DNA of 63,625 nt, the filler included, from Thraustochytrium aureum (lineage: Eukaryota), in assembly GCA_012862495.1 (NCBI GenBank). It is 5 parts of 3 records of this genome, joined end to end, with 100 filler letters (N's around TTAATTAATTAA, not from the genome) between each part and the next. Parts side by side here need not be neighbours in the genome. Positions count along the whole stretch, not along the records: positions 9,806 to 29,627 come from BLSG01000098.1; positions 29,728 to 55,985 come from BLSG01000098.1; 3 more parts are not named here. One strand, given 5' to 3'. This document shows, piece by piece, positions 1 to 63,625 of the stretch (position 1 is its first letter; every line of letters begins with the position of its first letter). The notes below the pieces were generated by a model. That model was not told where the DNA came from. It was given only the letters and a program-made list of their open reading frames with translations, and searched no databases. The position numbers and the translations under genes are program-made.

Positions 1-49
1 GGCGGACGCGCGCCTCCGCCCTCTCGCAGCTGGCGCGACGGCAGACGCG

Positions 50-1881
50 ATGGCAGGCGCGATCGTAGGCGCCGCGCCCCCCATGGCGCCGCCAGCAACC
101 AAGCTCGTGGTGCTCTTCGGGTCGCAGACGGGCAGCGCCGAAGAGGTGGCCGAGCGCGTCGCGCGGGACGCCTCGCGGCGCAATTTCGCGCCCGTGCAGG
201 TCTGTGCGCTGGACGCGTACGAGCGGGCCGAGCTGGTGAATGAAAAGCTGGTCGTGTTCGTGGTGGCGACCACGGGCGACGGCGACCCGCCCGACAACAT
301 GAGGCAGTTCTGGCGGTTTTTGCTCCGCAAAGGGCTGCCGGCCGACGTGCTTGGCGGGCTGGCCTTCGCTGTGTTTGGCCTGGGCGACTCGAGCTACGCC
401 AAGTTCAACTTTATCGCCAAGAAGCTGCGCAACAGGCTGGCGCAGCTTGGCGCGGTGGAGCTGTGCGAGCGCGGCCTCGGCGACGACCAGAGCGCGAACG
501 GGCTGGAGGGTGACTTGGACGCTTGGCTCGGCAAAACCCTGTGGCCGAACCTCTTGGCCAGGTTTCCTCTCCCTGACGGCTTTGTCGTGGACGACTCGCC
601 GCGGTTGTTCAACCCGCTGCACGACATTCAGCTTCGGCTGGAGCGCGTCGCGCCGGCCGGGGCGGCGGAGGGGGCGGAGGAGGACATTCGCCGCGCAGTC
701 GTGGCCAACCTGAGGCCGCCAAGCTGCTACGACACGCCGCCGCTGGCAGGCCGCGTTCGCAGCAACACCCGCCTGACTGCCGCGGACTGGGAGCAGGACG
801 TGCGGCACCTCGAAATCTACCTTCCAGAAGGCTGCCCTGCGTACGAGGCCGGGGACATTGCGGTTTTGTTGCCTGAGAATGTCGTGGCCGAGGACGAGCT
901 GGCCCGGCTCTGCGAGCGACTTGGGATCGACCCGAACGACTGGGTCACCGGGCTCAAGCTCAAGCACGCGCCGCCCGCCGTGAAAGTGCGCGACCTGTTT
1001 GTTCGATACCTCGACGTGCTGGGCACGCCGCGGCGGCGTTTCTTCGAGGCGCTGTACTTCTTCACGTCCGACGAAGAGGAAAAGGAAAAGCTGCTGGAGC
1101 TGTGCTCTGCTGAGGGCAACGATCTGTTCCACGCGTACTGCCACAAAGAGCGCAAGTCATACTTGGACGTGTTTTCCGACTTTAGGACGGTAAAGCCGCC
1201 GCTCGAGTACCTCGTGGAGATGATCCCCCGGCTCGAGCCCCGCGAGTACAGCATCGCTTCCGCGCGTGCTGCCCACGGCGACGATTGTGTGCACCTTTCT
1301 CTGTTGCGATCCTGAGCTTTTTGACGCCGTGGGGCCGAAAAAAGACGGGCGTTGCGTCGGCGTGGGTCGCGGCGTTGGCCGAGGGCGCGCCAGTGACGCT
1401 TTGGGTCAAGCGCGGCGTGCTTCGCGAACCGCCAAAGGGCGTGCCCGTCGTCCTGGTGGGCCCGGGCACGGGCGTCGCTCCGATGCGGTCGCTCATCTAC
1501 CAGCGTGCAGCGGCGGACGTGCACCTGTACTTTGGCTGTCGGTCCGCGCAGAGCGACTATTACTATCGCGCAGAGTGGGCTGAGTTGGTGAGCCGCGGGC
1601 TGCTCGGCTCGGTGCGCGCGGCCTTCTCGCGCGACCAGGCCAAGAAGGTGTACGTGCAGCACCTCCTCCGCGAGGATGCGGCGCGCATTTACGAGCTTTT
1701 GGTGGAGCAGCAAGGCTACGTGTTTATTTCTGGATCGGCCAAGCGGATGCCCACCGATGTCCGCGAGGCCCTGGTGGACGCGATCGCCGCGCACCCTGAC
1801 ACGCCGTCCAAGGACCTGGCCGAGGGTTTCGTCCGCCGCATGGAGCTTGCAGGTCGGCTCAAGATCGAGGCCTGGTCGTAG
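50..1881 (+). CDS. NDOR1: NADPH-dependent diflavin oxidoreductase 1 (Tah18/NDOR1), one frameshift near 1297
   Basis: Flavodoxin motifs LFGSQTGSAE, ATTGDGDPPDNM and FGLGDSSYAKFN; FAD motif PREYSIAS; NADPH domain VGPGTGVAPMRS, YFGCRS, AFSRDQ, KVYVQH and C-terminal EAWS. The ORFs 50..1315 and 1285..1881 join at CTTTCTCTGTT. Confidence 0.92.
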
Positions 1882-2807
1882 CAGCCGTCTCGAGCCTCGC
1901 TGACCTGACTCTGCTGCGNNNNNNNNNNNNNNNNNNNNNNNNNNNNNNNNNNNNNNNNNNNNNNNNNNNNNNNNNNNNNNNNNNNNNNNNNNNNNNNNNN
2001 NNNNNNNNNNNNNNNNNNNNNNNNNNNNNNNNNNNNNNNNNNNNNNNNNNNNNNNNNNNNNNNNNNNNNNNNNNNNNNNNNNNNNNNNNNNNNNNNNNNN
2101 NNNNNNNNNNNNNNNNNNNNNNNNNNNNNNNNNNNNNNNNNNNNNNNNNNNNNNNNNNNNNNNNNNNNNNNNNNNNNNNNNNNNNNNNNNNNNNNNNNNN
2201 NNNNNNNNNNNNNNNNNNNNNNNNNNNNNNNNNNNNNNNNNNNNNNNNNNNNNNNNNNNNNNNNNNNNNNNNNNNNNNNNNNNNNNNNNNNNNNNNNNNN
2301 NNNNNNNNNNNNNNNNNNNNNNNNNNNNNNNNNNNNNNNNNNNNNNNNNNNNNNNNNNNNNNNNNNNNNNNNNNNNNNNNNNNNNNNNNNNNNNNNNNNN
2401 NNNNNNNNNNNNNNNNNNNNNNNNNNNNNNGGTCTAGTGGATTCTGCCATCGTCGTCGTGGCCGTGGCCGTGGCCGTGGTCGTGGTCGCTGGCGTGGTCG
2501 CTGGCGTCGGTGGCGTCGCGGTTGTGGAGTGTTGGTTGCTCGTCGCGCCGCCAGCAGGCTGCGGGGCGCGCGGACCGGCCTGGGCTGCCGGGCTTGAGGG
2601 TCGATCGATCGATCGGTCAATCGATCGATCAAGCTGCGGCTCGAGCGAGCTTGGCGGTCGCTGGGGATTTTCTTCTTCCCCAGGGCGTGCGTGCTGCGTC
2701 GCGCGGTGGCTGGGCGGTTGGGGGCGCGGTAGCAGGAGGCTCCGCGCGAGGAGGCGCTGTGTATATTGTTGAGCGCGCGGGACGGCGGCCGCGGCGCCCT
2801 CGAGAGG

Positions 2808-3706
2808 ATGGGAAGAAAGACGCGGCGGCGAGCCCGCTGTTGGCCGAANCGGGGAAAATCCTGGAGCGCATCCTCGCGGACCCCGCATCCGAGGCGTTCA
2901 GGTAAGTGCGGGGCGCTCGCGGGTGCGCCTGGCGGGGCCTAGCCGCAGCGCTGACGTACCAGCGGGCCCACCACCGCAGGGAACCCGTGGCCTGGGAGGA
3001 GTTTGGCCTCATGGACTACCCAGACATTGTCAAAGTAAGTCGAATCGGGGACTGGCAAACCGTGCACGCCCATGCGCTAACGGGTCTTGCCCGCTCACCC
3101 CTCGCGCAGGAGCCGATGGACCTCGGGACCATGCAGAAAAAGCTCGAGGCCGGCAAATACAAGGACATCGAGGCTTTCAACACGGACATGAAACTGGTCT
3201 GGAGCAACTGCATGGCCTACAATACAGACGGCTCGGAGCTGTTCAGGGTCGCGAAAAAGTTTGATCGCCAGTACGACCGCGACCTGAGCAAGGCCAGCAA
3301 AAAACTGGGCCTGGGCGGGTCGGAAAACGCACGTCGCGCTAGTTCTGGCGGGGCGCCCAAGGCCGCGACGGGCTCGGCTTCGCGCGGGCCGACGGCCGAA
3401 GAGAAAGCCGCGTTCTGCCGCATGATCTACGAGCTCAACGAGGTTGCTCTCGGCAAGCTGATCACGCTTTTGGATGAGTCGTGCGAGTCGGCGCTCATCA
3501 AGAACGGCGCAGACGACATCGAGATAAACGTGGACGCAATCTCGATGCCGAGCTTTCGCGCTGCGGAAACGGCCGTGCGGGGCATGCTCAGCGAGAGCAA
3601 GGGATTGTCTGGCAAGGCTGGCGACGACGAGGCAACGGGCGTGAAGCGACCGTCGGACGAGAGCGTGGACGAGGGCCGTGAAGCCAAAAAGGTCAAGGCA
3701 ACCTAA
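2808..3706 (+). CDS. Bromodomain plus ET-domain (BET/GTE-like) protein; introns 2902-2979 and 3035-3109
   Basis: The spliced product reads SEAFREPVAWEEFGLMDYPDIVKEPMDLGTMQKKL...LVWSNCMAYN (bromodomain), then EEKAAFCRMIYEL...DDIEINVDAI (ET domain). Both introns are GTAAGT...CAG with GCTGAC/GCTAAC branch points. The ATG at 2808 needs a 1-nt correction. Confidence 0.85.
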
Positions 3707-4917
3707 CCTAATTATGATTTCGCCTCGCCTTTTTTTTGTTGAAACGACAGGCGCTGTCGACCCCGCGATCTTTGTGGTGGCGCCGTCCGTTGGATCATCC
3801 GTCGCCGTGGCAGAACGTCGTTGTGCAGGAAACCAAGTTTCGTCTCGCGACTACCTACCGAGGAGGTGTGCACGCGTAGGCAGGCGGGCGAGCCGAGAGG
3901 CGCAGGTAGCTTACCAAGTGCAGGAAACCAAGTGGTACCTCCTCGACGCACAAGCGACGTGGCGCGTGCGCCCCTTGCGCTTGCAGCGCCATCAAAGATG
4001 TAAGGGCCCAACCGTAGTCCGAGTGACACTCTCGCTCCGGACATTGCAGTGGTCGGAGGGCGGCAGAATTCGAGCGACGCCTCACCGCCGCAGTCGCCAC
4101 AGAAGCAAGCTTTTCGACCCGTCTGACAGTGCACCCACCTCGTCCCTGCGCCACATACTCACAGGCAAGAGCATCCAACCTTCACGGAAGCTCAGCCTTG
4201 GCCGCCAACCACCCACGCGTCGAGGTCAAGAGCATCGTGCTGCTCATCACCTCATCCGTTTGTTGGAGTAGACATCAGGCTCCCTCGCGCCTGCTCCGCT
4301 CGACTCGCTCGCAGGAGGTCACACAGCGGGCAGCCCACTGGCCGTCGCAGCAACGAGCTAGGTCGCAGCCGCGAGGAAGCGAGGCAGGAGCTCGACGGAC
4401 TGCCGACCGCATGGTGAGCAGGAACTCGCCGAGAAAGGAAGCCGACGGAGTGCACAAACCGCGAGAATCTCGTCAACCTCGAGGCCTCTTGAGCCTCTCC
4501 ACCAGTGGCAGCCGCCTTCGAGGGCGCGCTCCTGCGTGGCTTGCGTGCTTGCTCGCCTCGGCGCACGGGGAGGGAGGGGAGGAAGGCCATGATGAGCTGC
4601 GAGTCTACGACCCGTCTGCCGCCACGGAGGTCTCCGCGACCCCGAGACTGGTGAGCGAGGGCAGCCGCCGAGTGCGACTCTTGAATCGCTGTTTTACGTT
4701 GCGGTCGCCACACTCGATCACGCACTTGCTCACTCACTCGCGCGCTCCAACTCCACGCGACTGTACCACAAACACCATCAGACACGCGCTCGCGAAGAGC
4801 TGCAGGAGCGCGAGGAGCGCCAGCGCCAGGGCTGACTGCCTGCACGAGGAGCGCCAGGGACGACGTCCACGGAGGGGCCAACGCGACGACTCCAGGGCCC
4901 GGTCTCGAGGGCCGTCG

Positions 4918-4976
<59 letters not shown>
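4918..4976. repeat. (CCTG)n microsatellite at a gap edge
   Basis: Perfect tetranucleotide tandem running into N gap. Confidence 0.95.
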
Positions 4977-5247
4977 NNNNNNNNNNNNNNNNNNNNNNNN
5001 NNNNNNNNNNNNNNNNNNNNNNNNNNNNNNNNNNNNNNNNNNNNNNNNNNNNNNNNNNNNNNNNNNNNNNNNNNNNNNNNNNNNNNNNNNNNNNNNNNNN
5101 NNNNNNNNNNNNNNNNNNNNNNNNNNNNNNNNNNNNNNNNNNNNNNNNNNNNNNNNNNNNNNNNNNNNNNNNNNNNNNNNNNNNNNNNNNNNNNNNNNNN
5201 NNNNNNNNNNNNNNNNNNNNNNNNNNNNNNNNNNNNNNNNNNNNNNG

Positions 5248-6477
5248 AACGCGACCTGCCAGTGCAACGAGGGATGGACAGGGTACAGCGACTTTATTAA
5301 CGCCGACGGGCTCGACTGCCACGTGCACAAACCAACGGTCCGCGTCATGTGGATCATCGCCTTTATCTGGGTCAACTTGATCTACGTGGTCTCCCTGCCC
5401 AAGATCAGGCTCCGGTTCCGGCAGCACAGAGAGCTGAGCAAGCGGTACGCGGAGCGCGGGGCGCAGTTTCGCTGGTACCAGAACTCGACGATCAAGAGCA
5501 TCCTGTCCTACTTTCTCCTCTGCGCGCTCGGCTTTGAGTCCTACACGCTGCTCAAGATCTTCGACCTGGAAGACCGCGAGCGCGTCGGCGTGACGCCAAC
5601 CGCCACGGTGTTCTTCGTGGCCACCATCACGGGGTACTACATGGCGTTTTTCTTCTACGCGCCCCCGCTGATCCGCGTCCTCTTGTTTGGGGCGCCCAAC
5701 TATATGCTTTTGGCGCGCGTCAGCTGGGTGTTTACGCTGTGCGGCCTTTTGCTCGAGTTTGTTGACGCATCGCTCGCATTCATCACGCTCGCGGACGGGG
5801 GGCAGCCCAACCTGCTCGCACGCAATGTCTACCTGGCCTTTTTCCTCATCAACATCGCCTGCCTGCTTGGGTACTGCATCCAAGCCATCATGGCTCTGCG
5901 CCGGAGCAACCAGCTTTTGGAGATCTCGTACCAGCTGCACCAGAAGAGCTGGATCTTGGACGTCAAGCGCAAGATCGGCCACGTTCAAAAGCAGACCATC
6001 TACGAGTGCCTGCTGCAGGGCCTCGTCTATGCGCTCTTTGCGTCCATCAAGTTCCTGTGGACCAAGCACGACTATTTGCTTCCAGTGAGCTGGGCTTTCG
6101 CCACGGTGCTGTGGTTCCGCATATTTAATGCCATCCTCGAGAAGGACACCAAGGTTTCCGGTCCGAACTCTACGGATGGCGATCGTGAGGCGGGGGCGGG
6201 GATCACGCGCAACAACCCCGCGTTTCTCTCGCTTCGGTCCACTGCGCTGTTCGCCAACAACAACAACAACAACAACAACAAGACCTCGATGGCGGCTGTC
6301 CCGAGCGAGTCGCCGGCCTCGACAACCAACGACTTTACCATTTCGACCGCGGACATCCGAACCAACTTGACGGGCAACAACCAGTCGCGGCCGTCCTTCT
6401 CGCCTTTGGGGGTCACGAAAGCGCCGGGCTCGAAGTGTGATCGACCGAGCCTGGCAGCGGCGCGCTTGCCGCCCTGA
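5248..6477 (+). CDS. Multi-pass (about 7 TM) membrane protein with Cys-rich EGF-like N-terminus; 5' end in gap
   Basis: CQCNEGWTG...DC followed by about seven hydrophobic segments and a Ser/Thr/Asn-rich tail with poly-Asn (AAC)n. Confidence 0.75.
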   Translation, partial: NATCQCNEGWTGYSDFINADGLDCHVHKPTVRVMWIIAFIWVNLIYVVSLPKIRLRFRQHRELSKRYAERGAQFRWYQNSTIKSILSYFLLCALGFESYTLLKIFDLEDRERVGVTPTATVFFVATITGYYMAFFFYAPPLIRVLLFGAPNYMLLARVSWVFTLCGLLLEFVDASLAFITLADGGQPNLLARNVYLAFFLINIACLLGYCIQAIMALRRSNQLLEISYQLHQKSWILDVKRKIGHVQKQTIYECLLQGLVYALFASIKFLWTKHDYLLPVSWAFATVLWFRIFNAILEKDTKVSGPNSTDGDREAGAGITRNNPAFLSLRSTALFANNNNNNNNKTSMAAVPSESPASTTNDFTISTADIRTNLTGNNQSRPSFSPLGVTKAPGSKCDRPSLAAARLPP

Positions 6478-7228
6478 TGACCTCTACCTTTGACCTGTTT
6501 CTCATTTTCGTTTTGTCTGCTTCCGCTTCGTCCATGTTCTTGTGGGTTGGAGTACTCTACTCTACCGCGCTCTTCATGGTCTTGCCGTGCCTTCATGCCC
6601 TGCCTCAGGGTTGCTCGGCGGAGCTCGCCTTGCGCTCCACCCTGCTGCACTGCAACCCGGCGCGCAAGCGTCTCCCGATGAGTCGGCCGGCTTGTCTGTA
6701 GTATTTTTCATCGCTCGGGCAGCGCGATGCCCGCTCGGGGCGGGCAGCACGCGGAGGCGAGCAAGGTACCCGAGTAAGTAGCGTTTCGTAAGTCGAGCTG
6801 TGCTGTTGTCACCGCTTGCGGGGGCAGGGTAATGCGAAATGCAGTCTCATTGAGCATCGCGCACGACGTGCCGCGCCTCCGGCATATACACAACTCAACG
6901 ACTCTATCGGTGCTGAATACATCTCCAAAGCAATGTTCTACCGATGCGCCGCTACGAGTAGCTTGATGCACGCCTGCGCGCGGGCTGCAAGTGTGAATCG
7001 CGTGTCGCGTCTGAACCGCCCCGAGGCCTTGGGCGTGCACGCGGCGAAAGCCCTGTCATGCATCCACCCAGCCAACAAACCGCGCCAAGCCAGCCAGGTC
7101 CATCGCGCCAAACGCAGCCAGACAGACTCCTGACGCCAAGTGGCTCCTGCGAGCGCACCGACTCGAGCCTGCTGCAGTAGCCCACACCCGGAGGCGGCCA
7201 AGGCGCACGAGCTGGGCCAGCACGCAAC

Positions 7229-7951
7229 ATGGTGGACGAAACGGCGGCCGACCTCGACATGGGCAAGCGCGAGAGCAGGCGGGGCGGCAAACGGGCTAGC
7301 AAGCGAGGGAGCAGACGCGAAGCCACGAAAGGGCGCAGCAGGGCACTGAGCGACCTGGGCGCCTCCATGTTTCGCCTCGGCGACGCGGATAGCAGGCACG
7401 ACACCATCATCAACTCGGTGCTGTACTTTGCTGAGCCACCTTCGCGCGCGTCGATCGCAGAGCGGGTACAGGCGACGCTGGGCTCTGAATGGAGGTTCCA
7501 CTCGTCGCTTGTTCGGTCGAAAGACGGCGCCAGCGTCTCCTGGAGCGTCCCGGAGGACGGCGAACCGCTCGACATGGACTGGCACGTCGTCGACATCGAA
7601 ATCCCGGTCGCCAGCCCCGGGGAGCCGGCCAGCCAGGCAGACGTCGACCAGTTCATCGCGTCGTTCTACGGCACAGCAATGGAAGAAGGCCACCCGCCGT
7701 GGCGCGTGTCAACTTGACCAACGTGCAGGGCGCCGGGCCACACGGCGCCTCAAGCGGCGCCGTCCTCTTCCGGCTTCACCACACGCTGGGCACGGCATCT
7801 CGCTGGTGGCCTTCCTATCAAGCATGTACGACGCGCAGCGCCTGAGGGCGCGCGGGAGCCGGACGCGGAGCCACTGGAGGCCGCGACCGGCAAGCGCAAG
7901 AGCAGGCGCCGCGCGCGAGATCTGTGGCCTGCAGTAGCGCCATGGGCGACA
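7229..7951 (+). CDS. Wax ester synthase/diacylglycerol acyltransferase (WS/DGAT), N-terminal part, frameshifted and 3'-truncated by gap
   Basis: HPPWRV followed across frameshifts by AVLFRLHHTLG-(D)GISL, the HHxxxDG catalytic motif of WS/DGAT. Confidence 0.7.
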
Positions 7952-8786
7952 NNNNNNNNNNNNNNNNNNNNNNNNNNNNNNNNNNNNNNNNNNNNNNNNN
8001 NNNNNNNNNNNNNNNNNNNNNNNNNNNNNNNNNNNNNNNNNNNNNNNNNNNNNNNNNNNNNNNNNNNNNNNNNNNNNNNNNNNNNNNNNNNNNNNNNNNN
8101 NNNNNNNNNNNNNNNNNNNNNNNNNNNNNNNNNNNNNNNNNNNNNNNNNNNNNNNNNNNNNNNNNNNNNNNNNNNNNNNNNNNNNNNNNNNNNNNNNNNN
8201 NNNNNNNNNNNNNNNNNNNNNNNNNNNNNNNNNNNNNNNNNNNNNNNNNNNNNNNNNNNNNNNNNNNNNNNNNNNNNNNNNNNNNNNNNNNNNNNNNNNN
8301 NNNNNNNNNNNNNNNNNNNNNNNNNNNNNNNNNNNNNNNNNNNNNNNNNNNNNNNNNNNNNNNNNNNNNNNNNNNNNNNNNNNNNNNNNNNNNNNNNNNN
8401 NNNNNNNNNNNNNNNNNNNNNNNNNNNNNNNNNNNNNNNNNNNNNNNNNNNNNNNNNNNNNNNNNNNNNNNNNNNNNNNNNNNNNNNNNNNNNNNNNNNN
8501 NNNNNNNNNNNNNNNNNNNNNNNNNNNNNNNNNNNNNNNNNNNNNNNNNNNNNNNNNNNNNNNNNNNNNNNNNNNNNNNNNNNNNNNNNNNNNNNNNNNN
8601 NNNNNNNNNNNNNNNNNNNNNNNNNNNNNNNNNNNNNNNNNNNNNNNNNNNNNNNNNAATGAAGGATTTATCTTGATCAATCAACCATTTGTTTGATTTC
8701 AGGGATGGACATCTGGATAGATGGATGGCTGGCTGGATGTTGAGCGACCGCGGCTCTGCGCTGCTTGCGATACTTCCACTACGTGG

Positions 8787-9701
8787 CTAGAGGGCGCCTT
8801 GCAAAGCTCCAGCGAGCAAGAGCGAGATGGCCAGGAAAGCGGCGCCAGCAGACCCCCCAGCCGCACTAACAAGGTCATCCTCCTCGCTGCCGTCGTCATA
8901 GTCAACCCCCAGCGTCGGGTCCCAAAAGATGTTGTCCAGCTGTTCCGTCGAGAGGAACGCAAAGTATAGTTGCTTTTCGGTCGAGTTTGTCGCACCGTTG
9001 GTGACGCCCACGTTGACCTTGTCGGAGCCAGCATCCGCCTCGCTGACCCAGGTGAGCGAGCCCTGCGGCGCCCCGCCGGTCATCTCGATCTTGACCTGTG
9101 TGCTGTTCTTGCCGTCTTTAAACTTGTCCTTGGTGCGCAGCTTTGTGCGCAACGCGAGCTGCGTGCCGTTTCCCTGGTATGGGTATCCGGTGATGGCGAT
9201 GTCAAACTTGATGCTGTTGGGCTCGAGCGTGCCATTGACCGCGCTTGTCACATGTGCAATAAAGGCAAAGACGCCGTCCTTGGTGCCCATCGTAAACGTG
9301 CGCAAGTCTGCGCCCTGGTCGTCGCCGAGTGCGGCCCACTCCCACTTGTCCTCTGGGTAAAGGGACACGATGGTGTCGTTTTCTTGAAACCCCAGCGCGG
9401 CGTCAGTTGGCATAAACTCGATGATTTCAAACACTCGCAAGTCAAAGGCAGTGTTCGCCTTGACCGTCTCTGTCTGTGACATGTACATGAGCATGGCCTC
9501 CATGCTGTTGGCGTTCTGGTTGAGCTTGAACGTCAGCTTGTCCTTAAACCCTTCGACCTTGCTTTGTGATTGGATTACCACGCCTTTCGGAAGCACCTGG
9601 ACCATTAGATCGCGCTTGTCCGGGCCGCGCCTTCCTTGGCCGCCCTGCACGCTGATGGCCATTACCATCGAGGCGAGTGCGAACGCGCTGCCGCACTTCA
9701 T
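8787..9701 (-). CDS. Secreted, probably GPI-anchored beta-rich protein, paralog 1
   Basis: Signal peptide MKCGSAFALASMVMAISVQG; motifs NSIKFDIAITGYPY, LALRTKL and IFWDPTLGV; small-residue linker and hydrophobic C-terminus. Confidence 0.8.
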   Translation of the reverse strand: MKCGSAFALASMVMAISVQGGQGRRGPDKRDLMVQVLPKGVVIQSQSKVEGFKDKLTFKLNQNANSMEAMLMYMSQTETVKANTAFDLRVFEIIEFMPTDAALGFQENDTIVSLYPEDKWEWAALGDDQGADLRTFTMGTKDGVFAFIAHVTSAVNGTLEPNSIKFDIAITGYPYQGNGTQLALRTKLRTKDKFKDGKNSTQVKIEMTGGAPQGSLTWVSEADAGSDKVNVGVTNGATNSTEKQLYFAFLSTEQLDNIFWDPTLGVDYDDGSEEDDLVSAAGGSAGAAFLAISLLLAGALQGAL

Positions 9702-9749
9702 CTTTNNNNNNNNNNNNNNNNNNNNNNNNNNNNNNNNNNNNNNNNNNNN

Positions 9750-9761
9750 TTAATTAATTAA
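9750..9761. other. Artificial six-frame-stop contig spacer
   Basis: TTAATTAATTAA flanked by N runs; identical at four sites. Confidence 0.95.
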
Positions 9762-9805
9762 NNNNNNNNNNNNNNNNNNNNNNNNNNNNNNNNNNNNNNN
9801 NNNNN

Positions 9806-10000
9806 CATGCTGTTGTCATTCTGGTCCAGCTTGAACGTGAGCTTGTCTTTGAAGCCTTCAATCTTGCTCTCGGACTGAATCACTACGCCCTTGGGCTTGA
9901 CTTGAAACTTGAGCTCGCGCTTGTTTGGGCCACGCTTGCCCTGCGCCCCGACGGTCATGACGACCATGGCGACCGCCGCCGCTGCGCTGGTCCACTTCAT
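9806..10000 (-). CDS. Secreted protein paralog 2 (5' part only, cut by contig join)
   Basis: MKWTSAAAAVAMVVMTVGAQG...KGVVIQSESKIEGFKDKLTFKLDQNDNSM aligns with paralog 1. Confidence 0.75.
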
Positions 10001-11236
10001 TTTCTTTGTCGTCTTGTTGTCAATGTCGCGCTTGCCGGTGTCCTTTTCGGCGCTCTGGGTTTCGGGTTTGTTGTTGTACAAGCGCACTCCACGTCATCAC
10101 CTCCATTGTTCCTCGGCGGTACTTGCTGCAGCCAACACGCCAGGCCAAGGTGCGATCAAGGAGAAGCTGACTTTTGAGCTTGATCCTCGATTGGCTTCGG
10201 CAGGGCGCCACATTTCTCGGCACCAAGCCCGTGTTCCGTCTGAGACTCTTCAAGCCGAGTCGAGCAGAAGAGTAGAGCACCAACGAGTTCATCCCTCGAC
10301 CCGATCACCGATCGCAGGCCGACACCTGGCGCACGCACCGAACAAGCACGCACAACGCGCGCTGTTTCAAAGAGTCCGAGTCGAGTGCCCCAACTCAGTA
10401 CTCGCTCAACTCTGCTCGAGTGAGCGGGTGCATACACAAGAATCTCGGCGGGAGAGCACATGTGCACACCTCAGCGGTGGGAGAAAGGCCAACTCCGCTC
10501 GACGCCGCCTCTCCGCTCGCCGACCGGATCCGGCTGGCATCCACCGCCCTCGACCACTGGCAGACCGGCTTGCGAATCTGGCCATTGCCAGGGCTGCGCA
10601 AGCCAAGTGCGACGAGCTGGCACGATTGGGACTTGCCAGCAGGCCATTCATGTCAGGACTTGCCGACCGAGTGCCTGCCAAGCGCCTGTCAAGGACAGGA
10701 CAGGCAACAACATCGCCAGCCTGTGCATCCTCCAGCGTCCCAGGTGTCCAGCAAGCGCTGGATTTGCAAGCCGGTCAGTCAGGCTGGAGCACTTGCACTC
10801 GTGGGAACTCGCTTGATCCCCGACGCGGTCAAGGCTTTTGCTGCGGACCCGAGACGAGCCACTCGGAGAAGACCGCTGGCGGTCGGCGTTAGGCGCGGTT
10901 TCGCTGACCGACGGTCGGTCCTAGCCCGTGCTCACCACTGACCGACCGCAAGAGGGCGGCGGGATCGCGAAGGTCAAGGCGACCCACCACCTGGATTGGC
11001 GCATGGACGGCATGGATTCTGCCTTCGCACCAAGCAAGCAGTGCTCGCTCGACCTTGGGGCAAGCAAGTGTTCGCAGAGGACTCTGGATCCGACGCCGTC
11101 GCAAGCGCAGCTGCAGCTGGCAGCTGGCAGACCCCAAACACAAGGCAGAAACCCAGCCCGGCCACGTCGAGAGAAGGCAAGCGGACGCTCTCGCCCAAGG
11201 TTTTCGCGCTCTCGTCGCTCGAGTAGAGCCAGCGAA

Positions 11237-12403
11237 ATGAAGTGGACTTGCGCCGCCGCCGCCCTGGCGCGGCCGTCCTGGTCGTCGGCGCGCAAGGCGG
11301 GCCGAAAACGCAAGCTCAAGTTCGAGATTAAAGGCGACGAGGTCGACATCGAGTCGGAGAGCGAGACGGAAGAGTTCAAAGACAAGCTCACGTTCAAGCT
11401 GAACCCGAACGACAACAGCATGGACGCCACGCTGGGGTACAAGTCGGAGACGGAGAAGGTCAAGGCCGACACGGACTTTGACCTCCGCATCTTCGAGATC
11501 GTCGAGTTCACGCCCAAGGACGCGGCGAAGGGCTTCCAGAGCGGGGACGCGGTCGTTTCCACCTACCCGAACGGCAAGTGGGACTGGACCGCTCTCGGCG
11601 ACGACCAGGGCGCAGAGACGCGCACGTTCACGATGGGCACCACGGACGGCGTCTTTGCATTCATCGCGCACGTCGCGAGCGCGGTCAACGGAACCCTGGA
11701 ACCCAACAGCATCAAGTTTGACATCGCCATCAANNNNNNNNNNNNNNNNNNNNNNNNNNNNNNNNNNNNNNNNNNNNNNNNNNNNNNNNNNNNNNNNNNN
11801 NNNNNNNNNNNNNNNNNNNNNNNNNNNNNNNNNNNNNNNNNNNNNNNNNNNNNNNNNNNNNNNNNNNNNNNNNNNNNNNNNNNNNNNNNNNNNNNNNNNN
11901 NNNNNNNNNNNNNNNNNNNNNNNNNNNNNNNNNNNNNNNNNNNNNNNNNNNNNNNNNNNNNNNNNNNNNNNNNNNNNNNNNNNNNNNNNNNNNNNNNNNN
12001 NNNNNNNNNNNNNNNNNNNNNNNNNNNNCTTTCCGTACCAGGGACCGGCACGCAGCTCGCTCTGCGTACCAAGCTGCGCACCAAGGACAAGTTCAAGGAC
12101 GAGACTGGCGGCACGCAGGTCAGCATCGAGATGACCGGCGGGGCGCCGCAGGGCTCGTTCAGCTGGGTCAGCAAAGCGGACGCTGGGTCGTCCAAGGTCA
12201 CCGTCGAGGCCACGAGCGGCTCGGGCTCGACGAGCGCCACTGAGAAGGAGCTGTACTTTGCGTTCCTCTCGACCGAACAGCTCGAGGACCTCTTCTGGGA
12301 CCCGACGCTCGGCGTCGCATACGGCGCGGCGGGCAGGGCCGCAAGCGCGGGCCTCTTCGTGGGCGCGCTTGCTCTCGCTGGTGCTCTGCAGGCCGCATTC
12401 TAA
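11237..12403 (+). CDS. Secreted protein paralog 3 (internal gap)
   Basis: Shares FKDKLTFKLN, TDGVFAFIAHV, NGTLEPNSIKFDIAI and FWDPTLGV with paralog 1. The signal peptide (AVLVVGAQG) reads in an alternate frame, implying compensating indels. Confidence 0.8.
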   Translation: MKWTCAAAALARPSWSSARKAGRKRKLKFEIKGDEVDIESESETEEFKDKLTFKLNPNDNSMDATLGYKSETEKVKADTDFDLRIFEIVEFTPKDAAKGFQSGDAVVSTYPNGKWDWTALGDDQGAETRTFTMGTTDGVFAFIAHVASAVNGTLEPNSIKFDIAIXXXXXXXXXXXXXXXXXXXXXXXXXXXXXXXXXXXXXXXXXXXXXXXXXXXXXXXXXXXXXXXXXXXXXXXXXXXXXXXXXXXXXXXXXXXXXXXXXXXLSVPGTGTQLALRTKLRTKDKFKDETGGTQVSIEMTGGAPQGSFSWVSKADAGSSKVTVEATSGSGSTSATEKELYFAFLSTEQLEDLFWDPTLGVAYGAAGRAASAGLFVGALALAGALQAAF

Positions 12404-12498
12404 GCCCTGACAGGCGCACTTTACGGCTCTGAACAGTGATTTCACACAAAAAATAACCTTGATACTGCACCGCTTGATCAAGAACGGGCACTGTAGAG

Positions 12499-15074
12499 CT
12501 AGTTCCCGCGCGAATCGATGCAGAAAAACACGTTGCGCCGCAGCATCGAGCAGCATATTTTGCGCTCGAGCTCTTGCTGGCGGTCTGCATCGTCTGCGTT
12601 GCCGCCGGCTTCGGCGTCGCTGTCGCTGTCGCTGCTGGCGGAGTCGGCACCCGCGACAATCAAATCGCCTCGGCCCTCCGCCTTTTCTGCAGCCGAGAGC
12701 AGGCGAGCAGTATAGCACCGGAAAAAGATGAAGTAGCAACACGGGTAGGCAAAGATGGCGAGGGCGACCCAGCCAAGGTCCTTGACAAGGCGCAGCGGGT
12801 CGCCTCCCAAGACCTCGTCGATCGAGTCGGAAACCTTGAACGTGACAAAGCACTGCGAACCAAAGAGCTGGAAGATGTAGCAAGACACAGTCATGCAGCC
12901 CGCGGACACAACGAGGAGACCTCGGTTGAGCTGGTCCAGCTGGCTCCAGTGCGTGATGCGCTCACGCAGCTTCTCGCGGTACTCGCTGGCGCGCTCCAGC
13001 TCGAGGACCTCCTGGTCGTCGTCCCACTGCTTGAGCTCCTCCTCGCGCTCGATGATGGTCTTGGCGATGAAGTGAATGGCAGCAAGCATAGCCGCTGACT
13101 GCACGACAAAGGCCGCCGCGAGCGACATCGTGCTGAGCGAGCCCCAGATGCCACCTTCGCTCGACCTGAGCAGCAGCGCGCCCGCCACAACGCAGGGGGC
13201 GATGAGGAAAAACACGGGCAGCGAGCCGTAAAGCATCGAGCCGAGCGGCAGCCGCAAGATGCCCGTGAGTACCGAGACGGGCCAGTCCGGCCCGCCGCAG
13301 AGGACCGATACCTTGCGCAGGCTCATGCCGGGCTGCAAGAGGATGAGGCGGATCGAGCGCGTCTCGACAGAGTTGACGGCCACGAGGCGGCGGATCCACA
13401 CTCTGTTGTAGGCGAACATCTCGCCGATGATTTTTGCTGGATCACGATAGCGCTCATTTTGAGGCCGAAGCAGATCGCCATCGTAAACGCGACCGCGCCC
13501 CAAAACGACATCAGGTCCTGCGCCGAGCTGACGAGGATGATGCCGCCGCTCACGTACACGGGCACGCCCGGGATGAACGGGTTGAGGAACATGAGCGTCC
13601 CGACGCCGATGAACACAAAGGTCGTCGCAGCAAGTGGGACTGTCAGCAGCTCGGCGTTGAGCCAGCTCAGGAACAGCGTGGTGACGCGCACCACGCCGAC
13701 CGACAGCAGAAAGAAGAAGAGGCCGAGCCAGATCACCTTGACGAAAACCGACGTCCAGTTCCAAGAGCGCATCTCCGCAAGGTACCGGGTTGCGCGCGCG
13801 GTGAAGAAGAGCTCGCGGTCCTCCGCGCTGAGCTTTTTCGTGCACGAAAAGTACTTTCGAGACAGCTGCGTGAGCACGCTGCACCCCAGGTACACGATAA
13901 AGAAAGGAGAAATAAGCATGAGCATGATGGCCTTGACCCAGTCCGAGGTCATCGCGCGCAGCATGCGGTTGCCAAGAGGCGTGTTGCCCAGCCCCTCCTG
14001 AATGGCGCCCGTTCCAAACACCGCCGCGACCACGACGCCCATCACGATCATGGCAACAAACGTGAGCGCAAGGATCACGTTTGTGAGGCTCATCTCTGCG
14101 CCGGCGATCCCTGCTGCGGCCCAGAGCCCGAACAGGCCCAATGCGACGAGCATCACAAACCCTTGCGCGAGCGGGTCCATGGCGTGCGCCTTGTCTTTGG
14201 CTTCGCGCGCCTGCTTGAGCGTGCGCACAAGGAAGAAGAGCACAGCAGCGAAAACGAACGACCAAAGCACGAGCACGAACGGCAAGAGCCAGAGCATGAA
14301 CGCCGCGGTGCATCCGACTACCTGGCTGTCCAGAGCGTCTCGGGCCTCAGACGACAGTGCGGAGAGGCCGACTTGGTCAACCGGGGCGCCCAAGGTGGCC
14401 TCTACGGCGGTGAGGTTGCAGTCCATGAGGCCATAAAACTCGATTTTCACGTCGAGGCCCCACCAGTGGTCCGTGCTGAGGATCCAAACCGGCCAGGCGG
14501 TCAGCGCGCCCACCCCAACAACCACTAGGGAGGCCTCGAGCGTGACGAGATAGCTTGCCACGTCAATGTGGTCGAACACGGTGGTCTTGATCAGCATCAG
14601 TACGAAGGGGCCGCCCAGCAGGAACAGGCCCACAGGCGCCACCACAAAGGCTTTGGTGGCCAATAGAGCGGCGGCACCAAACCCGAGCACGCTGAGCCCC
14701 ATCATCGCGACGGCGATCAGGCGCCACGGGCCGTGCCAGAACCGAACGTCCAGCACGAGGAGAGCAAAGGTGAACACCACGGCCGCCCCCAGCGCGTACA
14801 GGCAGTACTCGTACGAATCGGACAGCTTCTCGAATATCTGGTGCCCGCGGCACCACGGCAGGGCGCTAAATAGAAACAGAAACAGAATCGCGCCGCCGAT
14901 CACGACAGAGGCCACAATGGCGTGCTCCCACCAAGCGCCCTTGTCACGCACGCGGTCCGCGCTTTTCTTTGCGCTCTCGCCCTCGCTGCCATCTTCGATC
15001 GACGCGCTGGCGTTGATGCCGGCTATCGAGACGGTCTCGACGCCGCCCTCGTCCTCCGTGTTGGGCAGCGCCAT
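12499..15074 (-). CDS. Large polytopic membrane protein with a C-terminal DedA/VTT(SNARE-associated)-like region; frameshift near 13430
   Basis: More than 15 hydrophobic segments; motifs PFIPGVPVYVSGG and VSVLCGGPDWPVSVLTGILRL. Two ORFs join at an A homopolymer (QQK/IIGE). Confidence 0.7.
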
Positions 15075-15532
15075 GACACCCAGCCGCAGAGCCCTCCCTG
15101 TTCCTGCCGCGATGCCAGCTGCCGCCACGGATGGCTTCGCTTGCGCCAACGCGAGCTGTCCGGCAAAAGGCCTGCAAGCAGCGAGCGCCCAGCGCGCCGC
15201 ACTTGGCCGAGCAAGCAAGCGCCTTGGCACCAAAACCGCGAGCTGTGCGCAGCCCCGAAAGTCGCCGGAAGCCACAAGCCACAAGCCAGTGGCCGGAAGA
15301 CAATTGCGGAAGACAGCAACGATCGCCGGCAGCGCTCGTCGTTCGCGAGAGTCCCTTCGCGCCGCGTCCGCGTCAGACGACCAGCGTCGATCGGGGTCTG
15401 CCTGCCACACCTGTGCTCGGCTCGCGCCGTCCGAAGTTTACCGTTTCCCCGTCACGCCACCACCCTACATGACGCATCTCGGTCGTCACTGGGGATCTGA
15501 TGTGACGAGAGGTGTGCAGGGTGAGAGAGAGG

Positions 15533-16154
15533 GATGGTGGAGGATGCGCGCGGCGGAGGGGTTGGCAGGACGCCGGCGGCGTCCAGCTCGAGCGAGAGAG
15601 AGCCTCTGGTGAGACTGGTGCGTGGCGGCGACCGGTGTGAAGCCGCCATTCGGTTGCGCTTCGAGGCGCTCTTGCTTCCTGCGGGCGTCAAGTTCGCGTG
15701 GCGCCGGCGTCTTCGCTCCCGGGACATCGAACACCTTGCAAATCAAGTTGAAGAAGAAGAAGCGCGTCCAGCACGCGCAATGCACGGGCAATCTATCCCT
15801 CGGGGATGTTGCACATGGTGGCGAGCGACGATGGCGCGTTGGACAGAAGCCACTGGCAGCCAGCTGCCGCGCGGCGAGACGCAAATGAACCACCTCGTTC
15901 AGCGGCAACTCGGAAGCGAACTCGATTGTGGTTGTCTGCCAATCACTGATGACTACTCTACCATCAATGGCAGAGTGTCTGTGAGATTCTGCCAAGGAGG
16001 ATCCGACTTGTCTTGCCACAACCATCGAGCCCCCCGTCTGACACTGACACTGACACTGGCTCAGAGAGTCTGTGGAGTGCTGCTGCTCGCGCGAGTGGCC
16101 GTGTGCGCTTTGCCAACTCTGGTCCGCAATAGTCTAACAGAGGGGCGCTTCTGA
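15533..16154 (+). CDS. Possible uncharacterised ORF
   Basis: ATG-started open frame of about 200 aa with no recognisable motif. Confidence 0.2.
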
Positions 16155-16764
16155 CCATTGACTCGACATCCTTTACATTGAAATTCAATATTTTGATTCC
16201 TGGCAATGTGCGAATAGAGACTTGAGCGTCAACACTCCTTTTCGCCATGCTAAGCAGATTAAAGACTTGAATGTCAATATTCAACTCCTCAATACATGAC
16301 TCTAGATCATTCGTAAATAGCCGAAGCCATCCTATCTAATACTTGAATGTCAATATTAACTTCCGCAGGAGGTAATATCGAGGGTATTGTTGCTCGGGCG
16401 GATGTGTGGCGGACGACGGGCAAGTCGTGGCCTTCGACGACGACGGGATGGATCATTGACTGCTTCGGAGCGGCAGCCGGCACCGCATCGAAGAGCCTTT
16501 CGTTGCTTGAAAGTAAACGCTCGTGGGGCTTTGCGCAGTTTGGGCTTGGCTGCGCTGGCCGGCCTTGCGTTGGCCTCGGCTCACGGTCTACTGCAGGCCG
16601 GCGTCGGGCTTTCTCGACTTGCGCGACGACAGCAAGCTCGCTCAAGGCTGTGGCTGTCCTGCTGGCTGGCTGGCAGAGTCGCAGCGGCGAGTCCTGGATT
16701 GTCCCTGGGCGCTTGGGCCGGAGAAGAGCGGCGGTAGACCGTCGCGCAACGCGGGTTGAGCAGG

Positions 16765-17691
16765 ATGTGCATTACGTTTGTCTACGTGGACAGTGACGCG
16801 GCCTCGCCGTACAAGTACATCATCGGGGCGAACCGCGACGAGTTCTTCGACCGCGCGGCGGACCCGGCCAAGCAGTGGACCGAGTTTGGGCACCGCAGCA
16901 CGTTCGCCGGGCGCGACCGCGAGGCCAACGGGACTTGGCTCGGCCTCCGCGCCCAAGCCCTCCTGCCCCGCCCTCAACAAGCGCTGATCGGCCCGCCGCC
17001 AAAGCCGGCGACGTGCAAAGTAGACCTGCGCGTCGGCATCATCACCAACGTGCGCGAGCTCGCCGACGGGGCCGAGGGCAAGCACTCGCGTGGAGCGCTG
17101 ATTGCCGACTTTCTGGCAGACAACAACCACGACGGGCCGGCCAAGTACGGGGCCAACGTGGTCGCGTCGGGCGACCAGTTCAACGGGTTCAACCTGCTCT
17201 TGGGCGATGCGGAGGACATGGTCTTCGTGAGCAACCGCGGCGCCAGCGCAACGGCCGTCGAGCGCCTTGCGCCTGGCGTCCATGGCCTCTCGAACGGCAC
17301 ACTTAACGGGCATTGGCCCAAAGTGGTTGTCGGCAAGGAGCGCTTCGCCAAGGCCGTGCAGCGCCACCTCAGCGCGGGAACAACAACGGGCGAGGGCATT
17401 CTCATCGACGACGTCTTCAAGGTGATGCAGGACAGTTCGCAGTGCGGCACGCATGCGGATCTCCCGGGCGTTTTCCCACCTGCGGACGAGCGCGCCCTCT
17501 CGGCAGTTTTCGTGAAGCCGATCAACCTCGCCCGTAAGGGCGCCTACGGCACACGCAGCACCGTCGTCATCCTTGTCCGCCGGGACGGTACCATCGCCTT
17601 CTCTGAAAAGGTCTTCGAGGACGAGCGGCAGGAGCGCGTCGCGGCTGCGCGCCACGAGCTCATCTTCTCGCCACACCGCCGCGCCAACTAG
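16765..17691 (+). CDS. TANGO2: TANGO2/NRDE family protein
   Basis: N-terminal MC, ANRDEFFDR, GRDREANGTWLG, ITNVRE, SRGALIADFL, FNGFNLL, GVHGLSN, WPKV and YGTRSTVVI. Confidence 0.93.
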   Translation: MCITFVYVDSDAASPYKYIIGANRDEFFDRAADPAKQWTEFGHRSTFAGRDREANGTWLGLRAQALLPRPQQALIGPPPKPATCKVDLRVGIITNVRELADGAEGKHSRGALIADFLADNNHDGPAKYGANVVASGDQFNGFNLLLGDAEDMVFVSNRGASATAVERLAPGVHGLSNGTLNGHWPKVVVGKERFAKAVQRHLSAGTTTGEGILIDDVFKVMQDSSQCGTHADLPGVFPPADERALSAVFVKPINLARKGAYGTRSTVVILVRRDGTIAFSEKVFEDERQERVAAARHELIFSPHRRAN

Positions 17692-18366
17692 CGGCGCGTC
17701 CTCGCCGCATCCCAGGCGATTTCGTAGAGTGCTTTTCACCTTGAAAACATCCCACTTGCTCGGCCGCAATTTGCTGCTCCGCACTTCGTCCTCCTCCAAG
17801 CCCGCATTTCATGGCGTGCTCGAGCGAGACTCGAAACGCGACGAAAGGCCGAATCGCAAAGCCCGAAACGGCGACGTCGATTGCCCAGCAACACCACGAC
17901 AAACAACGTCAACTTGCCATGATCTTCGAGTTGAGCGTCGTCTTTCTTGCGTTCTTGCACAACTCGTTGGTTTCAATGAGCGAGGCTTGGGTCTCGCCAA
18001 GCTCCAAAAAAGCCATGCCAGCGCGACCGCGGTCCCGTACTGCACGATCCACAGCACGAGTTGTGTACCATCAGCCCAAACCATTGTGAAGAGCCACTAC
18101 ACAGGTGCAATTCCTGTGCTGATAAAAACAGAATAGGAGCGCGCGAGAAGGGCATGCTAAGCCAGGCTAGAAGTACTCGCTTCACGTGGGACTTTGTTTC
18201 TTTCGATCCGCATGCATCGCAGGCCCCAGACCCCGAACGAGCAGTGGCAGGCCCGCATTGGCGCACGCACCGGAAACATTGACCACGGGCTCCCCTCCGG
18301 CGCGTTCAGGCCGGCCCCTCGAAAGCGCAGTCGCTGGCGCTTGTTGGCCCTGAAGGCGAGCAAGTG

Positions 18367-20289
18367 ATGAACTATGGGGACGACCGCGAGCCACTCGTGC
18401 CGGCCAAGCTGCCGGTGCGCGTGAGGGTGAGCTGGGGCGCGCCGCAGTTTTCGGTGCTGTCCGTGTACATGCTGCTGACGATCCATGCCACAATCTTCTA
18501 CGACTACTTGGGCGCCGACCTCGCGTTCATCGCGTTCGGGACGGCGTTCTCGCGCAGCTGGGACGTGATCAGCGACCCCCTAATGGGGTGGATCTCGGAC
18601 TCGACGAGGTCGCGGTGGGGGCGCCGCGTGCCGTACATGCTGGTCGGCATGTGGTTCTACGCCGCGAGCCTGCTGCTGGTCCTGGGCGCCGGCGTCCTGC
18701 TCCCCGGCGACGTCGTACAGGTCAGCGGGGGCGTCTGCAGCGGAAACGACAACGGCACCGACACGGACGGGGCTGACGAGGCTGCATCGAAGAACGGGCG
18801 CACCGTCGCCGCCTGGTACGCTGTCACGTTCGTCCTCTTCTACCTCAGCGACACCGTGTGCAACATTCCTTACAACGCGCTTGGCCCGGAGATCGCGCCA
18901 GACTACGACAACCGCTCAAGGCTCTACTTTACCCAAAACATATTTGGCCTCTCTGGGACGCTAGTGGGCGCGGTGGCTCCCGTGCTGGCCGAGGCCATGG
19001 GGCTCAGCAAGGAGATGGCCTTCTTGGCCGTGGCGCTCTTCTTCGGCGGCTACTACCTCGTCTCCGTGAGCAACCTCGCGGTGCAGTGCAAGGAGACAGC
19101 CAAGCGCGACGAGCTCCCGGAGGCCATTCCGCTCGTCCCTTCCGTAAACCGCGCGTTCAAAAACCCGGCTTTCAAAATCCTCGTTGTATCCTGGCTCATC
19201 GATGCCGTGGGCTGGTTTGCGGTGGCCGCGCTCCTCCCGTTCTACCTCAAGTACGTGATTCGGCCAGGCGCCACGCCGGGGTACGACCACCTGGACGACG
19301 AGATCTGGCTTGGGATCGCCTTTTCGGCGTTCTTCATTGCCGCCATCCTCAGCATGCCGCTCTGGAAACTGGTCGAGCGGAGAATCGGCCTCTACAAGGC
19401 CTGGATGTCGTACAACCTGGTCATGGGCGTAACCAACGCGCTCTTCATCTTCGTGGGGCGCGGTGACGTCGCTCTGGGCATTGCCGTGACGGTGCTCAAC
19501 GGCATGCCGCTCGGCGGCAAGTACCTCTCGGATGCCCACCTTGCCTCGTGCCTCTCGGTTGATGAATTTTACACCGGCGAGAAGCGCGAGGCGCAGTTCA
19601 CCATGTTTGCCTCTTTCGTCCCGAAGGTGGTCTCGATCCCGGCCAATGCGCTCCCCCTTGCCGCCATCGCGGCAGCCGGCTTTGTTGGCAGCAAGTCCGA
19701 GTGCGTTGAAGGCCTGATCGTCGTGGTTCCGCAGGAGCAAAGCGAGCTCGTCAAGAGCCTCATCGTGGCTTTTTTCGTGGGACTGCCCGTGCTCGCCAAC
19801 ATGGTCTCGTTCCTCGTCAAGATGCGCTTCCCGCTCAAGACGGCTGAGGCCCACTACGCGGTGCGCGAGGGCATTCTCCTGCACAACGAGGGCAAGCCGG
19901 CGAAGGACCCCATCTCCGGCGCCATGGTGCCGAGCCACAAGTCGCTTTCCCCAGAGGAGCAAGCCTTCGGCGTCCTTCTCGACCACTTTTCCTCTACCGA
20001 GCAGCTGCGTTTGCTCGCAAACGGCGCCAAGGCTGGCTTTCTCGTGCGCCGCGCGGGGGTCGCGCTGTTGGTCTCGCTCGCCATGTTTGGCGCTTCGGTT
20101 GTGGTCGTGGTCGGCACGTTTGACCTCCTCACCGAGGAGTCGCTGTCATGGATACCGTCGTTTGCGCAGGTCTGTGTCGGGATCGCGCTCATGTCTGCGC
20201 TTTATTCGTTTTTCAAGTTGCGCGCAGCGCTGCTCCTCAAGCGTAGCGGGATCGACGCCGCCTTTATCGCAAAGTGGTCGCACTCGAGC
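18367..20289 (+). CDS. MFS transporter, GPH (MelB/MFSD2-like) family; 3' end in gap
   Basis: WDVISDPLMGWISDSTRSRWGRRVPY, NIPYNALGPE and DEFYTGEKREAQF; about 12 TM segments plus extra C-terminal helices. Confidence 0.88.
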
Positions 20290-20554
20290 NNNNNNNNNNN
20301 NNNNNNNNNNNNNNNNNNNNNNNNNNNNNNNNNNNNNNNNNNNNNNNNNNNNNNNNNNNNNNNNNNNNNNNNNNNNNNNNNNNNNNNNNNNNNNNNNNNN
20401 NNNNNNNNNNNNNNNNNNNNNNNNNNNNNNNNNNNNNNNNNNNNNNNNNNNNNNNNNNNNNNNNNNNNNNNNNNNNNNNNNNNNNNNNNNNNNNNNNNNN
20501 NNNNNNNNNNNNNNNNNNNNNNNNNNNNNNNNNNNNNNNNNNNNNNNNNNNNNN

Positions 20555-20593
<39 letters not shown>
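20555..20593. repeat. (GCTG)n microsatellite at a gap edge
   Basis: Tandem GCTG/GGCT units next to N gap. Confidence 0.9.
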
Positions 20594-20745
20594 TCTGCTT
20601 CGCCTATTTGGTACAAGCGGCCTCGTGTCGCTTTCTGACTTGTTCTACTAGCTAGCAACTACGTACGCGAAAGAGAGAAAAGAGTTTCTGCGACGCCGGC
20701 GGCCTCGCGCCTGATGTCTTGGGAGCTCACGCAAGCTTTTCAATG

Positions 20746-23700
20746 CTAGTCGAACGCAAAAACCTCGCTATCGCGAAGCGGCGGCGGCAGGAACTCCTGC
20801 TGTATCATGCGCTCAAAGTAGACCTCATTCAGCGACTCGTAGGACGGGTACGGCCGCTCGCAAAGCAGCGTGCACTGAAAGTGCATCCGAACCGATTGGT
20901 CCACCGACGCGGCATCAAGCCCAAACATCGGCAGAACCGGATACAGCGCATTTGACTCCACGACATCGCCACTCGAGTCTGCCATGCGTCGCGCGTCACG
21001 CAAGGCCACCGAGGGGTCCTTGGCCCCCCGCAGAGTTCGTGCCTCATCGTCGCCGTCCCTTTCGTTCACGATGCCGCTCGCGAGCTTTTGCATCCCGTGT
21101 GCGGGCCGTGGTGTCCCTTTGCCGGCTCCGGCAATGGCGATCGAGCCGCTCGAGCGCACAGACGATATCCGCGACGAAGCCGAGAGCGTGCTGCCGCGTG
21201 CCTCGGCGCCAGGGCCGAGGACGAGGTCAGGAGCGAGGTCGCCCAAAACCCTGCCGTCAGCATCGCGGGCCTGGGACGGAGGCGGTCTTGGCGGCTTGGC
21301 CAAATGCCCCTCCACCGGTACCGCGTCCCGCAGCACCGAGTCGGCCGAATCGGCAAACTTGTCGGCTTTAGCCGCGCTCGACGGCACCCGGGTGGCGGCC
21401 TCGATCAGGCGCCGGCGCCACTCGCCGTACTCGACGAGCGGGCATCGATAGCCAAAGTCGGCGACCCAAGTAAAGTACTCCTCCAGGTAGATCGGGTCCG
21501 GGTTGCACATGTTGTAAGCGCGCCCAACGGCGTCAAGCGAGTCGTAGGACGTGCAGATCCGCAATATCGACTCGCACACCATATCGACAGGGTTCATGTC
21601 CATCACCCAGCCGAGTCGCGGCGCATGCCTGCAGCTGGATGCACCCCTTCAGAAACAAACACAAAAAGTCGCTCAGGCTGGCCATGCCCGTTTCCGAATG
21701 CCCAGTGATCCTGCCCGGCCGAAATACAACCGTCGGCACGCCACGTCGCTGCGCCTCCTGCACGAGAAACTCTGCCACCCACTTGGTTTGCGCGTAGCCT
21801 TCCATGTGCACAAGGTCCTCCGGTCGCGCGATGGGGCCTTGCTCCTCAAAGGCAACCTCGACGGGAGCTGCACCCATCGGCTTGGCTTGGCTTCCAGCAC
21901 TGTCGTGTGGTGGCGCAAAGACTGACAGCGTGGAGATGTGGACGAGCGTTGCGGGGTGGCCGTACCTACTAGACGCGAGCCGGATCACCTCCTTTGTACC
22001 CAACTCGTTGGCTGCACGGAGCCGCGAGTACGGGAACAGCGAGTGGACGTAGGCTCCGCCGTGGATAATCACCTCCGCAGCCTGTGCAAGGCGCTCGAAG
22101 GATGGCCCTGCGAGCCCAAGTCGCGGCAGCGCCAAGTCGCCTTGCACGACAAGAATCGTGAGCCCTGGCCCAGCGGACGCGGTGCCAGTCGCCGCGCCGC
22201 CCACACCAATCCCCACGCCGTCCGTTTCCCCATACGCGTCGAGCTCTGTCCAGCCTCGGATGCAAGGCATGAGCGCCTCGTCGAGCAACTCAAAACTATC
22301 CAGCGCCTCGCGCAGCCGTGCAACAGCCGCACCCTCCGACTTGGCTCGCACGAGGCAGAGAACAACAAGGTCAGCATGCTCCCCGGCCCGCCGTTCGAGC
22401 CGCGCATGGTACAGGTCCGCCAGGGCCCTGACGAGGAAAGCGCCTAGANNNNNNNNNNNNNNNNNNNNNNNNNNNNNNNNNNNNNNNNNNNNNNNNNNNN
22501 NNNNNNNNNNNNNNNNNNNNNNNNNNNNNNNNNNNNNNNNNNNNNNNNNNNNNNNNNNNNNNNNNNNNNNNNNNNNNNNNNNNNNNNNNNNNNNNNNNNN
22601 NNNNNNNNNNNNNNNNNNNNNNNNNNNNNNNNNNNNNNNNNNNNNNNNNNNNNNNNNNNNNNNNNNNNNNNNNNNNNNNNNNNNNNNNNNNNNNNNNNNN
22701 NNNNNNNNNNNNNNNNNNNNNNNNNNNNNNNNNNNNNNNNNNNNNNNNNNNNNNNNNNNNNNNNNNNNNNNNNNNNNNNNNNNNNNNNNNNNNNNNNNNN
22801 NNNNNNNNNNNNNNNNNNNNNNNNNNNNNNNNNNNNNNNNNNNNNNNNNNNNNNNNNNNNNNNNNNNNNNNNNNNNNNNNNNNNNNNNNNNNNNNNNNNN
22901 NNNNNNNNNNNNNNNNNNNCCCCCGAGGCGCCGCTCGCTAGTCGCTGCGCTGCAGCCACTTTGCTGGCCACGGCGGCCGCCATGCCAGCGACGGACGGGT
23001 CGCTGAAGAATCGCCCGATCGAAACCTCCACGTTGAACGTGTCGCGAACAAGCGACAAGAGCTGGGTCGCGGCAAGCGAGTGCCCGCCGAGGTCGAAAAA
23101 GTTGTCGTGGACTGAGATCTTCTCGAGCCCGAGCGTCTCCTTCCAGAGATCCGCCACGATCACCTCCTCGGCGGTTCGCGGCAGAACGACCGCGCTTGCA
23201 GCCCTGCCGCTCAGGTCGCTCGTTTCTGCAGTGGGAGGCGGCAGCGCCTTGCGGTCAACCTTGCCATTCGAGGTGAGCGGAAGCTGGTCCATAAACACCC
23301 ACGCGGCGGGAGCCATGTACGCAGGCAGCTTGTCTTTCACCAGCCCTTGCAACTCGTGCACACGCTCAACCTCAGAGTATGCGGCGGCTGCCTCCTCTGA
23401 TGCCTTGGCCCCCTCAGCCAGGACGACGTAAGCGCACAGGCGCTGCTGTCCCGGCCTGTCCTCGCGCGCCAGCACGCAGGCTTCAAGCACGGAAGGATGC
23501 TGCTTGATTACCGACTCGATCTCGCCAAGCTCGACGCGCATGCCGCGAATCTTGACCTGAAAGTCCACGCGGCCAATAAACTCAATGTTCCCGTCCCGGC
23601 GGTACCGCACGCGGTCCCCGGTTCGGTACAGCTTGGAGTGCAGGAGCGCGTCGTCCACCGCAAGCTCTCGCAGCGTTTCTGCCAGGCGCTCGGGGAGCTC

Positions 23701-26700
23701 AACAAACCGCTCAGCCGTCAGCTCTGGGCGCTGGTGGTAACCGCGCGCCAGCCCAGGGCCGGCAATGCAGAGCTCCCCAGGGACGAGGACGGGCGTGGGC
23801 TCCAAGTACTCGTCTAGCACAAAGGCATAGTAGTTGTACAGTGGCCGTCCAATGCAGGGCGAGAAGACCGTGTCGCCGGAAGCCCCTTGCCACGGTGGCG
23901 CCGCACCATGTGCTTTCGGCTTGCCGGCCCTGTGTTCGCATGCAGATGCCTCTGCCGCCTCCGCGCGCCTCCCTTCCGCCACAACGAAGTAGGTGCACAT
24001 AATAGTGCCCTCCGAGGGCCCGTAGTGGTTGTCCAGCCGGAAAGGGAGGTCGCGCAGGATTCGAACAGGGCACGTGCAGCTTGTCCCCTCCGCCATACAC
24101 GACGCGCAGCGAGCTGGGCCACGACTCGTGCCGCGACTTGAGGAAGACCTCAAGCAATGGCGTGGGCAAAAGCGACACGGAGACGCGCTGGTGGTGAAGC
24201 CACTCCGAGAGCGCAACCACATCACCCCGCGTCGAGCTGTCCACGATGTGAACAGACGCGCCGGCAGCAAGAAATGGCCAAATCTCGAGCCCGACGGGGT
24301 CAAAGGCGGCGCCAACGAGCTGGGAGGCGCGGTCGCTGGCAGTCAGCCCGTAGGCGTCAATGTGCCAGGCAACGACGTTGACCAAGGACCTGTGCTCGAT
24401 CAGCACCCCTTTGGGCTTGCCAGTGCTCCCGGACGTATAGATCATGTACGCAATNNNNNNNNNNNNNNNNNNNNNNNNNNNNNNNNNNNNNNNNNNNNNN
24501 NNNNNNNNNNNNNNNNNNNNNNNNNNNNNNNNNNNNNNNNNNNNNNNNNNNNNNNNNNNNNNNNNNNNNNNNNNNNNNNNNNNNNNNNNNNNNNNNNNNN
24601 NNNNNNNNNNNNNNNNNNNNNNNNNNNNNNNNNNNNNNNNNNNNNNNNNNNNNNNNNNNNNNNNNNNNNNNNNNNNNNNNNNNNNNNNNNNNNNNNNNNN
24701 NNNNNNNNNNNNNNNNNNNNNNNNNNNNNNNNNNNNNNNNNNNNNNNNNNNNNNNNNNNNNNNNNCTTGTTGTACTCCACGCTACCGCGGATTAGGGCCA
24801 CGAGGTGGCCCGCCATCAGCTCAATTGTCTCGCGCGAGAAGAGCGTGGTCTTGTACTGCATTGCCGCGCGCAGCGGGGCCCCTGACGTGCTGCCCTTGCT
24901 AAAGATCAGCTGGAGCTCGTAGGGGCTGGCGCGCTGCTCGATGCCGACCTGGCCTTCGCCATCGAACGCCTTGATCCTCGCCGAGGAACCCAGACGCACA
25001 GTCTCACCGGACTCGAGCCGCGCAAGCGACGGCGAAGCCAGCCCGGTCTCCCCGCCGCTTTGGCTCGACTCTGCAGAAAATGTCTGGTTTAGCGACAGGA
25101 GGACCTGGAAGAGCGGGCTCTGATGCGACTGCCGAAACGAGGACATGCGCTCGACCAGAATCGGGAAGGGAAGCTCTTGGTGCTCAAATGCGGACAGCAC
25201 CACAGCGCGAGCTTGGCACAGTAAGCTGCGAAAGTTGTCCTCCTTGCCCACGTGCATGCGCAGCACCACCACGTTGGTGACGTTCCCAACAGTGCGGTCG
25301 AGCTCCGGAATCGTCCTGCAGGCCATCGGGGCCCCGATCAAAATGTCCTCCTTGCCCGTGTACCGGTACAGCAGTGCCGCATAAAAGGCCAGGAGCGACA
25401 TGAACATCGTCGCACGCTCCAGCTTGACGACCGCCTGCAGCTGCGCAAACGCGTCCGCAGGAACATCAAAGTGGTACCAGGCGCCGTTTTGCTCCGGCTC
25501 CTTGTCGAGCCGCCCACGCTCAAAGTCGGTGGGCAGGCCAAGCATCGCTTCGTGACCCGCCAGCTGGCGCTGCCAAAAGTTCCACAGGCGGTTGCCCGCC
25601 GCCGAGCTCATTTCTTCTTTCTGGAGTCGCGCAAACTCGGCCATATTGATCGACCGCGCCTCGCCGGCCTTCAAGGGGACGCCCCCAGGCTCTGCATCCC
25701 CAGTCGTGCCAGCTGCGTCGTACAGTTCGCCCAGGTCCTCAAGCACAATGTCAAGCGACCAGCCGTCCATGGCGATGTGGTGCGCTGTGAGGAGCAGAAC
25801 GCACTCGCCGTGCTCGTCTAAATAGGCACGGGCGCGAAAGGGAGCGCATGCTTTGAGGTCCCAAGGGCGATGAAGCTCATTCTGGAGGACGCGAGTCAGA
25901 GCAGCGAGATCGTTCTTGGCGGCTTCGTCTGCCACAAAGTCGACAATTGCCGGCCCGCGCACCGGGGGCGACAACGGTGGTGAGTGGAGGGCGGAAATGC
26001 GCTTGCGGCCCCGAGACAGAGCCGGGTGAATCACCTGGTATGGAAGTCCGTTTTCCTCCCCATACGTCGTGCGGAGTGATTCATGGCGATCCACCAAAAG
26101 CTGAAGCGCGAGCTTGAGGCGCTCCAGCGAGAAGCCCGGGCTGTCCACAACCCGGACGCACACGTGCACGACAAAGTCGATCCGGTTTGGATTCATCTTG
26201 TGAAGAAACCACAGCGACTGTTGGTTGTACGACAGCACGCTAAGCACCGGCCGCTGGGCGTTTGGGCTCGTCTTTGATGCATGTCGTTGGCGCAGCGCGG
26301 CATGCAAGGTCGCGTCACCGGCAAGCCACATCGGGGAGTGGGCAAGCATAAGCGGCGAGGAGGACAGCGAGGGGTTCAAGCTGTCGTAGAGGCCGCCCCG
26401 CGAACTGCTCCTCAGGGAGCCCGCGAGTTGGCCACGACCGGCTGCGGGCGTCTCCAAACCCGCCTGGCGCCCGCGAAGGAGGCGCAACCTGTTGGACGCC
26501 GAAGCCAGCGACGAAGACCCAAGCGACTCCGAGTTCTCTGCGTCGGTGTCCGCCGAGGCGCCAGACTGCGGCGCACGATAGACCGGCGGTCCTGCAACCA
26601 CTCTGAGATACCGCTGTCGCGATAACTCGCGCTGACCATCGAGCTTGCGGCAAGCCTCACGCGGCTGGTGCTGCTGCCAGGGGTCGGCCGCCCGCTCGTC

Positions 26701-29700
26701 CCGGTCGACGACGCACCTGCGGCAGAGGTCGCCTCGGAGAACGTGTCGCCTGCCGTGCTCCCGGCGCCGGGAAGTGGCCGCTCGGGTTGGTTTCGCTTGT
26801 GCCTTGCGTGCGGCTTCCCAAAGCGCACGGTGCCCTCGATCGCGGGTTTTGCAAGAACTTGGACAGCGGCATGTCCACGCCAAACTCGTGCCTGATGCGG
26901 GCCATGATGCGCGCAGCGGAAAGCGAATGGCCGCCTTCCTCAAAGAAGTCATCGTTGGGGCTGAGCGAGGCGGCGTCGCGGTTTAGAGCCGCGGCGAAAA
27001 TTGCGCCAACTGCTTGCCCGGCATCTGAAGCGAATACGCGAGCTTTTAGGACCGCAGGCGGGGCCTCGGCCTCGTCTTGCTTTCGCGCAGCAACGATGGC
27101 GTCTGCGGACAAGCCCGGCGCCTTAGAGAGGCCGTCACCATGCTGGTGTTGCTGGCCAACCGGATGGGGCGGGGAGCGCGGTGCGGTCCACCTTGTGGTT
27201 GGACGTCAGCGGCAACTGCTCCATGGCCACAAACGCGCTTGGGACCATGAAACCCGGCAGTCGAGACTTTAGGAAGGCGCGGAGGTCTGCTGCTGTCGGC
27301 GCCGGCCCGCTCGATGAGGCGACAACATATGCGCCAAAACCTTGTCTGGGGCCGCGCCAGACGAACTGGCAGATCTGTCATCTNNNNNNNNNNNNNNNNN
27401 NNNNNNNNNNNNNNNNNNNNNNNNNNNNNNNNNNNNNNNNNNNNNNNNNNNNNNNNNNNNNNNNNNNNNNNNNNNNNNNNNNNNNNNNNNNNNNNNNNNN
27501 NNNNNNNNNNNNNNNNNNNNNNNNNNNNNNNNNNNNNNNNNNNNNNNNNNNNNNNNNNNNNNNNNNNNNNNNNNNNNNNNNNNNNNNNNNNNNNNNNNNN
27601 NNNNNNNNNNNNNNNNNNNNNNNNNNNNNNNNNNNNNNNNNNNNNNNNNNNNNNNNNNNNNNNNNNNNNNNNNNNNNNNNNNNNNNNNNNNNNNNNNNNN
27701 NNNNNNNNNNNNNNNNNNNNNNNNNNNNNNNNNNNNNNNNNNNNNNNNNNNNNNNNNNNNNNNNNNNNNNNNNNNNNNNNNNNNNNNNNNNNNNNNNNNN
27801 NNNNNNNNNNNNNNNNNNNNNNNNNNNNNNNNNNNNNNNNNNNNNNNNNNNNNNNNNNNNNNNNNNNNNNNNNNNNNNNNNNNNNNNNNNNNNNNNNNNN
27901 NNNNNNNNNNNNNNNNNNNNNNNNNNNNNNNNNNNNNNNNNNNNNNNNNNNNNNNNNNNNNNNNNNNNNNATAGATTACGTAAGCCAGGGTGGCAGGGTC
28001 CTGCGGGGTTTTGGGGGCAGCAGGGCGCGAGCTCGCGAGTGAAATTGCCTCGTCCCAGTCCTCATCCAACAAAATGGTGCGCCCAGAAAACTCGGGTGGT
28101 ACAAGCGGGCGCAGCGCCGCCTCTGTGAGGATTGTTGAGGCTTCGGCGTCCTCTATCATCACGCGCACACGCGCCACGGGGTACTTTGGGTCCATCGGCA
28201 TCACAGCTGCGCCGACTTTGAGGACAGCGAGCCACGCCACGACGAGCGCGGTGCTCCGGGAAACGAGAACTGGCACCGGAGTCTCCGCTTTCACGCCCGT
28301 GAACCGCAGAAAGTTCGCCAGCCTGTTCGAGCGCTCGTCTAGCTCGCGGTACGTGAGCGAGGCATCTGGGCATTGCACGGCGACGCGATCTGGGCAGAGC
28401 GAGGCTTGTCGTTCAACGAGGTGGTGCACGCACGCGCCCGCGGCCCATTCCGCGAGGTCCTCCTTGGTCTCGTTGAACCCGTCCACGACGCGGTGACGCT
28501 CCTCGGCTGTCAGAGGCGAGAGGTCAACCACGCGCGTCTTGTCTGGCTTGCAGATTGCCAGGGCCTCGATAACATTAACGAGGTGCCCAGCCATCTTCTT
28601 GGCCGTCGCGGGCTCGAAGATGTCCGAGCTGTACTGCAAGGAGCCGCTGACGCGGTTGTTCTCGACGCAAACCATGAGCGTCAGGTCGAACTGGGCGTGG
28701 CGGTGCGGCGTAGCGACGGACCGAACCGCAGTGCCCTGCATGCTGGGGTGAAGGTGCAGCTCGACGCCGTCAAAGCCAAGCATGCTTTCGACGAGGCCAG
28801 GTCGGGATAAGTGCGGGCGCTGCAACACGAAGGCCACGTTGAAGAGCGGATTTTCGCCCACCGAGCCCGAGTTGCCGGCAGCGAGCCTTTCCACGAGATA
28901 CGGGAACGGGAGCGACTGGTTGTCGAGTCCGTTGAGCATGCTAGTGGCCACGCGGTGCAGGAGCTGGATCACGGTGGGGTTGCCGCTCAGGTCCGTGCTG
29001 ATCACGATGGGGTTGACGAAGTACCCGAACAGCTGCTCGAGCTCCTGCGTCGAGCGCCCTGCCGCTGGGACGCCTACGTGGACCCGGTCGCTTCCCGTGT
29101 AAATACGCAGAAGCGAACTGAAGGCCGCCAAGAGCAGTACGTTGAGCGTGAAGCCCGTATTTTGGCTCAGCGCAATGATCGAACGCGCCGTCTCCCCATC
29201 AACCCTGAAGAGCTCGGCGCCGCCGCGATATGACTTGCGCGGTGGACGCGGTTTGTCGAGCGGGAGCTCAAGCGCAGAGGGCAGCCCAGAAAGTTGCGCC
29301 CGCCAGAACTCGAGCATCCGCGAGCATCGCGGCCCGCGCACAAGGGCCCGCTGGCGATGAATGTGGCGCGCATATGCACCAGGGTCCTCACCTTGTGCGG
29401 CTCCATCGTAGTAGGCCGCGAAGAGGCGGTCAAGTAGCAAGACCAACGACCAGAGGTCGACGACGATGTGGTGCACGACGATGAGCAAAATTTGATCTCC
29501 TGAGGCTCGATCGATGGCCAAACGAACGCGTAAGAGAGGGCCCCGCGCAAAGTCAAAGGGGCGGTATGTCTCTTTTTCCAGCCAGTCTTTGACAGCATTC
29601 ACGTCGTCAGCGTCGCCGCCTAGAACCNNNNNNNNNNNNNNNNNNNNNNNNNNNNNNNNNNNNNNNNNNNNTTAATTAATTAANNNNNNNNNNNNNNNNN

Positions 29701-32249
29701 NNNNNNNNNNNNNNNNNNNNNNNNNNNGTAGATGGTGTAGGCCAGCGAGTGAGGCCCTGGCCCGGATCCCTCCTCGCCATCCGCCGGCGCTGGCCGGTGC
29801 AGTGGCGCTTTACTCCCGAGGCTGATCGCGCGGTCCCAGTCACGATCCACGAGGATGCGGCGCACTTGGCGCGGGGGCGTGATTCCTGCGCAGAGGTGCG
29901 CAAGCGACTTCTCCGAAATGACCAGCGTTGCGTTCGCGTCCTCTATCATAACACGCACACGCTCTGCGGGAAACTTTGGGTCCATCGGCATCACCGCGCC
30001 GCCGGCCTTCAAGACCGCGAGCCACGAGATGACCAAGAAGACGCCGCGCGTCAACAACACCGGTACAGGCTGCTCCCTTTTGACGCCGACGAGCTCGAGG
30101 AAGTGTGCGAGCTGGTTCGCCTTGGCGTCGAGGTCGGCGTACGAGAGGAGTTGGAGGCCCCCATCGATCGAAATCGCAGGCGCGTCTGGATTGAGAAGGG
30201 CTTGGCGCTCTACGAGCTCGTGAACGCAGAGGTCGCGCGATTCAGGAGGAAAGTGCATCTCGGATGCGTTGAAGTTCTCGACGACAATGGCCTCTTCCGC
30301 GCGGGGCATAATGCGAAGCTGGGAGATCTGCACGGAGGCGGCCTTTTCAAGGCCAGCGGGACCCTGTCCAGCAGGTGCGCTAGGTTTGGGCTGTGGGTAG
30401 CTGTCGAGGATGGACGCGAGAACGCTTTGCAGGTGGAGGGCCATTCGCTGCATCGTCCGCGCGCGAAACCGGTCGGTTCGGTACTGCAGCGCGATGCGAA
30501 GCAGCGGCGACGTGGTTCCTATGAGGCGAATGTCCTCGTCCCCGACCGCGTATCTGAGCGGAAGGTGGACCGGAGTGAGCTCGACACCGCCCAAGGTCAG
30601 CGGTTTGGTCTTGAGGGAGGCAAATGCCTGCTCATCCTCCTTGGAGGGCGCTACGCTCACGGACGCGGACGCGGGCGGTGGTGGGCCTTCGGCTTGACCA
30701 GCGATCGCATACCCGCTTCCCGCGCTTGCATTGGAGGAGAGCGACTTGGCCCCGGTCCTAAAGGCGGGCCGGTGCGCAAGAGGGAGGTCCGGCAGCAAGT
30801 TGGGCATGTCTGGGTGTGCAGACAAGGAGCTCCCCAGCTCGACCGCCAAAAGCTGCTCCACAGCTCGAGACGAGCTGCTCGATCGCGGGAGCGCCTCAAG
30901 GCCGAGCACGTACCGCAAGAGTCGCGTTGTCACGAGCGGGAATGCGAGGTCGTCAACAGTGCTGCCGTAGACCTCGAACGCGGCCTGAAAGAGCTGGCTG
31001 CAGCCAAGCTGGCTTTTGAGGTCGTCCAAGGCGATGTCTGGGTTTGCCTCGGCGTCAGAAAGCATGCTGCCGACTCGATTAAGGAAAGCGTCAACGGCAG
31101 GGTGGTCTGCCGTCTGCACGCGCACCGGGAGCCAGTTCTCGAAGGCGCCGACGACGTTTTTCACCTCGACATGGCTGCCGCGACCCGGTGTGTGGCACCC
31201 GACGATGACGTCTGCTTCGCCAGTGTACCGCGCGAGGAGGATATTGAAGGCCGAGAGGAGCACCACGCGCAGCGACACGTGGTGCGCAAGACTAAAGTGG
31301 CGAAGCCTATCGCAGAGGTCACCGTCCAGAGGAATGTCGCAAAGGGCGACCTGGTTTGGCGGCGCGTGATCCGCGCCAAGGGCGCCAGGCGAATTCCCTG
31401 GTTCGCCCGCCTGGGGCATCAGCGGCATGCCTTGATCCGGCGGCAGCTCTGGCTGCGGGAGGGGCTTGGATAGCGCCGTTTGCCAGAAGGCGAGCTGGCG
31501 CACGTGGACGTCGTTGGGGCCTTGGAGGTGGGCCTTCCACTGCTGGTACTCGTCGAATTGGATTTCCAGTGCAGGCAGCGCAAACTCGCTCGTGGCCTCG
31601 TACACGACTTTGACGTCCGATAGAAGGAGGCAAAGCGAGAGGGGGTCCGCCAGGCTGCGGCGTGCAGCGATGACGAGCAAGTNNNNNNNNNNNNNNNNNN
31701 NNNNNNNNNNNNNNNNNNNNNNNNNNNNNNNNNNNNNNNNNNNNNNNNNNNNNNNNNNNNNNNNNNNNNNNNNNNNNNNNNNNNNNNNNNNNNNNNNNNN
31801 NNNNNNNNNNNNNNNNNNNNNNNNNNNNNNNNNNNNNNNNNNNNNNNNNNNNNNNNNNNNNNNNNNNNNNNNNNNNNNNNNNNNNNNNNNNNNNNNNNNN
31901 NNNNNNNNNNNNNNNNNNNNNNNNNNNNNNNNNNNNNNNNNNNNNNNNNNNNNNNNNNNNNNNNNNNNNNNNNNNNNNNNNNNNNNNNNNNNNNNNNNNN
32001 NNNNNNNNNNNNNNNNNNNNNNNNNNNNNNNNNNNNNNNNNNNNNNNNNNNNNNNNNNNNNNNNNNNNNNNNNNNNNNNNNNNNNNNNNNNNNNNNNNNN
32101 NNNNNNNNNNNNNNNNNNNNNNNNNNNNNNNNNNNNNNNNNNNNNNNNNNNNNNNNNNNNNNNNNNNNNNNNNNNNNNNNNNNNNNNNNNNNNNNNNNAA
32201 ACCCAGCGACATTTCCCGCCAGATGGCCATCATCCGTCTGTCTATCCAT
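20746..32249 (-). CDS. Multimodular non-ribosomal peptide synthetase, C*-A-[gap]-C-A-T-C-A-T-R; several gaps and frameshifts; start uncertain (candidate ATG 32249)
   Basis: C motifs RRSLADPLS (degenerate), HHIVVDLWS and HHIAMDGWS. A motifs LSYADL/LTYREL, YTSGSTGKPKG, NHYGPSE, GELCIAGPGLARGY, YRTGD, GRVDFQVKIRGMRVELGEIE, NGKVDR and NHKVDR. T motifs FFEEGGHSL and FFDLGGHSL. Terminal reductase motifs LGAFL, GDLALPRLGL, GYAQTKWVAE and FRPGRITG. Confidence 0.93.
29672..29683. other. Artificial six-frame-stop contig spacer inside the NRPS
   Basis: TTAATTAATTAA in an N run; the length of missing sequence is unknown. Confidence 0.95.
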
Positions 32250-32349
32250 CTCCCTCCATCCGCGCACCGGAGGTCCGGTTCGCGCGAAGCTCGTGGAGCT
32301 ACAGGAGGCCGCGATGAGATAGACGGCCCTGCTCGGGCTTTCGGGGCTC

Positions 32350-32425
32350 CGTGGACGGCAACGTTTGCGGCTGTACAACGGTGGATTCGTGGACGGCAAC
32401 GTTTGGGGCTGTACAACGGTGGATT
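32350..32425. repeat. 38-bp direct tandem duplication
   Basis: CGTGGACGGCAACGTTTG(C/G)GGCTGTACAACGGTGGATT twice, one mismatch. Confidence 0.9.
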
Positions 32426-32589
32426 GTTATTCGGCTACGACTCGTAGTGGCGCGCCAAACCCAGCTCGCGAGGCTGTCAGCACGGCGCAAGGCTGCGCGC
32501 TGGCAGGCGAGCTTGTGGGTTGCTGCCGCGGCGCCCGATGCCCGGTCTTTGACTGCCTCGGCTCCCGAGCCCGCAAGCTCCAGCTTGGC

Positions 32590-33729
32590 TCAGAGTTCGC
32601 TGGAGAAGGTCACCTGAGACGGGGCCTCCACCGCGATGGTCGAGTCGGCGCCCACGAAGAGCTCGTTGCTCAGGTAGGTGAGCACGCCGGCGTTGGTCAG
32701 ATTGTAGAGCGACTTGACGCTCGAGTAGACCTGGGCGAACGAGGCGTAGCGGCCCAGCACGCCCTCCATGAACGCGTTGGCGCTGCGGACCGTGACGTCC
32801 GAGTTGGCCTGCGCCGTGTCGAGCCGGGTGGCGCGCTCCTGCTCCGCCTGGGCCAAGAGCGTGTTCGCCTTGGTGAGAGCCTGCTGGCGCTCGTTGTTGG
32901 CCAGGCGAATGTCGCTGCGCGCGTTCTCCTTCTCCTTGACCACATCTTCGTACTGGACGGGGCGGTCGATGTTGCGGAGCTGGAACTGGGCCACCTTGGA
33001 CTGAAAGCGCGACTCCAGCTGCGAAGAGACGTCGCGGCGCATCGCTTCCGACACGTCGCTCCGGTTGGTCTGGAACTCCTCGGCAGTAAAGTCGCCGCAG
33101 ACGTGCGTCACCGTCGACGCCGCCTGGGTCATGAGCATCGTCTCGTAGTTGGAAAAGTTTTGGTACGCCAGGGTCAGCTCGCGCAAGCTCTCCGACACGG
33201 CGACAAACTGGAACGAGATATCAAGCTTGATCAAGAGGCCGTCCTGCGAGTTGCACTGGAGGCTCTTGTCGTTCTCGAACGAGACTGTCGTGTACTTTGC
33301 GGGCCAGAGCACTGTCGTGCCAAAGGTCGGCTTGGTCTGCAGCCCTTGCTGGAGGGCCTCCGTCCCGAGCTTGGCTTGGACCGAGTTGTAGGTGAGGCCC
33401 GTGTCGGTGGGGTCCACTGTGGTTAGGGATCCGGCGACGACGGCGATGATGATGCCCACGACCGAGACGACCAGGACGACGCAAAACCCCGGCATGAAAT
33501 CGTCCAAGCACACTTTCTTCATCTCGTCTGATTCGGAGGTCCTGTTGGACCTTTTCGTTTTGCCCTTCGAGGCGCAGAAGCGCGGCAGGCACCCGTCGTC
33601 CGCCATTTTCTTCTTGCTGTCTACTGGCCTGGTGTACAGCGAGTTGCCGTTCGCGCCGCCAGCCCCCGCCTCCGCGTCTTCTTCCTCGATGATCAAGTTG
33701 CCCTGTTTGTCTTTGCCGCCGGCGAGCAT
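32590..33729 (-). CDS. SPFH/Band-7 (prohibitin-domain) membrane protein
   Basis: Single TM, then CNSQDGLLIKLDISFQF, VCGDFTAEEFQTNR and FQLRNIDRP, followed by an Ala/Glu-rich coiled coil. Confidence 0.85.
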   Translation of the reverse strand: MLAGGKDKQGNLIIEEEDAEAGAGGANGNSLYTRPVDSKKKMADDGCLPRFCASKGKTKRSNRTSESDEMKKVCLDDFMPGFCVVLVVSVVGIIIAVVAGSLTTVDPTDTGLTYNSVQAKLGTEALQQGLQTKPTFGTTVLWPAKYTTVSFENDKSLQCNSQDGLLIKLDISFQFVAVSESLRELTLAYQNFSNYETMLMTQAASTVTHVCGDFTAEEFQTNRSDVSEAMRRDVSSQLESRFQSKVAQFQLRNIDRPVQYEDVVKEKENARSDIRLANNERQQALTKANTLLAQAEQERATRLDTAQANSDVTVRSANAFMEGVLGRYASFAQVYSSVKSLYNLTNAGVLTYLSNELFVGADSTIAVEAPSQVTFSSEL

Positions 33730-35271
33730 GTCTGTTACCGCGCAGGCGCTCAGCGGAAGTGGTACTGCTTGAGCAGGTCGGGTCCACCACGCGCAAAGGC
33801 GGTCTTCGCCGCGGCTCGTGGCCTCGGGTCAGCTGCAACTCGATCAGTCGGCGGTCGTGGCGAGAAGGATTGGCGTTCGCCGCTGAGGCCTCAGCGGCGA
33901 GGTGAGTGATTTCAAGGGTCGCGGTTGTCCAAGAGGCGTTCGTGCGAGGCCGCACTTCCTCGCGTCTCTCGGCGTTACCGGCCACGCGCTGCACGAGCTA
34001 TCCCAGACTCGCGCGAGTGCGAGCGGGCAAGATCATTCCATGAATGCCCCCCGGAACGCCGAGCCGTCGGCGTGTGGGAAAGGCCGGTCGAGCAGAGTGA
34101 TGGCAGTGCGCACCACTGGCAGCCAGCCGTCCGAGTAGAGGTACTTCGGTACCGGCTGGCGTGCGTTGACTCGTCGGGGTCCCAGCCAGGCTCATCAACT
34201 GCCAGTGATCGCCGTGTGTGGCCAAGCAATCCTCCTTGGGGCGAGTACCTCTAGCAAGTGGGTTGCCTCCTCCGGACACCACTCGGGGCGGACGACCCTC
34301 TATCAGGCGCACGGGCGCGTGCTGGAAAGCGTTTGAGCGCCAGAGGTTTCCGATCACGAACGCCGCGGCGTTCGCCTCCGCCCGCTCCGTGTTCGTGCTC
34401 CAAAGTCCGAGCAGGTTTGCTTGTCCAGCGCGTTTGATTCGAGCGACGAGCGCGCGAGGCTGCCGCGTTGTTGGTCCAGTGCCTGTCGCCGACAGCGCGA
34501 GTCCGCGAGAAGCGGTCGCGAACGAACGCCCCACCCTGACTCGCTCTCTAGAGAGCTAGCTCGAGTTGTCGAGCAGACCGACCTGGGCGAGGNNNNNNNN
34601 NNNNNNNNNNNNNNNNNNNNNNNNNNNNNNNNNNNNNNNNNNNNNNNNNNNNNNNNNNNNNNNNNNNNNNNNNNNNNNNNNNNNNNNNNNNNNNNNNNNN
34701 NNNNNNNNNNNNNNNNNNNNNNNNNNNNNNNNNNNNNNNNNNNNNNNNNNNNNNNNNNNNNNNNNNNNNNNNNNNNNNNNNNNNNNNNNNNNNNNNNNNN
34801 NNNNNNNNNNNNNNNNNNNNNNNNNNNNNNNNNNNNNNNNNNNNNNNNNNNNNNNNNNNNNNNNNNNNNNNNNNNNNNNNNNNNNNNNNNNNNNNNNNNN
34901 NNNNNNNNNNNNNNNNNNNNNNNNNNNNNNNNNNNNNNNNNNNNNNNNNNNNNNNNNNNNNNNNNNNNNNNNNNNNNNNNNNNNNNNNNNNNNNNNNNNN
35001 NNNNNNNNNNNNNNNNNNNNNNNNNNNNNNNNNNNNNNNNNNNNNNNNNNNNNNNTCGTTCGGCCGGGTTGCGGGGCGCGCGGGGATCGGTCGGCCGAGC
35101 TGCGAGCGCGGTTGGTGTTTTTCTTCGCTCGGCATCGCGACATTGTGGATCGATCGTTCTGGTCGCGCGGGATCCTGGCCAAGGCGCTGACCTCGCCGCG
35201 GGCCTGACGGGGCTCTGGCTGCTCAGGCTGGCCACGGTGCTCGAGCCCTGGTTGGCGCGTACGCCAACGCC

Positions 35272-36593
35272 ATGGCGCTCGCTTTGGTTGAGACGAAACG
35301 GACGGCCATGCTGGCGGTGAAGGCTGCCGCGAAGGTGCCGGTCATGGGAGGGCTCGCGTCATGGACCGGGATGGGCTCCAGGCGGCTCCATGCGGGGCGC
35401 GGGACGGTGCACGCGTTGCGGCGGGGCGGCTTGCATGCGGAGACGAGGGCGGCGGCGGCTGGCCGCGACCGGCTGTGGAGCGCCGGACCTGGCACGGCGC
35501 GGGCGTTTCACGGGACTGGGCGGGCGCTGAGCGGGCACAGGGGACTATTACGAGGTGCTGGGCGTAGACCGCGGCGCTGACGAGAAGCAGATCAAGAAGC
35601 GGTACCGCGAGCTAGCCAAGATGTACCATCCCGACCAGTGCAAGGACGAGGATGCGACGGAGAAGTTTCAGGAGATCAGCCACGCCTACGAGGTGCTCTC
35701 CGACCCCGAAAAGCGGCAAGCGTACGACAGCTTCGGCCCCGACTTTGAGCAAGCCATGGGCGGCGGCGGCGGGCCGGACATGGGCGGGTTTGAGGATTTC
35801 TTCAGCGGGTTTGGCGGCTTTGGAGGCGGCGGTCGGGCCCCTCGCAACGCAGGCGAGGACGCGCAGATACGGCTCGACCTGAGCTTCATGGAGGCGGTAA
35901 AGGGCTGCACAAAGACCGTCGACTTCAAAGTGGCTGGGCCGTGCGGAACGTGCGGGGGTTCAGGGGCCAAACAGGGCGAAAAGCCAAAGACCAAGGTTTG
36001 CAACGTGTGCCAGGGCCAGGGCGTCCGCCTGAAGAGCGTTGGGGGCATCTTTCAAGTCCCCACGGCGTGTGCGGCGTGTGAGGGCACGGGGGAGGAAGAT
36101 CACCAACAAGTGTGGGACGTGCGCAGGGACGGGCCAAGAGCTGCAGGACGAAAAGGTCACTCTCAACGTGCCGCCCGGTGTGGATAGCGGGATGACCATC
36201 TCGCAGCGCGGCATGGGCCACGCAGGCCGCCAAGGCGGGCCGCGAGGCGACCTGCTGGTGGGAATATCCGTGGGACGGGATCCATACTTTAAGCGCGAGG
36301 GCACCGACCTGCACACCAGTGTGCAGGTCTCGCTCTCCCAGGCCGTGCTCGGGGACAAGGTTCCGGTGCGGACTCTGGACGGCGACGTGGACCTCAAGAT
36401 CCCGCCCGGGGTTCGGCACGGCGAAGTGCGTCGCTTGCGCGGACGCGGTGTGGAGCAGATTCAGCGGAGTGGGGCTCGGGGCGACCAATACGTCACCTTC
36501 GAGGTGCGCATGCCGAGTTCCCTTACGGACCGACAACGAGAGCTGATGAAGGAGTTTGAGGAGGAGGAGCGCGCTAAGGCGAAAACGAAGTAG
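35272..36593 (+). CDS. Type I DnaJ/Hsp40 chaperone, probably mitochondrial; frameshifts near 35540 and 36095
   Basis: Arg-rich presequence; DYYEVLGV...YHPD J-domain; G/F region; CxxCxGxG repeats; C-terminal domain GDLLV...GDQYV. Confidence 0.9.
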
Positions 36594-36795
36594 CGCGATG
36601 AAGCACGGACGTTACGTTATGCATGCTGAGAGGCACAGAGTTCCTCTTCCTAAACGTTGATGTCGGGGCGGCTTCCCTCGCTAGAGGCAGCTGCTTCGCG
36701 CTTGCGCGGCGCCCGCAGCCGCTCTTCCCCGCGAACGACTTGCGACGCCTTGCTCCACGAGCAGGCCCAGCCCAGTGATTCACTTGTTCACATGT

Positions 36796-38444
36796 TCACC
36801 CGCTCGCCACGAGCTTGGACCAGATTTCACTACTTGCCGAGACCGTGCCGCCGACGCCAAGCATCACGCCGCCGACGATGATGGCTACGTCGAGTCCCTT
36901 TTGGGCTCGCGAGATCTGCCCACAGATTTTCAGGTGAAAGTAGGCGGGCAGGACAAGCGCGAGCAAGGCACAGGCCCCCGCCCCGACGAGCGAGATAAAG
37001 TCGCCAAAGTTGGGAATCCCAAGGGCAATCACCACAGAGAACACCACCGTGGTGATACGGGCCACGTTTTTCATCCACATGGGGCGGCCCGCGAGGCGCT
37101 GCGAGGCCTCGAGGATCTGAGAGAGAGAGAGAGAGTGAGTGAGAGAGAGAGAGATGCACCGCCCCGGCGTCTCATCGTCAGCATAAAATTGGTGCGCAGA
37201 TTCGGGCGGGCCAAACCAAGGCAAACAAGGCTTGCACGCTAGGCCGCGATGCAGCGCGCCCACATGGGCTAGAAACGTACCGTGAACACCGGGAACATCA
37301 TAAGCGGGTAGGTGAAGAAGAGGCCCACGCTGAGCGCCACCTTGACGATTTTCGTGGGCAGCCCGAGGCCAAGGTTTAGCGTGATGATCTCCTTGGTCTC
37401 GCTCCCGTAAGCCATGTATCCGAGCAAGCCAAACACAGCGTAGACGAGCGTGACGAGCACCATCGTGAAGCCCAGCACGACGCGAAAGTTCTGCTTGTTT
37501 TGCATCGACTCTTGGATGGGCAGGATCACGCCCACGCCCTCGTAGCAGTAGATGGAAACGCCGAAAAAGTAGGGCAGCTGGTTCGCAAGTACGCCAAAGT
37601 TGACCTTGTCCAGCGGGTGGTCCATGTGCTCCTCGTGCTCCTGAAAGATCTCCACGTCGTACGACATGACAACCAACATGCCGATGATGTTGGCCACGTC
37701 GGCAACGAGCGCAAAAGGGGACAGGTTCTTGATGTGCCGGTAGAGAACGAGCAAGGAGAGGCCTGGGATGCAGATGGCCACAAAGCCCTGATTGCTCACC
37801 ATCGGCGCAACGGTGTGCATGTTCTCGCCGATGAAAAGCAGATATGCACAGCAAAACGAGACCTGCGTGATTATCAAGAGGCTGTCGACTATTGCGGACC
37901 CCTTCGGACCGAGCACGCCGAACCCGATGTCGCCAAACCCGCGCACGAGCTTGCCCTCTTTCTGCAGGGCCACCTTGCAGTCCACGAGCAGCATCATCGC
38001 GTACGTGGCGGCAAAGCCCACGAACGGCAGCACCATCAATGCTCCCAAGAGGCCGACCTTCATGAACGCATAAGGCAATCCGAGGACGCCAGCGCCTACG
38101 AATGAAATAAACATGTGCGCCGCGGTTGACCTGTCCGAGTTGAGGTTTTCACTCCCAGTTCCAAGCAAGTCGCCCAACTTGGACGGGTCGCCCACGTCGT
38201 CGTCCAGGTCAAACTCGATATCAGCCCCGGGTTCCATGTCGTCGTGGCTCGATGCTTCATCAGACGCGCTCCTACCAAGGTCGCCGTGCGCAAGGGCCCC
38301 TCGCAGCGGCCCGAGGTGGACCTCCGCGAGGCCTTTCCTCGACGTCAGGCTCATCTCGACTTCCTTCCCGTCTTCGCGCGAATCGCGGCCGCCTAGCAGG
38401 CGCAGTGGCGGCGCCTCGCGCTCGTTTCCCTCGCCCCCCGCCAC
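36796..38444 (-). CDS. Amino acid/auxin permease (AAAP; SLC36/AVT-like) transporter; intron 37117-37280; start uncertain (ATG 38354)
   Basis: FVGAGVLGLPYAF, FFGVSIYCYEGVGVILPI and FFTYPLMMFPV, then PNFGDFISLVGA after a GTACGT...CAG intron with a (CT)n tract. Confidence 0.9.
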
Positions 38445-40544
38445 CGTCTCAGCGCGCCACCGCGGCCCAACGCGTCAACAACACGGCCGTCAGTCAGTCC
38501 ACGGCGAGGAAAGCACGCCTCGAGCTAGTAGCTCTAGCGACGGCACAGGATCCGTCGGCCAGTCTTTGACCGAGAAACGAACAGCAGCGAAGGTCGAGCC
38601 ACTCTGCCGCGTCCTCGAGACCCCTGAGCGCCTTGCCGCGCATTCGATGCCGAGCAGCCTTCGTGCTGCCCGACGCGTTCAAGGCGAGAAGTCGAGTACT
38701 CTACGAATCCGGTCTGCTCTCGAGGCGTTTCGATGAAGCCCTCCCTGTTCCACAGTGGGAGTAGAATTGTTTTGGGCGTACAACCGGGGAGATCGAAGGG
38801 ACGGAGAAATGACACTGGAAGGGGCGTACGCCCACGTGGCCCAGCGCGGGATGATGCGCGCAGCGGGCAGGAACTGCCGATGTGACCGCGTTGCAGAAAG
38901 TGCCATTGCAGGCAGTGAATAATCGTAACCTGAATTCTCTGANNNNNNNNNNNNNNNNNNNNNNNNNNNNNNNNNNNNNNNNNNNNNNNNNNNNNNNNNN
39001 NNNNNNNNNNNNNNNNNNNNNNNNNNNNNNNNNNNNNNNNNNNNNNNNNNNNNNNNNNNNNNNNNNNNNNNNNNNNNNNNNNNNNNNNNNNNNNNNNNNN
39101 NNNNNNNNNNNNNNNNNNNNNNNNNNNNNNNNNNNNNNNNNNNNNNNNNNNNNNNNNNNNNNNNNNNNNNNNNNNNNNNNNNNNNNNNNNNNNNNNNNNN
39201 NNNNNNNNNNNNNNNNNNNNNNNNNNNNNNNNNNNNNNNNNNNNNNNNNNNNNNNNNNNNNNNNNNNNNNNNNNNNNNNNNNNNNNNNNNNNNNNNNNNN
39301 NNNNNNNNNNNNNNNNNNNNNNNNNNNNNNNNNNNNNNNNNNNNNNNNNNNNNNNNNNNNNNNNNNNNNNNNNNNNNNNNNNNNNNNNNNNNNNNNNNNN
39401 NNNNNNNNNNNNNNNNNNNNNNNNNNNNNNNNNNNNNNNNNNNNNNNNNNNNNNNNNNNNNNNNNNNNNNNNNNNNNNNNNNNNNNNNNNNNNNNNNNNN
39501 NNNNNNNNNNNNNNNNNNNNNNNNNNNNNNNNNNNNNNNNNNNNNNNNNNNNNNNNNNNNNNNNNNNNNNNNNNNNNNNNNNNNNNNNNNNNNNNNNNNN
39601 NNNNNNNNNNNNNNNNNNNNNNNNNNNNNNNNNNNNNNNNNNNNNNNNNNNNNNNNNNNNNNNNNNNNNNNNNNNNNNNNNNNNNNNNNNNNNNNNNNNN
39701 NNNNNNNNNNNNNNNNNNNNNNNNNNNNNNNNNNNNNNNNNNNNNNNNNNNNNNNNNNNNNNGCGGTGAACCTGAACCTGATTCCCTGAACAGTAATCAC
39801 GAACAGGTGCACCCAACCTCCCAAGTGTCCGTTGCGTTTGCAACTGTTCTGGTTCGAAGTCGTTGGCAGCTGTCGGCGGATTGATAGACTTCATGACAGA
39901 ACACCCTTGCGCGCCGCGCCCTTGCGCGCCATGAGAGAAGAGACAATGGCAGCGACGTTTGGTTCAGGAAGGGGCTCCGCCCTGGCGATCCTTTTGCTGT
40001 CTTCCTTGTTGAACGACGGCCCTCAACGGATATGTCGTCGCTCCGAGCTGGCGCTTGCGGGATTGCCATTCATTCACGTACGGGGGGCACGCGCATTGGC
40101 CGCACCTCATAAAGCCCTGCACTCGACTTTACCTTGAATTGGGCAAAGGGTGCCGGCTGGACTTTACGGTTTTTTGGTCGTGCAGCTGGCATCCAAGCCG
40201 ACTGCTTGAACGCGCAAAACGGCTCGCTACTGCGCCTTCCAGTACAGTCAAGCGACTCGGACGAGGGTTTCCCACCCAAGTGCAGTACATCGAGCTTGCA
40301 ATTACATTGTCTCTGCTCCACAAGAGGAGAAATGAACTGGGTGAAAACGCAACTCTAGCTAGGGCTTTCAGCAGAGCCGCAACGCAGAGACGAACGGGTG
40401 CCTGGGAACCAGCAGTAGCACTGGGCGACGACCTTGCAACGAGCCTACCCTGCGCAGACGGAAACTGGCGAAGCGGCAGTCGAAAGCACACCAACGCGCA
40501 TCCTGCATCAGGGCCCTCGAGGCAACACCGACCGATAGACCACA

Positions 40545-42036
40545 ATGAACGACACCACAGACATAGAGTCCTTCAAGGACACGCTCTTCGAGCCGTGGGG
40601 GGGCTTCCAAGGTACGTGCGCCGAAATCGCGCTTGGGCCTCGCTTGCCGCTTCTTGCTTCGCGTCGCGCTACTCGGTTTGCTCGCCAAGCTAACGCCGGC
40701 CGTCACCCGTCCAGCTTGCAACACCACAGCCGACTGCGTCCTGAGCGAAAACGATCCAAGCTTCCTTGCGACGTGTGTCCTGTTTGGCAAGGGCGTGCCG
40801 GCCTGGGTGGAGGAAGGGCAGTTCTGCTCATGCAACATCGCGTACGGCCGCGTCGGGCTCGGGTGTGCCGGTGTCACAAGTGTGTCGCTTCCATTGGGTT
40901 TGGTCTTGATTCTTCCGCTTTCCATTGGCTTGTACACGCTTTTCTTCCTATCTCGCGTCATCGTGAGGGCCCTGAGGCAGGGGCTATTGACCAGCGGCGC
41001 CGCTTCTACGACCATTTTCACTGCCCTTTTCGTCAACATACTCACCATCGCCTGGATCGTTGTCCGCATGGGACTGTACTTTGTAAGTCTCGCTCGGTTT
41101 TCGGCAGCGGCTGCGCATCGCAGCGCCTACTGACAATGACAATGGGACACTCTCGCAGGGAGCGGGTCCGTTTGTATACGAGCTCAACCTTGTCCTTGCT
41201 TCCACGGTTGGCGCCGCGCTCGCGGGGCTGCAGCTCGTCGTCACTCTAGTCTTTCAAAAGGTGCTGGCCAGCACAAAGAAGATGAAGAAGGGAGGTGGCT
41301 CGATCGAACGCAAGGACGTGCTTTTCGTTTCGATCAGCTGCTTCATCATTACCGCGTCTGTTCTTAGCCTGATGCTCATTGGGCAGATNNNNNNNNNNNN
41401 NNNNNNNNNNNNNNNNNNNNNNNNNNNNNNNNNNNNNNNNNNNNNNNNNNNNNNNNNNNNNNNNNNNNNNNNNNNNNNNNNNNNNNNNNNNNNNNNNNNN
41501 NNNNNNNNNNNNNNNNNNNNNNNNNNNNNNNNNNNNNNNNNNNNNNNNNNNNNNNNNNNNNNNNNNNNNNNNNNNNNNNNNNNNNNNNNNNNNNNNNNNN
41601 NNNNNNNNNNNNNNNNNNNNNNNNNNNNNNNGCCCTGTACATGAAAGCCGCGAACGACATGAAGGGCCTCATTTCCAAGAGCACGCAGTCCTCCCCCAGT
41701 GGGTCTGGAGCAAAGGAACGTGGAAACGCAGCAATCAGCCGGATCCAGCGATGCATTCGGCGCGTCATTCTCTTCATCTGCACATTCGTGCCCTCGGCGT
41801 TGGTATACTCTGTCACCTCTACTGACCTCAAGTCCTCGTCCGTCACGCCGTCCTCAGTGGCATCACTTGGTCTCGGGATGATGCAGGTAACAGGGGCAGT
41901 CGTCATTTATTCCATCAGCGAGTACTCGGCAGGCCCACTTCTGTCCAAGCTTAAGATTCGCGGGAGCAACGGCCTTGGCAGCGTAGCGCCGTCCTCCGCT
42001 GTCACTGCTGCCTCTTCGGCCAAGTACGAGGCTTAA
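40545..42036 (+). CDS. Multi-pass membrane protein with Cys-rich N-terminus; introns 40612-40714 and 41083-41158; internal gap
   Basis: Removing the GTACGT..CAG and GTAAGT..CAG introns (branch points GCTAAC and ACTGAC) gives a continuous frame FQACNTTADC...CSCNIAYG...C followed by hydrophobic helices. Confidence 0.7.
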
Positions 42037-42175
42037 ATTTACGCCTCACGAGACTGCCCGAAGAGCGCAGAGCAGGGCAGGGCGGCTGGTCGTTGATTCT
42101 TTGCCTCTGGACCGCCCTGCCAGAGACGCTCTTCTTCAAAACTACACTAGTAGGTACGAGCGAATCTACAATCTT

Positions 42176-45044
42176 CTATTTGCGAGGCCTGTGCTTGACC
42201 AGCGAGTTTTCCGCTGAGGCGCCGTTAGCTGCCATCTCAAACATGATTGCGTCCAGAGCCTGACTGTCGCTACTGCTTTCTTCGTGAGCGATTGGAAGTG
42301 CTTCGTCGCCAGGCTCCGCGCCCCAAAGTGCGAGTCCAGACTTGTTCTCGGCGAAGCTGTCAACGAGCTGCAGCTCTTCCTCATCAAACTGACAGCCATC
42401 TTCCTCGATTTGCAAAACATCATCTTCGTCAAGTTGGAACTCGGTCGTGTCGATCAGCACCTCGTTTCGATCATACTGCAGCTCGTCCACGTCGTCTTTG
42501 GCTTCTCTTTCATCGCCTTGGGAGTTCGAGTATTCACACATGTCATCAAGGTCAAAGCTTGCATCGCTGTTGTGAGTGTCCCGCCTGCCTAGCGGTGTGT
42601 TGCAAGAACCTCCGGCGTCTTGGGAACCGGAGAAACTGCGGTCAAAAGTGGTCACGTCCCCCAGGTCATCCACATTGTCGAGGTCTGCATAGATTTCGTC
42701 TTCTGCAGAGACGTCCACATTTCCAAAGTCTGCCTGAATGTCGTCTTCCTCAGGCTCTTGCACCTCGTCGAAGAATGCGTCGATGCCGTCGTCCACGGGA
42801 CTGGAAAAGTCGTTTAGATCTCCGCCTTGGTGCTCCCCTGAATCTTGAGCACTGTGTGCGACGTCGATATCGCGATCGCACGCACGGTCAGTCTGCGCGT
42901 CACGGGCGGTTGTGGTGTGCCTATCTCGCTCACCGGGATCGGCATCGACTGCGCTTCGACCTTTTAAGTGCACTGGATTGCCGGCTTGCTGAGCTTGAGG
43001 TTCCCTCCCCGAAGGTTTTGCAAAAGGCGCTCGGATCGACCTCCCCAAACGGCCCCAACTCGAGTTGGTCTTGAGGCGATTCTTCAGAGCTGGCCACGTC
43101 ACCGCTGGCCTTGTCGAAATCCAAGGCGTTCTCGTCAAAACCAAGGCAGGCATCTCTCTTTGCTTCCTCCTCGTGCCCGTGTCCGAGTCCACCATTACCA
43201 GACTCAACTTGACTTGGTCTAGCGCTTCGGAGGGCTTGCTCGGTTATTTNNNNNNNNNNNNNNNNNNNNNNNNNNNNNNNNNNNNNNNNNNNNNNNNNNN
43301 NNNNNNNNNNNNNNNNNNNNNNNNNNNNNNNNNNNNNNNNNNNNNNNNNNNNNNNNNNNNNNNNNNNNNNNNNNNNNNNNNNNNNNNNNNNNNNNNNNNN
43401 NNNNNNNNNNNNNNNNNNNNNNNNNNNNNNNNNNNNNNNCAAGTTGTCTTCGAAGCGAATGTCGCCAAATCCGAGAGACTCGTCAGAGTCAAGGTTGGTC
43501 TCGACAAGACCAGAGCGCTCGCCGTCCAACCCGGAGCTCGGCTCGTCAGCGATGTCGTTGTCTCTTTCGCCTCGGAATGCCGCACAAGACGTCGGTGCCT
43601 CTGCGTCTCGCTTTCCCCCCTCCAAGACGGAGGACGCTGCGTCCAAGAGTGCATCGACATCGTCCATTTCCTCAGCCAGGTCTTGCGATTCGATGCTTTG
43701 CGAGTTGCTAAGCGACATTTCGACTGCCTCAGCTCGCTTGTCGCCTTCGTCTTGTCCTTCGCGAAGCGTCCCTGCGAGGTCGTCGACGCAGGCCGTCAAC
43801 CACGAGTCACCTCGAACAATACGTTCATGGCACGTATTAGAAGCTTCGCGAGCGCCAATTGCTTTGCACTCAAGCGGATGCTCACCTTGACTAGTTTTGC
43901 ACACGAGCGCAATTTCCGGGCCAGTACTCCGAGCACTCTCCACCTCGGCTGATGCTGACGGGGTCCGGGCCGTGCCTGGCGCGCCCTGCTGGGCCTGCTC
44001 CTCATCGGGGCCAGCTGAACCGGTATTCTCGCGTCTCCCATCAATCGAGCTCCCGACAGCGCGTATTGGGTTGGGCTGGTTCGATTTCAGTCCTGTCTCT
44101 GCCTTGGCCTTGGCCTTTTCCCGGGCCCGTTGCACTCTTCGTTCTGCAGCGTCGATTTGCGCGTCAAGAGACCTAGTCGATTTGTTGAGGAACTCCTCTC
44201 GGGTGCTTGCCAAGCTCGCAAGTGTTCGGGGTGCTTCAAGGGTGATCCCCTTCTTTGCCTTTCTCTGCACTGGCGCCGATTGAGGCCGCGCCCGCTGCCT
44301 CCGCCACGTGCGCGCGTCCACCCCAGTCTGCTTGGAGACCGGACGTCGATGCGTCTCCGTCTTGAAGCTCGAGTCTCTCGGGATGCTTTTGGCCTTTCGC
44401 TTTGCACACAAGTCGCGGGCCGCGCCGATGACGGTGGCGCCGCCGCCCCATGCTTCAAGCCTATTCTCCCGCCATTTGGGGCTTGGCTCTTGCCTCGCGC
44501 TGACAGGAGCAACGCACTTGAGTGACGCGAGTAGTTCGAGCGTCTCGTCGAATATATCTTCAAGGTTGCATTCTCGAAATGACTCGCGGCACTTGCTGTA
44601 CGCTGTGGGGTCCACCGCCAGCGCAACGCGAGGCACGTGCTCCACACGTGGGCGCATTCGCACTCTCTGTTTCATTCCCTTGTCTTGTTGAAGGCCCTGT
44701 TGCCTCGAAGGCTTTGACCTCTGGACGCTCTTAATAATCCTCTTGGCTGCCCGAGCCCGCCTGCTCCTTGCGGCCTCCTCGTTCAAGCTCGCGTGCGCAG
44801 CCTCATCGAGATCGAGCACATCGGGGTGCCTTTCGATCCACTGCTTTGCCCGTAGGAGCGACAGCGGGTGGCCCACTGCAGTCGGTGAGCCTTGCGCCCT
44901 TGCAGCCAGCCCTTTCATCCGCCTTGTGCAACTGGCCCTATTCCTCGTCCTGCTCGGGCCGTGCTTTGCGTGCTCGAGCAGCTTGGGGCTTGGCCAAGCA
45001 AACGGCGCTTCCGTCTTCGGCCGCTCGTCCGCCCGCTGTGGCAA
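42176..45044 (-). CDS. Long uncharacterised protein, basic N-half and very acidic C-half; gap and frameshift(s); start uncertain
   Basis: Overlapping long ORFs (704 and 343 aa) with strongly biased, disordered composition. Confidence 0.5.
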
Positions 45045-46061
45045 TCGCTAGAGTCTAGCGATTGCTCATTGGCAATCACTGCACGAAAGGCTGCACGTCG
45101 GAAACAGACTCCCACCGGGGCGCTGACGACGTTGCCTACGATGGAAGCGCGGCGCGCGAGGCCACGAGGGAGTCGGTGCCCTCTCAGCCCAACTCGGGCT
45201 CGAAAAGAAACAAGACAAAGCAAAACGAGCAATAAACCAGCAATAAACCAGCAAGCGCCCTGCAGCGCGCAGCAGCAGCAAGCGCGGCGCGCGCAAGGTC
45301 CACGTGGAGGAGGAGCCGCAGCAACACCAGCACAACCTCACGTTGAGAAAAACATCGAAAGCACAACCAACGCATGCAACAAGCAACGGACAGGCGGACG
45401 CACAAAAACGGGAAGGAAACAAACAGACAAACAAGCAAACAAAGCCGCAGACCAGGGCCAGCGCGCCGCGAGTTTGCAGCGCAGCGAGCGCGGCGCGCGA
45501 GGCGCACAAGCAAGCGCCCAACCTCAACGCGCGAGCAAAGGGTCCGCGCCGCGCCGCAGAATCGTTCCTCAGTTCAGAGTCGTCTCTCATCACTTCTTCT
45601 GTTAGGACATCGGACGGAGAGCATGCGGCAAAAACGATCCGCTTTCAGTCCATATTGAGATGCTTTTACGGGAAGTTTGCGTGGGGCAAGTTTTACTCAC
45701 TGCACGCTTTGTGGCAAGCGCTCTGCAAGGTGCAGCCCGGCGAGGCCGCGGCGCGGAGTCCGCGCGCAAGGTGCGAAGTGGGCCGATTTAATTGATACTA
45801 GCGACCGTATGGTTTGGAGAGCGGACAGAAAGCGGCGGATGCGGGTGGAGCAGACGCGCATCCGCGGCGGGCCCGAGGCGCGGCTCCAGAGGCGCTTCGG
45901 ACGCTGCCTGCTGGGCTCGCGGCCGCTGGCAAACCGCTTGGATCGGTCGCCCCTGGTCCCTGGCGGTCTCGGCGGCTTGCGCGTGGTCTTGGCCGGTTGC
46001 CGCGGTCGACACTCGGCGTTTCGTAATAGAAAAAGGTGCCCTCTTGGCCGCCGTACCTATC

Positions 46062-47515
46062 ATGGAGACGCTGCCGCTCAAGGTGAGTGCCGGATGGCCG
46101 GGCGGCGGTCGGATGGCGTGATGGCTGACGAAGACGGCGCGGTGCAGCTGAGCGATATCAGGGGCGCGCTGATCAGGCAGGAGGAGACGATTATTTTTGC
46201 GCTCATCGAGCGGTCGCAGTTTGCGCGGAATGCGGCGTGCTACAAGAGGGGCGAGTCGGACGTGCTGCGCAAGCGCGTCGCGGCGCAGGCCAATGAGGGC
46301 GAGCCGGACGGCGCGGGCAACCTGAGCTTCATGGAGTACTTTTTGGTGCAGACCGAGTCTCTCCATGCCAAGCTTGGGCGCTACAGCAGCCCTGACGAGA
46401 ACGCGTTTTTCGCGCCAATGCTGCCGAGCAGCGTGCTGAATGGCGAGTCAAAAGCGAGCCCGCTCAAGCCCAACCGGATCAACATCAACGACGAGGTGCT
46501 CGGTGTGTACACTGACCGCATCCTTGGCACCTTGTGCGGGAGCAACACGGGGGACGACAGCGAGTACGGGTCGACGTGCGCGTGCGACATTGCCGTGCTG
46601 CAGGCGCTATCAAAGCGCATCCACTACGGAAAGTTTGTCGCCGAAGCCAAGTTCCAGGCAGAGCGCGCGCGGTTTTCCAAGATGATCGAAGCTAACGACG
46701 CGGACGGCATCATGGAGGCGCTAACCAACGTGGCCGTGGAGGACTCTGTCATCGAGCGCGTGCGGCTCAAGGCCTCGCGCTATGGCACGGACGGGTCCGC
46801 GGAGGGCGATGACGCGGCGCCCGCCTACAAGGTCCAGCCCGGCGTCATCGCGCAGCTGTACCGAGACTACCTTATCCCGCTCAACAAGAAGGTGCAGGTC
46901 GAGTACCTCTTGGAGCGCCTGGAGCGCCCGTCGTTTGCGTTCTTCGACGAGAACGGCTCGGCAGAGCTCGCCGCGGCTCAGCGGTTTGAGGACCCGGGCC
47001 ACCGCTGCGAGTCCATCGAAGAGGTCTTCCTGGCCATCTCGCGCAATCAGGTTGCGTTCGGGCTGGTCCCGATCCAGGACTCAACGCGGGGCTTTTTCAA
47101 GACTACGCAGCGCGCGCTGCTTGCCTCTGGGCTCAAGGTCTGCGACTGCCTGGTGCACGGAGCCAAGGCACTCACGGGCGAGGCGGGCGAAGGAGCATGG
47201 ACGCGATACTATGTTGTTAGTGTGGTTGGGCCCGAGATGAGCCCGGCGCACTCGCACTTGGTTTGCTTTTTTGGCGTCATGCACGAGCCCGGCTCGCTCG
47301 TCACTGCGCTGACCGCCCTGGACGGCGTCAACCTGTCTTGCCTCGAGTCGATCCCGCACCACTCTGTCGCCACTGACGGTCGCCACAGCCAGTACGCGTT
47401 CTTTTGTGAGATCGAGGGGCGCTCCTTGGACCACGTGAGCGTCGACGGCGTGCTGGCCAAGTTGGGTAGCGTAACGAGCTTTGTGCAGCTCGTCGGTGCG
47501 TATTCGACCAGGTGA
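46062..47515 (+). CDS. ARO7-type chorismate mutase fused to a shortened prephenate-dehydratase-like plus ACT domain; intron 46083-46147
   Basis: Spliced start METLPLK|LSDIRGALIRQEETIIFALIER; RYSSPDENAFF, LQALSKRIHYGKFVAEAKF and VQVEYLLERL. Then SIEEVF..GLVPIQDSTRG, TRYYVV, HEPGSL, VNLSCLESIP, FFCEIEG and VGAY. Confidence 0.9.
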
Positions 47516-47655
47516 GCGAGGGGGCGGGTGGGGCTCGAGGATGTTGGAGGATCCCACCACCGTCGAAATACCAACTCAATTTCGCTGAACTGCTACCCTT
47601 GGTTGATAAGCGTGCGCTGAGTGGGCGCGCTCGCTCTCTAGCTAGAGAAGAAGCA

Positions 47656-48690
47656 CTATTCATTCGCCGCCGCCTTGCGCTCCTCGAACCGGTCGCGCAT
47701 GCGTTGCTTGAGCGAGAGCGTTGCGAGGTCCAGGGGCGTCTCGCCGTCGGCGTTTGTCACGGTGGGGTCGGCTCCTGCCTCAACGAGCTGCATGCACACC
47801 TCGTCGTGCTTGAAAAGCACGGCCACGTGCAGCAGCGACTCTTGCTTGTTGTCCGTGAAGCCGGCCAACGAGCCGTCTTCAGCGAGGATTGCTTTGACAG
47901 TGTCCAGGTCCCCCGATTTGACCGCGGAGCGCAGGCTCGCGCCGGTGGCTTCGGCGCGGCCTTTCCTGCCCCGTGCGCGCGCCACGGAGCCAAATACGTT
48001 GAAGGGCGTCGCCGCAGTCGACCGAGGCGGCCGCTGGGGCGGCTCCGCCTCAGCCCCGCGCTGCTCAAGCGCGACCTCGACGAGCGCATCGCCCCTTGGC
48101 TCTGGAGTTGAATTCGCGGGCGCAGGGGCGGCTGCGCGTGCTTGCGGCTTATGGGACGCGCCCTTCCGCGGCGACAGGCGGTGCTGCTCGGAAGCGACAG
48201 GAGCCGAACTCTGCAAGTTGAGGTTGATCAAGTAGGAGAGCGGGTCGGTGGCGTCTGGCGGAGGTGGCGGGGCGGGGCCGCCAGAGGAGGCGGTGGCGCC
48301 GCATCGTGCGCCGGTCGAGCTCCCGTCGCGCTCGACAGCCTCTTGGCCAGGCCGTGCCGCTTGGCCAGTCGAGGGCTCTGCGCCAGCATCCCTGCACCTG
48401 CGCCATGCGCAGCAGCGTCCTGCTGACGGGCCGAGCCGCCTCGTCGAGCCTGCTGTAGCGCTGCAGCGCTGACGGCGGGCTGGCGTTCAATAGCCTCGCG
48501 CACGACGCTGAGCCAGGTGTCGCGCTCGGCGTCGCTTGGCGCAGCCAAGAGGTGCTCCTCGCCTTTGGCTGTCTGCACGACAAAGGCGTGCCGGTGGCCG
48601 TCCGGGACCGTCTGCACGGGGGCTGCATGGGCTCCCTTGAGCGCGATCTCGCCACGCGCCAGCCTCGAGGTCTGGGTTTCGTAGTAGCAC
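47656..48690 (-). CDS. PH-domain plus ankyrin-repeat protein; 5' end in gap; frameshift near 48240
   Basis: PH domain YYETQ..RGEIAL..FVVQT..LAAPSDAERDTWLSVV; ankyrin AVKSGDLDTVKAIL, SLLHVAV and GADPTVTNADGETPLDLA. Confidence 0.8.
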
Positions 48691-50016
48691 ANNNNNNNNN
48701 NNNNNNNNNNNNNNNNNNNNNNNNNNNNNNNNNNNNNNNNNNNNNNNNNNNNNNNNNNNNNNNNNNNNNNNNNNNNNNNNNNNNNNNNNNNNNNNNNNNN
48801 NNNNNNNNNNNNNNNNNNNNNNNNNNNNNNNNNNNNNNNNNNNNNNNNNNNNNNNNNNNNNNNNNNNNNNNNNNNNNNNNNNNNNNNNNNNNNNNNNNNN
48901 NNNNNNNNNNNNNNNNNNNNNNNNNNNNNNNNNNNNNNNNNNNNNNNNNNNNNNNNNNNNNNNNNNNNNNNNNNNNNNNNNNNNNNNNNNNNNNNNNNNN
49001 NNNNNNNNNNNNNNNNNNNNNNNNNNNNNNNNNNNNNNNNNNNNNNNNNNNNNNNNNNNNNNNNNNNNNNNNNNNNNNNNNNNNNNNNNNNNNNNNNNNN
49101 NACTGCAAGTTCATTGGCGTCCGGGAGATGTGGTTGGGGGATCGCCAGACCCACCAGGACGGGTATGGCCTTGGCTGGTTCGACAACATTTCAGGCGGTT
49201 GGCGTTGCAACGCGTAGACACGCACGAGCCGAGCGCAGAGCTGCCGCTGCTGGTTTACGAGGTGCAGTCGCGCGTGATGTTTGCGCACGTCCGGGCTGCG
49301 ACGGACGGCGACCCTCGCACCGCGTTCTCGGATCGCACATCGACCCGGCGCAAAACCTGCCGTCTTTGATGAACGCCTTGATGTAGTCACTCTCTCTAGA
49401 GCTAGAGCTAGCTAGCCCAGAGCATCGCGAATGATTTCCAATCGAGGACAACTTCCAGTCGACTCGCCCGCGGCGCGCACCCATTCCGGCGCATTTACTG
49501 CTGAAGAAGTTCGTACGAGAGACTGAACCAGGCACGGACACGCAAACCGCAGCCTTGAGCAGAGCGCAACATGCTATGATCGGCAAAGGATGGACGGACT
49601 CTGGCCATGGTCTACTCACAGCGGTATTTGGAAAGACGAACGCGTATTGTTGAGCTCAGCCGACGAGCAGAGCGCGGGCGTCTGCAGCGTCCATCCCGGG
49701 CGTTCGGTGTTTGTTTCTCGGTGCGAGCGTCCGCCGCAGCTGTTGGGCTCCAAGCTTGGCTGGAATTACCGCAGGGGCCAGCTACGTGCGCGACGGCGAC
49801 GAACGAGTGAGCCTCGGCGCCGCGGTGAGGCTCAAGGCAGAACAGCGAGGTGCCCCGAATTCTACTGGAAGTGCGTTCGATAGTGTCGCGTTCACTCTAC
49901 GTAAGTAAATAAATGAAAGGATGGATGGATGAGTGGGTCTGTCGCAGGCCCTACAGAGCCGAGGGGCCAGCCCCTCCGAAAGGCGGCCGCTGCGCCCCAC
50001 TAGGACTTGCACCCGC

Positions 50017-50673
50017 TCACTGGGCGGCCTCCTTGGACTCTTGCTCGAGCTCAGTCGCATAGTAGAGGCGGTCGCCGTCAGCGCGGACCTCGCTCACCAG
50101 CTTGAGGTAGCTCGCCGCCTCGGCCTGCGAGCGCGCGAGGATCAGCGGGCTCGTCTCGTCGAGGATCTCGGTGCGCTCGTCCAGCGTCAGGTGGCGAAAG
50201 CCCCGAACAAGGCGCGGGCCTTCCGGGCGCGCTTGGCAGGATGGGCAGGCGCACTGGAAGGGCGAGTTCATGTCCCACTCGGTCGTGTTGTAGTTGAAGC
50301 TGAGGTCTTCGCCCTCTTCGACGTCTTGCGTGACGACAAACTGGGCGCTTCGACGGTCCTCGGCGACAACGATCCTCGTGTTGGTGTCCGAGCACCAGTG
50401 GCTGATAAACTCGGCGCCCTCGGTCGGGGCCACGTGGACGGTCTCGTCCAGTTGCACGGTGTGCATCGTGGGGCGGCCTAGCACGGGCTGGGTGAACTCG
50501 TTGATCACTGTGCCCGCTTTCAGCGGCACGCGGGCAATGGCCTTGCGTCCTATCGTCTTGGTCTCCACGAGTTTGAGCGCCTCGCGCGTTGCCAGCAAGC
50601 TCGAAAGCCACCGCCGGTTCGGTGCGCCGCACATGTGCGCTTTTGCCTTGGCCGTCGCGGCGATCGTAAACAT
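50017..50673 (-). CDS. Small SET plus post-SET domain protein (putative lysine methyltransferase)
   Basis: FISHWCSDTN, DVEEGEDLSFNY and FQCACPSC. Confidence 0.82.
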   Translation of the reverse strand: MFTIAATAKAKAHMCGAPNRRWLSSLLATREALKLVETKTIGRKAIARVPLKAGTVINEFTQPVLGRPTMHTVQLDETVHVAPTEGAEFISHWCSDTNTRIVVAEDRRSAQFVVTQDVEEGEDLSFNYNTTEWDMNSPFQCACPSCQARPEGPRLVRGFRHLTLDERTEILDETSPLILARSQAEAASYLKLVSEVRADGDRLYYATELEQESKEAAQ

Positions 50674-52171
50674 CCTGACTTGCGCTCGCTCGAGTGTCCT
50701 GTCTCGTGCACGAGTGGGGACAGACCAAGTCGCGTCGACGTCAACAGCGGCGAAGGGTTGCTGTTGGTGGGCGCTGGCAGACGGGGCCGCAAAGGGTACG
50801 GCTGCAGCGCGCGACGAGGTCTGCCTGCCCAATTAGGGGAATGCCGTGCCGTTCTGCTCGAACTGCCGCCTCGCTCGGGGCGTTTTGCGCAGTTCGCAGC
50901 ACCAATCGCGACTCGATTCGCGCACTGCCTGCCTGACTTCCACATCAAGACACAACAAGGCGCCATGCATCCTCCAGCAGGAGGTACGCAACGCCGCGCG
51001 CCTGCGACTTACATCAGCCTGCCCTCCCCGCCGCACCTTGCGGCCGGCCCGCGCCCCGTTACTGACATTCGTCGGCGGTAAGCTACCGCGCCGCGGGGCG
51101 GAATCACGACGCACGGCGAGTGTGGACGTGTCGAGTATGATGATGGTCAGTGATCAAGTAGGCCTGCCTGCGCTCGACGGCGAGTACAGCAGCAGCAGCG
51201 AGAGCGAGCGGTCGTCCAGCAGCAGCCAGCAAGCAGCGCTGCGCTGCTCCAAGGGTCGGCCTGACCAGCGAGAGCGGATGTCGCCGCAGCCAGGCTGCCG
51301 AAGGCTCGAAATGGAAAGCCGCTGTTTTCCAAGCAGAGTCCGTGTGAACTCGCGGTAACTCTTCGCAGAAGCCCGCAGATGTAGGGGCTTCAGAGCCATT
51401 GTGTCCCGTCCTGCCAGTTCGGCCGGTTTGCCCTGCGAACACCGCGAGATTGACCTGGGGGCAGGCGTGGGGGCAGGATGGCTTGGTGAAATCTCTGCCG
51501 CAAGTTTCCCCCGTGCGTTCCTTCGAACGCTCCAACGGGCACTCGGCAACCTGTCAAGAGTGTTTTGGTGTTTCCACGAACAACGCCGTGCGTGTTTGGT
51601 GTTGGGCGCCAGTGCGACCCCGGTGCGACTGCGAATCTGCGATGCGCGGCGGCCTGGCGACTGGCCTGCCAGCATTCTTCTTGATCAATTAGAAGCTAGG
51701 TATCGTGATGGTCCCTGGTGCTACAGCCCTGGTGTTGCTGGGGTTTTCCTTCGACGCTAGGCGTTCGCCTGCCAGGGGCGGGACATTGCTGCTCGCGCCG
51801 GAGGCCAGCCGGCTGGCCAGGTGCTGAAGAAAAAAGAGCCCGCAGACAGTCGCAGACCTGTCCCACAGGAACCGGCCTTGCAAGTTGCAGCCCAAAAAAC
51901 TCTGAAGATGGCGAAGACGATCTTGACACGAAACGTCCATGCCAAACTCGTTGACGATCAGCCAGCCACCCGTGGATCGAAATAGTTGCACCAGTCAACC
52001 TCTGCTGGAGCAGCCGGAGACAACCGGCTGAAGCCTGCGTGCCTGCCCCAGCCACCCGCGGCCTCGGTCACGAAGGGTAGGCAGGCCTTGCGGATTTCAA
52101 AGTCGGTACCGATAAGTTGTCTGTTTGTCTGTCTATTTGTACATGCGTTGCTGCGCAAGCCAGAGCGGCGG

Positions 52172-53229
52172 CTAAAGGATGACGCAAGGGCGCTTGGCGC
52201 GCGAGTCGACGGTGACGCCCGTTCGGCGAGAAGACGTGGCCGGCGCGCCAGAGGCCGCAAGGGCGTTCTTGGTCGCGTCGATCCGCGTGACTGCGTTCAT
52301 GGAGAGGGCCTCGAACGCCTGAAGCACGTTGGTGCCGCACTTGGCGCTCGTTTCGTAGAAGAGGCAGCCGTACTTGTCGGCCGTCGCCTTGCCCTGCTCG
52401 TAGGAGATCTTGCGCGCCGGGAGATCGATTTTGTTCCCGAACAGAACCACGAACACGTCCGGACCGGCGTGGTTCTTGATGTTGTTCATCCAGTAGTTGA
52501 TCTGCTGGAAGGACTGCTCGTTGCACACGTCGTACACGAGCGCGATGCCGTGCGAGCCGCGGTAATAGGTTCGCGTGATCACGTGGAAGCGCTCCTGGCC
52601 GGCCGTGTCCCAAATCTGGCACTTGATCCGCTTGCCCATCGTGCGTTCGGCGTGCTCGAGGAACCGCACCTTGAAGTCCACGCCGGCGGTGGACATCAAG
52701 TTTTGGTTGAACTCGTTGTCGCTGAACCGCATCATCAGACTTGTCTTGCCGACCCCGCTGTCGCCCAGCAGCAGAACCTTGACGTGGTAGTCGAAATGGT
52801 CGAGCGCCTGGTCATGCTCCCGTGCGGGCTGCACGCACCGTGGGCTGCCGCCTGCTCTGCGCCTGCTATGGCGAAGTCGTCTCCGGCGTCTGCACTCGTC
52901 GCCCCAACGCCACCCTCATCGGCTCCGTCAGCGAGCGCCTTACCCGCCTGAGCGCTAGGCCTTGGCGGCCCCTTCCGCTCGCTTCCATGACGCTTGCGGT
53001 ACGGGTTCAAATGACGCATGGATCGCAGCGAGCTGGCCGCAACCGCCCTGGCCTTGGCGCTAATAACGAGCCGGGACCTGCCGCTGTCGCTGCTATCCGA
53101 ACTCCGTCCCGAGCCGCTCTCGCGCGACAGCCGCCCGGCCACAGCAGCAGCTGTACCAGCGCCAGCGCCAGCGCCAGAACCAGCACCGTTGCCGCCGCCG
53201 CGCCCTCGCGGGCCCGGAAGCTCGGTCTC
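52172..53229 (-). CDS. Rab GTPase (Rab8/Sec4-like) with long N-terminal extension; frameshift near 52835; 5' end in gap
   Basis: GDSGVGKT, GVDFK, IWDTAGQERF, YYRG, GNKID, ETSAK and C-terminal CVIL prenylation box. Confidence 0.9.
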
Positions 53230-54463
53230 NNNNNNNNNNNNNNNNNNNNNNNNNNNNNNNNNNNNNNNNNNNNNNNNNNNNNNNNNNNNNNNNNNNNNNN
53301 NNNNNNNNNNNNNNNNNNNNNNNNNNNNNNNNNNNNNNNNNNNNNNNNNNNNNNNNNNNNNNNNNNNNNNNNNNNNNNNNNNNNNNNNNNNNNNNNNNNN
53401 NNNNNNNNNNNNNNNNNNNNNNNNNNNNNNNNNNNNNNNNNNNNNNNNNNNNNNNNNNNNNNNNNNNNNNNNNNNNNNNNNNNNNNNNNNNNNNNNNNNN
53501 NNNNNNNNNNNNNNNNNNNNNNNNNNNNNNNNNNNNNNNNNNNNNNNNNNNNNNNNNNNNNNNNNNNNNNNNNNNNNNNNNNNNNNNNNNNNNNNNNNNN
53601 NNNNNNNNNNNNNNNNNNNNNNNNNNNNNNNNNNNNNNNNNNNNNNNNNNNNNNNNNNNNNNNNNNNNNNNNNNNNNNNNNNNNNNNNNNNNNNNNNNNN
53701 NNNNNNNNNNNNNNNNNNNNNNNNNNNNNNNNNNNNNNNNNNNNNNNNNNNNNNNNNNNNNNNNNNNNNNNNNNNNNNNNNNNNNNNNNNNNNNNNNNNN
53801 NNNNNNNNNNNNNNNNNNNNNNNNNNNNNNNNNNNNNNNNNNNNNNNNNNNNNNNNNNNNNNNNNNNNNNNNNNNNNNNNNNNNNNNNNNNNNNNNNNNN
53901 NNNNNNNNNNNNNNNNNNNNNNNNNNNNNNNNNNNNNNNNNNNNNNNNNNNNNNNNNNNNNNNNNNNNNNNNNNNNNNNNNNNNNNNNNNNNNNNNNNNN
54001 NNNNNNNNNNNNNNNNNNNNNNNNNNNNNNNNNNNNNNNNNNNNNNNNNNNNNNNNNNNCCTCGCGGTGTGGTGGTGGTGGCCGCCGCACTGCTGCTCTG
54101 CCGTGGCGTTGCAGCTCTGCCCGTGCGGCTCTGCGGGCCTTTTCTCCACGCTTCCGCAACAATCGCGAATAAAACATGCCTATATTTTGTCCACTGCGAC
54201 AGGTCGCTCTATTTTATATGCCCGCGCTCGCGGTTTCTCCGGCGTGAGCGGATTTGTGCTCTAGCTGTTGAGCTGCGGCACGGACGGCGGCGCGGAAGTG
54301 GACTCGGTGCGGCGTTGGAGGTGATGGACTTGCGGAATTCTCGAGTCTCGCGGGCCGGCCGGCGTGGCATCGGGCGGCGGCGCTCGCGCGGTGCGTGCTG
54401 TTGTGGCAGCTGGGGTGAACGTCAACGGGGATATGGAAATGAATGCCTTTTTGGGCGCGGTCA

Positions 54464-55686
54464 TCAGGGCTCGTTTTGAGGCAGCACGGTGTGGATGGCA
54501 GTGGCGGCGAAGACTCGCGCGAAATATGGCGTCGTGCTCTTGACGGCTTCGGAGCCGCCTTCGATTGCCTCTTGCGAGACGCGCTCGGCGAACAGGGGCG
54601 CCAGCGCCAACGCTTCCACTTCTGGGTCTGTGAATGGTTCGGCGGCACTCTGCAGGCCATGCGGCAAGCACGGCAGGCGGTTAGGGGCGAAACGAGCGGC
54701 GAGCCATCAATAGCCAATGGCAGCAGCGGCGGCGACCGGTGACTCACCTCAAAGGGCTCCTGGTTTCCAAAGTGCTTGTGGAAGACCTCCTGGCGGTGGG
54801 CGCGGTCTGCGCCAAAAAAGTTGGCCGCGCTCACCTTCTCCTTAGCAGTGACCCGTTCGCCGTCAAGCACACTGAGTTGCGGCAGTCGAAACAAGACGCG
54901 CCGCCGGAACTCGCCCTTGTCTGCCGCGCCAGAGAAAATCGGATTGCCAGCAACGGCGAGGTCGGCGAGGAGCGCCAGCTCGCAGAGCCGCTCCAACTGA
55001 CTGAAGTTGGCCAGCTGGTTGCCACTCAGGTCAGCCGAGCTCAGAAGCGCGCACGCGCTCAGCCCTTCCAGGGTGCTTATGCGGTTGCCCCCGCAAGCTA
55101 GAAAACGCAGCCGGGGAAACCCCACGCAAGCCTTGAGGTCTGTCAGCCGGTTGTTCGCGACGCGCAGCTCGCGGAGCTCGGGCAGCGCGCCCAGCGGCCG
55201 GATGCTCTCGAGAGCGTTGTTGGAGAGGTCAAGCTTCTCGAGGTGGACCAGCGCCGTCAGGTTGCCGACGTGGCGAATCACGTTGCAGCTCGCATCCAGG
55301 GAACGCAGGTTGACGTGGTGGCCCAGGCTCGCAAGCACAGTGATGCGGTTCTGCGACAGGTTGGCGCACTCCAGGTTTGAGCCTGTCCAGAACGCCCCTG
55401 TAGACCAAGCCAGCTCGTTCTCCAGGGCCTCGCTCGAGCCAAGCCTACAGTGCGGCACCTCGAAATCCAGCGCTTCTTCGAGCTCGTTCTCCGACACGTC
55501 CAGCTCGACCAGATCCCTCGCGTTCTTCAGCGGCGCCAAGCTCGTCAGGCCACAACCTCTGGCCCTCAGATCTTGCACGCAGTCCAGCCTCGCCTGCGCC
55601 AGCGCTTGCGGGCCCTGCTCGCTAACATCGGGAGTTACCTGCGCGAGCGTCCCCGTCGCCGCGTCCATCATGATTGCGCCCGCCAT
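54464..55686 (-). CDS. Leucine-rich repeat protein (SDS22-like, LRRC23/LRGUK-type); intron 54650-54747; start uncertain
   Basis: Repeated LxxLdLsxNxI units and LRR cap FRRRVLFRLPQLSVLDG. A GTGAGT..CAG intron with CCTAAC restores the frame to the stop at 54464. Confidence 0.8.
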
Positions 55687-56029
55687 CAGCCAATCCGACC
55701 AGGCAGGGAATCAACCAGAAGCGCTAGCGAGGCAGTGCGCGTGCGCTCAATCGCTCTGCTGCGTGATTCCGGCCTGGGTCCCTGTGCGCCTGCGTGGCGG
55801 TCGAGTAAGGCGAGTGCGACATGCAACGGACCTCGAACAAACGAAAAAGCGGGCAAATCAACGAGTCTACCGGAACTCTGGCGCAGAGCGCAGTGCGGTC
55901 GTGCTGCGTCGGCGGATTGGCCGCGTTGCGAGCGTTGGACGGGCTCCTGCTCTGGAGATTGGAAAGCACGTGCAAAAATTAGGCANNNNNNNNNNNNNNN
56001 NNNNNNNNNNNNNNNNNNNNNNNNNNNNN

Positions 56030-56041
56030 TTAATTAATTAA
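56030..56041. other. Artificial six-frame-stop contig spacer
   Basis: TTAATTAATTAA in an N run. Confidence 0.95.
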
Positions 56042-56087
56042 NNNNNNNNNNNNNNNNNNNNNNNNNNNNNNNNNNNNNNNNNNNNCA

Positions 56088-56747
56088 AGCTCTGGGGTGG
56101 GCTCTGGCGACTCGGATTCGTCCTCGGAGGAGGGCTCCCGCACGCGGCTGCCGATGGCGCCGCTCACGCCACCCCAGGCCAGGGGCGGCGCACAGTCTGT
56201 TGGCGTGCGCCGATCGCTGTGGCAGACCACTTGTGCGGCCTCGGCGAGCGCCGACCACACCCCGTCCAAGTTTCGCACCAAAGTTCTCCACCCGCTCAGC
56301 AACGCAGAGGCCGCCACGGGCGAGTTGCTGTCGGGATCCACGATGCCTCTGTTTGGCGAGATGCCCGATGAGCAGCTGCGCGAGCTGCTCGCGGAAAGCG
56401 GCATGGAAGGGGGCTCGCGGCTCTATATGCTGACCGAACTCGAGACCCTCTGGCGGCGAACGCACCCGACCGCGCAAGACTCGGACAAGGGCGCTTCCGC
56501 AGAGCAGCGCCCGCAGTCGCGCGCAGAGGCGGAGCAGCAGCTAAGCTTGGAGATATGCTCCGCAATCACGAAGACGCTGCAAAACCAAGCCCTGTACGAA
56601 GACATCCTGATGAACCGGTCGATGGAGCTCTCGGCGATCCAGTCCGCCCTTGTTGCGGCCGGAGTCAAGGTGCCCAGGCAGCGTCTGATGCGGTTTTTGG
56701 ACAGCCACGGAGTCACTTACCGCGCGTCGACAAAGCGCGCCAACTAG
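56088..56747 (+). CDS. SLX4: SLX4-like scaffold, C-terminal SAP and SLX1-binding domains (5' truncated)
   Basis: SAP-like MPLFGEMPDEQLRELLAESG...LETLW, then LYEDILMNRSMELSAIQSAL..GVKVPRQRLMRFLDSHGVTY. Confidence 0.7.
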   Translation, partial: SSGVGSGDSDSSSEEGSRTRLPMAPLTPPQARGGAQSVGVRRSLWQTTCAASASADHTPSKFRTKVLHPLSNAEAATGELLSGSTMPLFGEMPDEQLRELLAESGMEGGSRLYMLTELETLWRRTHPTAQDSDKGASAEQRPQSRAEAEQQLSLEICSAITKTLQNQALYEDILMNRSMELSAIQSALVAAGVKVPRQRLMRFLDSHGVTYRASTKRAN

Positions 56748-56864
56748 CGGCCGCCACCTGCCATAAAACATGTGTACATAGGTACCAACCGTTACTATAA
56801 ACCCGCGCCACTGTGCCGTCCTGCCCTCCATCTCGTCCACCGACGCAGCTCCACAAGGGCAGAG

Positions 56865-56892
56865 CAGACCAGACCAGACCAGACCAGACCAG
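56865..56892. repeat. (CAGAC)n pentanucleotide microsatellite
   Basis: Tandem CAGAC units in an intergenic region. Confidence 0.85.
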
Positions 56893-57008
56893 ATCAGCGC
56901 CCAACAAAGCAGCGCGGCTCGTTGATTTCTTTCCATCAAGAGAAAGACAGCAAGGTACTCAGCGCATCAATGCATAGATGTTACTCTACGGTTTTACTCC
57001 ACTCCGAG

Positions 57009-59660
57009 CTAGTCCTCGTCCACGATTGAAGGGAGGTCCGAGTCGTCCGAGTCAGACCCGTCATCATTGCCATTGCCCGGCGTGGTCTCACGCTTGCTCC
57101 TACGCGTGCTTGGGCTCTCTTGATCACTCTCCACCACCGCTCCGGGGGCAACGGCCTCCACAGCTTCTTCCTCGTCTTCATTCTCCTGGCCCTCCTCGTC
57201 CGCGCCGTCCTCCGCCTGGCCTTCGTCGGCAGGATCAACCTCGTCGTGACTTTCTACCAAGCCAGCTCCGTTTTGCGGCAGCACCGTCTCTTCCTCCAGG
57301 CGGGCAATCTTCGCGGCGGCGGCAGCGGCGGCGGCGGCGGCGGAAGCACGCGCAGGACGAGGTTCCGCCGACGCGGGCAAGTCGTCGTCGAGTCCTGGAG
57401 CGCCGTTCGAAGCCTTGCGCTTGCGAGTTGCANNNNNNNNNNNNNNNNNNNNNNNNNNNNNNNNNNNNNNNNNNNNNNNNNNNNNNNNNNNNNNNNNNNN
57501 NNNNNNNNNNNNNNNNNNNNNNNNNNNNNNNNNNNNNNNNNNNNNNNNNNNNNNNNNNNNNNNNNNNNNNNNNNNNNNNNNNNNNNNNNNNNNNNNNNNN
57601 NNNNNNNNNNNNNNNNNNNNNNNNNNNNNNNNNNNNNNNNNNNNNNNNNNNNNNNNNNNNNNNNNNNNNNNNNNNNNNNNNNNNNNNNNNNNNNNNNNNN
57701 NNNNNNNNNNNNNNNNNNNNNNNNNNNNNNNNNNNNNNNNNNNNNNNNNNNNNNNNNNNNNNNNNNNNNNNNNNNNNNNNNNNNNNNNNNNNNNNNNNNN
57801 NNNNNNNNGCGCGGCGCATCGAGCCACTTGAGGGTCCAAGTCTGACCTGCAGGCCACCATGATTTTCAGCCCGGTCGGAAGCGCCGAGGAGCTAGACGAC
57901 CCGTTGACCGGAGCCACAAGCGAGGCCCCAAGCGCCTCGACAAGTGCACGCCGGTACTGCGCATCGGCGGCGCAGGGGGAGGTCCATTGAGCACAAAGGC
58001 CTGCCCGCTCACGGTGGGGAGAAGCGCGCGCACCAGGCACCCATCGAGCTCCTCGCGAACTGCAGCGCCGAGCCGAGGGCCAGCGACACAAAGGAGCACC
58101 GCAACTGCGTCAAGCGCCTCGACGCAGACCGCGAAAATCGGTCGGGAGAAACGCGGCGGGGCCCTGGGCACCAGCCTGCTTGGCAACGACCTGGTTTGCG
58201 ACGCGGCGCCGCTTGGCAGGGCGCCCTTTGGTCGACTTTGCCAATGCCCCGGCTTGCTCTGCGCTAGCGCGCCGGCGCGCACCTTCTAGGGCACAAACGA
58301 GGTCGGCAGCGCCCCGCAAGCAGGCCTCGAGCATCGAGTGCGAAGTGGACCCCCCAAACGCGAGCACCCAGGCGCGGCAGCTCTGCCAAAGCGCGCAGCT
58401 CAAGTCGGGCCCCCGCACAGCCTCGGGAAGCGCCAAGAGCCGCTCGAGGCGACGAGTGAGCGAGCTCCGAAAGCGCAAAAGGTGCAAGCGAGCAACGGGC
58501 ACGGTTGCCGCCAGGAGGTGGAGTGTGGCCTCGGCAGTCAGCGCAAACGCGGGCTGCGAGCGGGCCAGCGAGCTCGAGAGGCCGAGCTCGAGGAGTGCGA
58601 CGAGCGGAGCGAGTCGGAGCTCGTGGTACACGCGTGGGTGCCCGTGCGCCAGCGCCAGCGAAATGCACTTGCAAACCCCTTTGTACGCCGTCGCGAGCGG
58701 CATAGCGTTGAGCGCCGGCGTTGTACTTGGGGGCGCGGCCGCGGCTTGCGCTGCTAGGCGAGCGAGCGCCGGGAAAAAGTCTGTCTCCGGCAGCATGTCG
58801 AGGGTGCTGTCGATCTTGGACCCATACAGCCGCTTCAGCAGCTCGAGCGCGGTGCGCATGCTCGCGACAAGCAGGCCGGACCAGGCCATTGCTGCCGATC
58901 CAGCATAGCAGCCGGGGAGAGCCGCGAGCAGTCCTGCCGCGGCGTCGCGCAGCGGCGCCCGCCGGCAAAGCAGCAGCGCGCGCAAGCCGCCTCGAGCTGG
59001 CCCGCGCTTGCGCGACAGAGTTCGGACTCGTCCGCAGTACAAGGAGCAGCGCGTCAGAGCACGCCGCTAGAGCCGCGTCGTGCTGCCCTGCGTCGCCCCC
59101 CGACTCGCAGATGGCGCGGAACGACTTGGCCAGCGACAGCACTAACCGGCCAAGCGCGGTTTGTGCTTCGCTGCTCGAGGCAGCGGTGGCATTCGGCTGG
59201 TTGGCTTTGGCCAAAACGACTTGGCCGACAAGGCCGGCGCACAGCGCCAGGCCGGCGCTCGAGCTAACCTTGGCCAGCAGGCGGCCAGCAGTGTCGATGT
59301 ACAGGCCGAGGTTGTCCTCCAGCTGGTCGTAGGAGGTCTGCGCAAGCGTAGACCGGCAGAGCGCGGCAATCAGCAAGAGGAGCGGCGTCTCCCCGGTCTC
59401 GCGCGCGGTCAGCTCGTTAGCCGCACGTGCCACTGCCGTCTTGCCTTGGCGAGCGCCTTGGCGTCCTTCTGGTCGAGCGCGAGGACATCTTGGCCCCTAT
59501 TCCCCAGAGGCTTGTGCGCATCGAGAAGCTGCAGCAGCGCGCTCCCGAGCGCGTGGGCTTTCACCGCATCCTGCGGCTTTGCGAGCCCTGCCGCGTGAGC
59601 CGCGGCGGTCTGCTCGAGCCAGTCGCACAAATCGGCTGGAGCCACGACCCCCTGCGCCAT
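57009..59660 (-). CDS. PELP1/Rix1-like HEAT/ARM protein; several frameshifts and a gap
   Basis: Leu/Ala-rich helical repeats across successive ORFs, basic patch KGRPAKRRR, acidic tail ending DSDDSDLPSIVDED. Confidence 0.6.
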
Positions 59661-60245
59661 CCGCCCCGCCTCACAGCCGTCTCCGCAGCTCTCTTGCGGC
59701 GCTGAGGCGAAACTGAGCCTGCCCGAGCTGACCTGCTTCGCGCCTGCTCTCGCCGCCGTCACTGCGTGGTCGCGGCTCTCGCGACGCTTCACTGGCAGAC
59801 TCGTCGCAGTGCTCTCAGCTTCCAACCATCTCTCTCGCGCGAGACAACTCCGCGCGAAACGATCACGACGCGCGTCACACTCGGGTCCCTTGTGACGAGA
59901 GACGGGCAAGGTCACGCCCCAGAGCGTGTGAACGAGCCGCTTGAGCGCGCTGGCGCCCGCGGCGGCGGCGGCTGGCCTGGTCGGGGACGCGCGGAGGAGA
60001 TCGCGGACGGCAGCGCACCGCATTTGCTGCCCAGGCCTGCCCAGGCCTGCACAGGCGCCGTCTCTCGCCAGGGCCGCGAGTCGCTGCTTGCGAGGCGCCA
60101 AACGCGTGACGAAAGTCGCTCGAAGTGAACGGCGAATGTTTCCGCGCATTGAGCGTTGCCGCTGTTGCGGCGCTGCTGGCAGACTACAAACCACCGCGCG
60201 GCGGCGGCAGAGCAGAGCTGAGGAAGGGCGAGCTGGCAGAGGGCG

Positions 60246-60554
60246 ATGGGGACACCAGAAGGGTCGGTGCGCGATGCACAGCAAACCATGGACGGTGAGT
60301 TCAGAAGGCCGGCTCCGCAGCCCAAGGCTTGATTTGAAGTCGTATCCGCGAAACGCAAGGAAACGCGGCTGACGCCCAGCGCAGTTTTGCACGAGCTTTC
60401 GAAGCTGCTGAATACGGGCTTGGATCGCGAGACGCTGGGGATCCTGGTGAGCTTGTGCGAGAACGGGGCCAACCCGGACGCGGTGGCGATGGTGGTCAAG
60501 GAGCTACGGCGCGAGGCCGCCGCTCTGGCGCGTGAGGAGACCGAGGAGGCATAG
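60246..60554 (+). CDS. MZT1: MOZART1/GIP gamma-tubulin complex protein; intron 60295-60384 (absent from ORF track)
   Basis: Spliced [69 protein letters not shown] intron with GCTGAC. Confidence 0.92.
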
Positions 60555-60714
60555 TGCACAGCCTGCGGGCGGCGTCAGGAGCCTCGAGCGCGAGAGGGCC
60601 GCCGTTCGAGCGGCCTCGCCATACGTTTGTACACGAACAAGAGCTTTGCATTCTCGACCTACTCTACTAGCTAGCTACTGCAGTGGAGCCAAGTGAGAAA
60701 GACAGGCCCCGTTG

Positions 60715-61323
60715 TCAGGGCGGTGCGCCAGGGCTCGCTCTGCCGCTCGCGCGGGCCTTGGCCTCCTGCATGACCTGCTTGCGCATCCACAGCGACTCAA
60801 GCTGGCCAAGGTGAATGCCCAGCTGGTCATTGGCGATCTGCATAGGCGAGGCCTCGCGCGGCCCCGCCGCTCGCCTTGCTCGGTCACGACCCAGTGACGC
60901 CGCCTCAACCTCCGACAGCACAGATACCTGCTCAACTGCGGGCTGCTTGTGGCGCCACGCGAGAGAGGTCTGCTCAGCGCAGAGCCTGATTGCCGTCGGC
61001 CGTCCCTCGCGAGCAGCCGCGCCTAGCGCCTGCTGGACCGCCTCGTCGAAAGCAACCTCAAACCACTCTTGCGCATCGTCCACCGCGTGCGGCTGCGCTG
61101 TGAGGCGGACACGCTGCTCGACAGAGGCCTCGACAGCGTTGCGGCCACCTACCACGACCCCAATAACAACGTCGGACGCGAAGCTGTTCCGAAACCGCAC
61201 CGCGCGGGCCGCTGTCGCCGCCGCCTGGTCGAGCTCCACGACAACGACGCCCTCGGCCCTGCTCCCGGGGCACTCTGCCAGAACAACGGCGTCCGCGATG
61301 GGCGCGCTCGTGTCGGCCGCCAT
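60715..61323 (-). CDS. Nicolin-1-like protein
   Basis: GVVVVEL, VRFRNSFAS, LTAQPHAVDDAQEWFEV and IRLCAEQTSLAW resemble NICN1 motifs as I recall them. Confidence 0.55.
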   Translation of the reverse strand: MAADTSAPIADAVVLAECPGSRAEGVVVVELDQAAATAARAVRFRNSFASDVVIGVVVGGRNAVEASVEQRVRLTAQPHAVDDAQEWFEVAFDEAVQQALGAAAREGRPTAIRLCAEQTSLAWRHKQPAVEQVSVLSEVEAASLGRDRARRAAGPREASPMQIANDQLGIHLGQLESLWMRKQVMQEAKARASGRASPGAPP

Positions 61324-61499
61324 AGCGAAGGCACTCGAGCGAGCAAGAGAGTACTTGCTCTGAAGAGGGTTAGGACTCCACTTCAATCAAGATAGTATCT
61401 TGCCCGCCTCGCGACCACTGCCGCGTGGCAGTCGCGCTTCCTTCCTTCCAGCGCGCAGCGGCACGCAGGCACGCACGCACCGGCACGCAGGTAGGCACC

Positions 61500-61528
61500 G
61501 GCAGGCAGGCAGGCAGGCAGGCAGGCAG
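61500..61528. repeat. (GCAG)n microsatellite
   Basis: Tandem GGCA/GCAG units. Confidence 0.85.
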
Positions 61529-61587
61529 AGCGTGCGAGAGCGCTCTCGAGAGGCGCGCGGCTTGGGCGGCGGTCGTTGGCGCTCCGG

Positions 61588-61825
61588 ATGTGGCCTCAGA
61601 ACGACGACTCTGACCGCGAGTGGTACGCCAAGTACGAGGCAGAGCAACAACGCAGGTACAGGTCGCGCGTGGTGCAGGCCGCTGGGTACGGGTATCTGCT
61701 GGGGCAGACGGTGGGCACGAGCGCGTACGTGCTGCAGACGGGGCGCGTTGGGCCGCAAGCGCTTGGGGCTGGCGTGGTCCTCGGCGTGTGCATCTCGCGG
61801 GTTTTTGCTTGCGGTCGCTCTGAGC
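61588..61825 (+). CDS. Small Gly-rich membrane protein fragment (Romo1/Mgr2/Tim17-like?), cut by contig join
   Basis: GYLLGQTVG and GAGVVLG GxxxG helices after a charged N-terminus. Confidence 0.35.
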
Positions 61826-61870
61826 ANNNNNNNNNNNNNNNNNNNNNNNNNNNNNNNNNNNNNNNNNNNN

Positions 61871-61882
61871 TTAATTAATTAA
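61871..61882. other. Artificial six-frame-stop contig spacer
   Basis: TTAATTAATTAA in an N run. Confidence 0.95.
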
Positions 61883-61926
61883 NNNNNNNNNNNNNNNNNN
61901 NNNNNNNNNNNNNNNNNNNNNNNNNN

Positions 61927-63625
61927 GGCGCCCAATAGTTGAGGTTCTCCACCATGAGCTGCAGGGCGCGGCCCTTGGTGCCCGCCGCGGCGTCTCGCAG
62001 AATCTGCTTTTGCATGTTGGCGCCCGTGTCTGAGACTTCGCCGAGCTTCTTCTGCCAATACCGCTTGCTGCGCACCCGGAAGATGCATACGCGGACCAGC
62101 GTCGCGAGGAACAGCAAAATGCCAAGTCCAATGAACAGCAAGCAGTAGACGACGACCATGCTCTGGAGGCAGCCCGAGGTCTGGAACTCGAGCGGCGAAT
62201 CCTTCAACTCGCTCGGGCACGCATCGTTGCAGAGAAACTCCGCGCACCGGTCGATGAGCAGGTTCGGCAAGTCGTTCTCAGCCGAGGCAAACTTTTCCAC
62301 TGCCCATTTGACCGTCTGCTCCGCCGAGTCGATCGACACGCTCTGCCATTCGTCGCCCAAAACCTGGACACGGATGGAGCCGGCGTCGCCGACCGCGATC
62401 TCGTTCGGAGCCTCCGCTTCAGCGGAAATAGGCAAGATGTAGCGAACGTGCGTGCACGCGGTGCTGAAAAAGTACAGGTTGCTCGTCAGCGACGTGACGT
62501 TGAGCAAGGCATCCGAGACGCGCCTGATCGTGTCGCGTTGCGTCGTACCGTAGGCGCGCAGGAAGCTCAGGACGGACTGCGAGTACAGAAGCTCGTCCTC
62601 CGCGGTCTTGGACGTCTGCGTCTTCGTCACGCCCAAGGTGACCAGCTCGTCGAGGTCAAACTGGCTCTGCAGCACCAGCACGGGCTGCTCTTCGAACCCG
62701 CCCGCAACAAGCACGTTCTCTGCGAAGAGGCATTTGTACAGGCTGTCCGCCGCGCCCCATGCCGCAGCGCACTCCGGAGTAAAGGTTGCGTTGTGCACCC
62801 ACCGCGCAGACGCGTTCTGGAGGCCGAATTCGCGCGTCAACTGCTCCGTGGACAGAGAGTAGTCGTCGACGCCAAAGTAGCGCGAGGGGACCAGGAAGGC
62901 GCTGTCGGTTACGAGGCGCACGTCGCGGGTCTGGCCGGGATTTGCAGCCGCGAGGGCAGCGCGCACCCGCGAAACTGCGTGCAGCGCAGCGACGCCGCCC
63001 CCCTTTGTGCCACCCAGAACAACTTGCTCGGCGTCCCCCAGGCCGCGCGCGAGGAGACTCTGCACGACTTCGTCGAGGACCTTGGCGCCTTGGAAAACCG
63101 AGTCGCTGTCGAGGTCGCCGTTGCCAAGGAACCAGTCGTACGTGCATGCTGGGACGTACACGCGCATGCTTCGCCTGAAGGGCGAGTCTGGGTCGCCGCA
63201 GAGGATCGACTCGGGCTTGGCTTCCAGTGAATCCCACAGCTCGGATGAGCACTGCAATCTTTTCTCGTAGCACGCATAGTTTGCACTTGTAATGTTGAGG
63301 CTGTCCGGGTCAATGCAGTCCTTGGGATCGGCGCCGGAGTTGTCGCACAGCGTCTCGCATCCATCGGCATCCTCAACGGCGCTATTGCACAGCTTGTCGC
63401 ACTCCTCCTTGCTCCCGCACAGCTCCGAGTGCCCCAGCCACAGCACAAAGTCCGGGTTGATCCTGGGCGGGACCGGCGCATCAACAAAGTACATCGCAGG
63501 CGACCCATCGTGGCATTTCGCCGTCGGCAGCGTCACCAGTTCCATCTGTCGATCCGTGCTGCACGCAGCGTCCACGCCCTGGCCCAGGCCGACCGCCGCA
63601 ACGACCGCAGCGCCCAGCCGCCAGA
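61927..63625 (-). CDS. Membrane protein with pectin-acetylesterase/Notum-like ectodomain, TM helix and possible start of an ABC nucleotide-binding domain; both ends truncated
   Basis: Signal-like WRLGAAVVAAVGLG; AKCHDGSPAMYF, VYVPACTYDWFLG, FQGAKVL, EQVVLGGTKGGG, LVTDSAF and QSQFD; TM MVVVYCLLFIGLGILLFL; then LQLMVENLNYWA. Confidence 0.75.

What the first reader, a model, noticed from the sequence alone, without database searches (positions are those of the whole stretch)
20746..32249. Multimodular, reductase-terminated NRPS in a protist-like genome
Seen: at least three C domains, three A domains, two T domains (GGHSL) and a terminal SDR-type thioester reductase on one strand. No spliceosomal intron is evident in the sequenced parts, although neighbouring genes have introns. 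Established: R domains release products as aldehydes or alcohols, or via cyclic imines or pyrazinones, and multimodular NRPSs are mainly described from bacteria and fungi. Inference: a cryptic pathway for a short reduced peptide, probably with an uncharacterised product and possibly of bacterial origin. No epimerase, TE or PPTase is visible in the window.
Basis: partly seen in the sequence, partly recalled or inferred. Interest (0 to 1): 0.92.

Follow-up and report, generated by a model that had tools for sequence, protein, structure and literature searches.

The report
Ancient protist tripeptide assembly line
This marine protist carries a transcribed three-module peptide-building enzyme, broken only by sequencing errors and gaps, that belongs to a family shared with distantly related protists and likely makes a still unknown three-amino-acid molecule ending in an aldehyde or alcohol.

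Summary
The minus strand at 20746 to about 32200 encodes one NRPS, C*-A-(T)-C-A-T-C-A-T-R; T1 lies in a gap. The eight one-base frameshifts are assembly errors: contigs of two studies lack them, correcting them opens all five segments, 28 of 39 strain differences are synonymous, and a spliced-RNA run covers the gene. It is not a bacterial contaminant. Collinear relatives occur in Hondaea fermentalgiana, Bigelowiella natans, an MMETSP transcript and several unnamed contigs. Their A1/A2 and A3 domains each form one clade inside a bacterial Leu-type family. The substrate pockets (DAAF[YF]GI[VI]N; DPLLYGH[VI]x) match none of about 1,730 other A domains examined. The first C domain lacks its catalytic His in 9 of 9 copies (Arg in 7). 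Best reading: an old, mostly vertically inherited synthetase of bacterial ancestry that builds an unacylated hydrophobic X-X-Y tripeptide and releases it reductively. The same domain order was noted in 2015 for Bigelowiella and Aureococcus, with no product. I found no paper on the thraustochytrid gene, the orthology or the pockets. Product and function remain untested.

The parts
31683..32249 (-). 5' end of the NRPS gene; the start codon is unresolved (in the 516-N gap or at an ATG pair near 32232)
   Evidence: A loose end of run X2 at 31682 continues in frame and, read by hand, resembles P0121 just before residue 93.
30390..31682 (-). C1*, a condensation-fold domain with RRxxxDP in place of HHxxxDG
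   Evidence: PF00668 E 6e-29; aligned to the TycC motif; family alignment
29728..30210 (-). A1, N-terminal half (the pocket lies in the gap)
   Evidence: PF00501; collinear with P0121
29628..29727 (.). Artificial 100-base contig join with a six-frame stop linker; hides the A1 core, T1 and the start of C2 (about 1.8 kb by the ortholog)
   Evidence: not bridged by any contig laid
28550..29627 (-). C2, motif HHIVVDLW
   Evidence: PF00668 E 4e-56
27140..28414 (-). A2 (core in the gap 27384-27970; A10 motif present)
   Evidence: PF00501 and PF13193; loose ends of X1 continue it on both sides
26790..27015 (-). T2 carrier domain, GGHSL
   Evidence: PF00550 E 3e-15
26300..26790 (-). T2-C3 linker with the family motif SY(R/K)DSxISEWL
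24766..26240 (-). C3, canonical HHIAMDGW
   Evidence: PF00668 E 4e-64
23250..24765 (-). A3, pocket DPLLYGHIM; its N-terminal part is in a gap that one RNA contig bridges with 648 bases (216 codons, in frame)
22969..23157 (-). T3 carrier domain, GGHSL
   Evidence: PF00550 E 1e-15
20746..22448 (-). Terminal SDR-type thioester reductase with Thr (ISTLSV) and YxxxK (GYAQTK); the Rossmann motif lies in the gap 22449-22919
   Evidence: PF07993 and TIGR01746; closest solved structure is the MxaA R domain, E 1e-40; motifs

Best explanation
The gene is a transcribed trimodular NRPS, intact apart from assembly errors, from a likely thraustochytrid, and it is predicted to build a hydrophobic X-X-Y tripeptide and release it reductively as an aldehyde or alcohol. 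Shown: the domain order, transcription, purifying selection, orthology to Hondaea and Bigelowiella proteins, and loss of the catalytic His in C1. Inferred steps: A1 and A2 load the same aliphatic or larger hydrophobic residue on T1 and T2 (their pockets are read from orthologs, because they fall in gaps here). C2 and C3 make the two peptide bonds. A3 adds a different residue. The R domain uses NAD(P)H to cleave the T3 thioester. C1 is likely a non-catalytic support or docking domain, so the N-terminus would stay unacylated by this enzyme. A PPTase encoded elsewhere would prime the carriers. The gene likely arose once, by triplication of a bacterial C-A(Leu-type)-T module plus an R domain, in an early protist lineage, and has been inherited mostly vertically. 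The most likely role is a secreted protease-inhibitor-like or signalling peptide, which is untested.
For: Eight one-base indels in the window are absent from runs X1 and X2 of two studies. Correcting them leaves 0 internal stops in 5 of 5 segments, each collinear with P0121. The neighbouring DnaJ gene has the same kind of error. 28 of 39 listed substitutions are synonymous against 25% expected, p 2e-9 (10 more rows were not shown). X1, X3 and X6 skip a GT-AG intron that DNA run X2 keeps, X1 has no cover at 38675-41388, and X1 contigs cover nearly all sequenced parts of the NRPS. Relatives with the same domain order, complete or partial: P0121, P0242, P0283, P0386 (Hondaea), P0387/L002, P0390, P0417 (Bigelowiella), P0406, P0491, L001, L004, L005. 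14 of 17 A1/A2 pockets read DAAF[YF]GI[VI]N and 8 of 10 A3 pockets read DPLLYGH[VI]x; the best outside match among 1,756 A domains extracted is 6 of 9 for DAAFYGIVN, 7 of 9 for the variant DAAFFGIIN, and 5 of 9 for the A3 pocket. A1/A2 (99) and A3 (98-99) are each one clade inside the DAWFLG[NHQ]VV family; one clade for all 29 is not rejected (p-AU 0.62). All family C domains fall in one clade (99) with bacterial HHIxxD[FL]WS domains. The A1/A2 motif has 0 matches in the prokaryote genome collection and 0 in viral contigs. His-to-Arg also marks the X domain and the lovastatin CON domain (PMC6260248, passages).
Against: No product or enzyme assay exists. The A1 and A2 pockets and T1 are not sequenced in this window, and no contig bridges 29628-29727. 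The pockets match no code I could cite (0 papers), so the residues are a guess. A2 and A3 pockets differ in the Bigelowiella-type proteins and A2 differs in P0390, so the product is not identical across the family. Some C domains keep activity without the second His (PMC10510592, passages), so C1 is not proven dead. The trees are quick LG+G4 trees with SH-aLRT only; the careful tree did not finish. R-domain monophyly has support 49. Few fungal or other eukaryotic NRPSs were in the comparison set. Only two relatives carry an organism name.
Confidence: 0.6

Rival explanations
1. C1 is an active starter domain with a non-canonical Arg active site, and the product is an N-acylated (lipo)tripeptide aldehyde of the leupeptin or fellutamide type.
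For: The Asp of the motif is kept in 9 of 9 C1 copies and a basic residue replaces the His in 8 of 9. The closest bacterial C domains sit about 700 residues into proteins carrying PF23024, which I recall as typical of fatty acyl-AMP-ligase loading modules (P0017, P0108, P0191). The second His is dispensable in some C domains. Thraustochytrids are rich in acyl donors (own knowledge).
Against: The same His-to-Arg change occurs in the X domain, listed as catalytically inactive. C1 has the longest branches of the three C groups. One copy has Asp at that site (L005). No acyl ligase or acyltransferase is conserved next to the gene.
Confidence: 0.25
2. The family spread among protists by several independent transfers (bacteria to protist, or protist to protist such as stramenopile to chlorarachniophyte) rather than by descent from a deep common ancestor.
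For: The distribution is patchy: NRPSs were found in 7 of 32 algae (PMC4661987). GC3 is 0.76, at the low end of nine neighbours (0.76-0.91). The gene has no introns in the sequenced parts. A1/A2 and A3 did not join in the free trees.
Against: The same split (Bigelowiella-type versus thraustochytrid-type, with P0390 and L005 between or beside) recurs in the A1/2, A3, C2, C3 and R trees. A linker motif and the C-terminal tail are shared. No prokaryote genome holds the A1/A2 motif. Holding all A domains together raises the likelihood by 6.8. This excludes repeated bacterial gains better than it excludes one protist-to-protist transfer.
Confidence: 0.3
3. The locus is a decaying pseudogene, a chimeric assembly or bacterial contamination.
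For: The assembly shows eight indels and five gaps, one an unbridged artificial join.
Against: The indels are absent from independent runs, selection is purifying, transcripts cover the gene, the flanks are eukaryotic genes with GC similar to the NRPS, and it is collinear with full-length eukaryotic orthologs at 40-64% identity for the three compared segment by segment (P0121, P0242: 40-64%; P0283: 32-57%).
Confidence: 0.03

Closest known systems
10-domain NRPS of Bigelowiella natans (490 kDa) and Aureococcus anophagefferens (460 kDa), noted in PMC4661987; the B. natans protein is discussed again in PMC7073580
   Same: Same (C-A-T)3-R order. P0417 (4453 aa, B. natans) groups with this gene in the A1/2 and A3 trees and shares the linker motif and tail, so it is an ortholog by my trees.
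   Different: Product unknown there too. A2 and A3 pockets differ (DAAFFGNIG, DPLQSGHII). The papers' passages give no pocket conservation, C1 degeneracy or thraustochytrid member. PMC7073580 reads an epimerase and tentative Cys selectivity into the B. natans three-module NRPS; I saw no E domain in P0417. The Aureococcus protein was not retrieved or tested.
Hondaea fermentalgiana GBG31706.1 (annotated as an ACV synthetase, fused to chorismate mutase in its gene model)
   Same: Collinear ortholog; A3 is 73% identical over 350 columns; same pockets and RRxxDP-type C1.
   Different: The public name is a mislabel: ACV synthetases end in E-TE (own knowledge), this ends in R. The chorismate mutase part is a separate gene in the window (46148-47503, + strand).
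Reductase-terminated bacterial NRPSs: myxalamid MxaA, linear gramicidin LgrD, myxochelin MxcG, aureusimine AusA, nostocyclopeptide synthetase
   Same: SDR-type R domain with the Thr/Tyr/Lys triad; MxaA is the closest solved R; LgrD-type Leu A domains are among the nearest A domains.
   Different: Different module number, pockets and C subtype. No fragment reached the curated cut-offs of the AusA or MxcG models, though only fragments were scored.
Tripeptide aldehyde protease and proteasome inhibitors (leupeptin, fellutamide B); recalled, not tested
   Same: Three residues, hydrophobic X-X-Y pattern, reductive release.
   Different: Those are N-acylated; here the starter C lacks its catalytic His and no acyl donor gene is conserved nearby.
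Glycopeptide X domain and lovastatin CON domain (HRxxxD)
   Same: Second His replaced by Arg (PMC6260248).
   Different: Those lie at or near the C-terminus; C1 here is N-terminal and groups with the enzyme's own C3 (support 93), so the change is convergent.

Membership tests
Multimodular NRPS | Repeated C-A-T modules in one reading frame | tested here: met
   T1 is seen only in orthologs
Multimodular NRPS | Elongation C domains with HHxxxD | tested here: met
   C2 HHIVVDL, C3 HHIAMDG
Multimodular NRPS | A domains with Asp235 and the A10 Lys (amino-acid activation) | tested here: met
   A3 FDP and NGK, A2 NHK; A1/A2 Asp seen in orthologs only
R-terminated NRPS | SDR reductase with Rossmann motif and Thr/Ser-Tyr-Lys | tested here: met
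   the Rossmann motif is seen in orthologs and in a read loose end
R-terminated NRPS | Two-electron (aldehyde) versus four-electron (alcohol) release | not testable with these tools
   Needs an assay
Lipopeptide NRPS with a starter C domain | N-terminal C domain with an intact HHxxxDG motif | tested here: not met
   His absent in 9 of 9 C1 copies
Bigelowiella/Aureococcus-type trimodular NRPS-R | (C-A-T)3-R order and domain-by-domain orthology to the B. natans protein | tested here: met
   A1/2 and A3 clades 98-99; C2 clade 89; C3 not one clade and R support 49
Bigelowiella/Aureococcus-type trimodular NRPS-R | Orthology to the Aureococcus protein (JGI 70689) | not tested
   Not among the hits listed by my searches
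ACV synthetase (public label of the Hondaea ortholog) | Terminal epimerase and thioesterase (recalled) | tested here: not met
   Ends in NAD_binding_4; no thioesterase hit
Pyrazinone synthetase (AusA type) | Two modules, A-T-C-A-T-R | tested here: not met
   Three modules in full-length orthologs

The most novel reading that the evidence does not exclude
A single NRPS was acquired before stramenopiles and Rhizaria split and has been kept ever since with nearly fixed substrate pockets. It makes a conserved reduced tripeptide with a core physiological role (a life-cycle or cell-to-cell signal, or an endogenous protease regulator), making it a pan-SAR nonribosomal peptide pathway. Its His-to-Arg first domain docks an unknown partner enzyme.
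Probability: 0.25. Interest if true: 0.85.

Novelty: new variant of a known kind. Interest (0 to 1): 0.62.

Why it matters
The papers I read describe NRPSs as rare in algae and their products as unknown. This locus ties a synthetase noticed only as a domain cartoon in two algae to a wider protist family with unmatched substrate pockets and a conserved degenerate first domain. It also places a transcribed copy in a likely thraustochytrid, a group that is grown industrially and can be transformed (own knowledge). That makes the question of what protist NRPSs make directly testable by knockout and LC-MS, and could yield a new peptide aldehyde or alcohol and new A-domain codes.

Tried and rejected
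No whole genome is held for this window, so paralogs, a PPTase and copy number could not be searched. A search with the C3 region returned only bacterial multi-module proteins in its top 120, because many-domain proteins crowd the ranking; the R-domain region worked. Chorismate mutase as a cluster partner: it lies 14 kb from the gene here and is fused to the Hondaea model, but the flanks held for L001, L002 and L005 carry other, unrelated genes, so I treat it as local synteny between two thraustochytrids. Introns as the cause of the frameshifts: rejected, they are one-base indels. Expression differences: X1 covers the gene almost fully, X3 in fragments, and X6 not at 29728-31682, while all three cover the neighbours. 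X1 was chosen for holding the gene and contigs cannot rank expression, so this is not used as evidence. The run index listed no holder on record as RNA; RNA status was inferred from splicing. The careful tree did not finish. A search for the pocket strings in papers found none, including for two bacterial codes, so it has little power. Earlier findings of the scan: three look-ups, nothing. No structure or complex prediction was run, because a fold would not decide substrate or C1 activity.
Full report
Observation. The minus strand from 31682 down to the stop at 20746 holds five sequenced segments separated by N gaps. Pfam assigns C, A (N-half); C, A (N-half); A (C-terminal part), T, C; A, T; and an SDR reductase, with TIGR01746 for the last. 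A search with the C2-A2 segment found an MMETSP protein at 49% identity among otherwise prokaryote-type hits at 32-41%. Its cluster holds a 4130-aa member, P0121, with three C, three A, three T and one R domain. The window segments map onto it in order. The join at 29628-29727 is an artificial 100-base spacer with a six-frame stop linker; by the ortholog it hides about 590 residues.

Is the gene intact? The assembly changes frame several times. Contigs of runs X1 and X2, from two studies, differ from the window by one base at eight places (21625, 24067, 26568, 26794, 26818, 26842, 27158/27160, 27333). Applying these leaves no internal stop in 5 of 5 segments and extends the matches to P0121. 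One X1 contig bridges the 311-N gap with 648 bases, a whole number of codons. The neighbouring DnaJ gene shows the same kind of error at 35540 and 36088. Of the 39 substitutions listed inside the coding region, 28 are synonymous, 11 are not and none makes a stop; 25% synonymous is expected by chance (p 2e-9; one search left 10 further rows unshown). The frameshifts are therefore assembly errors and the frame is under selection.

Is it transcribed? The run index only guessed that X1, X3 and X6 are RNA. All three skip the stretch 37111-37280 with six letters between, which fits a GT-AG intron at 37117-37280 seen in the sequence; DNA run X2 keeps it, and X1 has no cover at 38675-41388 where X2 has cover in 6 of 7 bins. 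X1 contigs cover nearly all sequenced parts of the NRPS. No contig spans the whole gene or the artificial join.

Host and context. The flanks are eukaryotic housekeeping genes (flavodoxin/FAD-binding reductase, BET bromodomain, TANGO2, MFS, Band 7, DnaJ, amino-acid transporter, chorismate mutase, SET, Ras-family GTPase, Slx4, 150 of 163 stretches scanned). The chorismate mutase is 61.5% identical to that of Hondaea fermentalgiana, so the host is likely a thraustochytrid. NRPS GC is 0.64 and GC3 0.76, against 0.58-0.66 and 0.76-0.91 for nine neighbours.

The family. A C1 search of 1.84 billion representatives ranked P0002/P0121 and P0242 first and gave P0283. An R-domain search added Hondaea GBG31706.1 (P0386), P0387, P0390, P0406, P0491 and Bigelowiella natans P0417. 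An exact DNA motif for the A1/A2 site gave 6 metagenome loci, 0 in the genomes of 185,579 prokaryote species and 0 in viral contigs; five of the six loci carry it in a clear family ORF, two of them from one contig. Only the Hondaea and Bigelowiella proteins carry an organism name; I infer that the others are eukaryotic from their grouping. Family members share a T2-C3 linker motif and a similar C-terminal tail.

Pockets. Signature positions were read by alignment anchors (numbering recalled). The method returned familiar bacterial codes such as DFWNIGMVH, DILQLGMIW and DAWFLGNVV, which I recall as Thr, Gly and Leu. 14 of 17 A1/A2 domains read DAAF[YF]GI[VI]N; the exceptions are A2 of P0390, P0417 and P0406. 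8 of 10 A3 domains read DPLLYGH[VI]x, including the window's; P0417 and P0406 read DPLQSGHII, and P0491, recognised later, reads DPLFSGMII. Among 1,756 A domains extracted, the best outside match was 6 of 9 for DAAFYGIVN, 7 of 9 for DAAFFGIIN and 5 of 9 for the A3 pocket. The window's own A1 and A2 pockets lie in gaps. The top outside hit of all 28 family A domains has a DAWFLG[NHQ]VV code, and the nearest solved A domains are those of LgrA and McyB. A hydrophobic substrate is therefore likely. The Trp-to-Ala change at the pocket floor may admit a longer side chain (inference).

C and R domains. C2 reads HHxxxDLW and C3 HHxxxDGW (NH in P0390). C1 has lost the second His in 9 of 9 copies (Arg 7, Lys 1, Asp 1) and keeps the Asp; the Bigelowiella model did not align there. 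The same His-to-Arg change is described for the X domain and the lovastatin CON domain (PMC6260248, passages). A review lists the X domain as catalytically inactive but notes that some C domains work without this His (PMC10510592, passages). The R domain keeps Thr and YxxxK and is closest to MxaA among solved structures. Sequence cannot tell aldehyde from alcohol.

Trees. These are quick IQ-TREE LG+G4 trees with SH-aLRT only, built from family domains, their nearest hits and a random sample of distant codes; near-duplicate cluster members were dropped, and two partial C rows (P0417 C1, L004) were left out. A1/A2 form one clade (99) and A3 another (98-99), both inside the bacterial Leu-type group (100). 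Holding all 29 together is not rejected and scores 6.8 log units higher (p-AU 0.62), which is compatible with, but does not show, triplication of one module. All family C domains lie in a clade (99) with bacterial HHIxxD[FL]WS domains; C1 is one clade (99), C2 one (89), C3 is split. The R domains form one side of a weak branch (49). The window always groups with Hondaea, P0121, P0242, P0283 and P0387 (98-100). Fungal and animal NRPSs were barely sampled, so the bacterial placement holds only relative to what the searches returned.

What is in print. PMC4661987 (passages and section 5) reports a 490-kDa, 10-domain NRPS in B. natans and a protein with the same arrangement in Aureococcus, and says algal products are almost all unknown; P0417 fits that size. 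PMC7073580 (passages) mentions the B. natans three-module NRPS with a tentative Cys call, and a tripeptide-type NRPS in Cyanophora. PMC6050695 (passages; one supplement searched with 0 hits) says antiSMASH detected NRPS clusters in thraustochytrid genomes but gives no description in what I saw; its image supplements could not be read. PMC10366177 (passages) counts nine NRPS genes in a pelagophyte without detail in those passages; its supplements were not read. An Aurantiochytrium PPTase paper (PMC7457351) was seen in a listing only. Nine searches found no paper describing this gene, its orthology, its pockets or its product. The library lacks most subscription journals.

Verdict. This is a real, transcribed, selected trimodular NRPS with reductive release. 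It belongs to an orphan protist family whose domain order was noted once in two algae. New here, as far as I could find, are the thraustochytrid members, the orthology, the unmatched pockets and the degenerate first C domain. The product is most likely an unacylated hydrophobic X-X-Y tripeptide aldehyde or alcohol (0.6); an acylated product is the main rival (0.25). Interest 0.62; new variant of a known kind.

Noticed in passing
window 46148-47512 (+): Chorismate mutase with a weak prephenate-dehydratase-like C-terminal part; its Hondaea ortholog is fused to the NRPS in the public gene model GBG31706.1, probably a gene-calling merge of adjacent genes.
   Followed up: partly
window 9706-9805, 29628-29727, 55986-56085, 61827-61926: Four 100-base spacers (44 N, 12 bases, 44 N); the one inspected holds a six-frame stop linker. 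They mark artificial contig joins of unknown true length, so gene order across them is not proven.
   Followed up: partly
window 35540 and 36088 (DnaJ gene): One-base assembly errors split the DnaJ frame; other split ORFs in this assembly are likely errors too.
   Followed up: yes
L005 1-1233 (-) and 1590-9272 (+): A C1-like domain (Asp at the catalytic His site) points away from an A-T-C-A-T-R ORF: the family gene may be split into two divergent genes or inverted in this contig.
   Followed up: partly
L002 13580-13590: The metagenome ortholog is broken by one frame change inside A1, which is why P0387 lacks C1.
   Followed up: partly
P0242 residues about 4090-4684: The NCBI model carries a leucine carboxyl methyltransferase domain and a weak TIR-like hit after the R domain, probably merged neighbouring genes; a real methyltransferase fusion is not excluded.
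   Followed up: no
window 32593-33828 (-): A Band 7/SPFH gene lies head-to-tail just upstream of the NRPS and is covered by all three RNA runs.
   Followed up: no
window 9906-15612: Long A-skewed stop-free stretches with no Pfam hit, possibly a large coiled-coil or repeat protein.
   Followed up: no
window 61929-63623 (-): Pectinacetylesterase-family (Notum-like) gene.
   Followed up: no
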